DNA of 54,867 nucleotides, counting the filler, from Sphacelaria rigidula (lineage: Eukaryota), in NCBI GenBank assembly GCA_964200075.2. It is 4 parts of 4 records of this genome, joined end to end, with 100 filler letters (N's around TTAATTAATTAA, not from the genome) between each part and the next. Parts side by side here need not be neighbours in the genome. Positions count along the whole stretch, not along the records: positions 1 to 13,644 come from CAXNAA020002748.1; 3 more parts are not named here. The stretch is one strand, 5' to 3'. The notes below the pieces were generated by a model. That model searched no databases, was not told where the DNA came from, and was given only the letters and a program-made list of their open reading frames with translations. Shown piece after piece: positions 1 through 54,867 of this stretch. Position numbers and translations under genes: made by a program. Within the stretch, counting starts at the first letter, position 1, and each line of letters opens with the position of its first letter.

Positions 1-230
1 AACCAGGGGCAATTTCGGATGGCTGGGATTGTTCGCGTGGCAGAGGCAGAGCATCATTCTTGATCGTATTGGTCGACTGGGTAGGTTTTGAAGTCGAGGG
101 GCGTACGTAGGAGCCTTTCAAAAATATTTGTGAGGCAGCTCCGGAATTTCTCAAGAAGGAGTTGCGTAAGGTGCGAGTGACTCGTTCCATTGCTGCTCGC
201 ATTACGCGTGAGTTTGGGATTCAGTTGTGA
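1..230 (+). pseudogene. Ty3/gypsy integrase C-terminal chromodomain-like region, degenerate (element G1, 3' end)
   Basis: Reads NQGQFRMAGIVRVAEA..LVDWVGFEVEGRT*EPFKNICEAAPEFLKKELRK..EFGIQL*, with a stop and a frameshift. Homologous to ORF 30625..30873(-). The LVDWxGF..E.TWEP pattern is the chromodomain signature. Confidence 0.85.
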
Positions 231-309
231 CTTGCTCAATCGTTTCGGCGTTAGTTTTTTTAGTGTCAACCTTGTTGCTCGATTCTCGTCCAACGCGCTT
301 TGGGGGTGC

Positions 310-559
310 TGTGGCGAAATCACGCCGTCACGGTTGAGTATATAATGAATCCTGGATGATGACCAATGGACAAGGGCATCCTGTAGATGATGAGCCTTGC
401 TGTGTAGCCCAGCCTTGTGGCGCGGGGCTGCAGATGTTTCCTCCGAAAAATGACAAGGTGTTGTAAAGGCTGACAACTGAGACCTTGAGGACAGTGGAGC
501 TGAGGAGTCCCTCAACAGCATTCAGACGCTGCAGTACTAGCAAACCTGCTAGCGTCACA
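310..559 (+). repeat. 3' LTR of gypsy G1 (250 bp, TG...CA)
   Basis: Starts TGTGGCG and ends CGTCACA. Preceded by the PPT-like TTTGGGGGTGC (299-309). About 22 mismatches against the LTR at 8650 (manual count). Confidence 0.92.
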
Positions 560-898
560 GACCGTAGCTTGCATCACGGCTACGTCGCAATATACGTACA
601 TGTGGGTACAGTAAGGGCGTTGTACTTTTTCCTCCTGTCGACTACTAGTATATGTATCTTCCTTATTTCTGGCAGGTTGGGGGGGGTCTTCCATGGTTGA
701 TTACCCCGATAGCTACTATACATATACGAGGCGTCATACACGTCGCTTGTCAATGGCTTGAATGGGTGTGCGGGATGGTCTTCGGTACGGGCGTAGCATT
801 GTTGGCAGTATTAGGCTTGAGCGAGTACAGTACCTTGTCTTCGTCCTGCATTGGCTCCTTCTTAGCCCGGCGTCTGTTACCTGTGTTTTTTGGGGGGT

Positions 899-1156
899 TA
901 TAGCCTCTGCCAGACGATCTGGACAAGAGGACTCTCAACGGGGGACTCCTCCAGTAGTACTGGCCTCCTGCTCGACAAGTCCTTTCTTCTTACTTGTTAA
1001 TATCACGGAGTGATTCTCAACAGATCACATCACGAGCCAGACAGCAAGAGTCCACACAGATAAGGGTCATCAATCCAGGATCCCCTGTCCCCTGTCACTG
1101 CTCCAATCATGTATGCGACTACACTGGAACCTTCGGCTTGGTATCATTTGGCTACA
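899..1156 (-). repeat. 3' LTR of G2
   Basis: Direct repeat of 3722-3976. Termini are TATAGCC...GGCTACA on the + strand. Confidence 0.88.
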
Positions 1157-1380
1157 GCACCCTCGAAGAAAGTTCAACGAAATTGGACAAATCATCCATG
1201 ATAACCTAAGCGTACTGATGCACGAGGCAAACCACCTTGTCTCCACCGGATCATGGCATCCGGGCTTGGCCTTCACTGCCTTTGCCTGTGGCTTGAGGTG
1301 TACCCTCATGGCCTCCACGCGCACTGGCGGATCACCACACAGCGCACGACGAAAGGTATCAACGCGACGAGCCAAATTAC

Positions 1381-1591
1381 TGTAATGCGTGAGAGTATCG
1401 CGTGCTTTGAGGACCGCATCGGAATTTGAACATTTCTATGGTTAGGGTTAGTGTTAGGGTTAGTGTTGGGGTTAGAGTCAGGGGCGTGGTTCCTGCAGGG
1501 ACTGGCTCGATTGGTTTTGAAACGCGTCGATCCTGGGGTGTTGTGGACTACGGTGCGGTTCTCTGAGCACGCGGTCCTCTCACGCATTACA
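1381..1591. mobile_element. MITE with ~40-bp TIRs (TGT...ACA), Ginger-like ends and internal telomere-like repeats
   Basis: TGTAATGCGTGAGAG... versus ...CTCTCACGCATTACA. Flanks TTAC/ATAC give a 4-bp TSD with 1 mismatch. It interrupts the G2 pol frame LRGI/LARRVD. Second copy at 8187. Confidence 0.88.
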
Positions 1592-1796
1592 ATACCACGA
1601 AGACGACATGCGCCATCGGCGCTCAGGCCCTTCTGCTCGACCTGCCGCACACTATCCTCTAGCGCACGTTCTCGTGCACCTCTCTCCTCTGCAGGATCCA
1701 TGAACATGTCGGGCCCCCGATCGACCAAGCACTCCACCTCTTCATCCGCAGGAGCCTCCTCCTCATTGGCACTTTGGAATGACCGTATGGATACGA

Positions 1797-2300
1797 TCAC
1801 ACGCCTCGCAGCAAAATAAATGCATTTTCCACGCCGGTTTGCACCGGCACAGCACGCGGGCGTACCTTATCCAACGCCAGTGGGTGCAGATCAATCCCGC
1901 GCTTCTTCATCGTCGCCATCCCAAACAGAACCACGTTGTCCTCACCGGGCATGGCAGCGAAAGTAATGGGCTGCAACTCCACAGCCCCCCACGGTGTACG
2001 CATGCTAACAGTAGTCGGCACCGTTTTGTGTGTAGCCGTCACGGGAGCACCCGTGGCGGTCTGCGCCGTTTGCGGTCCGTTTTCGAACGGAAGCTGCAGC
2101 TGAGCGCCGCCAAACGGCGAAGACATCTGTTCTGGTAACCTCACACCGATCGACGTGAGCGCGGACCCAGAATCCAGAATCACGCGGGCCGGGAACGAAC
2201 CTACAGAACCAGGCACGGAAAGATTTGCGCGCAAGCATTCAGCCTTGCGATTGACAGATACCACGCCTGTCGAAGAACCCGGGTCGGTCTCAAGAGTCAC
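1797..2300 (-). pseudogene. Retroviral-type aspartic protease (G2)
   Basis: VILDSGSALT active-site motif and VVLFGM motif. Homologous to the protease part of ORF 9464. Confidence 0.8.
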
Positions 2301-2392
2301 CTGACGCCAGGGCTGCGCTTCAGCACTTGACGTCGATAACTACGAATCGTTCGTCGAACCAGACCAAGTCGCCGAATATGCAGATGGCGCTG

Positions 2393-3523
2393 TTACAGCC
2401 GTCGCAGTAGTAGGAGATGCACCAGAGACGGATCCTGCCTGGCCGATGGTTGCAAGCTAGTCGCTCCAGCACTCCCCACCAAAGTAGTTGTATTTCCCAC
2501 ATACACTGTCCGCCCTGCTACGGACGAACCATGTAATCCAGAGTCACCACCTGATGGCGTATAGGAAGAAACAGCAGCGGAGAAACCACCATCCGCCGCC
2601 GATTGCTTGCTACCGCGGCCGCCGCGCCCTCGTCCCTGATTGGCACGGCCCCGTCCACCGTGACGACCGCCTCGAGATCCTGATGAACCTCGTGCATTGC
2701 CCTGTGCCGCGCCATGAGCGCGAGGCTTGGGGCAGTCCTTGATCATACGTCCGGTTTCGCCGTAGTTGTAACACGTGCGAGTGGACGGCGCTCGCGACGC
2801 CGGCTGCTGTTTCTGTTTCTGTTGCTGTTTGCGGCGCATACCACTTCCACTTGCCGCAGAGTCGCGCCGGCCATGTGCTTCAATGAACTTCCACTGGTCG
2901 GCCGCCTCAAATACGTTTTTGAAGACCACCGCCGGGTTCTTTTTCCAGCCGTCAACATACGTTAGTACACTTCTAACATACACCTTGAGATGCGGGGGCG
3001 AAATCCCGTTCACCAAAGCTATGGAAACCGACTCGGCCGGGCCTAGCAACCAGCTCCTGTCCTCCGCACGGTACATGGCTTGCACCATCAGGCGCTCTGC
3101 AAAAAATCGTTCCATATCTGAACTGATCATCATATCACGATCCCTGACAGTTTTTCCCCCGCTTTGCTTCAGTGTGAGTACTTTATGCAGATCTGCAACA
3201 GCCCGTGCAGCGTCATGCTTTCCACCGGTTGTAGTATACCCGGCATGCTGGTTCGCAGCATCAAGCAATTCATCGGGGGTCATAGCCCGACCATCCTTGT
3301 ACATGCCTTCGAAGCAGCGGTAAATGTAGACAGGAATGGGTTGCCCTATGCTTACTCTATCATGCCGTATAATTCCTCGTCCATTAGCGAGACGCAGACG
3401 CTGTAGATATTCAAGATATGCTACGAACAAAAACCGTGATGCCTCCTCTGTCGATACCCCACCATACTTTGGCGGCTGTAGTGGCCCACCTAACACCAGC
3501 GGCGCTACCGCCGCTTCAGCCAT
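2393..3523 (-). CDS. gag: Gypsy Gag-like protein (G2), degenerate zinc knuckle
   Basis: 376-aa ORF, similar to ORF 9464 (L.PP.Y...SR.F...Y.EY..R; WK.P..V). Decayed CCHC motif CYNYGETGRMIKDC. Confidence 0.8.
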   Translation of the reverse strand: MAEAAVAPLVLGGPLQPPKYGGVSTEEASRFLFVAYLEYLQRLRLANGRGIIRHDRVSIGQPIPVYIYRCFEGMYKDGRAMTPDELLDAANQHAGYTTTGGKHDAARAVADLHKVLTLKQSGGKTVRDRDMMISSDMERFFAERLMVQAMYRAEDRSWLLGPAESVSIALVNGISPPHLKVYVRSVLTYVDGWKKNPAVVFKNVFEAADQWKFIEAHGRRDSAASGSGMRRKQQQKQKQQPASRAPSTRTCYNYGETGRMIKDCPKPRAHGAAQGNARGSSGSRGGRHGGRGRANQGRGRGGRGSKQSAADGGFSAAVSSYTPSGGDSGLHGSSVAGRTVYVGNTTTLVGSAGATSLQPSARQDPSLVHLLLLRRL

Positions 3524-3721
3524 GTCGTCGATGCTTTAAACACTTCACGGAGAGACTCTTGCTTGACTTATGCGTCCTTCAGCTCACGGTGCGTCCTCCA
3601 CTACTGTGCGCTTCAAGCTGGCCTCCTCCTGTCTGCGGGCTACACTGGCTCTCAGCTGCAGCCCATATCTCCTCAGCCAAACCTCCTCTAGCAGAGTGCC
3701 GGAATATTAATATCTAGATAT

Positions 3722-3976
3722 TATAGGCTCTGCCAGACGATCTGGATAAGAGGACTATCCACGAGGGACTCCTCCAGTAGCACTGGCCTCCTGCTCGACA
3801 AGTCCTTTCTCACTTGCTATTGTCACGGAGTGATCCTCAACAGACCACACCAAGAGCCAGACAGCAAGGAGCCACACAGATGAGGGTCATCAATCCAGGA
3901 TCCCCTGTCCCCTGCCACTGCTCCAATCATGCATGTGATTATACTGGAAGCTACGGCTCGGTATCATTTGGCTACA
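3722..3976 (-). repeat. 5' LTR of G2
   Basis: Direct repeat of 899-1156, lying upstream of gag on the - strand. Confidence 0.88.
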
Positions 3977-4190
3977 CATCTCGAAGGAAATTTCGTCGGG
4001 TGTAAAATGGTTGACAGTAACATGTGAACCTGAAAGGAAGGAAAACACCATGCCGTTTGATGGCAGACAGGTATCGGTCACTGTTGCAGCTGAAGACGTT
4101 GAAATTTGTTGGCGACGGTTGTTCGATGGTACGGTCGTGAAAGCTGGATCGGCGATGGTAGTATTAGCTTGGCGTTGATGTCCGTCGAGG

Positions 4191-4227
<37 letters not shown>

Positions 4228-6030
4228 CGCGGTTGCCGCTATTGCGTTGGCTGTTACGGTCGGAATCGTCATGTTCATCAATGCGTTGAAGACCGCACCA
4301 CTGTACAGGCCTGTTTCCATTATTGGACTATAGTCTGGAGTGACAGTCGCGCAAACGATGGCCTGGTTTCCCACGGGAGTAGCTTTTTCCACGAAATTTC
4401 GCGGATTGATTTGAAGAGGTCGGTATTGATGCCGCCAGTTTTGATGAATGACGGCCATGTGATCTTCTCGCAATGACTTTGCGCGCCATTTGATTTGCAT
4501 ACATGTTGCGCATAGTAATTTCTATCTCCTCGATGTTGAAGTCCGGGTCGCGTCCAGCGTGGTACTTGATCTGATCATGGTCGCTGGTTAGACCTTCAAT
4601 TACTGTGTCAGACAACGTTTCTTCGAAGACAGCCTCTCCCACATGAACGGGCTCGTCTCGAAGTTGAAATAATTTTGCAGGGAGACATCTGGGTCTTACC
4701 CTGGTGACATGGTGATGTCGTCCAGTTTTCTCAAAAATATGCGGCGTCTCTGTCTGGACGAATTCTGATATTTTGCTACCAGACCTTCCCACGCACATTT
4801 GCCGTTTAGTCTCTTTAAATTGTTTGGTTGAAAACGCAGGAGGAAACTTACCGCTGCACCAGTTGTCGACGAATACAAAACGTTGAACAACTGTTCGTTA
4901 TGCCGGTCCCAGTTTTCTATATTTCGCGTGTTCAACGTTTGTCTCACATGTGACGCCACGCTGGGATAATCAGACACTTCTCGATCAGGGGCTTCGGCTT
5001 GGTCATCAGCAGTTTTAGTATCTCCCGCCGCTGCTGTCACCTCGCTCCTCGCGGTTGCCCCCACCGATGGTGAAGGTGAACGAGCGGACGGCTGCTGATG
5101 GCTTCTGGAACGAGTCGCAATGGGGCTTGTTCTCGATGTCGATCTGGGAGCTGGTTGCGGCTGGTCTACCTCAGAAAGAGCTTCATCATAAATTTCCGTG
5201 GGGCGTTCAACCCCGTTGAGGATATCAGAAATCGCCGGAAGAGTCAAGGCAATAATCGTGTGGGTAGAGCACGTCCACTCGACAAACTTCGTACAGCCAA
5301 ACTTGTTGATACTCCTGATTAGCTGAGTTACAGATGGCTCTCTCAATTTACTCATCTGCCTCAGGTTGTACTTGTAAAACATTATTTTGACAACTGCAGA
5401 TCTATTGAAAGGATCTGATTTTTTGGTCTTCTGGTTGTCGCTGCTGAGACGACCTTGAAGTGACGTCTCCTCGCTCGTGCTGACCGTCGTAGTCTCGAAT
5501 CGAAGGCTGATGGCCTGATGGACTACGTGGTCGCGAATCGAAGGCTGATAACCTATTGGCAAATAGTGGCATGCGGTGTTTGGTACTGTTCTCGAAGCAA
5601 AGCGACTACTGTCACGGAGACAGTAGTAAAGCAGAGGTTGCACAGTGGTAGCAAAAACACTTGCTTCTGCAGCAAACAGAAGGTCGAAAAGACAAATAAA
5701 TAGTGTTTGGGGCACTTCACGGGGCCGAACATAATGAAGTAGCTTCCTTTTCATACAGAGGGCTGAGGAAACGAAGGAGAACTGAGTAGGCTTGGTAAAG
5801 TGATTGCAAGGGCGGTAGAGACCACCGATTCCAAGCATACTCAATCCTGAAACATAAAGCAAAGACCTCAGCACGTACGTAGGATCAAATCGTATCATCC
5901 CATTCAACCTCGCTACTGCTGACGCGGTAGCCTTGCCAGTTCTTCAGCTTGGATCTAGTGCAAACTTGCACACAAGATATCTTACAGCTTACGTGGCCTA
6001 CATACTCTGCTAGAGTATCTTTCATCGACA
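3977..6030 (-). mobile_element. Truncated Ty1/copia element (5' LTR, PBS, gag)
   Basis: On the - strand the LTR end ...CCAATA at 5554 is followed by GGTTATCAGCC, a half-tRNA-Met-type PBS. A copia-type gag lies downstream. The outer LTR boundary near 6030 is only a guess. Confidence 0.7.
4000..5355 (-). pseudogene. gag: Copia Gag (UBN2-like), frameshifted
   Basis: MSKLREPSV...AWEGLVAKYQNSSRQRRRIFLRKL, then a frameshift into AKLFQLRDE..VIEGLTSDHDQIK..GKPGHRLRDC (decayed zinc knuckle). (AAC)n tract at 4190-4227. Confidence 0.78.
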
Positions 6031-7984
6031 AATCAGGGCAACACGCCTACTTCAGCAATATCCTACTTGGAACCTCATTCAAACAAGTAGGTTATAGATC
6101 AACACAAAAGAGGTACTCTCCGTGAAAAATATGCGAATGAAACGGTATTACATGGTTTGTAGATTTGTCGGACCGCAACATGTTTTATCACTATCTTTTG
6201 TCGCAACGACTTCATTCAAACACATTGGATACAGACTGTATCGTCTAGAGTTTTTGCAACACATTGCATTCCGTACACTAGCTGAAGCTCTGAAGACGGG
6301 ACGATTTCGGAACAACATTCACAAGAAGCGTGATGCGATGCCCACTTACTTCTACGAGTGAAGACAAAAAACTCGATAAGGGCTTGAACTGCACGCAATT
6401 TAGAGACATGTACGGGAGTAGCCAACTTGTGCTATTTTTTGTCGAGTTACTGTGAGGAAGGCGTATCGCTAGGGTAGACAGACTAACGAGGAAACTATCT
6501 TGGGAGATATCATCCTGGTGCCGAAGGAACTTCGAGGCTGGCGACGATTTCCTCTTGTGATATGTGGGCAAGAATTTGGGTCAGACGAGAAATGGTCGCC
6601 AGGGCGCGACCCGTTCCTTGGGGGATGTTGGTCCATCCTGAATCAGGCTCTTCTTGGTATCACTCCAAGTTGTCTAGTATCGTTGGTATTACAGGGTCCT
6701 CGGTAGTCTGATCCCTTCGGATCGTTCCTACCTTGTACCTGCATGCCCCGGGTCTTCATACAGGTGTGGCATCAGTCTCTGATATGCCACTGCAAAGAGA
6801 TGTCTTCCACATCACGACATTTTCATCTTTTTTCATGGGTCCAGATCGCTCTAACTCACTGATTTTGTTTTCACTTTTCCTATGCTGCTTCCCTGACTTC
6901 CCTGACTTCCCTGACTTCCCATGTATTCAGAATACAACTCTCATGTCGAATTTGCAGCTCATAGCTGCAACCATTGGTCATCGCATCATCGTTAAATGCA
7001 CGTTTTTATTGCTGGCCCACACTGTATTCGTTTCCCCAATCGTCCGTCTTGCGGTTGCTGATCGGGGGGAATTCGCCGCTCGGCGTAGAGAACTTGTTCT
7101 CTCTTCTCACCGTAGGTTTTATTTCGAGTGGCCACGGGTACAGGGTGGGGTATCGGTACGAACTGGGCCAGCTTACAAGTTGCTGAACGTTGCTAACACT
7201 ACAGCTTTTCCAGTTTCCCGAATGAACCCGATGTAAGCATATCACTGCGAAGTGCAGACCAACCTGGTAAGATACGGCACCGCCACTGAATGAAAAAAAA
7301 TGGAAAAACAATTTACTGCATAATGTACAACTTCAATGACGTACGAGAAAAAAGAGAATATGTCGGGATTCGAACTCATGACCTCCATAATGGGAGTCTC
7401 CCATCACTTGAATGATAGGGGTGCAGTAGCGTTACGCAAAGTGTTGCACGCACGGCCCAATCCGACGACTCTGGAGCTGAAATTTCAGGAAGATCTTCTG
7501 CCCCCAAGGAAATATACATCACGTGAGCAGCTGCAGAATCTCATTTTTTTCCTGGACTTATGGCGTTATCTTGTTTTTGCTGAGATTTCGAATCCCCATG
7601 ACTTCCTCATTTATTTGTTTTTCCTCTGCTCCTCACTTGTGTTCTGCATCTCGATCATAAAAAGCTGCTGTTAAAATTTCAGCGTCCAAGTCCTAATATC
7701 ACGCCGTGCGTCGCCCGAGCGAGATTCGCACCTACTCTTGGTTGGCCTCGCTCTTAGTTCAACTGTGTTGTATTCGTTGCGTATTTCGTAGATGATGTAC
7801 CTGACCTCGAGCTACGGCTTCTCTCGTCGGCCCTTTCCTCGTCTTGCACCGTGTCCACCCGCATTCCTCGTGACCAGCGGCGCTAAATCCTTTTCGGATG
7901 GGCGGCACGGAGCGGACCCAGCCAGGAGCGTGGTGTTACTATACATCCGTTTTGGGATTTATCATCGAGATTGGCGGTTGTTAA

Positions 7985-8086
7985 CCCTTGAACCGCGATG
8001 CGGGGAGACTATCGGGATAACGCATACAATTTTCAAGTGAAAATTGATGCCGATTCAGCAGGTGACCTACCCTCGCGGTCTGAGGG
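7985..8086. mobile_element. piggyBac-like MITE (102 bp)
   Basis: TTAA|CCCTTGAACCGCGA ... TCGCGGTCTGAGGG|TTAA; TIR match 11/14. Confidence 0.7.
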
Positions 8087-8186
8087 TTAAGTAGTGGTGA
8101 AGCAGCATAAGTATACATTTTAATGATGCTCTCCCGCGGGTCGTATTTACGCATATTCTCTTCCCGGGATATGGTGGGGCAAAGGG

Positions 8187-8396
8187 TGTAATGCGTGAGA
8201 GGACCGCGTGCTTAGAAGACCGCGCGGTAGTTAATAATAGTTCAGGATCGACGTTTTTGAGAACAATCGGGTCAGTCCCTACAGGTACCACGCCCCCGAC
8301 CTTAACCCCAACACTAACCTTAACCCTAACCCTAACCATAGGGGTGTTCGAACTCCGATGCGGTTCTCTGAGCACGCGGTCCTCTCACGCATCACA
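8187..8396. mobile_element. Second copy (inverted) of the 1381-1591 MITE
   Basis: Same TIRs, internal (CCCTAA)-like tract at ~8300-8337; TSD unclear. Confidence 0.88.
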
Positions 8397-8649
8397 AAGT
8401 GGCCACTAAGTAAGTGATATATCTGGTATTGCACAAACCCTCTCAATTTCGTAGCCCTTGGGTATTCGTGGGCTAACGGCGGAGAGGGGGGGGGCAGGGG
8501 TGTTGCGTTTTCCTCTTCGATATCAAGATAGATGGGGGGTAAACACCGGTCGCACGGGAATGGTATGGAGCGTGAGGTATGCAGAGGCATGGAAGTACTG
8601 CAGAAGGACGGATACGAGATGCCAGAGCGGATGTGTGAAGCATTTGACC

Positions 8650-9152
8650 TGTGGCGAAATCACGCCGTCACGGTTGAGTATATAGTGTATCCTGGATGAT
8701 GACCAGGGGACAAGGGCATCCTGTGGATGATGAACCTTGCCGTGTAGCCCAGGCTTGGGGCACGGGGCTGCAGATGTTTATTCCGAATGATGGCAAGGTG
8801 TTATAAAGGCTGACAACTGAGACCTTGAAGACAGTGGAGCTGAGGAGTCCGTAAACATCATTTAGACGCTGCAGTACTAGCAAACCTGCTAGCGACTGCT
8901 GCCGAGATAGCACCACCCCGAACCGGCCAAAAACGTGCACTGGGGGTGATGATCATGAATACCGTTAGAGCTGGTTGCGTGCTGCACGACGCGACTCATT
9001 TGGGCGTTATGGCTGATTTCGGATTGCTACACGTCTCTCATGCGGGTGAAATTGCTGCGAACGAGCCCAATAGTGGGATCGCAGCTGGTTTGTCGGACGA
9101 TCTCCGGTGCACTTTTGTGGGGGGGCTATCTCGGCATTAGTCTAGCATCACA
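8650..9152 (+). repeat. 5' LTR of G1, interrupted by a MITE
   Basis: Matches 310-559 up to ...CTAGC (8893) and resumes TAGCATCACA at 9143-9152. Confidence 0.9.
8894..9142. mobile_element. MITE, 249 bp, 18-bp TIR, 4-bp TSD TAGC
   Basis: GACTGCTGCCGAGATAGC / GCTATCTCGGCATTAGTC (16/18). The empty site is visible in LTR 310-559. Confidence 0.9.
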
Positions 9153-9463
9153 ATATCGATATTAGTGCTAGTGCTTGGCGTGCTAGTAAGTGCTATCGTT
9201 TGAGGCTGCTGAAACTTTCAGCAGGGAGACGTCTGGACAGCTTCTGATTAGCCTCGGGCACAGAGCTTCACGGACGCGTGAGGAGGTTTCAAGCAGAGGT
9301 AGCTGCAAAGGCGGCTGGCCCGTGATTGATCCAGGCTAGAGACTTGCTGGAGATGGCGTACAGCGGGTGTTTGTAGGACCCCAGGGCTATGTGGAGCGGC
9401 GAAGGAAGCAGGTGTGATCAAAATTTCCAGAAGGTTTGAGAAATCTTCGATTTAGGCTCAAGA

Positions 9464-10392
9464 ATGTCGACATTGGAGGTACAGACAAAAGAGCCAGCGG
9501 AAACGACTGTAACCCCAGTCGTTCTAAAGGAAGAGTTGCGGCCGCCCAGTTACGAGAGTTTGTATTCTAAGGGTGCCTCTCGATCGTTTTACACGAGATA
9601 CATGGAATACAAAAGGAGGGTGGAGCATGCGAATGCAGGGGGTGCGGTGAGGCATCAGGTGGTGTCGATGGCGCAATTAGTACCAACACCCTTGCAACGC
9701 GTCTTCGCGGGGCGATTCCATGAAAAGCATACCATAACGCCGCTGCAGTTGGCAGCAGCGATAAAGAAGCACGCAAGGCATGCGGCAGGCGCGGAGGTAG
9801 AACTTACTCAGGCGTCCGCGGTCGTGGCAAAGGCTGTCGCAATGAACCACAAGGGGAGGACCATGCGTGAGAGGGTGGAGCCAATAATGAGTAAGTTGGA
9901 AACGTATTTTGCGGGAAATCCCAACGTAGACATGATTTATCGTTCGTCCGATGGGACATTTCGCCCAGGGCCCGCTGCGGTGGTCACCAAAGCGATGGTG
10001 GAGGGTCTGGTACCGGCGGAATTTAAGCAGGCCGGGCTTGCACAGTTACAGCACGAAACAAATTGGAAGTCGGACCCGTATTTAGTCATGGATACCGTGG
10101 TGGCTGAGGCTCAGGCATGGCGGCGCGTCGAAGTATTCGGAAAATCATCCACTTCGTCGCCGCAGTCTTCGAGCTCGCGTAACCGCGGATCAAAATACGC
10201 AGGCAGTGCCGCCTCAAATTTTTCTTGCTTTCAGTGTGGCCAGGTCGGTCAAATCCCACGGAAGTGCCCAACGCCTTCTGAAGAGGAGTCCGGGCAGACG
10301 AATGCCGCGCGCCCTCACAAGGGCAAAATACGAGGTAGTCGTGGTGGCGGTGGCGGCGCATCCTCCAGCGGTGGAGGTGCACAGTCGACTTC

Positions 10393-10448
<56 letters not shown>

Positions 10449-11389
10449 GACAGCGGCGTCAGCAGGGGTCCGGTTCGGGGTTCGGATCAGCCGCAGGGGC
10501 TGCTGCTCCGCAACGGGCGGTGCAGGTGGGACCGACCTCTCTAGTGTCGGGCTCGGTGTCGGCGCCGTCGGCAGCAGAGCAAGGCGAGACGCCGGCTGCG
10601 GATCCTGCCGGTTTTCAGCTGCAATTTGGATCGGTTGCTGTGTCGGCCGGGGTACCGCTGCAATTTGGTTCTGCGGGCGGGGCTTCGCACCCGCCGGCGG
10701 TGCCGGTGACCTCAGCGGGGGCGTCTCTACCTGCGCCGCGCGCGCAGCCGTGGCGCCAAGTGGGGATTACGAACAATCAGTCAGCGAAGCAGGTGCCGGT
10801 CGAGGACCAAGACAATTATGTCCCTGCCGAGTTATATCTACCCGATCAACGGGCGCGGGGAGCTATATCGGTCAAAGCGGTGTTGGATTCAGGCGCCCGC
10901 TTCACGAGCATGTCCGTGCTAATTGTGGAGATGCTGGAGCGTCTACTCCCCGGTGAGCAAATCCGAACTCCGTTTTCGCTCGGGCAACGTATAAGTGTGA
11001 CGGAGCGTACGATGCTCCCACAGTTGGCGTTCCTGACTACTTGGGGGGCAGCAAAATTACCCCCAATATCGTTTGCGATCATGCCGGGGACGGATGGTGT
11101 CGTTCTGTTGGGCCTACCAACGCTTCGGAGACTCGGAGTCGATCCGTATGATCGGTTGTTGGAGTCCCTAAAAACGTCAATGCCGTCGCCCGGATCGAGT
11201 GTCGAGACGCCTGCTTTTTTGGCCAGTAGCAGAGTGAGCTTGTCGGTTGATGCTCTCCAGGAGGCGGGGGGCAGGTGTCCGAGGAGCATGATGAGGCGAT
11301 GGAACGCTTGGTGGAGCGCGGCCCCGATATGTTTATGGAGCCGGCGGAAGAAGTGTCCGCGCGAAAGGCTGCGCTTGAGGAAAGCGTGA
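9464..11389 (+). CDS. gag: Gypsy Gag-protease (G1), with polyQ; the last ~40 aa are out of frame
   Basis: 641-aa ORF with CFQCGQVGQIPRKC knuckle, Q18 from (CAG)18 at 10394-10447, VLDSGA protease motif and VVLLGL. Confidence 0.88.
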
Positions 11390-13644
11390 CGGATGCGGTG
11401 GAAAATGGCCTTGGAGTCTCAAAAGCGGAGCGCTTGCGTGGCATACTTTATAGCCACGTTGACGTGTTTCGTCATGCGCTGAGGGGTGATCCCCCTGCGC
11501 GCGTGGAACCCATGAGGGTTACACTGAAGCCAGGGGCGGCCGCGGTGAAGGCAAAATCGAGGAGGTATGATCCGGTAAAGTCCAGTTGGCGAGCTTCTTG
11601 CATGGGAGCTCTCGTGGCGTTTGGGTTGGTGTTCAGGAATCTACAGGCGGTATGGTCCAGTCCAGCGATGGCAGTGCCGAAGAAGGACTCTTTCCGTCTT
11701 GTAAGCAATTACGGAGCCGTCGATGATCAGGTGGAGAAGTCGCCGGGTGTCATGCCAAATCAGGAATCCGACATGATAGCCCTGTTGAGTGCGCGATGTT
11801 TCGGTAAGTTGGACCTTCTACAGGGGTACTGGTAGACGCTGTTGGCCGAAGAGGCGCAAGAGATATTAACAACCACGACTCTGCTTGGCATGTTTACCCC
11901 GCAAAAGAGTACCGCAAGGCGTGTTGAATGCTACTTATTATTTTCAAGGTGTCATGGTAGACTTTTTAGATGGCTTGAAATGCAAGATTTGGGTGGATGA
12001 TGTATTTTGCTTCGCGGATACGGAAGACGAACTGTTGGATACGCTTGATGCAATCTTGGCTCGCTTAGAGAGTGTTGGTCTGTTTGCAGCTGCCCACAAG
12101 TGTACCTTTTTTGCTAGTGAACTAGTGTGGTGTGGGAAAGTGTACTCACACGGCCGCGTCTCGCATGATCCGGTCCGCTTACAAGGTATGTTTGACATGC
12201 GGCGTCCAGTAACAGCCGCAGAACTAATGCAATTCCTGCACGCAATGAACTGGTTGCGTACCTCGTTGCCACGTATGGCTGAAGTAGTGGCGCCTTTACG
12301 CGGTTTTCTAGAGAAAGTCATGGTGGGGGCAGCCAGGCGCACGAAGCGGGTGGCAAAAAATCGTGTTATTCCGCCCGCCTCGTGGACGGAGGACAGGCTG
12401 CAGGCATGGGCGGCAGCGAAGGATCTGGTGGCTCACGCCGTGACGCTGTTCCATCCCCGCCCCGGTTGACAGGTGCTGATGTTTCCGGATGCATCCGAGT
12501 GTCATTGGGGTAGCTTTGTCACGAAGGTGCTTGATGCAGAAATGCAAGAACGGTTGCCAGTTGAAGGTATGACGCATGAACCGCTGGCTTTTCTGAGTGG
12601 TAATTTCAAGGGTTCCCAGCTGCGTTGGGCAACCGTTGACAAGGAAGGTTTCGCTATCGTGAGCAGTTTTCGTCGTCTTCAGCATCTATTGTGAAATGGC
12701 GTACACATTTTCACGGATCACCGAAATCTAGCGTACATTTTCAACCCGGAGGCATGCGTGACGTCTGTGTCGAAGGCGTTGGCACAGCGATTGGAAGGGT
12801 GGAAAGGAGTATTAGGACAGTATCGGTACACGATTTGTCATATTTCGGGCGAGCGTAACGCGTGGGGTGACTTGCTGTCGCGCTGGGTAAATATTCCCAC
12901 TTTGCCTGCGCGCGCTGTGGCTGTGTATGGTCCGTGCGAACCTGATGACTCGATGCCGTCCAAATCTGTTGTCCGCCAAGCGCAACGAAAAAACCTTGGA
13001 GCTGAGGATGCGGAGGTGCAATCTTTCGAGTCGGACGTTGGCACTGCTATCTTGGACAATGAAGGTCTGTTTTGTGTGCATGTGCGTGGTCGAAACGTTT
13101 TGTGGATTCCGAGTTCTGACAAGCAGTTGCAGGTACGCTTGATGATTTGTGCGCACATGCGCGATGCCGGGCATCGAGGTGTGGATGCGACGCTCGTGCG
13201 CTTGAAAGAGTTTTGTGTCTGGAAGGGGATAGAAACTAATGTGCGCGAGTTCGTCCGCCAGTGTCTTCACTGTGCTGACTCGAGGGCGGGCGATGTTGTT
13301 CCCCGCCCGCTCGGTGAGACAGTCCATGGGACCCGAATGAAGTCGCTCATTTTGACTTCTTGCACGTGGGCCAGAGTGGCCCGCTAGCTTCCCAAGGTTT
13401 GTCGGAGGATGCTGGGTTCCGGTACATTTTGGTCATCATGGATGATTTGAGCAATTTTGTGGCTCTGGAACCAGTAGCAGTATGTACTGCTGAATCGACT
13501 GCGACGTCTTTGCTGAACTGGTGCAAAACTTTGGGAGTGCCCCGTGTGTGGGTGGGTGATACCGCCACGCATTTTAAGAATGCGATCTTGGCTAGGTTGC
13601 GAGAGGCTTTGCGCGTTGATCACCGGTTTGCGGTAGCGTATTCG
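11275..13644 (+). pseudogene. pol: Gypsy Pol: RT, RNase H, integrase (disrupted)
   Basis: WSSPAMAVPKKDSFRLV, KLDLLQGYW, PQGVLNA, WVDD, KCTF (RT); FPDAS..LAFLSG..W.TVDKEGFAIV, FTDHRNL (RNase H); HHCC zinc finger and IMDDLSNFV, WVGDTATHF (integrase). Confidence 0.93.
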
Positions 13645-13744
13645 NNNNNNNNNNNNNNNNNNNNNNNNNNNNNNNNNNNNNNNNNNNNTTAATTAATTAA
13701 NNNNNNNNNNNNNNNNNNNNNNNNNNNNNNNNNNNNNNNNNNNN
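13645..13744. other. Assembly gap with artificial spacer TTAATTAATTAA
   Basis: N-run, 12-mer, N-run; the same construct occurs at 27386 and 41128. Confidence 0.95.
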
Positions 13745-13812
13745 GGGAATCGAACCCCCGTTCTCTCCACCCTAATGGCGACAGTCGGACCATAACACCA
13801 CCGGGGCGCGCT
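13745..13812 (-). mobile_element. tRNA-derived SINE head
   Basis: On the - strand: GCGCGCCCCGGTGGTGTTATGG (A box) ... GGTTCGATTCCC (B box). Start is shared with 15321(+) and 34960(-). No convincing cloverleaf. Confidence 0.65.
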
Positions 13813-15170
13813 ACATGTATATATATATATATATATGTGCATCGATTACGTGCTCGAATTGCTGGCGCTAGGTGGCTAGAATTTACCGCGATTTTCAAGA
13901 GATGTAACGCCAAATGACGTAAATTTCTTGCCTCCGGCGGAGCCCCCTCACCAGCTGGGGGTGGGCGGGGGAGCGTTTACGCGACTCCGCCGCGTTGGCT
14001 TTCCAGGAAACGCTGAAAAAACGCGGGGGGGGGGGGCTCCGCCGCCAGTTATCCAGTTTCAACTGATAACTATAACTGGTTGTAATTTTTTGCAACCAGT
14101 TAACTGGTTAGCCAAAGCAGTTCACAGCTCAAGCATAGGGGCTCCACCTTCACAAAGTGTTCCGACGGTGTAGCGAAAGTGTCCACCTGTGCATGGCTGG
14201 TTCCCATCACCAGATCTACGCTTTCTGGGGCCTCAGTGCTAGAGAGAGAGAAACAAAGTCGACCGCGAGTGAAGAGCATTTCTGGGCAAAGTTTACGCCA
14301 CTCCACGTTCTTGGGGTGCAACGCTGAAACCAGCCCAAGGATTGATTCGTATGGGAGAAATCAACGAGACTAAAACCAAGTAATTTTCACACGAATCAGT
14401 ATTCGTCCCAACCCTCGAATGGATGGAATATTCCTTGCACTCTGTGACCGCGGGTTCGAGATATCTGGCTAACACAAAATCTAATACTGATACATATCGA
14501 CGCACAAACGCGCAAGACAACTGCTTTGCTAATCCAGAACATCCGAATCTCTCAAGAGTACTTCCAACACAGAAACAAGACGCAACAATCACACACGCAC
14601 CAATTCTTCGACTATCAACATGAAAACGTTTACAGTACCTAGTCACACTTGCTTATGGAATTCGACACTCAAAATACATTTACACGTTAACCAACCCGTA
14701 GTATTATATATATATATATTATTAGCCCTTCAAGCGTCATGTCTCTTTAACCAACAAATAGTATTATATATGTATGCATATATAGATATGTTAGTAGTAG
14801 CCTTTTAAGCCTCGTGTCTCTCACAAAATGATGCCCTTGACCGCTCCGAGTAGAGTTCACGTGTTGAATTGACATCATATTTACTACAGGGGTTTCACCA
14901 TTTCTACACTCTCCCTCTCTGCTCTCTCTTTCTTTTCTCATCTTTCGCTCCACGCATATGCTCCTTCCTGCCGGCGTATACAAGAGCACTTTGGTGCCTC
15001 GCTTCCCTAGGGTTGATGGATGAAAGGTTAAAACCCAAAATCTATCAACTTACTCGAAAAATAAACGCCAGACTGTTGCATCCATCTACGAACGGTTGAC
15101 TCAAGTCCGTTTGGAACAGCGGTCCTTGTTGCTGTTTCATGGCGAATCCCATTAACGAGATCTGAAGTGA

Positions 15171-15210
<40 letters not shown>

Positions 15211-15319
15211 CCGCAAAGCGTATATCTGGAGGGCCAACCCTGCGACAGCAGAAAATAACTGCTACACGTGCGGAAAAGAAATAGAACACCTTTTTTCACC
15301 TTCTGAAAAAATAACAGTA

Positions 15320-15895
15320 GCACCCCGGTGGTCCAATGGTTGAATGGCTTCAACGATTAAATGGTTCCAACGGTTCAAATGGTTCGAATGGAAAAATGGT
15401 TCCAATGGATAAATGGTTCCAATGGTGGAATGGTTCATTCGAGTGTCATCATTAGGGTGAAGGTAAACCGGGTTTGACTCCAACTGCGTCCGGTTTTCCC
15501 CCTCCTCAGTAATTGGCTTTCACCGTTGAAAGACTGAGCACTCGAGTAAATAATATGTAGTTGACTGTGACTGAGTTTGTTCAACGACAGTTAACGCGGT
15601 GCGGGAGTGCTGGTCATGATCCAATCTGCCAGACCAAAATGTAAGGCGTGTATCGAGATAGAAATGGCGTGATATATTTCACCGTTGAAAGACTGAGCAC
15701 TCGAGTAAATAATAAGTAGTTGACTCTGACTGAGTTTGTTCGACGACAGTTAACGCGGTGCAGGAGTGCTGGTCATGATCCAATCTGCCAGACCAAAATG
15801 TAAGGCGTGTATCAAGATAGAGATGGCGTGATATCTTGAGACCACGGACTCGTCCCGAGGAAGGAGGGTTCATAGTGTGACAAGAAAAAAAAAAA
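15320..15895 (+). mobile_element. tRNA-derived SINE with expanded A box, internal 159-bp duplication and LINE-type A-rich tail
   Basis: CCCCGGTGGTCCAATGG head, B-box-like GGTTTGACTCC, duplicated 15518-15835, tail GACCACGG...GTGACAAGA(n). The 3' part recurs at 15945-16036 and 27487-27655. Confidence 0.7.
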
Positions 15896-16146
15896 CACTT
15901 TCATTTCGACACCTTCCATTCAGCACGACGATTTTGTAGTTCCAAGTACCGGGGAGAGATGGGTTGATTCCTTGAGACCACAGATTCTTCCCGAGGAAGA
16001 GAAGCGGTTCAGGAGTGCGACAGAGACAAAAAAAAAGGTAAGGATTAACCAATACATCTTCCCGTGTACATGCCTGATCAAGGGCTGCACGACACTCAAA
16101 TGTACAATATGGTATATAATAGCAACATTGTGAATGCTGTCCTTAC

Positions 16147-16248
16147 ACTCCAAGCGCTCTCGCTCCGTTGGAACTCCTGCAGCCATTTGTCCGCTGCTCT
16201 GTGCGTATCGCCACTGCCATTGTACACGGAGTTCAGAGCTGCCGACAC
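16147..16248 (-). CDS. Exon of a transportin-3/importin-13-like (importin-beta family) N-terminus
   Basis: CAG|VSAALNSVYNGSGDTHRAADKWLQEFQRSESAWS|GTAAG. Resembles the AL..LY....A..WL..FQ.S..AW motif of transportin-SR. Downstream exons are uncertain (candidates 15054-15161 and ~14265-14325). Confidence 0.68.
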
Positions 16249-16663
16249 CTGCCGACATGGTGACGGTTCAAAAGCAAGAGCGATGCGATGGGAGGTGAAC
16301 ATGAAGGGCGGGGAGGGCCGGGGGTTGGGAGAGGGGGGGAAGGCAAGGAGGGGGGGCGGGGGGGTACTTACAATATTGCATGCCATAGTCATGAGACCAT
16401 TGACCCGGCATCCCTACGAAGCCAGGACGGAGCACGCCAAGTTTTCGCCGGACCAGGCTCGCAATCAATCACCAAGCGCGAGGCACCGTCATGTGTTCGG
16501 CGAGTCACATGAAGGGTGAGCTACATCCTGCTAAGAGTTTTCGGTCCGAAGCCTACTGATTACTCTTCATGTGGATGATGGCCTCCAATGAATTGCTTCA
16601 TTCTCTGGTATCGCCACTTGCAGAGACAGCCACGCGTTCCACACTGCGTCATGGATGTCTCAC

Positions 16664-16690
16664 CATTTCAACACTACGTAGTAACATCAT
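16664..16690 (-). CDS. Possible first exon of a transportin-3/importin-13-like gene
   Basis: ATG...MMLLRSVEM|GTGAGA donor, phase 0, compatible with exon 16147-16248. Confidence 0.35.
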
Positions 16691-18490
16691 CTCCTTTGCG
16701 CGGAGTTGAGGTTCTCCCACTCCGCACAAAAATGATCTAGCTCGATCACCACCATCTCTCTTGTAAGTTACAACAAGGATGATAATGAAAAGACGAGCCT
16801 ATGCCTGTGACCACGGGTTCGCGAGATCGGGCTAATCTTAGAAAATAATAATAAATACTAAATAAATATTGCGGTATGCTCACGTCTTGAAACCATCTAA
16901 GATATACGGGTGACTCAAACAACAAAATTCCACATCAATAAAGGGGGATTGACTCTTTGGCATCCTTCAACACCCTTCGGCGTTAATCCACCATGTGTTC
17001 TGTTTGTTCATCCCTCACGCACGGGTAGGCTGCCTGTGCGTCGCGTTCGAACCCGACGCGCGAGGCAAAAGCCTTCACTTCGAATAATCGGTGGGGGTTG
17101 AGAGGTCGGGACACATGAAACACACACACATACGTCGTACTCGGTCGGAGGATAGTGGGACCATGCTTGCGTTGTGGGCAGAGACTCAATACCGACTGTC
17201 CTACACCATACCCACGAGAGGTCACGGTGACAGCAGCTGGAGTGACAGTCGTCCGTGGTGGACACGCACTCACGACAGGTCTCAACACCCTTTTCTTGAG
17301 TTGGGAGAGCAGCATTTTGAGTAGAGATGTACCCCGAAAGAAACATTCACAAGCTGAGCCAGCCAGGAAAACCGCCCTGCCTAAAATCATCATATCTTTC
17401 GAACGGCACCGACTCGGGGCAAGCTGACAAAATCGTTGTAATCAACTAGTCGAGACGGTCATGCACGGCCGTCCAGCTTAGGAGTCCACAACGTTGGGGC
17501 CGTGAAACTGGCGTCTGCATCTTTGCACCATTTTCTTATATGTGATTTATCATGTTACTCTACAGGATATTCTCGATTGAGAAAAATTCCGAATTCGCCC
17601 AAACTTTCTATGCGTATAACTCCCGAGGAAAAAAAAAGCGTTCAACATTTCATTTTGTGATTCATCAAAATGATTAAATATCCGAAGCAATTCGTGCCAT
17701 ATCTTTCAGTTCCGAAACCACACCCAGAAAAATAGAACGAAAATGATCCCAAATTTGGCGGCGGCGGGGGCGGGGGGGTAGGAGGTATATCTAAATCCAC
17801 ATAATGAGGCTACCGGATTTGCTCAGACTTTTGAAAATGAAATTCGTTCACGTCTTGAAAGTATGTTCTTCCTGCACGTCCGAGCAAGGATTCATGCTGT
17901 TTGTGAGACTTCGATACGAGTCGACCGCGAGTCAGAGAGGGGCCGAACTGATATGGAGATGAAGATATACCCCGTGAGACCACGCTGGGTTTTCGGAGTT
18001 TTGCGAACTGCCCGAATGACTCATCGTCGAGACAACATTGAGGGCAACCATAGTCATGATACGCCGATCAAAACCAGGACTACGCTTTAGTAGAAAGTGG
18101 CGAATGATGACCACCTCACGGCCGAGTGGAGTTGTTCATCATCTCCCCACGACCATTAAGCTTTTGATGCCATGAGACAAGGAGGCCTGTTTATGCGCAG
18201 TCATCATCCATTCGCCCGTTCTTGGCAGTCATCACTACTGCACCGAAACAAACATAAAACAAAACACCAACAGACGTGTGCTTTTCTACTGCTGCGATCG
18301 CGGAGGACGAATAAAGTGGAACGAAGCCCAACGGAAATGTCACAGAGACGCTTCTGTTCCGAGACGAGGTCTCGTGGTCGAAGGTTCGTCCTTTTAAGAA
18401 AAACACCCGTACTTTCTGTTCCGAGGTTTCGTCCGCCGACAGTCCCGCGGGTTTTCGAGTGATGTTTTTGTGGGAGTAGATGGACGCTAA

Positions 18491-18680
18491 GGCCGTGTCT
18501 TGGCACATAAGTGTTCGATCGAAATTGTGCGGTGGGCAACACAAATCCCAATCTGATGGGTCGTGAATTCAACCATCTTCAAAATTTTTGACGATGGTCG
18601 AAAATTACGATCTAACATATCGGGATTTTTGTTTTCCACCGCACATTTTCGATCGAAAACTAACATGCTACGATACGCCC
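18491..18680. mobile_element. Harbinger/Tourist-like fold-back MITE, TSD TAA
   Basis: TAA|GGCCGTGTC...GATACGCCC|TAA. The whole element is an imperfect palindrome centred near 18585. Confidence 0.78.
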
Positions 18681-21629
18681 TAAGAGAACATGGCGGTTAA
18701 AGGAAGAAAAAAAGTAGGTCAACAGGAGTGCAACAGCCTTTGAACGTGGTTAAGGGAGGACAGGGCACTTCATTGTTGTTGTTGTTGTTGTTCGTCATAT
18801 GTTGTCTGTTGTTGTGCGCGTGTAGCAATCTGTTTTGTGTGCTGACATCTTCGAAAACGCACGGCCTCACCTTTTGCTCGTGTAATCACCGCTGCTGTTT
18901 CACGATGCAGCGACGGCAATATCCTTCTTGCTGACCATTGAAATGTATTAGTAAATGAAAATAACGCATAATATTATGTTTCTTATTCGACCACGTACAG
19001 AATCTTCCGGGCGGGACGCGTTCGCACAGCAACGGGTTTTCCTCAGTGCGGGCCTTGGTACCTTCACCAGAAGCAACCACTGCAAGTCGCCAACAAAAAC
19101 GCGCCCGTTTAGCGTCCAACTTGGGGTCCAGGCGATATCCCTTCGCACGTCCAAACCCTCGGTTGGACGCCGAACGGGCATATTTTTCGAGGGGGTTTGA
19201 GCGGCTGTTTTTGTTAGAGAGGTGACACTCGCGGAGAACACGCTGTTGCCAAGAAAATGCCGCGCGTAATCGTAACTCGTGTATAAGCCCCCGCCGGCCG
19301 CATGTTGCCGTCTCTGAACATCAAAACGGCAGCGATGAACACTCAGCTGTACATGCTGTCATGCATGCATGTAAAAAGACGACGGCGACGGTGCATGGAC
19401 ATGAGGACAGCGTGCACTCTCCGTTCTCAACCATGGCAAGCGGGTGCCGCATGCCTGTCGCCCATTATTCGGTTCTGCGGAACTCCCAGTCCTGCGCCAA
19501 AATACAGAAAACAAATGTTTCGGAACAGAACCTGATCTATTTTCATCTCGTCGCGATCTACTGCAGCATGCAACCCCAGATCGAGGCAGGTGGGCTTGGT
19601 GACTATGGTTTACACGACATTTGACCGAAGTTTCGTCAGCGCGACGCAACGCCGACAGCGTGCGTACGACCGTGCCTCCCGAACTGAGCATTTTCATAAG
19701 CAATGTCAGAATGATTTTGTACAGACTGTCATCATCCAGAGAGTATCCCAGTGCAGATCCATGATTGCTTGCGGGCACAGTGCCCCCCCCCCCCCAGGTG
19801 CCCATCACGTAGAAGTGAGTGCACCAGCGTATCTAGATATGTATGCACTCACGGTGTTCGAGCTCTAGGCTGCGAGAAAGCCGATTTGAGGACATGTCGC
19901 CGGTATTGCCGATAATCCAAATAATCGCACTGTCTAACTTGCCTGCACGCCCGAGCGTGCCGCCGACTGATGCACATGTCGTCTGTGTTGTGTCTGACGA
20001 GTGCACCAAGCTTCGCGGTGGTGATTCTACCCACGGTCGAGAAATTAACAAGAAAAGTTTCTTCTCAAAAGTGCGATGATTTCGTATGCGGGCCAAGTGT
20101 GGACATTCACGAATATAGTGCGGGCATTCTGATATATATCTTCATATATAAATATACATGTATATATTTGGCGCAGGGCTGTCCTGCCAGTCATTCGTGT
20201 CATTTCAGTGCCCATGTATCCCTGCACCACCCATCCTCCAAATACTCGGAATAGAAAAAAAGCAAGCGCGTTCGAATCAAGGGGTCAAGTTAATTCTCCA
20301 GGCGCCCGAGGTCACGAAGCTCCAACCTCTCACGGTACCGCCAGGTTATAAAGGATGGCAACAGCGTATACGCCCACGGGCCCCCAGTAGGCCGGGGGCG
20401 CGCGAATACTAGTGCATCGAATTTTACTTGTCGCGCAATCAGATAAATTACAACAGCGTAGCTAGCTTCACCCGACGGGTTGGAGTTCCTTGTTTGAATG
20501 TTCTGATCGCGAACTCTGGCGGACGTTGGTCCCGCTTCCCCAATTGTCAACGCCCCGAGCTCTCCTCCCGCTTGGGCAACAGGCGATAGCAATACAGAGA
20601 AGCAGATCATCGCTGCGGTGTCATGCGTGCACACCCTGGACAATGGATTACATTGTCAAAGATATATGCTGGATACAGTATGGAATCTATTGTCCCTTGC
20701 AAGAGACCCAATGGTCAATACTGCACGCGGTGTACATGCGTGTTGCTGTGTTTCAACATTTGCTTCTCCAACGAGTACTTAATTGGCTGTGGGGGGGGAA
20801 CTTTTTCGCAAACAAATAACTCAGGCACAGAATATGAAACACCACCCAACCGCATCCGCACCCACCACCTACAGCGCCTACAACCCACATCGGGTGAGCC
20901 ACGCATTTCAGTTGTTCAGCAACAATGGGGTGTATTGGTCATCTTCCAAGGTTGTGTTTTGTAGGGTATACCCGCAAGACGTGGATCCTTGGTTGGCATA
21001 CTAAACCATACCTAAATGTGTATCGAACATCCCGGCATGGTTCGGCAGGGTGTCGAGCCCTGTTCCGAACACCAGTCCGGTCCGGTCCGGGAGGATATTT
21101 GCCGATAAAATACCTTTTTTTATAGTTGGGTGAATTCCCGAATTTCAGCCGGTATATGCTACAAAACACAACCTTGTAATTTTCAATCTTCACATATGCA
21201 GACCATACTGTTGGCGACATCCCCGCTACTTTACAGTCAAAGCATATAACTGTCTGTCAACAGAGGGCAACCCTTACTGATCGTGGCAGATGAATAGATA
21301 TGATCCGCGGCGTGTGCACAAGATCGCCCCTCCCTATGTACGCGTCGTCTTTCCATCAAAAACAAGTATACCATATCTCCTGCCAGAACCTGGGCGACTG
21401 GCGGCCAACTGACGGGCTGACAGCTCAAGGGGTTGAACGATTCCTTGAAAGTTCATGTTTTCTGTTCCGATAGTGTAGCAGCCAATGATCATGTGACTTT
21501 TTGGAGGAGGTATTTCGCAGGCGTAGATAGAAGCTGTGGAGGGACAGACACGTTGTTCTTGTGTCCATGTATCGGTCTGCTTTGTGTGCCGGCCTATGTG
21601 CCGACATCTTCGTGCATGCATGGTCGCAG

Positions 21630-21794
21630 GTAGAACGGGTGCCAAAAGGTATGAGAGACCTGGTCCATATCTACACTTTTGATCCATTTTATACGCTTTG
21701 GCTGGCGCGATTACCGCGGCTGTTTTGTTGTACCGAGGCGGCCAAACTCCGCTGGAAGAGGTTCCTGGACCAGAGACTATACCGCGTGGCATAA
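21630..21794 (+). CDS. Possible terminal exon of an unidentified gene
   Basis: CAG acceptor, then 54 codons VERVPKGMRDLVHIYTFDPFY...RLYRVA*. No recognised family. Confidence 0.3.
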   Translation, partial: VERVPKGMRDLVHIYTFDPFYTLWLARLPRLFCCTEAAKLRWKRFLDQRLYRVA

Positions 21795-22084
21795 GCGCCG
21801 CACTAGCTCCTTTTCAACGAGGGTGTTGTCTACACCAAAAATGACATTGCTGAAGCACATCAAAAGGCTGTCCTTAAATCGTCGCATCACTATAGGGGCC
21901 CGGGCGTTCAAGTAGTTAACCCTTCGGCGCCCAGCCTCAAGGTCCACACCTGTTTCAGGGAGAGTAGGAAAAGTTCCATGAGGGTACAAGAGACAACGCT
22001 TACACGGAACAACGAGCCCTGGGCCCGGACCGTGGGTTGCCACGCACAAGGTGTGTGTCAAGATCCAACGTGCGCGACCACAGT

Positions 22085-22350
22085 CAGTAGCAGAAGCTGA
22101 TGCTGGAAGATCTGGGGCCGAAGCTGACAAGAGTACGGCGGCGAATGAACTGCGCCGGGTTTGACAGGGGGGTTTTACTGGTGTCAACCCCCACACTGCC
22201 TTGAGCAAAGCTTTCCGAACGCTCGAGACGCCTCCCCCACATGACTGCCGCGAGGCGGTCCAGCTGAGCCTTCGAGTCATCGGTGTATGAACCCGTTCGC
22301 GGGGCAAGTCTTGGGTGAGGTATCCTTCTTCCTTCGAAGGGGAAAAAATA
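22085..22350 (+). mobile_element. SINE-like dispersed repeat, homologous to the SINE split by G3
   Basis: Reverse complement aligns to 30285-30330 joined to 34712-34925 (e.g. TTGCTCAAGGCAGTGTGGGGGTTGA is identical). Confidence 0.8.
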
Positions 22351-23939
22351 TAATAACGCTGAAAAATCCAAAACGAGCAATGATTACACCAACAGTGCAT
22401 GTGGTATGGCATGCACGCAGGGTGTGCCGGGTGCGGCCATCGTGCCGACACTGAGCTTTCGACAGGCAAGCGCTAGACGGAGGCCTGAAACACCAACCCG
22501 CTCGCTCAACCACGTGTACTGAAGCTGATGTCATCTTACTTGCTGGGTGACAAACTCAAACTCGATAAATTTGATGTACAACAGCGTTCACCGGGGCTGC
22601 TAGCGGCCATCCACGCCTACACTACTGTCATCCTCGAAAAACGCGGGGGTACTGGCGAAGGTCGGAAATCTCAGAACCAGTGGTATCGAGCACCTCAAGT
22701 ATTCAACGAGTTAATCCGTTGACTGCGATAATTCCTGCGCCTACATCTCTTCAAGCCCAGTTTTCCAGTTCGGTAAGGCTCGGATGTCTCGAAAGCCACT
22801 CGAAAAACATTCAGCTGGAGATGATAAACTGAATATGAAAATGCATATGTCGCTGCAGACACGACCTTTCTCAACGTCAAGTTGTCAAGTGTCTGTTTTC
22901 GAAACTTCGGACCCTAGCGAACCATACAAGCGGGCTAGATCCCGCTCAGTGAGGCGATGCCTAGTGCCAAACACATTCGGTGGCGATACTTTCTATTTTC
23001 GGGACAAAAATGGTATCAATTACTTGAAGAAAAAAAAACGAACAATGGAATCCAGTGCCCATAAGACATGGTCTCCCACGCGGCTCCGATATCAAGTTAC
23101 CCATCACTGTGGCCATCTATTTTCCTTATTTTCTCCTTTTGTCTCAGTCTACTTCATTGTTCTGTTCTGCTTTTTTTCCGCGTCTTCTTTCTTCAGCGGG
23201 TATTTCAGCTTTGTTTTGTCCCACGTAAGTCCGTCATGCGACCACGGCTGGATCGCTGGGGGGTCAGTTATAGTGCGACAATCAACAAAAAGAAGCCGAC
23301 GAGATGAAAAAACCAAATCCGATTATTTTCCTTGTCAGTTTCCAAGATGCGATGCGAGATGATTTTTTTTGCCCACAATGTGTGCTACCCAGCCGGGATA
23401 GCCGGAATAACCAGGATGTAGTGACGATCGAAACGAGTACCATGAGAGTGTAATAGCTACAGCGCACAGCTGGCAGGAAGCATGGGTGCGGTCGCGGGCT
23501 CTCCTCATTGAGTTATGTTCCGAGTGGATAACACATTGCAAAAACGAAGGTTACAGCCAGCATTCACGCGGGTACGGGCTCTCCTCATTGGATTGCTTGA
23601 TTGCTTGATTGTCGCACCTTGAATGATCCCTCAAGGATCCAGCCATGGTCACAGGATAGACGTGTTTTCCGCGTGAACTGCTTATCGCAACAATGTCGAA
23701 TACAAGAGTAATGTCCCTCAGCAGAGCGCAGCAGATGGTATATTCAAACAGTTCCCACACAAGTGCACGCATTGATCACCACCCCGCACTCAGTAGCGAG
23801 ACACGAATCGGGCAGCCGATGCACGCAACCTTGGCAACAGACGGCACAGTACGGATGTTGTGTTCATGGGGGCGATGCTGTACTTATCTGCCGCGTTACA
23901 TGTCTATAGCCCTGCTTACACATGTGGTGGCAAAGTTAA

Positions 23940-24656
23940 CCCTTAAACAGCGAGCCCCCCGCAGGTGGACTGAGTTGGACCATGCCATATTTTGGGTTCA
24001 AAACTGCTCTTTTTTCGCTACACAAAACGCCTTTTTCATGAACATGTGGATATTTTATCGTCTACATAGAAAATAGTCCCGGAGAACCCCTGATCGGTTT
24101 TGACCCTGCAGTTATTTGCGTGCAGAGTCGGTATGTATGTGTGCTGTCTGTCTTCACTGGACACAACGGAAAGAGACAGTATAAATGTGCCATTGCTCTC
24201 CACTAAACACAATTTACTGGATGCTGCTGATGCCTCTGCCTAGTGTTCAACAACACTACAAAAAGTGTGAAGCTGTGCTGGCAGCACGTGAGGGGTCAGG
24301 CAGGCGGTGTGGACCACGAGAAGAATACAAGACAAGTTACTTGTACCCACGTAATCTATGGTTGATTTCCCATTACCAAAATGACTCGTGAGGGTAGACA
24401 GGGAACTAGTCTAATGTAGTCCACCCGAACCGGAAGAACGCGCTCATTTTGACGATCGTGATTGGTCAGAATGACCATCCCGCGCCTGATGCACGGCTCA
24501 TAATTTCCCGCGGGAAGCTTCCAAACACACATGATTGACTTGGTGAACTTTTCGGCTCCTCCGCGGACAGACCCCCCCCTGCCACTGGAAACCCCCGAAT
24601 GTCTCCGGACTGTCAGCCTGTGAAACTATTCCGAGGCGACGCTCGCTGTCTACGGG
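23940..24656. mobile_element. piggyBac-like non-autonomous element (717 bp)
   Basis: TTAA|CCCTTAAACAGCGAGC ... GCTCGCTGTCTACGGG|TTAA; TIR match 14/16. Confidence 0.8.
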
Positions 24657-26621
24657 TTAAATGCAGTGCGCAGTTGTTTTCAGCGGTACAAGGGTTGGGG
24701 GCCTCACAAGGTCAGCCAAAACTTCGTGTGGCGGGCTCCGTCTTCAAGTCAAGTTTGTACCATATTTATGGAATATCTGAATAATTGAAAATATTTACCG
24801 CAAAAAGTAAACGCCTGGCTTGTGCAATTTTGCAAGGTAACGTGCGAGTATTAGTACATCAGCTGACCAGTCAACAACGTTTTGAACTTCCACCTGTGTA
24901 GTCCTCTCTGCCATCGATCAGCTTGTAGTGGAAGACTTTCGTGGTGGGCAACATCGTGGCGGGCATTACATTTCAACACCTGAGCAGGTGGGTGACGCCT
25001 ACAATAAAATTAACAAAATTACTTGAAAAATCAAAGTGTATAATCATGTACTGTATAATGCAACTCAATCCCTACCCACCATACTGCAGACGGCCTGTAG
25101 CATTCCATTACGCGCCGTATGCTACAAGTCAACCCTAGGTCGACCACTGCTAATAACCTAACTACTGTATATAGGTGAAATATGTAGAGGTCAGTGGCTG
25201 GGGAGCGTAGAATGCGCAGTATGCTGTCGTCTGTAGTGGTGCTTGCAAACATGGAGATTTTTCAGCTTCAGCAGCGGGATTACGCGGGTTAGAAGATCAG
25301 TCGACGTTATTGTTCCGAAAGGAAGTCTGGAACCAAATCGGCTCGTTGAAATTTGCCGTACTGCACCGGCAGCGCGGTACATGCAGTACACAGTCAGTAA
25401 GTATCACCCGCGCATGATGAGGTTTTTAACCTCGAGTTACTCCGTGAAAGGGACCTTCATGTTCGAGCAAAACATCGTGAATCGAGATATCGAACTTTCT
25501 TTCGACAGAAAAAATCCTTGGTGTGAGCGATGCAGCTCTCGACAAATTGAAATTGCAAAACTTCATTTCGGGGGTGGTATACTCCGTCATCTACAGCGCC
25601 GTCTGTTTTGCTGGAACAAACGGACAGGGGCGCACAGGCCAAGGGTCTAAGGTGGGCACGAAGTAGAGGCTCGGGGCGCAAGATGGTGCATTGGCTGCGA
25701 ACGAAGGGGGCCTTGCCATAAAGCAATACACTGCAATTGCTCATACTTGCACGGTCTACCCGCTCAGTACAGTTTTGTTCCACACGGGACACGTTGCACC
25801 TTCACCGCACAACAATGTGACAATACATGCCGGGTATGACAGGGTGAAGGCGGCAGCAGCACGCCTGGTTCAGTTGTCAATCTCCATCTCCCTTACATAG
25901 CAAGACAGTGAAGACATATCATACGCTCCCCCTATACCGACCACAATAGTGCTGCACAGCAGATACCTCTGCCGTCGTTCTTCTTCGCGCTCTGCGCAAG
26001 GCTATGTTGTAAGGCAAGCAGTATACTTGTATAACAGTGCATGCTGAACGCCCATCCAACAACACCAGTGCAATCCAGGCTGGAAGAAAAAAGGGCGGCT
26101 CTATTTGGCTCCAGAAAAGACGAACTCATTTTTGAAATAGGAGGATGTGCAATTGAATTTTCGGTGCAAGAAAAGACAAAGATGTACACCAGCTTTACTT
26201 ACATCGGCCAGGTTCTTCCGCAGAACCGCCTCCGCATCCATTGCGTTTGCCGAGAGCACACAGCTATCCGCAGGCCCCAAAGTGAGGACAAGATAGCCAA
26301 CAGTGACCTTCAGGTTCAATTTGTTTTTCAAGTTTATATACTTCCCTGACGTTCAGACCCGTGATCGAAGGATACATGCCCTGCGGGTTCGAAGGTATAA
26401 GGCCACCCATATAAGTAGAATGAGCGGTCATTCCTCTCAAGATTACAATTATTCAATATCTAAAGCAGAGACTACCAGAGACTTGCCGTCGAACGGTTGC
26501 AAAGATGGCTATAAACACCGCATTTGGATAATGGCATTTTCTACCGAGTACTTTTGCGGAACGTGTCTGGGCTATCAAGGCGCTCGTTGTACGTTGTAGG
26601 TTGTGCAGAGCTGAGGAAAAC

Positions 26622-26732
26622 ATGAGTACTTCTCCAGGAGGTAGTGTTCAGGCTCCTGCGTTGAAGCTGCTATGGCAAGCTGTTACGTCAGATCCCATGG
26701 ACTTTCAGTCGTGGACCGCTCTTTTGTCCCAG
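26622..26732 (+). CDS. First coding exon of a PRP39-like (HAT-repeat) protein
   Basis: MSTSPGGSVQAPALKLLWQAVTSDPMDFQSWTALLSQ|GT resembles the PRP39 N-terminal motif LW..V...P.DF..WT.LL. No further exons recognised; a gap follows. Confidence 0.55.
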
Positions 26733-27385
26733 GTACTGCACATGTCCCGTGTAGTTCGCCGAAACGAACCTCTAGATAAGATATCTCGCCGCAACGCACG
26801 GTAAATGGAGGGACCTTTCTTGGGTGACAGTGCAAGGCCCAAGTCACTGGCAGTGGCTGATTTTATTACGTTAGTTTCCCCGAACGATGAGCCTCCATCC
26901 TCTTGCCTTCCAGACCGTTCACACATGCTAATTTCAACTAAGTTTTGACGCCACGCCGTTTGGCGCATTCCAGCTGCTGTAGATATGATCGCTGCGTTAC
27001 CGCGCCATACGCCTCAACGACAGTACAGTAGTGCGAAATACAGCCCAGTGAATGTAGAAACAGCGCAGTCAGTCAACTGGTATCGACTGGCGTCGAAGAG
27101 CACTGCACTATACTCTCACGAAGCCAACAGGTAGGGCCTAATCGTAGTTTGCACTTGCAAATGCAGAATAGGCTGCACCATCCTTGACGTACACAGACAG
27201 TAGTGTCGCTCCGCAGGACTGTGTTGTACTGTCTGTCTCAACTGGCCGCAGAAGATACGTGTAGGACGGTGCCATGTGAAGGAATGATGGAAGGGAGGCA
27301 AGGGGGTGGGGGGGGGGGGGGGGGGGGCCCCCAGGTCCTTGCAGGCGGGAGTCATTTGTCCCTTGCCGCAACCCCCAAAAAGCCG

Positions 27386-27486
27386 GNNNNNNNNNNNNNN
27401 NNNNNNNNNNNNNNNNNNNNNNNNNNNNNNTTAATTAATTAANNNNNNNNNNNNNNNNNNNNNNNNNNNNNNNNNNNNNNNNNNNN
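27386..27486. other. Assembly gap with artificial spacer
   Basis: N-run, TTAATTAATTAA, N-run. Confidence 0.95.
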
Positions 27487-30329
27487 GTTGACGCGGTGCG
27501 GGAGTGGTGATAGTCATGACCCAATCCGCGAGACCAGAATGCAAGGCGTGTACCGGGGAGATATGGGTTTATTGATTCCTTGAGACCACGGACTCGTCCC
27601 GGGGAAGGGGAGGGGTTCAAACTGCGACAAAGAAATGAATAAATAATAATAAAAGTAGATGAATGAGCAAGGATAGTTACACGGGAGTCGACGAGCTGCG
27701 AAGGAACCGTTCCAGTGCTCGGTAGAACATTTGTCGAAAGATTTTGAGGGGATGAACAGGTGGATTGATCCCCTGAGATTACTCGTCTACGGGACTGGGC
27801 AAGGAAAGGAGAGGCCTTGTGAAGAACGGTGCGGCAAATGTACATATTTCTCAGACAGCTGTTTTTAGTGGACCTTTTTGGTTGCAAGAGTAATTGTGCT
27901 TATTTTTTAATTTTTTTCTGCCCCTGATGCCGTATTTTTGTGATCCGGACTCATGCCGTTGCGTTCCTTCGTGATTTGCTGCATATTGTTAGCCCGCTGT
28001 TAACATTTCAGTGATGTTGATTGTTGCATATATATATATATATATATTGATGTTATTTATGTACTGCATGTTGTGCTCTTTCTTTTGTCAGGCTCCATTT
28101 AAAAAAATGGTCACCTCAACATCTTGGGACGAGTCAGTCCATAGTTGCGAAGCATCAACTCGCTATTTACCACCTGCCTGATATTTTGGTATCGAAGATT
28201 GGATGATGACTATTCTCGCATCCCGTCGTCTCTCGTCAAACTTCTTCGCTACTACTGACTTATTTCCTCGCGCTTTTAAATGCGGAAACCAGACTTGAGC
28301 TTTAGAAAACACGCATGGTATACAGATATATATATATATATATATATGCATGATCATGAGCACACACCCCCCTTGTCCTCTTTTTACGTTCTTGTCCCAG
28401 GGCGCGATCAAAAATTGTTTTATCCGAGGTTCGGTGGTGCGATACATACAGATTCCATCCTCAGACGTAGATACGGAGCTGCTGCAGGATGCGTGTCGCA
28501 AGGAAAGTGCGCAAGGAAAATGACCACAACGTGTGACGGGGCAGAATGATCTTTCCATCTTTGGACAACAATAGCAGTATATATGATCTGTACTGGTCAG
28601 ATCATTCTGCTCAGTGCGCACTATTATCAGTATGTTTGATGCATGGGGGTGATCTGTTCTATCGTACGTATGGAAAATTACTTGAAAAACGGAGGGAACA
28701 GTCAATCTAGTTCCCAGTAATGTTTTTTTGAATTATTATTACAGGGGCAGGGGGCAAGTGTTAGTGTAGTGTGTGGAGTACATCATTTAGATAGTACGGT
28801 AGGGGAAGAGGTGGCGGAGAGGCCATGTGACGCCATCGTGTCGTGTAGTAAAATGTGTTGTCTGTTGTGGTCCAGTTCTTGCTTCTTTTTTCCTTCTTTT
28901 TTTTCAATGGTTTTCTGGCTCGGAGTAAGAGCTTCGGTTAATTCTTCACGTGGGTATCAAGCGTTATTTCACATGTGGAGTTTGTCATTGTGCTCGTACG
29001 TTCGTGTTGAACAAATGGTACTTCTCTCTCGCTCTCTACGTGGTTGATTTCGAAATCCCGTCTCTCTGCGGTAGCCTCAGTCCTTGATTTTTAGTGTAGC
29101 ACTTCCGCGCGACCCCCCTGTGTGTAATGTACCCGCCGCATTGGTAAGCCTACTTTGGAATTTCGCGAGTCTTAGAACAGCAGTGACTTTTTTTTGCTTC
29201 AATGAACAAAGTTGCAGCAGATACTCCCCCCCTGCGCGCGCGCGCTCCCAAATCGTGCTGGTAGTAATTCTACTGTGAAAAAATGATGGTATCTAGTAGG
29301 TGGAAGGGGGGGCATCGCTCCTTGTCCCTTTTAGTGACAAGGGATGGGATTTTGCTTTGGGTAATACGTGTTTGATTTTTCTGTTTGGAGGGGGCAGCGA
29401 TAGGGGAAAGGGGGACGACGAAACACAGGTGACATGCGGCGAATAAGAACTGTCTGCGTGACTATTTCGGGGTGTAGGGATGTGGCGAGGAGGGAAGGGA
29501 GAGAGAGAAAGAGTACCGCCGGTCATTATCCAAAGTACCGTAGGTGCTATTCGGGGTATATCACCCAGGGGCTGTGCAAACCAACACCAACGCCGCGGAC
29601 AGTAGTGCTATGGCATTGCAGAACCGCGTTTTATTCCAGATAAAGTCGAGTTTGGGTCGCCAACGCCCCCGGGTAACATTCTCCGCATCATAGTATCGTA
29701 GGGTACGGAACGAAAGAAAAGCGAGATGTGAAGATGACGGATGGAGGGAGGGAAGGGTGAAGAAGTGGCTGAGGGGGGGATGGGGGCGCACGTGGGGGGC
29801 GGGGGTTATTGTGAAGCGTTTTGGTGCGAAGATATTGTTTTTTTCGCAAGTTGACGAATATAACTCTTTTAACTGTATCTGACGGAATATATACACATAT
29901 ACACATGTATGTATGGGTTGATCGAGTACGAACGTGAATGATATCGATATGTGGACGGCAGTATATCAACTGCAGTATTCCAGTAGTTTTTTGGCACTTT
30001 TTGGCGCTTTTTGGCGCTGGGTGAGAGTGGTCGACGTAAGTTTGGCCTCGCTTTCGTCAGATATATTTTGGTAGCCGTGTATTAGCTGCGAGAATCGATT
30101 TGGTTTTACAATATCCCCCCCCTCCCTTGAAAAAAGCCAACCATCTCTCATGACCATACTACATTATGTTTGTAACGATGTCACGGTTGGCCGATCAGAT
30201 ACGAGATACAAGTAGTCTGTGCCCCTGGCACTCTGGCTGGCAGCCCAATGAAAGACCAGCAGTATGCGCCACATGCTTCTCATCTCTTTTCCGTGGGGGA
30301 AGGACGAAGCCTTACCGAACACTTATCCC

Positions 30330-30549
30330 CGTGACGCCAGCCATTGAAAGAACTGCTGGATCACTGATGTTGAGGGACTCCCCGGTCTTACTGGCCTCAG
30401 TTTTAGTTGTCAGCCTTTACAACATTCGGTTATTCAGCAGTGCCCTCGTAGGCACAGCCTCCTAGACACGCCAGGGTATCAACCTAGTGTCCCCGGTCAT
30501 TATCCAGATCATCACTACCAACTCAACGTAACGGCGTTATTTCGTCACA
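30330..30549 (-). repeat. 3' LTR of G3 (220 bp)
   Basis: Direct repeat of 34492-34711, adjacent to the PPT. Confidence 0.9.
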
Positions 30550-30624
30550 GCACCCCCAAAGAGCATTGGACAAAAATCGATCAACAAGCTTGACACATTC
30601 GAAAACGCCAAAACGATGAGTAAG

Positions 30625-32230
30625 TCACAACTGAATACCAAACTCATTCGAAATTCGATCAGCGCCGGCACGAGTCATGCGCAATTTACGCAATCCCTTC
30701 GTAAGAAATTCCGGAGCGGCCTCAAAAATATCCTTGAAAGGCTTCCACGTACACTCCTCAACTTCGAAACCAACCCAGTCGACCAACACGATCAACGAAC
30801 GATCGTCTGCTTCTGCCACTCGGACAATACCAGCCATATGAAATTGCCCTTGATTGAAAGCATGCTGGAACACGTCCTAAACGTCAGCAATAACATTAAG
30901 CTGCGAGTCTGCATAAAAACGCAAACGAGCTACATGGGCGGTCTGAACACGACCCGAAACAATGTTTTGAATCTCAAACACGTGCGGGCGGTGAGCACCA
31001 ACCACTCTCCGTGGATCAGTCCAAGTCGCCATCAACTTGGGCGTAACACCCGGACGACGCACGCGTCCATACAAGACATAGTCGCCTGCTTCGAAATTCG
31101 GCAATTCCAGCCCCGACGAGGACCCCTCACGTCTACGCGCACGTTCAGCGGCAACACGTTCCTGCACTTGAACGTGGAAACGTTCTTGCAAGTCCAAGAC
31201 TCCTTGCAAAGCACTCTTGATTTGAACATCGTCCAAAACATCACACTTCCATTCCCCCGCCGACGAAGACGCCAGCACCGAGAAGGACGTCCGAGGGGCA
31301 CGACCAAACATCACGTGGTGCGGCGTACTATCGTAACAACGACGATACGCTGTGTTGAGCGCCCATTGCACCGCGGGCAACACGTCCACCCACTCGGAAA
31401 CCGCTCTACGCTGCTCGAGGGGAATAGAGCGAAGAGCACGAACTACTTCCTGGACCATGCGTTCGCACGTACCTTTAGACCACGGATAATACGCAACCGC
31501 AAACTGGTGATCAACGCGCAAAGTCTCTCGCAATCGGGCCAAGATCGCATTCTTGAAATGCGTGGCGGTATCACTCACCCACACACGCGGCACCCCCAAA
31601 GTTTTGCATCAATTCAGCAAAGATGCAGCAGTTGATTCAGCAGTACACACTGCTACTGGTTTCAGAGCCACAAGGTTGCTCAAATTATCCATGAATACCA
31701 AAATGTATCGAAACCCAGCATCCTCCGACAAACCTTGGGAAGCTAGCGGGCCACCCTCGCCTACGTACAAGAAGTCGAAATGAACGACTTCATTCGGCGT
31801 GGTCCAATGGGTCGTTTCATCGAGCGGGCGAGGAATAACATCGACAGCCCTCGAGTCAGCTTAGTGAAGATACTGCCGGACAAATTCGCGCACATGAGTT
31901 TCTATCCCCTGTCAGACACAAAACTCTTGCAAGCGCACGAGCGTCGCAGCCACACCACGATGCCCAGCGTCGCGTATGTGCGCGCATATCATCAGACGTA
32001 CCTGCAACTGCTTGTCAGAACTCGGAATCCACAAAACGTTTCGGCCACGCACATGCACACGACACAGACCTTCATTGTCCAAGATAGCAGTGCCAACGTC
32101 CGACTCGAAAGATTGCATATCCGCATCTTCGGCCCCAAGGTCTTTCCGTTGCGCTTGGCGGACGACAGATTTGGGCAGCATCGAGTCATCAGGTTCACAC
32201 GGACCATACACAGCCGCAGCGCGCACAGGC
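30625..32230 (-). pseudogene. Integrase plus chromodomain of G3 (disrupted)
   Basis: HIRDAGHRG zinc-finger half, WVSDTATHF..GTCERMVQE core, KLMATWTDP (GPY/F-like) and LVDWVGFEVEECTWKP chromodomain. Confidence 0.88.
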
Positions 32231-32399
32231 ATTTGAATTTCAACTGTGGGCACCTGCATGACCAAACTACCCCGATGGCACTCGGATGCATCCGGAAACA
32301 TCAACACCTGACAACCAGAACGAGAATGGAACAGCGTCACGGCATGATGAGCCACCAGATTCTTCGCTGCCGCCCACGCCTGCAGCCTGCCCTCCGTCC

Positions 32400-34183
32400 A
32401 CGATCCAGCCTTCTCCGGAAACGCCATATCTGGACTGAACCACCCCGCTGCAAATTCCGTAACACCAACCCGAGCGCCAAAAGAGCCGCCATGCACAACG
32501 TCAACCAACTCGACTTAACTGGATCGTACTGCCGCGGCTTCGTCTTCGCCGCGGACGCCCCAGGTTTTTAGCTGAACACGCATGGGCTCCACGCGCGCAG
32601 GGGGATCACCTCGCAGCGCATGACGAAACGCGTTGACGCGGCAATGCAATATGCCGCGCAGGCGCTCTGCTGTTGAGACGCTGAGACCTGTCGCCCCAGC
32701 ATCCGTCACGCTCTCCTCCAGCGCGACCTTCCGAGCGGACTCCTTCTGCCGGAATCATTAACATCTCCGGGCCGAGCTCTACTAAGTGTTCCATCGCCGC
32801 ATCCCGCTCCTCGGTCACCTGCCCTCCAGTCTCCTGAAAAGCATCCACCGACAAACTCACGCGACGACTGGCCAAAAGGACGGGCATCTCCAAGCGTGGA
32901 CCAGGCGGAGACATCCGCGTCTTCATGGAGTCCCACAACCACCGAGCGTTGACTCCAATATCTTGAAGCATCTTCAACCCCAGAAGAATGACGCCATCCG
33001 ACCCAAGCATGATCGCAAACGAGATCGGAGGCAACTGCGCCGGCCCCCAGGAAGTCATCAAAGTCAGCTGCAGGGGAACAGTACGCTCTGTGACGTGAAG
33101 ATGCTGACCCGACGCGGTGACGGCCTGCCGCGCCCCGAGCGAAAACGGAATGCGCAGCGGCACACCCAGGAGAAGACGCTCCAACATCTCTACAATCTGT
33201 ATCGACAGACTCACATGACCCGTCAAGTGGGCGCCAGAATCCCACTTAGCCTGAACCGCAATGGCTCCACACTCCCCTTGATTTGAGAGACACAGCTCCG
33301 CAGGAACGTAGTTGTCCGCAAACTCCACTGGCAATTTATTTGCCGACCGATGCGCCGCTAATCTCACTTGACGCCACGGCTGCGCAAGCTGCGCAGGCAA
33401 AGACGCCCCGGCAGGTTCAAACGGCACCGCCGGCGGGTATGACCCCCACCCAGCAGACCAAGAATTTGGCGAACCTCCGGCCAGCGCGTCAGCAGGCCTC
33501 GCGCCTGCCGCTGCTGCCGGTGTCGCCGCCGGCGCCACCACCGGCGCCGGCACAGTGTTCGACACTGTATAAGTCGGTCCCACCTGCACCGCCCGTTGCG
33601 GAGCACCAGTACCTACGGCGGCGCCGGACCCATAACCAGGCCCATGCTGACGCCGCTGCCCCTGTTGTTGTTGTTGCTGCTGCTGCTGCTGCGGGCTCGT
33701 CTGCGACCCTCCATCGCCGGAGGATCCGCCGCGGCCATCACCCCGATTTCCTCATCTTTTGCCCTTGTGCTGACGATGCTGATGGCGCGCGGCATGAGAC
33801 TGCCCAGACTCTCCACGGGGAGACGTTGGGCAATCGCGCGCGTAATGACCGACCTGGCTACAACAGTGGCGAATGCCCACCGCATGCCCAGCATGCTTTT
33901 TTATCGCCGCAACCAATTGCGGCGGGGTGATTGTGATCATCTCATGCTCCAAACGAGCAAACACTCTCTGCACATAAGTTGGCATTTGTTGAACCACTGG
34001 CACCACCTAATGCCGCACAGCACCCCCTGCGTTAGCGTGCTTCGCACGCTTCTTATACTCAAAGAACGTCGTAATAAAAGTGCGAGATGCACTCTCCGAG
34101 TACCTATCCCCGTATTGGGGAGGTCGCAACTTTTTCCGCATAACCACGGGCGTCACGCTGGTCGTAGTACACGAACCGGTCGC
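32400..34183 (-). pseudogene. Gag, protease and RT N-terminus remnant of G3
   Basis: LRPPQY..SRTF..EYKKR.KHANAGGAVRH is nearly the same as G1 gag; PAQLPPISFAIM protease region; many indels. Confidence 0.85.
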
Positions 34184-34491
34184 CATGCGCGTAGCTGCAA
34201 CCGGCGACCTGCGAACTTTCATAGGCCAGCTGACTTTCACGAATTGCACTCTTCCTTGCCTCGTCGCCGCACCACACAGTCGTAGGAGCCTCCAAACTCC
34301 CGCTACACGCAGCTTCAGCAAGTCTCGAGTCTGGATCAATCACAGGCCAGCCGCCCTTCTGCAGCTGCTTCAGCTGGAACCCTCTCCACGCGTCCGTGGT
34401 GTATTAGGTTTCCACAGCTACCAGACTCCTACCGGAATCCTTTCCAGCAGGTTTCTAGCACCAACATTCGCACTAGCACTAATATCGATAT

Positions 34492-34711
34492 TGTGTAGCC
34501 AGCCAGTGGAAGAACTGCTGAATCACTGCTGTTGAGGGACTCTCCAGTCTTACTGGCCTCAGTTTCAGTTGTCAGCCTCTACAACATCCCATTATTCGGG
34601 AGTGCCCTCGTAGGCACAGCCTCCTAGATACGCCATGGTATCAACCTAGTGTCCCCGGTCATTATCCAGATCATCACTACCAACTCAACGTAACGGCGTT
34701 ATTTCGTCACA
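34492..34711 (-). repeat. 5' LTR of G3
   Basis: TG...CA termini; direct repeat of 30330-30549. Confidence 0.9.
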
Positions 34712-34960
34712 CCCCGCAAGCGGGTTCGTGTGCCGATTACTCGGAGTCTCGGCTACACCGCCTCATGGAGGTCATGTGGGGTAGGCGCCTTGAGCGTTAG
34801 GAAAAAATTGCTCAAGGCAGTGTGGGGGTTGAACGCATTAAACCCCCTGTCACCTTGGCGTATTGCACGCGCCGCTCTACTCTTATGAGCTTCAGTCCTA
34901 GGTCCTCCCGACCTGGTATACTGTAGTTCACGTGTACCAATTGGACCACCGGGGCGCGCG
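34712..34960 (-). mobile_element. tRNA-headed SINE, 5' part (continues at 30285-30329 beyond the G3 insertion)
   Basis: Head GCGCGCCCCGGTGGTCCAATTGG; body homologous to 22085-22350. Confidence 0.72.
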
Positions 34961-35663
34961 TCATCAACTGTACGTCATTTTCCACGACCGTCTTAATTTT
35001 CCTAGGTATAACAGTGTTTTCGTGAGATTGAGAGTAGCAGATCGGATTGAGAGTCAACCCTTACTCGAAAGATGGTCACATGAACCTTTCGAATTGTTGC
35101 GCGACACGTTGACGTGTAGCATAATAAGAAGCTAGTTAACCGTCGTTAGGCTACGTTTCAGAGTGGTTGATACAGCTTTACAAGTATCGCTACCCCTTAC
35201 CCTAACCCCAACCCAACGCAAACCGAGCCGGAAACCATCGGGCAAGGGCGGAACATACTTCCCCTAGGCAAAGTGAGCGTTGGTACACCTCAAATCGGCG
35301 CCTGTGGCGCCGATTTCAACGAAAACGCATTCTGTGCACGCGAGGATCACACGGGACTGTCAGCCCCACTAACATGCTGATTCTCGTCGTTTGCACTCAA
35401 TGCAGCAGAGATTGCCGGCGTTGGGCTACGTTTTAGGATTATTATTATTACAGTACTCGATTTGAGTGCGAACGACGAGAATCGGAATTTTAGTGGGGCT
35501 GACAATCCCTTGTGCTCCTCGCGTGCACATAACACGTTTTCGTTGAAATCGGCGCCACCGGCGCCGATGTGGGGTCTAACACGGCCGCACTTTGCCTACG
35601 GAATGTATGTTCCGCCCTTGCCCGAGGGTTCTCGGTATGCGTTGGGTCGGGGGGTTAGAGTAG

Positions 35664-35805
35664 CACACGCCGGACAACTTATGGGTTAATTCAGTTCTGT
35701 GATATGATCCATCCAGTGGAAAATGGTACCGCTGAGTTATACAGTATATCTCAACAGCTGGGTTGTACGACAATGAGTTATATGAGATGAGTTGTCCGGT
35801 GTGTG
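35664..35805. mobile_element. Small MITE (142 bp), 16-bp TIR
   Basis: CACACGCCGGACAACT / AGTTGTCCGGTGTGTG. Absent from the two homologous arms. Possible degenerate 8-bp TSD. Confidence 0.75.
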
Positions 35806-36978
35806 AAGGGTAGTGATACTTGTAAAATTGTGTCAATCATCCTAGAACGCAGCCCAACGACGGTTAACTAGCCTCGTTTGTACGACTGCTCCTGTTTCAC
35901 CTCTCCCGTACTTGGAGCGTGGAACATCGGGATCCACTTTTTTTCGGCATGTAGCAGTACAACGCCACCTCTATCTCATCCATGACCTCTCCTCAATAGA
36001 GAGCTTGGCCTACACAAACCGCCGACTGTGCGTATTTCATTGTCATATAGCTTGTTGAACCATGAAACGTCGATCGGCCGTCTCTTTGATAATCGGAAGT
36101 GACGTCCCGGCCTATGTTCCCAATAATAGATGCAAGGCTTATGCCACCTGATTACGAATCTCCTACTACGTGCTCTAGTTCGAATTAGAGATACTGGTGT
36201 GTGTTGTTGTGTGTGTGTGGTGTCGTCCCATTTATTCTGGGCGCCAGTCTACCCCTTTCGGGATGTGTGGGCGCATCAGCCGGGGTCACNNNNNNNNNNT
36301 TTTTTATTTGTTTTTAGTACCCCACCTTCCTTCTGCGGTGCTTGCCTTTTTATTTTTTATCGCGAGAAACTGTTGTACACATTGCTTCAACAAATCAAAC
36401 ATGCTTTATCGACAGCCACCCAATAGGTTGCATCGTGAAATCCCCATGTCATGTCGAAGTTCATGTACGGTGGGAAGGTACCCTACCGGTCAGGTACTAT
36501 CTCCAAGAATCGAACCGTCACCGTCGTCAGTTTTTCCTTTCATAGAGAAAAAAATTGCGCTTGCTTCGGACCACAAGGATTGGATTTTCATTGGTTCCGA
36601 TTTTTTCCGAGTCGTTGTTGGGCCATGTTATAAAATGGTTGCACACACAACCGGCATGTTCCCAGGTGGCTGGAGCAGGTGTAAGGTGATCGTTAGCATT
36701 ATTTCGAATCTCAGACCGAGGAAAGATTCGAGCGGGAACTTGACGGTTGGAACCTACGTCACACTCTGCGTAGATCTCAACAGTCTCATGCGATAACGAA
36801 CTCGAACTACTGTGACCCACGACGTGTTGTGTTCGTCTCGACATGGAAAGGCGTGACACCACACGCGAGTCATCAACCGGCGCATTTAGCCTCGATACTA
36901 ATCCGTCTCGGGCTCGTGAACCATATTTCAGGGGCATCATCTGCTGACAATTTTTTTCAGGTAATTTTACCGCCGTTA

Positions 36979-37448
36979 GGCGACTTCTCATGTATGAAAA
37001 AATAAGTCTTGTTGAAAAGTACACGCTTGACCCTTCTCAATCGTTTTTCGCCCGAAAAGAGGGCCAGGCGGATGTTGACACCTTGGAATGACTTGCTGCG
37101 CTCGTTGAGACTATTCCAGAGTACCTTTGCGTTTTCCGTAGGTCACAGTTCTGTTTGTGACCAAACTTGCATTTTCAACAACAAACGGTCAACCTATCAA
37201 AAAACAGGGTAAAACCTGCCATTTTTCTGATAACTTGACCGTTTGTTGTTGAAAATGCAAGTTTGGTCAAAAGCAAAACTGCTACTTGCGGGAAACGCAA
37301 AGGTGCTCTAGAACGGTCTCAACGAGCACAGCAAGTCATTCCAAGGTGTCAGCGTCCGCCTGGCCCTATTTTCGGACGAAAAACGACGGAGAAGGGTCAA
37401 AACTGTACTTTTCAAAAATATATATTTTTTCATACATCAGAAGTAGCC
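36979..37448. mobile_element. Harbinger/Tourist-like fold-back element, 470 bp, TSD TTA
   Basis: TTA|GGCGACTTCT ... AGAAGTAGCC|TTA; ~230-bp arms with almost no spacer. Confidence 0.85.
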
Positions 37449-40400
37449 TTAGGCTGAGTTTTCGAATGATTGATATTCCTTGACTTGAGTGTGGATGACG
37501 AGAATCGGAATTTTAGTGGGGCTGACAGTCCAGTGTGTTCCTCGCGTGCACAGAACGCGTTTTCGTTGAAATCGGCGCCACAGGCGTCCATGTGGCGTCT
37601 AACACGGCCGCACTTTGCCTACGGAATGTATGTTTCGCCCTTGCCCGAGGATTCTCGGTATGCGTTGGGTTGGGGTTAGGGTTAGGGGTAGCGATACTTG
37701 TGAAATTGTGTCAACCATTCTAAAACGTAGCCTAACGAAGGTTAACTAGCCTCTCATCATGCTACACGTCAACGTGTCGCGCACCAATTCGAAGGTTCAT
37801 ATGACCATCTTTCGAGTAAAGGGTTGACTCTCAATCCGATCTGCTACTCTCAATCTCACCAAAACATTCTTGGCATGTGCCCAAGTCGTTTGGGCTATTG
37901 TCGCGCAGAAGAAAAAACGCCCCTTCTTTACCACACATGAAACCAGCCGGTTCCCATCTGAAACTTCCATGTTTTTTATCTTGGTTTCCTAAGAGCAAGA
38001 GCGATCGATTAATGCAAATGAAAAAACAGGACTACCAAGATCACTACTACTTTTTATAGTGGGAAATTTGAGCTTGAAACTAGGGGGGGGGGGGCGTACT
38101 CATGTGTTGCTTGCTTTAGTCGTTTGACCATTGATCACGCATCCCTTCCGAGACTAAGGGGGAGGTGAAGCGGCGGGTATTTCTCCCACCTCTCCTCTCT
38201 GTATACTGTACTTTTTAATAACCCATGACCCATGTACGTACACCAAAAGATAGTCACATCGTGAGCTTACAACTAACTTGTCATCACATCATTTGCGATC
38301 GAATATAATATTTTTTCAATATGGAGGCGGAAGAGACTGCATCCACAGCAAAACCGCCCTGAAGTGGAGGACCCTCACGTATGCCACTATTTTAGCGCAA
38401 CAAAAAGCGTGCAATTCATTCATCTGCCCTTCACCAACCGCTGTACTACGCACGGGCATCCTCAACGATTCTTGAAAGAACGCCGCGACACGCCTCATCA
38501 AGGTAAAATCGGATGTGTCCGATCCAAACATGCGGACCCTCTCCATACACCCGCTCTCTCCGGACCCACGACAAAGCATTGCACAAAACTGCAGAACAAC
38601 GATCACAGCTAAACAATGGAGCCTTGACGCGCCTCTTCATATTTCCAGTTAACTATTAGTCCACCTATACCTGTTTCTATATGGAGCGTGACATGAGTGC
38701 TCCGGGGAGATTGATGGATCGAAAGTAAGCTTGTACTTCCTATGCTAGCGCGGTTTTTGACATAATCGTTCATCTTGAAAATAATGATGGGCCGTTTTTT
38801 TGTAAAAACCGTGCCAGCATAATAATGAGTAGAGGCCTAATCCAAAGCGTGAACCAACGGCTCATACACGGCACAACTGCTAACTTTGCCATGCTCCAGA
38901 GATCACAGCGTAAATCAACCGTCAGCCCAGACACAAAACAAACCTCTTGGCCCATGCCACCTGTACGCTGATGGGCAAGAGTCAACTCAGCAGCCGCTTT
39001 CCGTTGCGTACAACGAGTGGTGCTGCTGAAATTCCACTGTGTATACAGCATATATATATGTATATAATGTCAAACGACAAGCATGCAAGTACGACTGCTT
39101 TGCACCCGACTGTACAAAAACTACCGGAAGAGACTTCCTGCACCCGCGGTCTTGAGATTTTGGAGTCCAACTTTTGAAAGTATCATTATCTCATTGATTG
39201 GTCGAACTTTAATTTAAAGAAGACGACCGTGTAAGTCGTACTGTACTGTCTGTATACTATGCAATGACTTCATTATTCAATGATTCACTAGTATATGTAG
39301 TGGCACGCAGTTTTGAAATGAGGGAATTGTGTCAATCTGTACTCCATGCCTTAAACCGATCCCGAAATCTTACCCCTAGCCTCCGGTCTTGTCTCCAGGT
39401 CTTTTCTGCCCCAATACTCTCCAACGACACCATACACAGAGGTTTCTCGGCACATCAGAATAACTAGTCGAGAGTAGTGTCGACCAACCTGAAAACAGCA
39501 TTGTCACACTTCGCTCTCATCAGCTGTCGAGAACGAAAGCCACAGGAGATTCCACCCACTTCCCCCCTGCGTGGTCCGGCGAAAACCCGGTGTGCTCGTT
39601 CTTGGCTTCGTCGGGATGCGAGGTCAAGGGCATTAGAGCTACGGCATGCGAAATCATGAGTACACCTTCCTCCCTCCCCCGCGAAAATAAAAAACAAACT
39701 AAGCGAAAATTTCAAGATCCACCGCGTGAGATTATCCTTGTCCAAAAGTCATTCCGCCACAAAGGACCATGAATCACGTCAGCCGTCGACCAAGAATTAT
39801 CAGCCAATCAGAAACCCACTACTTATTTTGGCAGCCCAGAAAAATTCTTACCGCTTTCAGTCCGCCTCTGTCAGCTAGCTGAATCCAGTTCAAAACGTTT
39901 GACCAATAAAAAAGAAAACTGACCGCGAGTACTCATACTACCTGTGTAAATAAAAAAAATAAAAACTGGCAACGCGAGCACGAAAAGATAACCGCGCCAT
40001 AAGAGAAGAAAACGGTGCCACAGTTGCAAGACATGTGTTACCCTTAGAGAAATATATTCAAGACGCACCCACCTACAGTTCAGTAGTAGATTCGTCACCT
40101 TCCATACTGTAGCAAAAATCACACTGCCTAGTCATATATATATATATATTCTCCTCAATTTCTAGATTATGTAATCATTCACTCAGCGTCACGTCATTTT
40201 CCAGGCGTCAGATATCGATACTCGAGCATGTGCATATTACACTTCATTTTAAAAACTCGAAACGTCATTTCAGTTTCTTCATGTTTTGGGCTACTTGCTT
40301 CAGGATCAAGACCATGTACTCTGTTGAATCAAGCGAAAACCACAGGAGTACTGCTTCCCATTTTGAACATCTCCGGAACCCACCCACCCCAAGAACTCAC

Positions 40401-41127
40401 TCGACGCAGTCAACCCCGTGCTCACGCAGACCATTGATCGCCTACAGATAAAGAAGCCAAGCATCACGATATTTCTACAACTACACAAAAAGTACACCGT
40501 ATGCTTATGCATATATACACTCTAAAACGTCCAATCAGAACCGACACCTTGCGCCAGAACGAGATTGAATTAGAACTGGAGCAGGTAATAAGTTCACACA
40601 CACACACGCACACGCACACACACACAAACACATAACCGGAGTTCAGGAAAATCTCACCACGTCTTTCCAAGAAAAACCAAACGCATGGCTCCGCTCGTTG
40701 TCCGGGTCAAGCGGGAGCCCTGTTCGGAGAGGTGTCATCCAACCCTCCTGCCGGCTTCCCTCACACACCACAGAGTACTCTACACGCACTCATTAATGTA
40801 ACCACCCGAACATGAGCACCAAGAAATATAAACGATACATACATACCCGACCAAAAACACGCAATACAACTGGAGGATAGTAATTCAACGGGCGCGATTA
40901 CTTCCGAGTGTCTTCGGGAGACAAGTTTTACTATAGTACAAAAATAGGTGTGTGTGTACGTGTGTACTTGTGTGCGGAGGGGGGGGGGTGTACTCATGAT
41001 CTCGTCATCATGCATGCCATAGTCATAAGACCATTGACCTCGCATCCCTACAAAGCCGGGACGGAGCGCGCCGGATTTTCGCCGGACCAGGCTTGCACTC
41101 AAACCACCAAGCGCGAAGCGCCGTGGT

Positions 41128-41227
41128 NNNNNNNNNNNNNNNNNNNNNNNNNNNNNNNNNNNNNNNNNNNNTTAATTAATTAANNNNNNNNNNNNNNNNN
41201 NNNNNNNNNNNNNNNNNNNNNNNNNNN
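41128..41227. other. Assembly gap with artificial spacer
   Basis: N-run, TTAATTAATTAA, N-run. Confidence 0.95.
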
Positions 41228-41507
41228 GTGTGACCTCTCCGACTACCTTGCCACGTACTGGTGTACACACAAAGTAGTAACAGCGAGTTGAGTGAGCCGA
41301 TAATCGAAATTGTCGCATAGAACAGAGACCAATCCCAAAAGTAGATCTACTGTCTGGAGTGCTGTTCCGATACTTTTGTGAAATCGTGCTGCGCGACCTT
41401 AAACAAGCATCCATCAGATACGCTTGTGGCACTGTTGTGTGTCGTGTCGCGCTTAATGACCCAGACTCACACTTCGCAGCGGATACGTCATTGCACTCAT
41501 TGCTTGC

Positions 41508-41605
41508 CTTCGGGAAGAGGAGCAAGCAGAGATTCCTCTGCAATCCACAAGTACTGCTCATCTTCAGGTAGTTGCATGCCCATCATCACGGCGTGCTCCC
41601 GTACG
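41508..41605 (-). CDS. Exon encoding a CEP164-like pre-WW motif
   Basis: CAG|c VREHAVMMGMQLPEDEQYLWIAEESLLAPLPE g|GCAAG. Matches the A..LG....D..L.WIA.E.L.APLP.GW motif that precedes CEP164-type WW domains. GC donor. Confidence 0.78.
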
Positions 41606-41761
41606 CTGTGCAGCGTTTTGGATATCACAAGAGGCGAAGATATGGACAGGAGACCGCACTGGGTGTCAAAAGCAGTAGGCAATACGATTCACGCAACTGA
41701 GAAGCAAGCTCGAACGGAGTGGCCTACATTACAGCGGTAAACCGTAGCGCCATCAACTCAC

Positions 41762-41865
41762 CCTTGCTTGAAAACATCAGCGGGTACGCTCTTGGGCTCG
41801 TGAAGATCTTCGCGAGCGGCGTGCGAGTGGCTAAACTCTTCGAAGGCCAAGTTGAGCAGACGGTT
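41762..41865 (-). CDS. Upstream exon of the same CEP164-like WW gene
   Basis: NRLLNLAFEEFSHSHAAREDLHEPKSVPADVFKQ gg|GTGAGT; phase 2 fits the next exon. Acceptor position uncertain. Confidence 0.55.
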
Positions 41866-42471
41866 CTTCGAGGCAGGGGCTCCGCGGTCCAGCAGGGACG
41901 GAGAAGGCGGCACCGAAGGGACAGAAGACGCCTCCATCTTCGCGACATTGTGCACTCCAGCGTACTTACGTTTGCCGTGCGCTGCCTAGAGTTGTTGGTG
42001 TCGTCACTGGCTTCGGTGATTTCATTATATTGCTTCACAGGACAGTACACAAACAGCGTAGTACACAGTGCTGTACCATACAACCATTGCGAAATGCAGT
42101 GGAGCCGGTACAGAGAATTGCTACATGGTGCGTGTCATGAAGGAAAGAGGCGGTGTCGCATTTTCTGATATTAGAATCAGCACCTTGTTGATTTATGACG
42201 GTTTCAAAATAATTAGACTCTCTGTTTCGCAGACCCGTTCATCAGTATCGCCACCACCGAGGTAGTAACATCTCCTGGTGATGGCCCATTGCTGACAACT
42301 AGGCACTGCTGGGACCCCGCCAACAGACACAGTCTTTGGCGCTGCGTCTGGATGAATCCTATCTTGGTGACCACGATGAGAATAGTAGTATCGAATAAAG
42401 AATACAAGCTATCAACGACATGAACTTAAGTTTCTTGTGTGTTCCGCTGGTGGTACAAGGATACTCGTACA

Positions 42472-42473
<2 letters not shown>

Positions 42474-42541
<68 letters not shown>

Positions 42542-42546
42542 GTGTG
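42474..42546. repeat. (GT)n microsatellite
   Basis: Seen directly in the sequence. Confidence 0.95.
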
Positions 42547-44839
42547 ATAATTCGCTGTTCGACGTATATACTCCGGTCTGCCGAGCTATAAGGCTATTGA
42601 ACCGTCATTTTCGCTCCAGGGTTGCCATCCCCGCAACCAGCGCTGCTCTTATATTCCTGGATCACTTTGCTGACTGCCAAGTAAGGGTTGACCCCTTTTT
42701 TGGAATCGTTGATGGGAAAATGATCATTTGCTATTTTAACGTTTTCTCGGCGAGACATCGTTGTTTTTCTGCAACTAGTTAATCAGCCATATGTACTTCG
42801 TTTGTTCTTCATCATTTATCCCTGTTTCGCTTGTATCGCATTTTGTGAGTTTTAATCTGGATCTATTTTGTTTTCTTGTTTTTTTTGCCAGCCTGTGACC
42901 ACGGAAGGCGTCCGCATCAGATGCCCAGTACGAATGTAGTAGCGCGCAGATATCGAAACGGTTCTTGATGTGAAGACGACGACAACAACAACAACAACAA
43001 CAACAACAACGAGTTACTGCTGTTGATACAGCCCACCAAAACGGTGCGCACCAGTCTACGAGTAAGTTCAAGTTTACTAATGTGAAAGATTCGTGCACAG
43101 AAATCGAAGCGACTTTTTCTCGATGGCGAAAGCTCGCACATGGGAGCTTGTATTGCTTTTCACGAGTTCCAAAAGGGTTGTCATGTAATGTGCTGAGAGG
43201 TTCTACGGTGGTAGGGGTACCGAATTTTTTTGGGCTCTGCACTTTATGAGCCTCTCGATGACCAACATCTGGGGCTTCGTGTGCAGCCGAAGAAAACTTT
43301 TGAACTGAAAAGGGCACCCTTACCGTGGAATCACTCTGCTGACTCTTGTCAAGAGCGTGGTACTGTACCACCTATGCAGGTGAGCGCCTCTGTATTTCTT
43401 CTTCTCGCAAAGAAACCATGTAAGAGTGAAGTGCAGTAGAATCGAACCCCGGGACGAAAGTTTGTTAGATGCTAGCCCTGATAGCTCCAAGTATCATTTT
43501 CTCGGCCGCGCTATCGATTATCAGTAAGTAAGTTGTACCTTCATCGTATGCACGAATCTCTGCTCCACTTCTTCGCCGTCATGAGGGCCGCTATAAATAA
43601 GGAGACGGTTGTGTGCCGTATGCTACATCGCACGTGAATTTTTCATTCCTCCCTGCGGATAGATGGCGGGTCCATGAGCCGTCATCTTGTGAAAGTCTGA
43701 AAATAAGCTGGACAGGAGGGTGGATATCCGAACTTCCGGCGGAACGTGTGCAGCATTTACACGACTGATCCACCAATAGCGAACAAGAAAGCGCACTCAA
43801 CATGATGACACGTACGGCCTCTTCACTTCGAGACAGTCGTGCGCATATCTCACCTCTCAACGGTCTGACAAAAATGTTCACCTTCATTCTGCCGCCTGGA
43901 TACACCATGGTGGGGTGCACTCCTACGCAAGCAACGTACACGATGCAATCACCAACAGCAACGCTGTGGCAGAACATCAAAAAAAGGGTGCCCCCTTCAG
44001 AATCGGGTCGCCTGCCTACTCAAAAAAGCAAATGGTATTTGAAGTTAAATGTCAACAAAATCCCTTCCGTTTTCACCATGACTGGTCCAGGACCGCATCT
44101 ATCTAGTTGGTCGACTTACTGCCCATGCCCAGTCGTCCGAGGCCCGAAAGGAAAGGAAACTCTAGAAATACCAACAAGTCGCTAGCGCCCGTACGGAACG
44201 TGCAATCAACGCCTGACATAGACCCGCTCTCCCCCTATAAAATATTCAAAAACACTACATGGTTTTGACCACACAATTACCTCAATTCAGGGATAGCAAG
44301 TTCCCGCGTGAGATCGCGTCGACGGCCCGCAATGACACAGGTAATGAAACAGCGCAATATCGGAACATAATACACCGACAACGCCACCTATGCAACGGCT
44401 CTTCTCCACCTACTTCGCGTGCCTTTCGGTATGCATCTCGATTTCGGGTCGTGGGAAACATGGTAATGGGAAAGTGCAGCTTACTCGTACTGCCACACAA
44501 CCGGTTCAAGTTCTTCGAGCACTACACGAGGGCTACTCTACGGCAAAGTTCGTCGAGTCGAATACTTGAAGTAACACGTAGCCTCGACACTCCTCGCCCC
44601 CAACGGAGACTTGAAATTCTGCCAACACAAAACGCTGCAGCAGGCGCCTGACTGATTGCTATTTCCACTCCCTCCAAAAACAACCCTCGCTATTCCTCTT
44701 GATAAATGACAAACCACTTCACAGGAAATATCTGCACCCAGGGAAGCTTACTTGTGCAAGTTGTGTGCCGAGTGCATCATCACACATCGCACTGCATGTT
44801 TGCATCGACATTTGAGCGCTGGCCCGTAAACATGTCGAG

Positions 44840-47800
44840 CTATGGCTCTGGCACTGTCTTGAATCCTGGCACCAGTTTCGCCAGCATTTCGCCCACCTCG
44901 TCGAACTCGAGAAGACCCTCTTTCCGCTTCAGGAGCTGCCGATTAGACAACACAAACAGCAAGTCAGCATCGGAGTAAGCTGCAGACGACAAGGATAATG
45001 ACAAGACTGACAGAAAGTCCTTTTAAAGTGCGTCTATCAAACGTGTGCCAAACGTGTGCGGAGAGTACGGCATCCCACGTGCTCACTTCATTTACGAGTA
45101 TATTTGCGGGAACACTGAGGGTTCAATACCGTGGTACTCACCTTGCCATTTACAACATTTTTCAACCGGCGTTTGCACTTCGTCCCACAGTTCAAGTAGC
45201 TCACAGACAATATTTCAACGTGTAGTCGTTCACGAACCGCATATATTGAAATACAAGGGGCAAATACGTGGTTTATCGGCGGCCACCCGCGGAGGTCCCG
45301 CATTCTTGCTGTATTCGACCAGCACACACACACATGCACGCACCTGTCCTTCGTTGAACACAGCCATCATAGGCAAACCCCTTGCTTTGTAATTGTTCAT
45401 CAAGTCCTTGTGCGTGTCGCAATCAATTTTCACCACCTGCGCACAGTAACACCCGAAATTCAAGGGCAAAGCGGCAGGTTACCACGGCACGAAGCGGCAG
45501 GATACTACGGCACGGGAAGCACTCCCGCGATGGCGATTCACTGTGCATACAAAGTTGAGGAAGGTCGCCTTTGTCAAGAGTATCAATGAGAGAGGTCTGG
45601 TGAGCAGCAGGCCATGTCGTCTTCCTCCTGGCCTAATTGCAAGTAATCATAAAGCACCAACATTGCCGGGGTTGCTACTTCGACCTATGCCGACTAAGGC
45701 ATTGCGTTCATCGCTTCGACTCCGAGTACGCCAACAGGAAACGCACCCGCCTTCTCCGGAAGCGACTGATGTGTGTCGGCAGGTATCTCCTGGTGAATCA
45801 AGGCATATTTTCTTTCTTCTTCTTGGTGTGGCAGCAAAGACCTATAAATGGGATCTCTACAAGAAGCGACGAAGAGGTCTACTTGTTGAGGAGCTACGCC
45901 ATGTCAGTTAAACAGCGCAGGAAGTAAATATCAACAACAGTTTGACGCGCATGCAGTAGAAATATTAAAAACAGAGGAACTGTGCCCATGACAGAGCGTG
46001 CCTTCAGGGTTCCGTCGTACGCATCCGCCAGCGAGTCCATGACCGGCGCCAGCAGCTTACACGGAGCGCACCAGCTGAGGAATGGAAACCACGGAGAAAA
46101 CACACACACACAAGTTGATAAGTCAAGGTCAGTGCCATGCAGGGGCGTATCCATCCGCGACCTCATGTCACCAGAAAATGGGTAGCGAGCGTACTTCAAT
46201 AACGTACAATGGAAAAACACCAAAGGTCAGTCGCGACATACACAAGCTAGCAGCGGAGCGGAATTGTGAAGTTGTAACAGGTGCATTCGCCAAGGTGAGA
46301 TGCGTAAACATGTTCAGAGCCGTACGGAGGTCTCCGTTGTTGTCCCTGTGTGCGTTTCATGAGCCGAAGGCAACATGTAGCTAGAATCATCGCAAGTCTT
46401 GATCAGAGCCGTACGGAGGTCTCCGTTGTTGTCCCTGTGTGCGTTTCATGAGCCGAAGGCAACATGTAGCTAGAATCATCGCAAGTCTTGATGTGCATCA
46501 CAGTGGATACTCCTAGGTACGTTGTTGGATACCCAATCGCAACACAAGCGTAACGATCAAGAACGTTATTTTCCGTTTCCCATGTACTCAGCTATTAGGG
46601 GGAACCCGGATCAAGGTTTTTTACCTGTTCCTCGAAAACGGAGCCAGCTCAACGCACGTAAGCGGCGGGTCGGTTGGCCCTTTCAAATCTCCTGGAAAAC
46701 ATTTGCTACCGAGACTTGTCGCATACGTTCGAAAACATGTCCCAAAATGTCTTTACCAGGTACTCCCTGCCAGGTACACGCTGGTACTAGTGCCACATAT
46801 TCTGCACCCCTTACTTTGAACATACCAGCTAGACCGACCGACTCTGACACATGAAAGCACGGAGACAAGATACTACGATAAGGTGGTGAAACGCTTCGCT
46901 GCATCGCTATGGTCATGGCCTCCAACAACGCCACGACTTGCGAACCACCACATATTGAGGCGTTACGTTATAAACTTGCAGTTTCAAATCGCGGTCATGC
47001 GTGGGACTGGAGTTTGCAGGGGTTACACTTACACTCATCGCGTGTTTCACCAGAGTTGAGACAAATAGTTGCAACATTGGTCCCGTGAATACAACACAAA
47101 TTTTCAAGTTCGGATCCAGTACCGAAGTGTCGCTAGTCGGCATTCATTACAAACGCTGCGTGTTTGTGTGACATGTGTAACATCAAACCCGTAACCCGTA
47201 CCAGTGTGCGAAGTGACCGGCGCAATAGGTCCTCAAGACAGATTCTACATTAAATCCACGTGTGTGCTAGTATGCTATATACCGTTTTGATATTTCACAT
47301 GCCCCCTATCGTTCTGTGCGTGACGTCCTCAACGCGTGTTCCCTGGCGTCCTTGATCAAAACGGAAAACTCAGGGTTGGCAGCCAAACCACTAGACCAGA
47401 AGGGGGTGCGGAGAAGAGGAGGGAAAGGAGAGACGGGGCTAAGGTTTGTCTCGTAGGCCTGTCGGGGCGAGGGGTTGCCTCGTGGGCGTGATCCTGCCTT
47501 GGGTTGATACCGAGAGATGTAAAATAGCAGAATCCAGAAAATGCCTAAAATGTGACAGTAGCCGCCGCAATCGGCCGTCACCAGGATAAGCGGGGTCACA
47601 TGCGGTACACGTTTACGCAGGCGAGATGTGAAGGATAGGAGGGGCGTCATGGTCGCTATATGTGATTGATGCTGGATGGCGGTACTCTTTACAATAATGA
47701 GTTTAGTACATACACGCGGCTGAGCGTGACTGGCATCGCTATGCAGCAGCTGCAAAACATGTCCATTTATGTGTCTACACCTAGCCTCGGGATGTACTCC

Positions 47801-50800
47801 AGTTGAATTTCGGAGACAGTACCTGTGGGAGAGTTAGGCCTGAAATTGTGTTGGAAATTTTCCTCGTATCTCCTCTTTCACAAGCATCGAAACACACAAC
47901 TAGACCGGTTCCAGGAACATTGCATGTCTAGCTTCAGCTAGCCTCACTATCAAGTGCATAATCTGCGTGTATTGCTCGGCGATTTGTCGAAACACACAAC
48001 CAGACCAGTGCCGAGAACGTTGAATTTCTAGCTTCAATTACCCTCATGATGAAGTGTGTGCCTAATTCCTTGTACTTCATGGCAAAATCAGGGTCATACA
48101 TTTTGAAAACCGATCTTGCCCGTGGAGGCTGACGAGACTGTTTGATAAGCTAAGACAGGGCTACCTGGAGTAGCTCCGTAAACCGGCATGACTTCAAAGG
48201 TGTTGGGGATTGGAGGAATGGAGGATTGTAGTAATTGAAGCGGGGTGCGCTTCGTTGTCGGTCTCGCCGTTCATGTCCAGAATCAAATGGGGGATCAAAC
48301 CATCTCATGTGCACAAGAGTGGGGCCCGCGAACCCCTCCGCTTTCGCTTGTGTGTATCAAACATATCGCAGCCCCGTAGCGACCGCGCAGAATACGGCCG
48401 GGACGCGGTAGAGCCAAGGGAGGGAGGGGGGAGGAGAGCGGTGCATGGTGCAGCAGAAAGAATATCCAACATTTCCCCGCCAACGCAACGATCGAACTCC
48501 TGGCACCCCAGGTCGGCAGCGGTTTCATGGTCGTTCCCACTGCCCAGACCCGACGCGCCAACGAGTTTATGACAGCTACAACAGAAAGATAGGACGAGCC
48601 GCTCAATCCCCGGAATGTAGGTGTTCATGGACAGGTCCGAAATGTTGTTTTTTTCCGGTCGATGTTTTGCATCGTGTGAGACATGCCATATGCAGCAGAG
48701 CGGTGAAGGGGTGAACCAATCTGTGTATAATAAATAGCAGAAGTGCCGCCACATCGGATAATAGCAAATGACAAAAAAAACTTGAAGGCCGCTCTCGTCG
48801 GCGAGGCAGTGAGCGCGGGGTGCCAATGGGAATGTGAGGAACAGCGACAGCGACAGAACAACGATTTTGTTTTTACACTTTCTGAGATCACCTAAAAAAA
48901 ATGGGATTTCTGTGCACCTCGCAGGGGCACAGGCAAAGGCTCACCACACAACCCAACACAATTATAGCTGAACCTGAGGAACATGGTGGCCCCGCGAACC
49001 AAAAAAGACTGCTCAAGCCGTAGCTTCTCATCAGCTGTGCACGTTGTGCGTGACCGCGCTGAAATCTGTTTAGAATTAATTGAAACATGATGATTTGTGT
49101 GAGACTCGCGCGCAGCACACGCTTACAAAACGGTCAGCAACGACACGTTTTCGGTTGTTTTTGACACGCAAGCGGCCGCCATTCGTCCAATACAGAACGG
49201 ATTTCCGTCAAACAAAGACTGCCGTGTGTAGCTTAGCAAGGGCTAGCAGTGAAACTAATGCGAGTGAGTGGTGGGTGTCTATGCGTGTTTTTTCAGGGCT
49301 GGGTGTGTAGGTGTTGTGTTGCCTTGTTGCGTCTTGTCTGCAGCATTACACAGACCTTGGACTAACGACCACTTCCAGATTCGGAGCATTTCTGAACCTG
49401 CGTGCAGATCTGGGGTCTGGGTTCCAATCTGTACAAAACTGCTTCTCGAGACGACTCAGGACTGGTCGTTATGGGGTCAATCCTCTGTCAAAAGGGGATC
49501 GTGAAAAAGGGGAAAATCCCCTTCGATAAAAAAGACCCTCAAGGGGAGGGTATCGATCGTTTCCCCGTGACCCAAGGAATGCTCACACCAATAATCACCG
49601 TAAGGGGATTATACTATGAAGGTGCTACGTATACTCTAGTATCGACATATCTCGCACGTCATGGAATTTACTCGACATGGCCTTTAATGAACGAGTGGGC
49701 ATCTGCCCCTTGATGAGATGAAACACATGTGCGGATCAATGCCAAATTCGTCTGCATGAAAGAGATATGGTGTGAAAGTTCAAATCCTTTTCTAGGCTCG
49801 CCCGGCTCGTGGTCATGGTACAGCAAGTATATATGGTCATATATATACATATATATATATATGAGTCACACGAGTCGCTGTGCCCCGGTCGTATATTCGG
49901 TACATGTGAAGTCAGAGAGGAGGAGACTTGATTAAATAAGTTAGCATGCTTCATCGATCACCTTCCCATGTCCGCTTTGACAAGACCTCCGCCACAGGGC
50001 AAGTTAAATAAATTTAAGCCCTTGAGCGCAAGGCCGCAGAAACGCCTCTGTATAATAAGGTCGGAAACATTTTCGACACAGTGCGCCGTCCCATAGTTCT
50101 GGGCAAGAACGCGCTTTTATATAACAGAGCATAGATGGGCGTATCCCTACAAATTGATACTACCCCTTCCACTGTTGAATATTCGTTTGTCGAGGCTGTA
50201 ATTGTGGAAACACGGCAGGTCGTGTCCATGAACCCTTGAACAGTTGCGTTGTGTAGAATGTCTGTGCCCCTGTCAGTGTGGCGCTGCCACGCTTCTGGCA
50301 GCCAAGTGGAGTGTGCGTAGGGCTCTGGTGCCGCGGAAACTCTCGATCACAAGCATGCAGCCACAAATCGCGTCCCTAAACGTCACATACACCCACTTCA
50401 AGCACATACCAGATGGACGGACGGCCGGACTGACGTAAATCAGACCTGCGTGACAGTCACTGTGTCCATTTTCATCTTGCTGCAGTGAAATGTCTAACTG
50501 TGTCCACACTAAAACAAAATGAACAAATGTTCGTGGGTATCTTGATTTCAATATGGTTCTGCATATGGTCCACTCCCCCCAGGAGGTTCGCCCCCCAGCC
50601 AAAACTCGCGGAACCATCGACTGGCGATAGTAGAAAGCTCGAGCCCAAGCCGTCAACTAGGCTGACGGCTGTGTACTTGACAACTACAGTATGTTTCACG
50701 TACCTTGCATGGAAGTCAACCAGTACGGGAAGTTCACTTTTCAATACGACGTCCTCAAATGATGCATCCGCCTCCAGCTGGAATGGTTTGGTCACCATGT

Positions 50801-50837
50801 TCAGTGCCGTTGATGCCCGCCGCCACGATGCCAGCGA
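44840..50837 (-). CDS. Thioredoxin (WCAPC), probably plastid-targeted; exons 50704-50837, 46002-46074, 45344-45436, 44840-44935
   Basis: Spliced product: ..ASTALNMVTKPFQLEADASFEDVVLKSELPVLVDFHAS WCAPCKLLAPVMDSLADAYDGTLK VVKIDCDTHKDLMNNYKARGLPMMAVFNEGQ LLKRKEGLLEFDEVGEMLAKLVPGFKTVPEP*. All phases are consistent. The 5'-most exon was not located. Confidence 0.92.
46314..46492. repeat. Exact tandem duplication, 2 x 89 bp (intronic)
   Basis: TCAGAGCCGTACGG...CAAGTCTTGA occurs twice. Confidence 0.92.
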
Positions 50838-52559
50838 CTGCAGCATGTTCGACACATATGACGTAAGTGGTGGTTCAGATAACACATGTTGTAATTTCGA
50901 CACAAACGAGACACACCGACACACAAAGTAAAATCGTAGGATACGGAGAATACCCCGAACACATTCCTACGGCCATGTAGTTTTGCTTTCGTCAGAACGG
51001 GGTGTTATTTACTATTTGTTCACTAGCGCGTAGCATACGCCGTAATCCCGCTCAAAACGTACCAACTGGGTGCCCGTGATTCCCGCTCTATGAATCTCCT
51101 CGTCTAAGGGGACTCTCAAACCTGCTCTATCTTGCAGACTCCAGCCAGGGTATGACCCCAGGTCCGAGATTCATCAGCAAAGAGAGTAGCACACATCGGG
51201 TAGTAAACACTGCAGAGATGCGCAGACAGGTAACCCAGAAAAACAAGTGTCGAACAAGTTTCACGTACAAGCTGGCGCATGTACAGATATCCGCCGGAGT
51301 CCACAGCGACAAAAAACCCTACTGAAGACGGGGTGACGATACGCGGGGGTGACATGTAGCACATTGAGCGGCTTGGACGGAAATTAAACACTGTAGGCAG
51401 CCTGCAGGCAGCTATAACACGGCGAGTGTGAAAGCATGCTGTGGTTTGGGCTGACATCAAGTAGCCTAGACAGGTAGTAGTCAAGGGGAGGGGGGTGACG
51501 AATGAGGCGGTGGCGCGCTCAGTCAAATACCTCGGGGTAGGACAACCGTATGGAAAGATGGAAAGAGGATCGGCAAACTCACTTGGTGACCTGTACCAGC
51601 AACTCTTAGAAAAATACGATGAATGGTGTTCAATGTAAGTTCGCAAGTGCTTAGCTTTCTTTATTTGATGCATCAATCAGTTGAGGTTTTTGCAGGCAAA
51701 CGATAGGGTCAGGCATACCTGGACGCTTTGAAGGATTGAAATGTATAAAGATTTCAGCGACCTAGACGAGCGCGAGGCGCTATTCCCAACACCATTACAG
51801 CAGGCTTGACGCACTGCTAAGCCACACACACGAGCTCTGCAACACAGGTAGGTGGGGTGCTCTGACCACTCAAATAGCCAAGGATAGACTCAGCCAACGT
51901 CAACTAAGCGCTACTGGTTGGGGTTAGGGACGGGGTTAGTATCGCGGTTCGGTTTGGATCGCATAAATAACGCCGGTGGGATCTTCCGTCGTGCTAAACG
52001 CCGCACGGAAAAGTTTGCTACAAGGAGGGAAAAGCCGACGTTCATGTGAAGGATCAGGGGGAAATATGTGGATGACCGTGGCGTTATCGTCAGCGTCAGA
52101 TGCTTGCTTGCTTTGGTCGATCAGACGGCGAAATTTTGCGTCGAAACGGTTCGGTTCACGCTGTACCTATTTGCTAGCCAACGACCGGTATTCCCTGCCC
52201 TCATTTTGCGGATGCCACCTGTGTCGATTTATCGGGAATCATGTCAAGCAATTAATGTTCCAGGTCTCACTCGGGACCTGTGGTTTTTGCCTCACCATGG
52301 GTATCGGACGTCGCCCAGACCCAGCACAAATTACCCGTCCTATCGTAACGGTTGTGGTCGTGCCTTTCCTGTCAAATCTCAGCGGGATATGGTCGACTAT
52401 AGTACAGTACAGTAGCCAGTACAGCACTGTAATACGAACAAACCGTCAGAGCTTCGCCAGATGCCGTACTGGCCTCGATCCGTTACCGTGTCCGTTACCG
52501 GGGATATCATGTGCAACTTGCAACTATACCGATGATGTGAGACGCTTTTTCATGCGAAT

Positions 52560-52882
52560 TGTTATTATTGTTATTATTGATGTTGTTGTTGTTGTTGTTA
52601 TTATATGATTATTATTAATATGATTCTTATGTTGTCACATTAGCCCGATCTCTCGAACCCGTGGTCACAGAGTGCAAGGAACATACCACGCATACCCATA
52701 AATCAAGCAGCCCGCAGAGGAAGTCAAGAAACAAAACGTCTACACAAAAAAGGGCACCTACACTACGATAGATCCGTATAAGACCGATTGAACTACAGGA
52801 GACCCACTGGAATCTGGAAGTCCCCGCGTGCGATCTCTCCGATTACCTTGCCACGTACTGGTGTATACACAGAGTAGTAACA
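52560..52882 (-). mobile_element. Non-LTR retroposon 3' fragment with (AAC/AAT)n tail
   Basis: On the - strand: CTGTGACCACGGGTTCGAGAGATCGGGCTAATGTGACAAC plus a microsatellite. Parts recur at 14430-14486, 16805-16860 and 41228-41282. Confidence 0.65.
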
Positions 52883-54556
52883 AAGACTCTTCTCAGCTCT
52901 TCAGGTTGCAGCGCTGATGTACAACAGAATAGTACAACAGAGCTGACATGAACCGTTACGGCTATGAGGAATACACACTGCATATCGGGAGACATGTCTG
53001 TTTCGCGAAGCGAAGGAGCCCAGTCAGCAGCAAGAATCGTCTCAGATGGGGATGGGGTGTTGGCTCCTTCGGTACTTGGTACTGTAGAGTGATGCCGTAT
53101 CATCATCAATAGTGATGGATCTTGCTTGTTCTTCTTCGATTGAATCATTGCTAACGCTCATGTTGTGTCAAGACTGCTGTAGGTTGCTTTGTTCGTGCGC
53201 CGAATAATCAATGCCACCAAGTTCTTCGGAAAAAGCAGTTGGTTTGGGGTGTTGATACGCACTATGGCATGAGGACGGGACGGGACGGAACGAAATATCA
53301 CGGACGAGGCTCGTTTCGAAATTCTTGAAGTGCCCATCCTGTGCCATCATCTTTTTAGGCAATGGGAAAAGTACTACACCGATTCAAAATTGTCTGTTAC
53401 AAATGGTTCTTGATCGGTGAACAGCAATAGTCGAGTGCTTGTTTCCGCACCAAGACTACCGAAAATCGCGAATACTTTGATACGTCACCTAAGTGAATAG
53501 AGCTCTGTGCTCTATGATTTATGTTGACTTTCAACGCTCACCATGTACACCCGTTACTTGGTGGGTTCTTTGAAAGCTTTCTTGTATGATACAATGATTG
53601 TCCTTCAGTTGGCATAAAAAATTGACGAGTGGCACATCTATGCGGTCGATAACAGAGGAAACTAGATCGATACATGTGAATTTCTTCCACAGGTCGGACG
53701 AGTCATTACTCGTTTAGACGAGTGCACTCGTGGGTGTTTTCCAAAACACAACGAGCATGACTCGTGTGCTCGAGTCATTACTTTTTTTACAACGAGCAAT
53801 GACTCGAGCGCTTGTGCTTGTGTCTTTTCTGGACAACCCAAGGACCCATCATCAATCACTGAAGTGATGGACGAGTGAGGCGCGAGACATGACGGAAGCC
53901 TGGTGAACCAACGGTAGGATTTGGTAATATTGTGACCACTACAAATCGTACCAACCTCTTTGGATGGTACGTTTTTGGCACTCTTCCCACCATCGTGTGT
54001 TTGCGGCAGGTGTCCATTTGTGTTATTTCAAGTCAAATGATCAATGAGGCCCCTGCAGCATCATTCTTACGGGGAAATAACACAAATAGACACCTACCGC
54101 AAACACACGATCGTGGGGAAATGAGTCTCAAGCGGAATAGGTACCCCTCTTCAAATCGATCATTGCTCTGCAAGAAAAACGAGGGCGCAGAGACCTGTCT
54201 GGACGAGACAACCGTGGCTTCATCCACCACAACACCATTCAGTAAAATAACCACCAACCGACATATGTAAAGGTGACTATATCTTAGCTTCTTCTACCCC
54301 CGCCCCGGCCCCTGGGGTGTCCGCCCCTAACGGAACTACATATCTCGAATTTTAGCTCCCGCGCCGATGGATACATCCAAGTCGTCAAGTTCCGCCAGTC
54401 GCGCAGGCAGGTACTTGAACACCTGTGTTCGCGGTTGACGCTTGTACGTGTGCAGATAAGCATATGAACTTGAATATTCTTGGTTCAAGATCGTCAAAGA
54501 GCTCATCATGATTATTTGCTCGTGGGATTGCTGACTCCTCCACTGAAGTCGTTCAT

Positions 54557-54867
54557 CACGAGCAATAACTCGAGTGCTCGCCCAATTAACTTTTTCTATA
54601 ACGAGCAATGACTCGAGTGCTCGCCCTAATAATTTTTTCCAGAACGAGCAATGACTCGAGTGCTCGCCCTGTAATTTTTTCCCCCAACGAGTAATGCCTC
54701 GAGTGCTCGCCCTCTTATTTTTTTCCCAACGAGCAATGACTCGAGTGCTCGCCCAATTTATTTTTCCCACAACGAGCGATGACTCGAGTGCTCGTACTAT
54801 TAATTTTTTCCACAACGAGCAATGACTCGGGTGCTCGCGCTAGTCATTTTGACGGACAACGAGCAGC
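54557..54867. repeat. 43-bp minisatellite with palindromic core, 7 units plus the start of an eighth, running off the window
   Basis: AACGAGCAATGACTCGAGTGCTCGCCC plus a T-rich linker, starting at ~54557, 54600, 54643, 54686, 54728, 54771, 54814 and 54858. Related units at 53697-53815. Confidence 0.9.

Follow-up and report, generated by a model that had tools for sequence, protein, structure and literature searches.

A palindrome at the primer-binding-site position of Ty3/gypsy retrotransposons from a probable brown alga

Introduction

Priming of reverse transcription in LTR retroelements is thought to take few forms: from the 3′ end of a tRNA, from half of a tRNA or by self-priming of the Tf1 type. 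A primer-binding site (PBS) of the tRNA type, starting with TGG, is usual in Ty3/gypsy elements but is not universal. To our knowledge, a palindrome at the PBS position has been reported once, in the fungal GalEa copia elements, where it was left unexplained.

That palindrome, the 'Conserved Hairpin Site' after the 5′ LTR of GalEa elements in Pezizomycotina (2017; PMC5445492), is the closest precedent for the elements described here. As the sections of PMC5445492 on this site describe it, GalEa resembles our elements in being without a tRNA PBS, in having, immediately downstream of the 5′ LTR, a short conserved sequence that forms a palindrome together with the terminal A of the LTR (A+CTGATCAGT or A+CTAATTAGT), in that the variants are symmetric and in that U5 holds no complement; its authors noted the resemblance to a retroviral DIS. 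The differences are that GalEa is a copia element of Pezizomycotina whereas ours are gypsy elements of a probable brown alga, and that its palindrome is 10 nt long with a second conserved sequence, CHSeq2, 12–41 bp downstream (PMC5445492), against 12–14 (16) nt here.

Three further systems invite comparison. The Tf1/sushi elements (Tf1, Tf2, Maggy, Skippy and others) are Ty3/gypsy elements with a chromodomain and without a tRNA primer; they use an 11-nt RNA–RNA duplex at the PBS, which is cut by their own RNase H and requires flanking RNA structure (PMC7175516, PMC6934838 and PMC6317226, in their passages on priming). In Tf1 this cut releases an 11-nt self-primer; the PBS there is non-palindromic and is complementary to nucleotides 1–11 of the transcript on which it lies (PMC7175516), whereas the sequences found here pair only with themselves. 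Retroviral DIS elements and PAL1/PAL2 of Ty1 are, like ours, self-complementary sequences of the 5′ leader that are able to join two genomic RNAs, and their presentation on a stem is predicted likewise for two of our copies; they are, however, 6–7 nt long and lie apart from a tRNA PBS that is present alongside them (PMC6844567, in the part on dimerization), whereas ours stands at the PBS position. Half-tRNA priming shares with our elements a PBS that does not start with TGG, but among the lineages treated in the relevant part of PMC6317226 it is used only in Ty1/copia, and the host tRNA dictates the sequence of its PBS, whereas here the sequence varies by lineage and the symmetry is kept. When the literature was searched for gypsy or brown-algal elements with a palindromic PBS, the GalEa paper and a paper on bivalve TRIMs citing it were the sole results; the supplementary element tables of the GalEa paper and of Neumann et al., which lay outside the scope of this search, may hold closer precedents.

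Structure and classification of the elements

The window, that is, the whole stretch of 54,867 nucleotides that was analysed, consists of four contigs separated by N44-TTAATTAATTAA-N44 linkers. Four element copies, G0 to G3, have the following features.

299–309, plus strand: polypurine tract CTTTGGGGGTGC of G0
310–559, plus strand: 3′ LTR of G0, the fourth copy, the body of which lies to the left of the window; the LTR ends ...GCTAGCGTCACA
900–1156, minus strand: 3′ LTR of G2; on the element strand it is followed by AA (899, 898), like the first two bases of the palindrome
2393–3523, minus strand: gag-like ORF of G2, 376 aa, 31% identical to the gag of G1 over 276 aa
3709–3722, minus strand: palindrome of G2, AATATCTAGATATT; counting the T and A on either side, 16 nt
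3723–3976, minus strand: 5′ LTR of G2, TGTAGCC...GGCTAT; directly followed by the palindrome
8650–8893, plus strand: main part of the 5′ LTR of G1, starting TGTGGCG; 91% identical to the 3′ LTR of G0 and ∼77–82% in blocks to the LTRs of G3
8894–9142, no strand assigned: MITE-like insertion of 249 bp that splits the G1 LTR, with 18-nt terminal inverted repeats (16/18 matched)
9143–9151, plus strand: final 9 nt of the G1 5′ LTR, TAGCATCAC, after the insertion; the palindrome follows
9152–9163, plus strand: palindrome of G1, AATATCGATATT, at the PBS position
9164–9463, plus strand: leader of G1; the first 11 nt, AGTGCTAGTGC, equal those of G3 and the remainder is near random identity
9464–13644, plus strand: coding part of G1, degenerate and truncated where the contig ends (13644)
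9464–11389, plus strand: gag-protease ORF of G1
11870–12469, plus strand: RT fragment of G1
12695–13387, plus strand: IN zinc domain of G1
13318–13692, plus strand: IN core of G1
30331–30549, minus strand: 3′ LTR of G3, with the same polypurine tract CTTTGGGGGTGC (30550–30561) before it and GGGG after it
34481–34492, minus strand: palindrome of G3, an exact match to AATATCGATATT
34493–34711, minus strand: 5′ LTR of G3, TGTGACG...GGCTACAC; the palindrome follows without a gap

The LTR pairs are 93% identical in G3 and 88.6% identical in G2, and both of these copies lie on the minus strand, which corrects the earlier note on this DNA. G1 is without a 3′ LTR because the window is made of joined contigs, and no pol was found between the LTRs of G2. 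The termini TGTGACG...CGTCAC(A) of G3 and TGTAGCC...GGCTAT(A) of G2 are inverted and of the TG...CA type. G3 is flanked on both sides by GGGG or CGGGG, depending on the LTR end chosen, which may be a target-site duplication; G2 sits in a tandem array of LTR and interior sequence without a clear duplication. At position 3727, in the 5′ LTR of G2, nearly all run contigs have C, the same as in the 3′ LTR (among the variants listed, 40 of 3043).

The stretch at about 8894–9142 had been taken for the end of the G1 LTR, and the LTRs of G1 and G3 had been described as different. The stretch is instead the MITE-like insertion: TAGC is duplicated around it (8890–8893 and 9143–9146), and among contigs of four sequencing runs covering 200–9700 one from run X4 joins 8892 to 9148 and represents an insertion-free copy. 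The two LTRs are homologous, and their apparent difference is due to this insertion.

The elements are Ty3/gypsy LTR retrotransposons. The domain order in G1 is protease, RVT_1, IN H2C2 and rve, and the full-length relatives P0003 and P0014, as well as the ORF of a further relative, L011, encode CCHC, protease, RVT_1, RNase H and IN; an RT of the RVT_1 type with IN after it is the gypsy order and not that of a Ty1/copia polyprotein, the type to which GalEa belongs. A chromodomain is weakly indicated, Pfam Chromo scoring 19.0 bits in P0003 and 23.1 bits in P0014, both below the cut-off of 25.1, while PF00385 is precomputed for the relatives P0009, P0018 and P0023. The best matches are to brown algae; the affinity to oomycete elements suggested earlier is not supported, and the host is probably a brown alga. 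Viral contigs scanned with the G1 gag-protease, with the G1 IN fragment and with alignment A2 gave no relatives with any of the three.

The sequence after the 5′ LTR

The 12-nt palindrome AATATCGATATT has two exact matches in the window, those in G1 and G3, with none expected from 100 shuffles; AATATCTAGATATT occurs once, in G2, again with none expected in shuffles, and extends with the flanking T and A to a 16-nt palindrome (3708–3723). Each adjoins the end of a 5′ LTR, which for G2 and G3 follows from comparison of the LTR pair, so the perfect palindromes described in the earlier note are borne out at all three positions. The first A may be read as the final base of the LTR: the 3′ LTR of G0 ends ...CACA and the 3′ LTR of G2 is followed by AA. 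As that note had also stated, there is no TGG start of the kind that would pair with the 3′ end of a tRNA: TGG is absent inside and directly after the palindromes of G1, G2, G3 and L011, and the nearest downstream TGG in G1 and G3 lies ∼25–30 nt from the palindrome.

L011 was found by protein homology, in a search blind to the motif, and its pol is 35–41% identical to that of the clade. Its LTR bounds come from a single copy and are placed by the polypurine tract and by the termini TGTGGCG...CGTCAC, common to G0 and G3. At the same LTR-end position it has a third, different perfect palindrome, AATACGATCGTATT, and as it is the sole further clade member recovered with an LTR–leader junction the palindrome is present in one of one. 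This strengthens the earlier proposal that a palindrome kept for its symmetry replaces the tRNA PBS. All five LTR–leader junctions, from three diverged lineages, have a perfect palindrome that begins where the LTR ends (G1 and G3, AATATCGATATT; G2, AATATCTAGATATT; L011, AATACGATCGTATT). The cores are TCGA, TCTAGA and CGATCG between constant outer arms AATA...TATT; symmetry is kept in all three types, and the central 4 nt (TCGA, CTAG and GATC) are self-complementary in three of three lineages.

Palindromes are common as protein sites, and the window holds ∼30 non-trivial perfect palindromes of at least 12 nt against 13.5 in shuffles; the motif might on these grounds be a DNA-level site for a dimeric protein, or might be fortuitous. 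By simple arithmetic, the chance of finding a perfect palindrome of at least 12 nt no more than 1 nt to either side of a given site is ∼7 × 10⁻⁴ per lineage, and that of exact placement at the LTR end in three lineages is ∼4 × 10⁻¹⁰. A protein site is further opposed by the change in length from 12 to 14 nt, which would shift the half-sites out of register, and by a core that is symmetric every time. We regard both versions as very improbable.

The leaders that follow the palindromes have 46–55% identity among the four copies, where shuffled sequences average 50% and reach 55% at most; only G1 against G3 at positions 100–300 is higher (60%). Cores that vary symmetrically and arms and symmetry that are kept, beside leaders at random identity, point to selection for self-complementarity rather than for pairing with a fixed host tRNA. 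Searches for more copies in the genomes behind L010–L012 added none: a DNA search with the LTR–leader regions of L011, G3 and G2 found no further copy, and the pattern CACAATAN{4,6}TATT gave eight matches, against 13 for the reversed control. The only palindromic one of these, L053, was rejected as it does not lie within a retroelement; within the window, ATATCGATAT at 29941 was likewise set aside, being without LTR context.

Pairing of the palindrome and candidate primers

As RNA, the three palindrome types have predicted homodimer energies of −10.9, −14.0 and −16.6 kcal/mol, against hairpin energies of 0, 0 and −0.9 kcal/mol. These values bear on a cis snap-back hairpin, in which either the palindrome, once cut at its 3′ edge, would form the hairpin alone, or a complement further downstream would fold back on it, as has been proposed for GalEa. 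The arms AATA(T/C) and (A/G)TATT could give a stem of 4–5 bp, and in the account of GalEa the palindromic CHSeq1 pairs with CHSeq2 12–41 bp downstream (PMC5445492). The hairpin energies speak against the first version, as does the self-complementarity of the central 4 nt in three of three lineages (1/16 each, by arithmetic), which a loop does not require. For the second, the motif does not recur in the ∼60 nt that follow it in G1, G3 and L011; a CHSeq2-like inverse-complementary box in the leaders of G1, G2, G3 and L011 is limited to partial 5-nt matches (TATCG in G1) and to an adjacent AATATT in G2. There is little probability, in our judgement, that priming takes this route.

Complementarity between the LTR and the 26 nt after it is similarly limited. 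The best Watson–Crick runs are 7, 4 and 6 nt in G1, G2 and G3, and are reached by 48/300, 300/300 and 162/300 shuffles, respectively. The earlier report of no long complement in these LTRs thus holds, with runs of 4–7 nt inside the shuffle range, and since this complementarity is not beyond chance the elements do not qualify for self-priming of the Tf1 type.

When the palindrome was held unpaired and the flanks were folded and compared with shuffles, a U5–leader stem with the palindrome at its top was predicted for G2 (−22.7 kcal/mol, reached by 3/1000 shuffles) and G3 (−19.2 kcal/mol, 30/1000); the corresponding stem in L011 is not significant (264/1000). Such an apical position in G2 and G3 would suit a palindrome that acts only in dimerization or packaging, as a retroviral DIS or Ty1 PAL1/PAL2 does, with priming left to some other, unrecognized primer; in retroviruses and Ty1 the dimers of genomic RNA are indeed held by palindromes near the 5′ end, according to the part of PMC6844567 concerned with them. 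Next to U5, however, there is no other candidate primer site, TGG being absent within ∼25 nt. By the established mechanism the 3′ end of the primer pairs with the base that follows U5, and a primer site lying 25 nt off would consequently be copied as part of the LTR. The GalEa authors, moreover, describe the known DIS elements as additional to a PBS (PMC5445492, in the passage on this resemblance). We consider a role in dimerization alone unlikely.

A host RNA other than a tRNA 3′ end, such as an internal tRNA fragment or another small RNA, could also pair with the palindrome, and half-tRNA priming in copia lineages offers a precedent (PMC6317226, as excerpted above). Three palindromes would nevertheless require three host RNAs, each of them palindromic. 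For tRNA fragments it can be reasoned that an even-length perfect palindrome cannot centre on a 7-nt tRNA loop, and the palindrome is without the GG of the D loop. Scans of the window gave no tRNA and no Rfam match at the gathering score, and no Rfam family matched 34380–34720 at E values up to 10. A metagenome scan with the 20-mer AATATCGATATTAGTGCTAG returned nine loci in four independent contexts, none a member of this clade; tRNA scans of all nine and Rfam scans of six found nothing. A host RNA primer of this kind is quite improbable in our view.

The 20-mer loci themselves were rejected both as a primer gene and as support for the motif, their number being near chance (about one match expected, by a rough estimate). 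Six of the nine belong to a single family of copia type that has a giant ORF containing RVT_2 and carries the 20-mer in the opposite orientation, ∼173 nt inside the LTR; three are unrelated prokaryote-like or AT-rich contigs.

A proposed priming route

Minus-strand synthesis starts, as an established rule, at the 3′ edge of U5, and it is on this ground that we infer the palindrome to be the priming site. We propose that the palindrome could be the PBS of a chromovirus-like Ty3/gypsy clade that does not use a tRNA 3′ end, and that the trait under selection may be self-complementarity of the 12–14 nt from the final U5 base onwards. Through the palindrome, two genomic RNAs would form a duplex of 12–14 bp. 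The RNase H of the element's RT would cut one strand at the 3′ edge of this duplex, as the Tf1 RNase H does on its own RNA duplex, and the new 3′-OH would prime minus-strand DNA on the partner RNA, with a start exactly at the U5 boundary. The cleavage step is one that we infer. Priming in trans would use up one genome, and without a second cut the primer would be left with a long RNA tail at its 5′ end. Our confidence is middling, and it is a single judgement that covers jointly the PBS reading, the kept self-complementarity and the mechanism of pairing in trans.

Of the three mechanisms put forward in the earlier note, pairing of two genomes thus fits best; the snap-back would be unstable at the hairpin energies given above, and a pure dimerization signal would leave no primer site next to U5. 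Removal of the primer in HIV-1 leaves one or two primer bases. Of the palindrome start, the 3′ LTR copies here carry two bases in G2, one in G0 and none in G3, as would be seen if a base or two stayed behind when the primer was removed.

More tentatively, and leaning somewhat against it ourselves, we raise the wider possibility that co-packaged genomic RNAs prime each other, so that the palindrome would be dimer linkage and PBS in one and a genome cut by RNase H would prime the other, and that this same solution has arisen or been kept in two superfamilies, the gypsy elements of stramenopiles and the GalEa copia elements of fungi. The same architecture is now known from a clade of gypsy elements in eukaryotes remote from the fungi, and with three symmetric variants in hand the phenomenon looks general. 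These variants amount to natural compensatory mutants, which makes the question raised by GalEa directly testable; if the genomes do prime each other, RNA attached to strong-stop cDNA should derive from the element itself, and this would be a third general mode of priming in LTR retroelements, beside tRNA and cis self-priming of the Tf1 type. In LTR annotation, these very abundant families will be scored wrongly or dropped by software for which a tRNA PBS is obligatory.

Beyond the clade, ten other retroelement contigs from the genomes behind L010–L012 are only 22–32% identical and were excluded as members. A more distant gypsy contig from the same contaminated MAG, L036, does have the tRNA-type feature that is absent here, with CA-T-TGGCGTCGAATCGG before its ORF.

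Palindromic sites at the LTR ends

The earlier note reported a perfect palindrome after each of the three 5′ LTRs of the retrotransposon copies G1, G2 and G3 and saw no TGG start there; motif counts and the LTR pairs bear out the sites and their symmetry, and TGG is absent at or inside the palindrome in every junction examined (G1, G2, G3 and the related contig L011). AATATCGATATT has exactly two copies in the window, at 9152-9163 (G1) and 34481-34492 (G3, beginning at the next base after the 5′ LTR), with 0 expected from 100 dinucleotide-preserving shuffles. AATATCTAGATATT occurs once, at 3709-3722 (G2), and together with its flanking T and A makes a perfect 16-nt palindrome (3708-3723). The window holds about 30 non-trivial perfect palindromes of at least 12 nt, where block shuffles average 13.5; such words are rare and not unique, so it is the position of the three that counts. 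The G1 gag start codon (ATG at 9464) is overlapped by a further perfect 12-nt palindrome, AATGTCGACATT (9463-9474), which a single symmetric pair of changes separates from AATATCGATATT; it has no counterpart at the equivalent place in G3 or G2.

Element anatomy

The four contigs are joined by linkers of the form N44-TTAATTAATTAA-N44 (13645-13744, 27387-27486 and 41128-41227), and a further N run lies at 36290-36299. The anatomy first proposed needed correction: G2 and G3 lie on the minus strand, and the supposed end of the G1 LTR is a MITE-like insertion.

Features of the LTR elements in the window
310-559: G0 3′ LTR, compared with the G1 LTR
900-1156, minus: G2 3′ LTR, paired with the G2 5′ LTR
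2393-3523, minus: G2 gag-like ORF, the sole ORF between the G2 LTRs
3723-3976, minus: G2 5′ LTR (TGTAGCC...GGCTAT), 88.6% identical to the G2 3′ LTR
8650-8893, plus: main part of the true G1 5′ LTR, 91% identical to the G0 3′ LTR and 77-82% in blocks to the G3 LTRs
8894-9142: MITE-like element in the G1 LTR, 249 bp, 18-nt inverted termini (16/18 matched), TAGC duplicated
9143-9151, plus: remainder of the G1 LTR, TAGCATCAC, then the palindrome
9464-11389, plus: G1 gag-protease ORF, followed by RT and IN fragments in gypsy order
30331-30549, minus: G3 3′ LTR, CTTTGGGGGTGC directly before it
34493-34711, minus: G3 5′ LTR, 93% identical to the G3 3′ LTR; starts TGTGACG, ends ...CAC

G1 breaks off where its contig ends (13644), at the first linker, and for this reason has no 3′ LTR. 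The MITE-like element entered 9 nt short of the G1 LTR end; in one contig of sequencing run X4, just two other letters separate 8892 from 9148, and this contig represents a copy without the insertion. The element probably belongs to a high-copy family, since summed contig depth over its bins is very high in runs X1 and X4. The G1 and G3 LTRs, said earlier to differ, are homologous, the insertion having given the contrary impression. G2 (898-3994) has a terminal-repeat-with-gag layout; the sequence upstream of its 5′ LTR (∼3995-6000) is the 3′ end of a further interior and is similar to G2's own polypurine-tract region, so that the whole is a tandem LTR-interior-LTR-interior array. The G3 flanks have GGGG or CGGGG in common.

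The G2 and G3 families clearly resemble each other in their LTRs at one place alone, a U5/R motif, GAGGCCAGT-nnn-ACTGGAG(G)AGTCCCTC, common to the G2, G3 and G0 LTRs (3780-3830 and 34540-34590 on the minus strand; 450-500). It holds a small hairpin, CCAGT/ACTGG, ∼60-70 nt before the palindrome.

A relative found without the motif

Prokaryotic genome contigs were scanned with A2, an alignment of nine full-length polyproteins; the scan gave three eukaryotic contaminant contigs in MAGs (L010, L011 and L012). L010 and L012 carry pol only. L011 reads, in order, pol end, 3′ UTR, CTTTGGGGGGGTGC, LTR, palindrome, a 333-nt leader and an open 1751-aa gag-pol frame. In pol it shares 35-41% identity with the clade and 43% with the G1 fragment.

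Features of L011
1228-1508: LTR, TGTGGCGTC...GACGTCAC, single copy, bounded by its polypurine tract and by the termini it has in common with G0 and G3
1509-1522: perfect 14-nt palindrome, AATACGATCGTATT

The one junction recovered independently of the motif (1/1) thus carries a palindrome, with a sequence unlike the G1/G3 and G2 types. All three lineages have the arms AATA...TATT, around the cores TCGA, TCTAGA or CGATCG, and in none is the symmetry broken. Leader identity among G1, G2, G3 and L011 is 46-55% (shuffle mean 50%, maximum 55%), except for positions 100-300 of G1 and G3 (60%), and the G2 and G1 gags are 31% identical. At the U5 border nothing is conserved but a self-complementary word. 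That it is a protein site at the DNA level, or arose by chance, is very improbable; the surplus of long palindromes in the window is what speaks for chance, and the exact placement of the sites at the LTR end in the three lineages speaks against it. A search of the L010-L012 genomes found no further copies.

Another distant gypsy contig, L042, has a perfect 14-nt palindrome, TCGCAGTACTGCGA, at 4130-4143, with partly inverted flanks; it lies ∼120 nt before the first gag-frame ATG. As its LTR boundary is not fixed, it is left out of the evidence.

Priming

Reverse transcription of LTR elements copies into both LTRs all that lies from the polypurine tract to the primer 3′ end. By this mechanism the primer must pair immediately downstream of U5, and a TGG 25-30 nt further on therefore cannot be the site. 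The earlier note had also found no long complement in the LTRs, and this holds: for the 26 nt after the LTR, the best Watson-Crick runs within the LTR are 7, 4 and 6 nt (G1, G2 and G3), not beyond chance (matched by 48/300, 300/300 and 162/300 shuffles). The complement that defines Tf1-type self-priming was thus not found above chance level within these LTRs.

A more distant gypsy element (L036, 2550-3036; 27% identical), from the same contaminated MAG as a clade contig, is arranged in the ordinary way: its LTR start reads AAAACTTGGGGGGTGA|TGTAAATG, and ∼70 nt before the ORF stands ...ACCACA-T-TGGCGTCGAATCGG, a TGG-type primer-binding site. The palindromic site is thus specific to the clade and not general to gypsy elements of that sample.

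Lying directly after U5, the site should be where the primer pairs, and, as it is palindromic, the primer 3′ end should carry the same sequence. The motif does not lie within the LTRs, so the one RNA known to carry this sequence is a further RNA copy of the element, at this very site. A host RNA could also pair there; since three different palindromes would call for three such RNAs, we hold this to be improbable. Alone, the palindromes do not fold (hairpin ΔG of 0, 0 and −0.9 kcal/mol); as homodimers they reach −10.9, −14.0 and −16.6 kcal/mol. Snap-back in cis is improbable on these energies; a hairpin loop would not require self-complementary central bases, and the central four are self-complementary in all three lineages.

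In the simplest model, to which we give an even chance, two packaged genomes would pair through the palindromic site, RNase H would cut one strand at the 3′ edge of the duplex and the cut strand would prime on its partner; we infer both the pairing in trans and the cut. In Tf1, the RNase H associated with the RT can make a primer by cutting an 11-bp RNA duplex (PMC7175516), and leader palindromes join genomes in Ty1 and retroviruses (PMC6844567). The palindrome might be a dimer signal only; as no other candidate primer site adjoins U5, we consider this unlikely.

Pairing between U5 and leader was computed with the palindrome held unpaired, against 1000 shuffled flanks. It reached −22.7 kcal/mol in G2 (shuffles −11.0 ± 3.3; 3/1000 as strong) and −19.2 kcal/mol in G3 (−11.6 ± 3.5; 30/1000), and was not significant in L011 (−14.2 against −12.3 ± 3.3; 264/1000). 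The last U5 bases thus pair with the leader beyond shuffles in two of three cases, with different paired sequences in G2 and G3, and the predicted folds suggest a stem that would present the palindromic site. At the end of the 3′ LTR, or just after it, G2 has AA, G0 has A and G3 has neither; these bases match the palindrome start. Removal of the HIV-1 primer cuts inside the primer and leaves one or two bases; the AA and A could be remnants of such a cut 1-2 bases inside the primer, or could be chance.

Precedents and relatives

The closest precedent is the GalEa Conserved Hairpin Site of fungal copia elements, which PMC5445492 describes as a 9-nt box after the 5′ LTR, palindromic if the last LTR A is counted, with symmetric variants, without a U5 complement and of unknown mechanism. 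Here the elements are gypsy rather than copia, the host group is another one, the site is 12-16 nt and the second box (CHSeq2) is lacking. Literature searches, supplementary tables aside, gave no report of a palindromic primer-binding site in gypsy elements or brown algae; PMC7175516 cites a note by Goodwin and Poulter on 'novel priming' in Tcn2-5. The gypsy site may best be viewed as a new form of a phenomenon already known, and unexplained, from GalEa.

The G1 gag-protease ORF matched one protein, from Sphacelaria rigidula (85% identical over 28% of the query). The RNase H/IN fragment matched 22, including full-length polyproteins of ∼1650 aa (58-85%); the named matches are Ectocarpus sp. 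(58%) and Scytosiphon promiscuus (88%, partial), and the closest oomycete match is Aphanomyces (35%). Two full-length polyprotein relatives (P0003 and P0014) and the L011 ORF have Pfam CCHC, protease, RVT_1, RNase H, IN H2C2 and rve domains, with Chromo matches just under the cut-off; the G elements are Ty3/gypsy, chromovirus-like, and probably of brown-algal origin. Viral-contig protein scans with the G1 gag-protease, the G1 IN fragment and A2 found no relatives. Summed depth of these families is very high in the organism A contigs, depth not being copy number.

A metagenome scan for the 20-mer common to G1 and G3 gave nine loci in four contexts, none a clade member. Six (L001, L002, L003, L004, L006 and L008) are one copia-type LTR family with a giant ORF (3382 aa; >3300 aa) containing RVT_2 and a Tudor-like match, and carry the 20-mer inverted, ∼173 nt inside the LTR; the identity may be chance. 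L004 diverges at the LTR end, and the other contigs continue into ...GTTATGGGCCTGG, which we take to resemble a half-tRNA-Met site; L001 presumably starts with sequencing-adapter sequence, directly ahead of a possible transcript start. The remaining three loci are unrelated contigs. tRNA scans of all nine and Rfam scans of six gave no matches.

The polypurine-tract sequence that stands ahead of the 3′ LTR, CTTTGGGGGTGC, recurs at 31590-31601 (minus) inside the G3 integrase coding region, encoding ..KTLGVP..., and could be a central polypurine tract; G1 has no identical counterpart. Inverted copies at 1381-1591 and 8187-8396 are 82% identical, and because many X1 and X4 contigs join 1591/1592 straight to 8187, the 6.6 kb between, G2 included, may be an insertion into another repeat.
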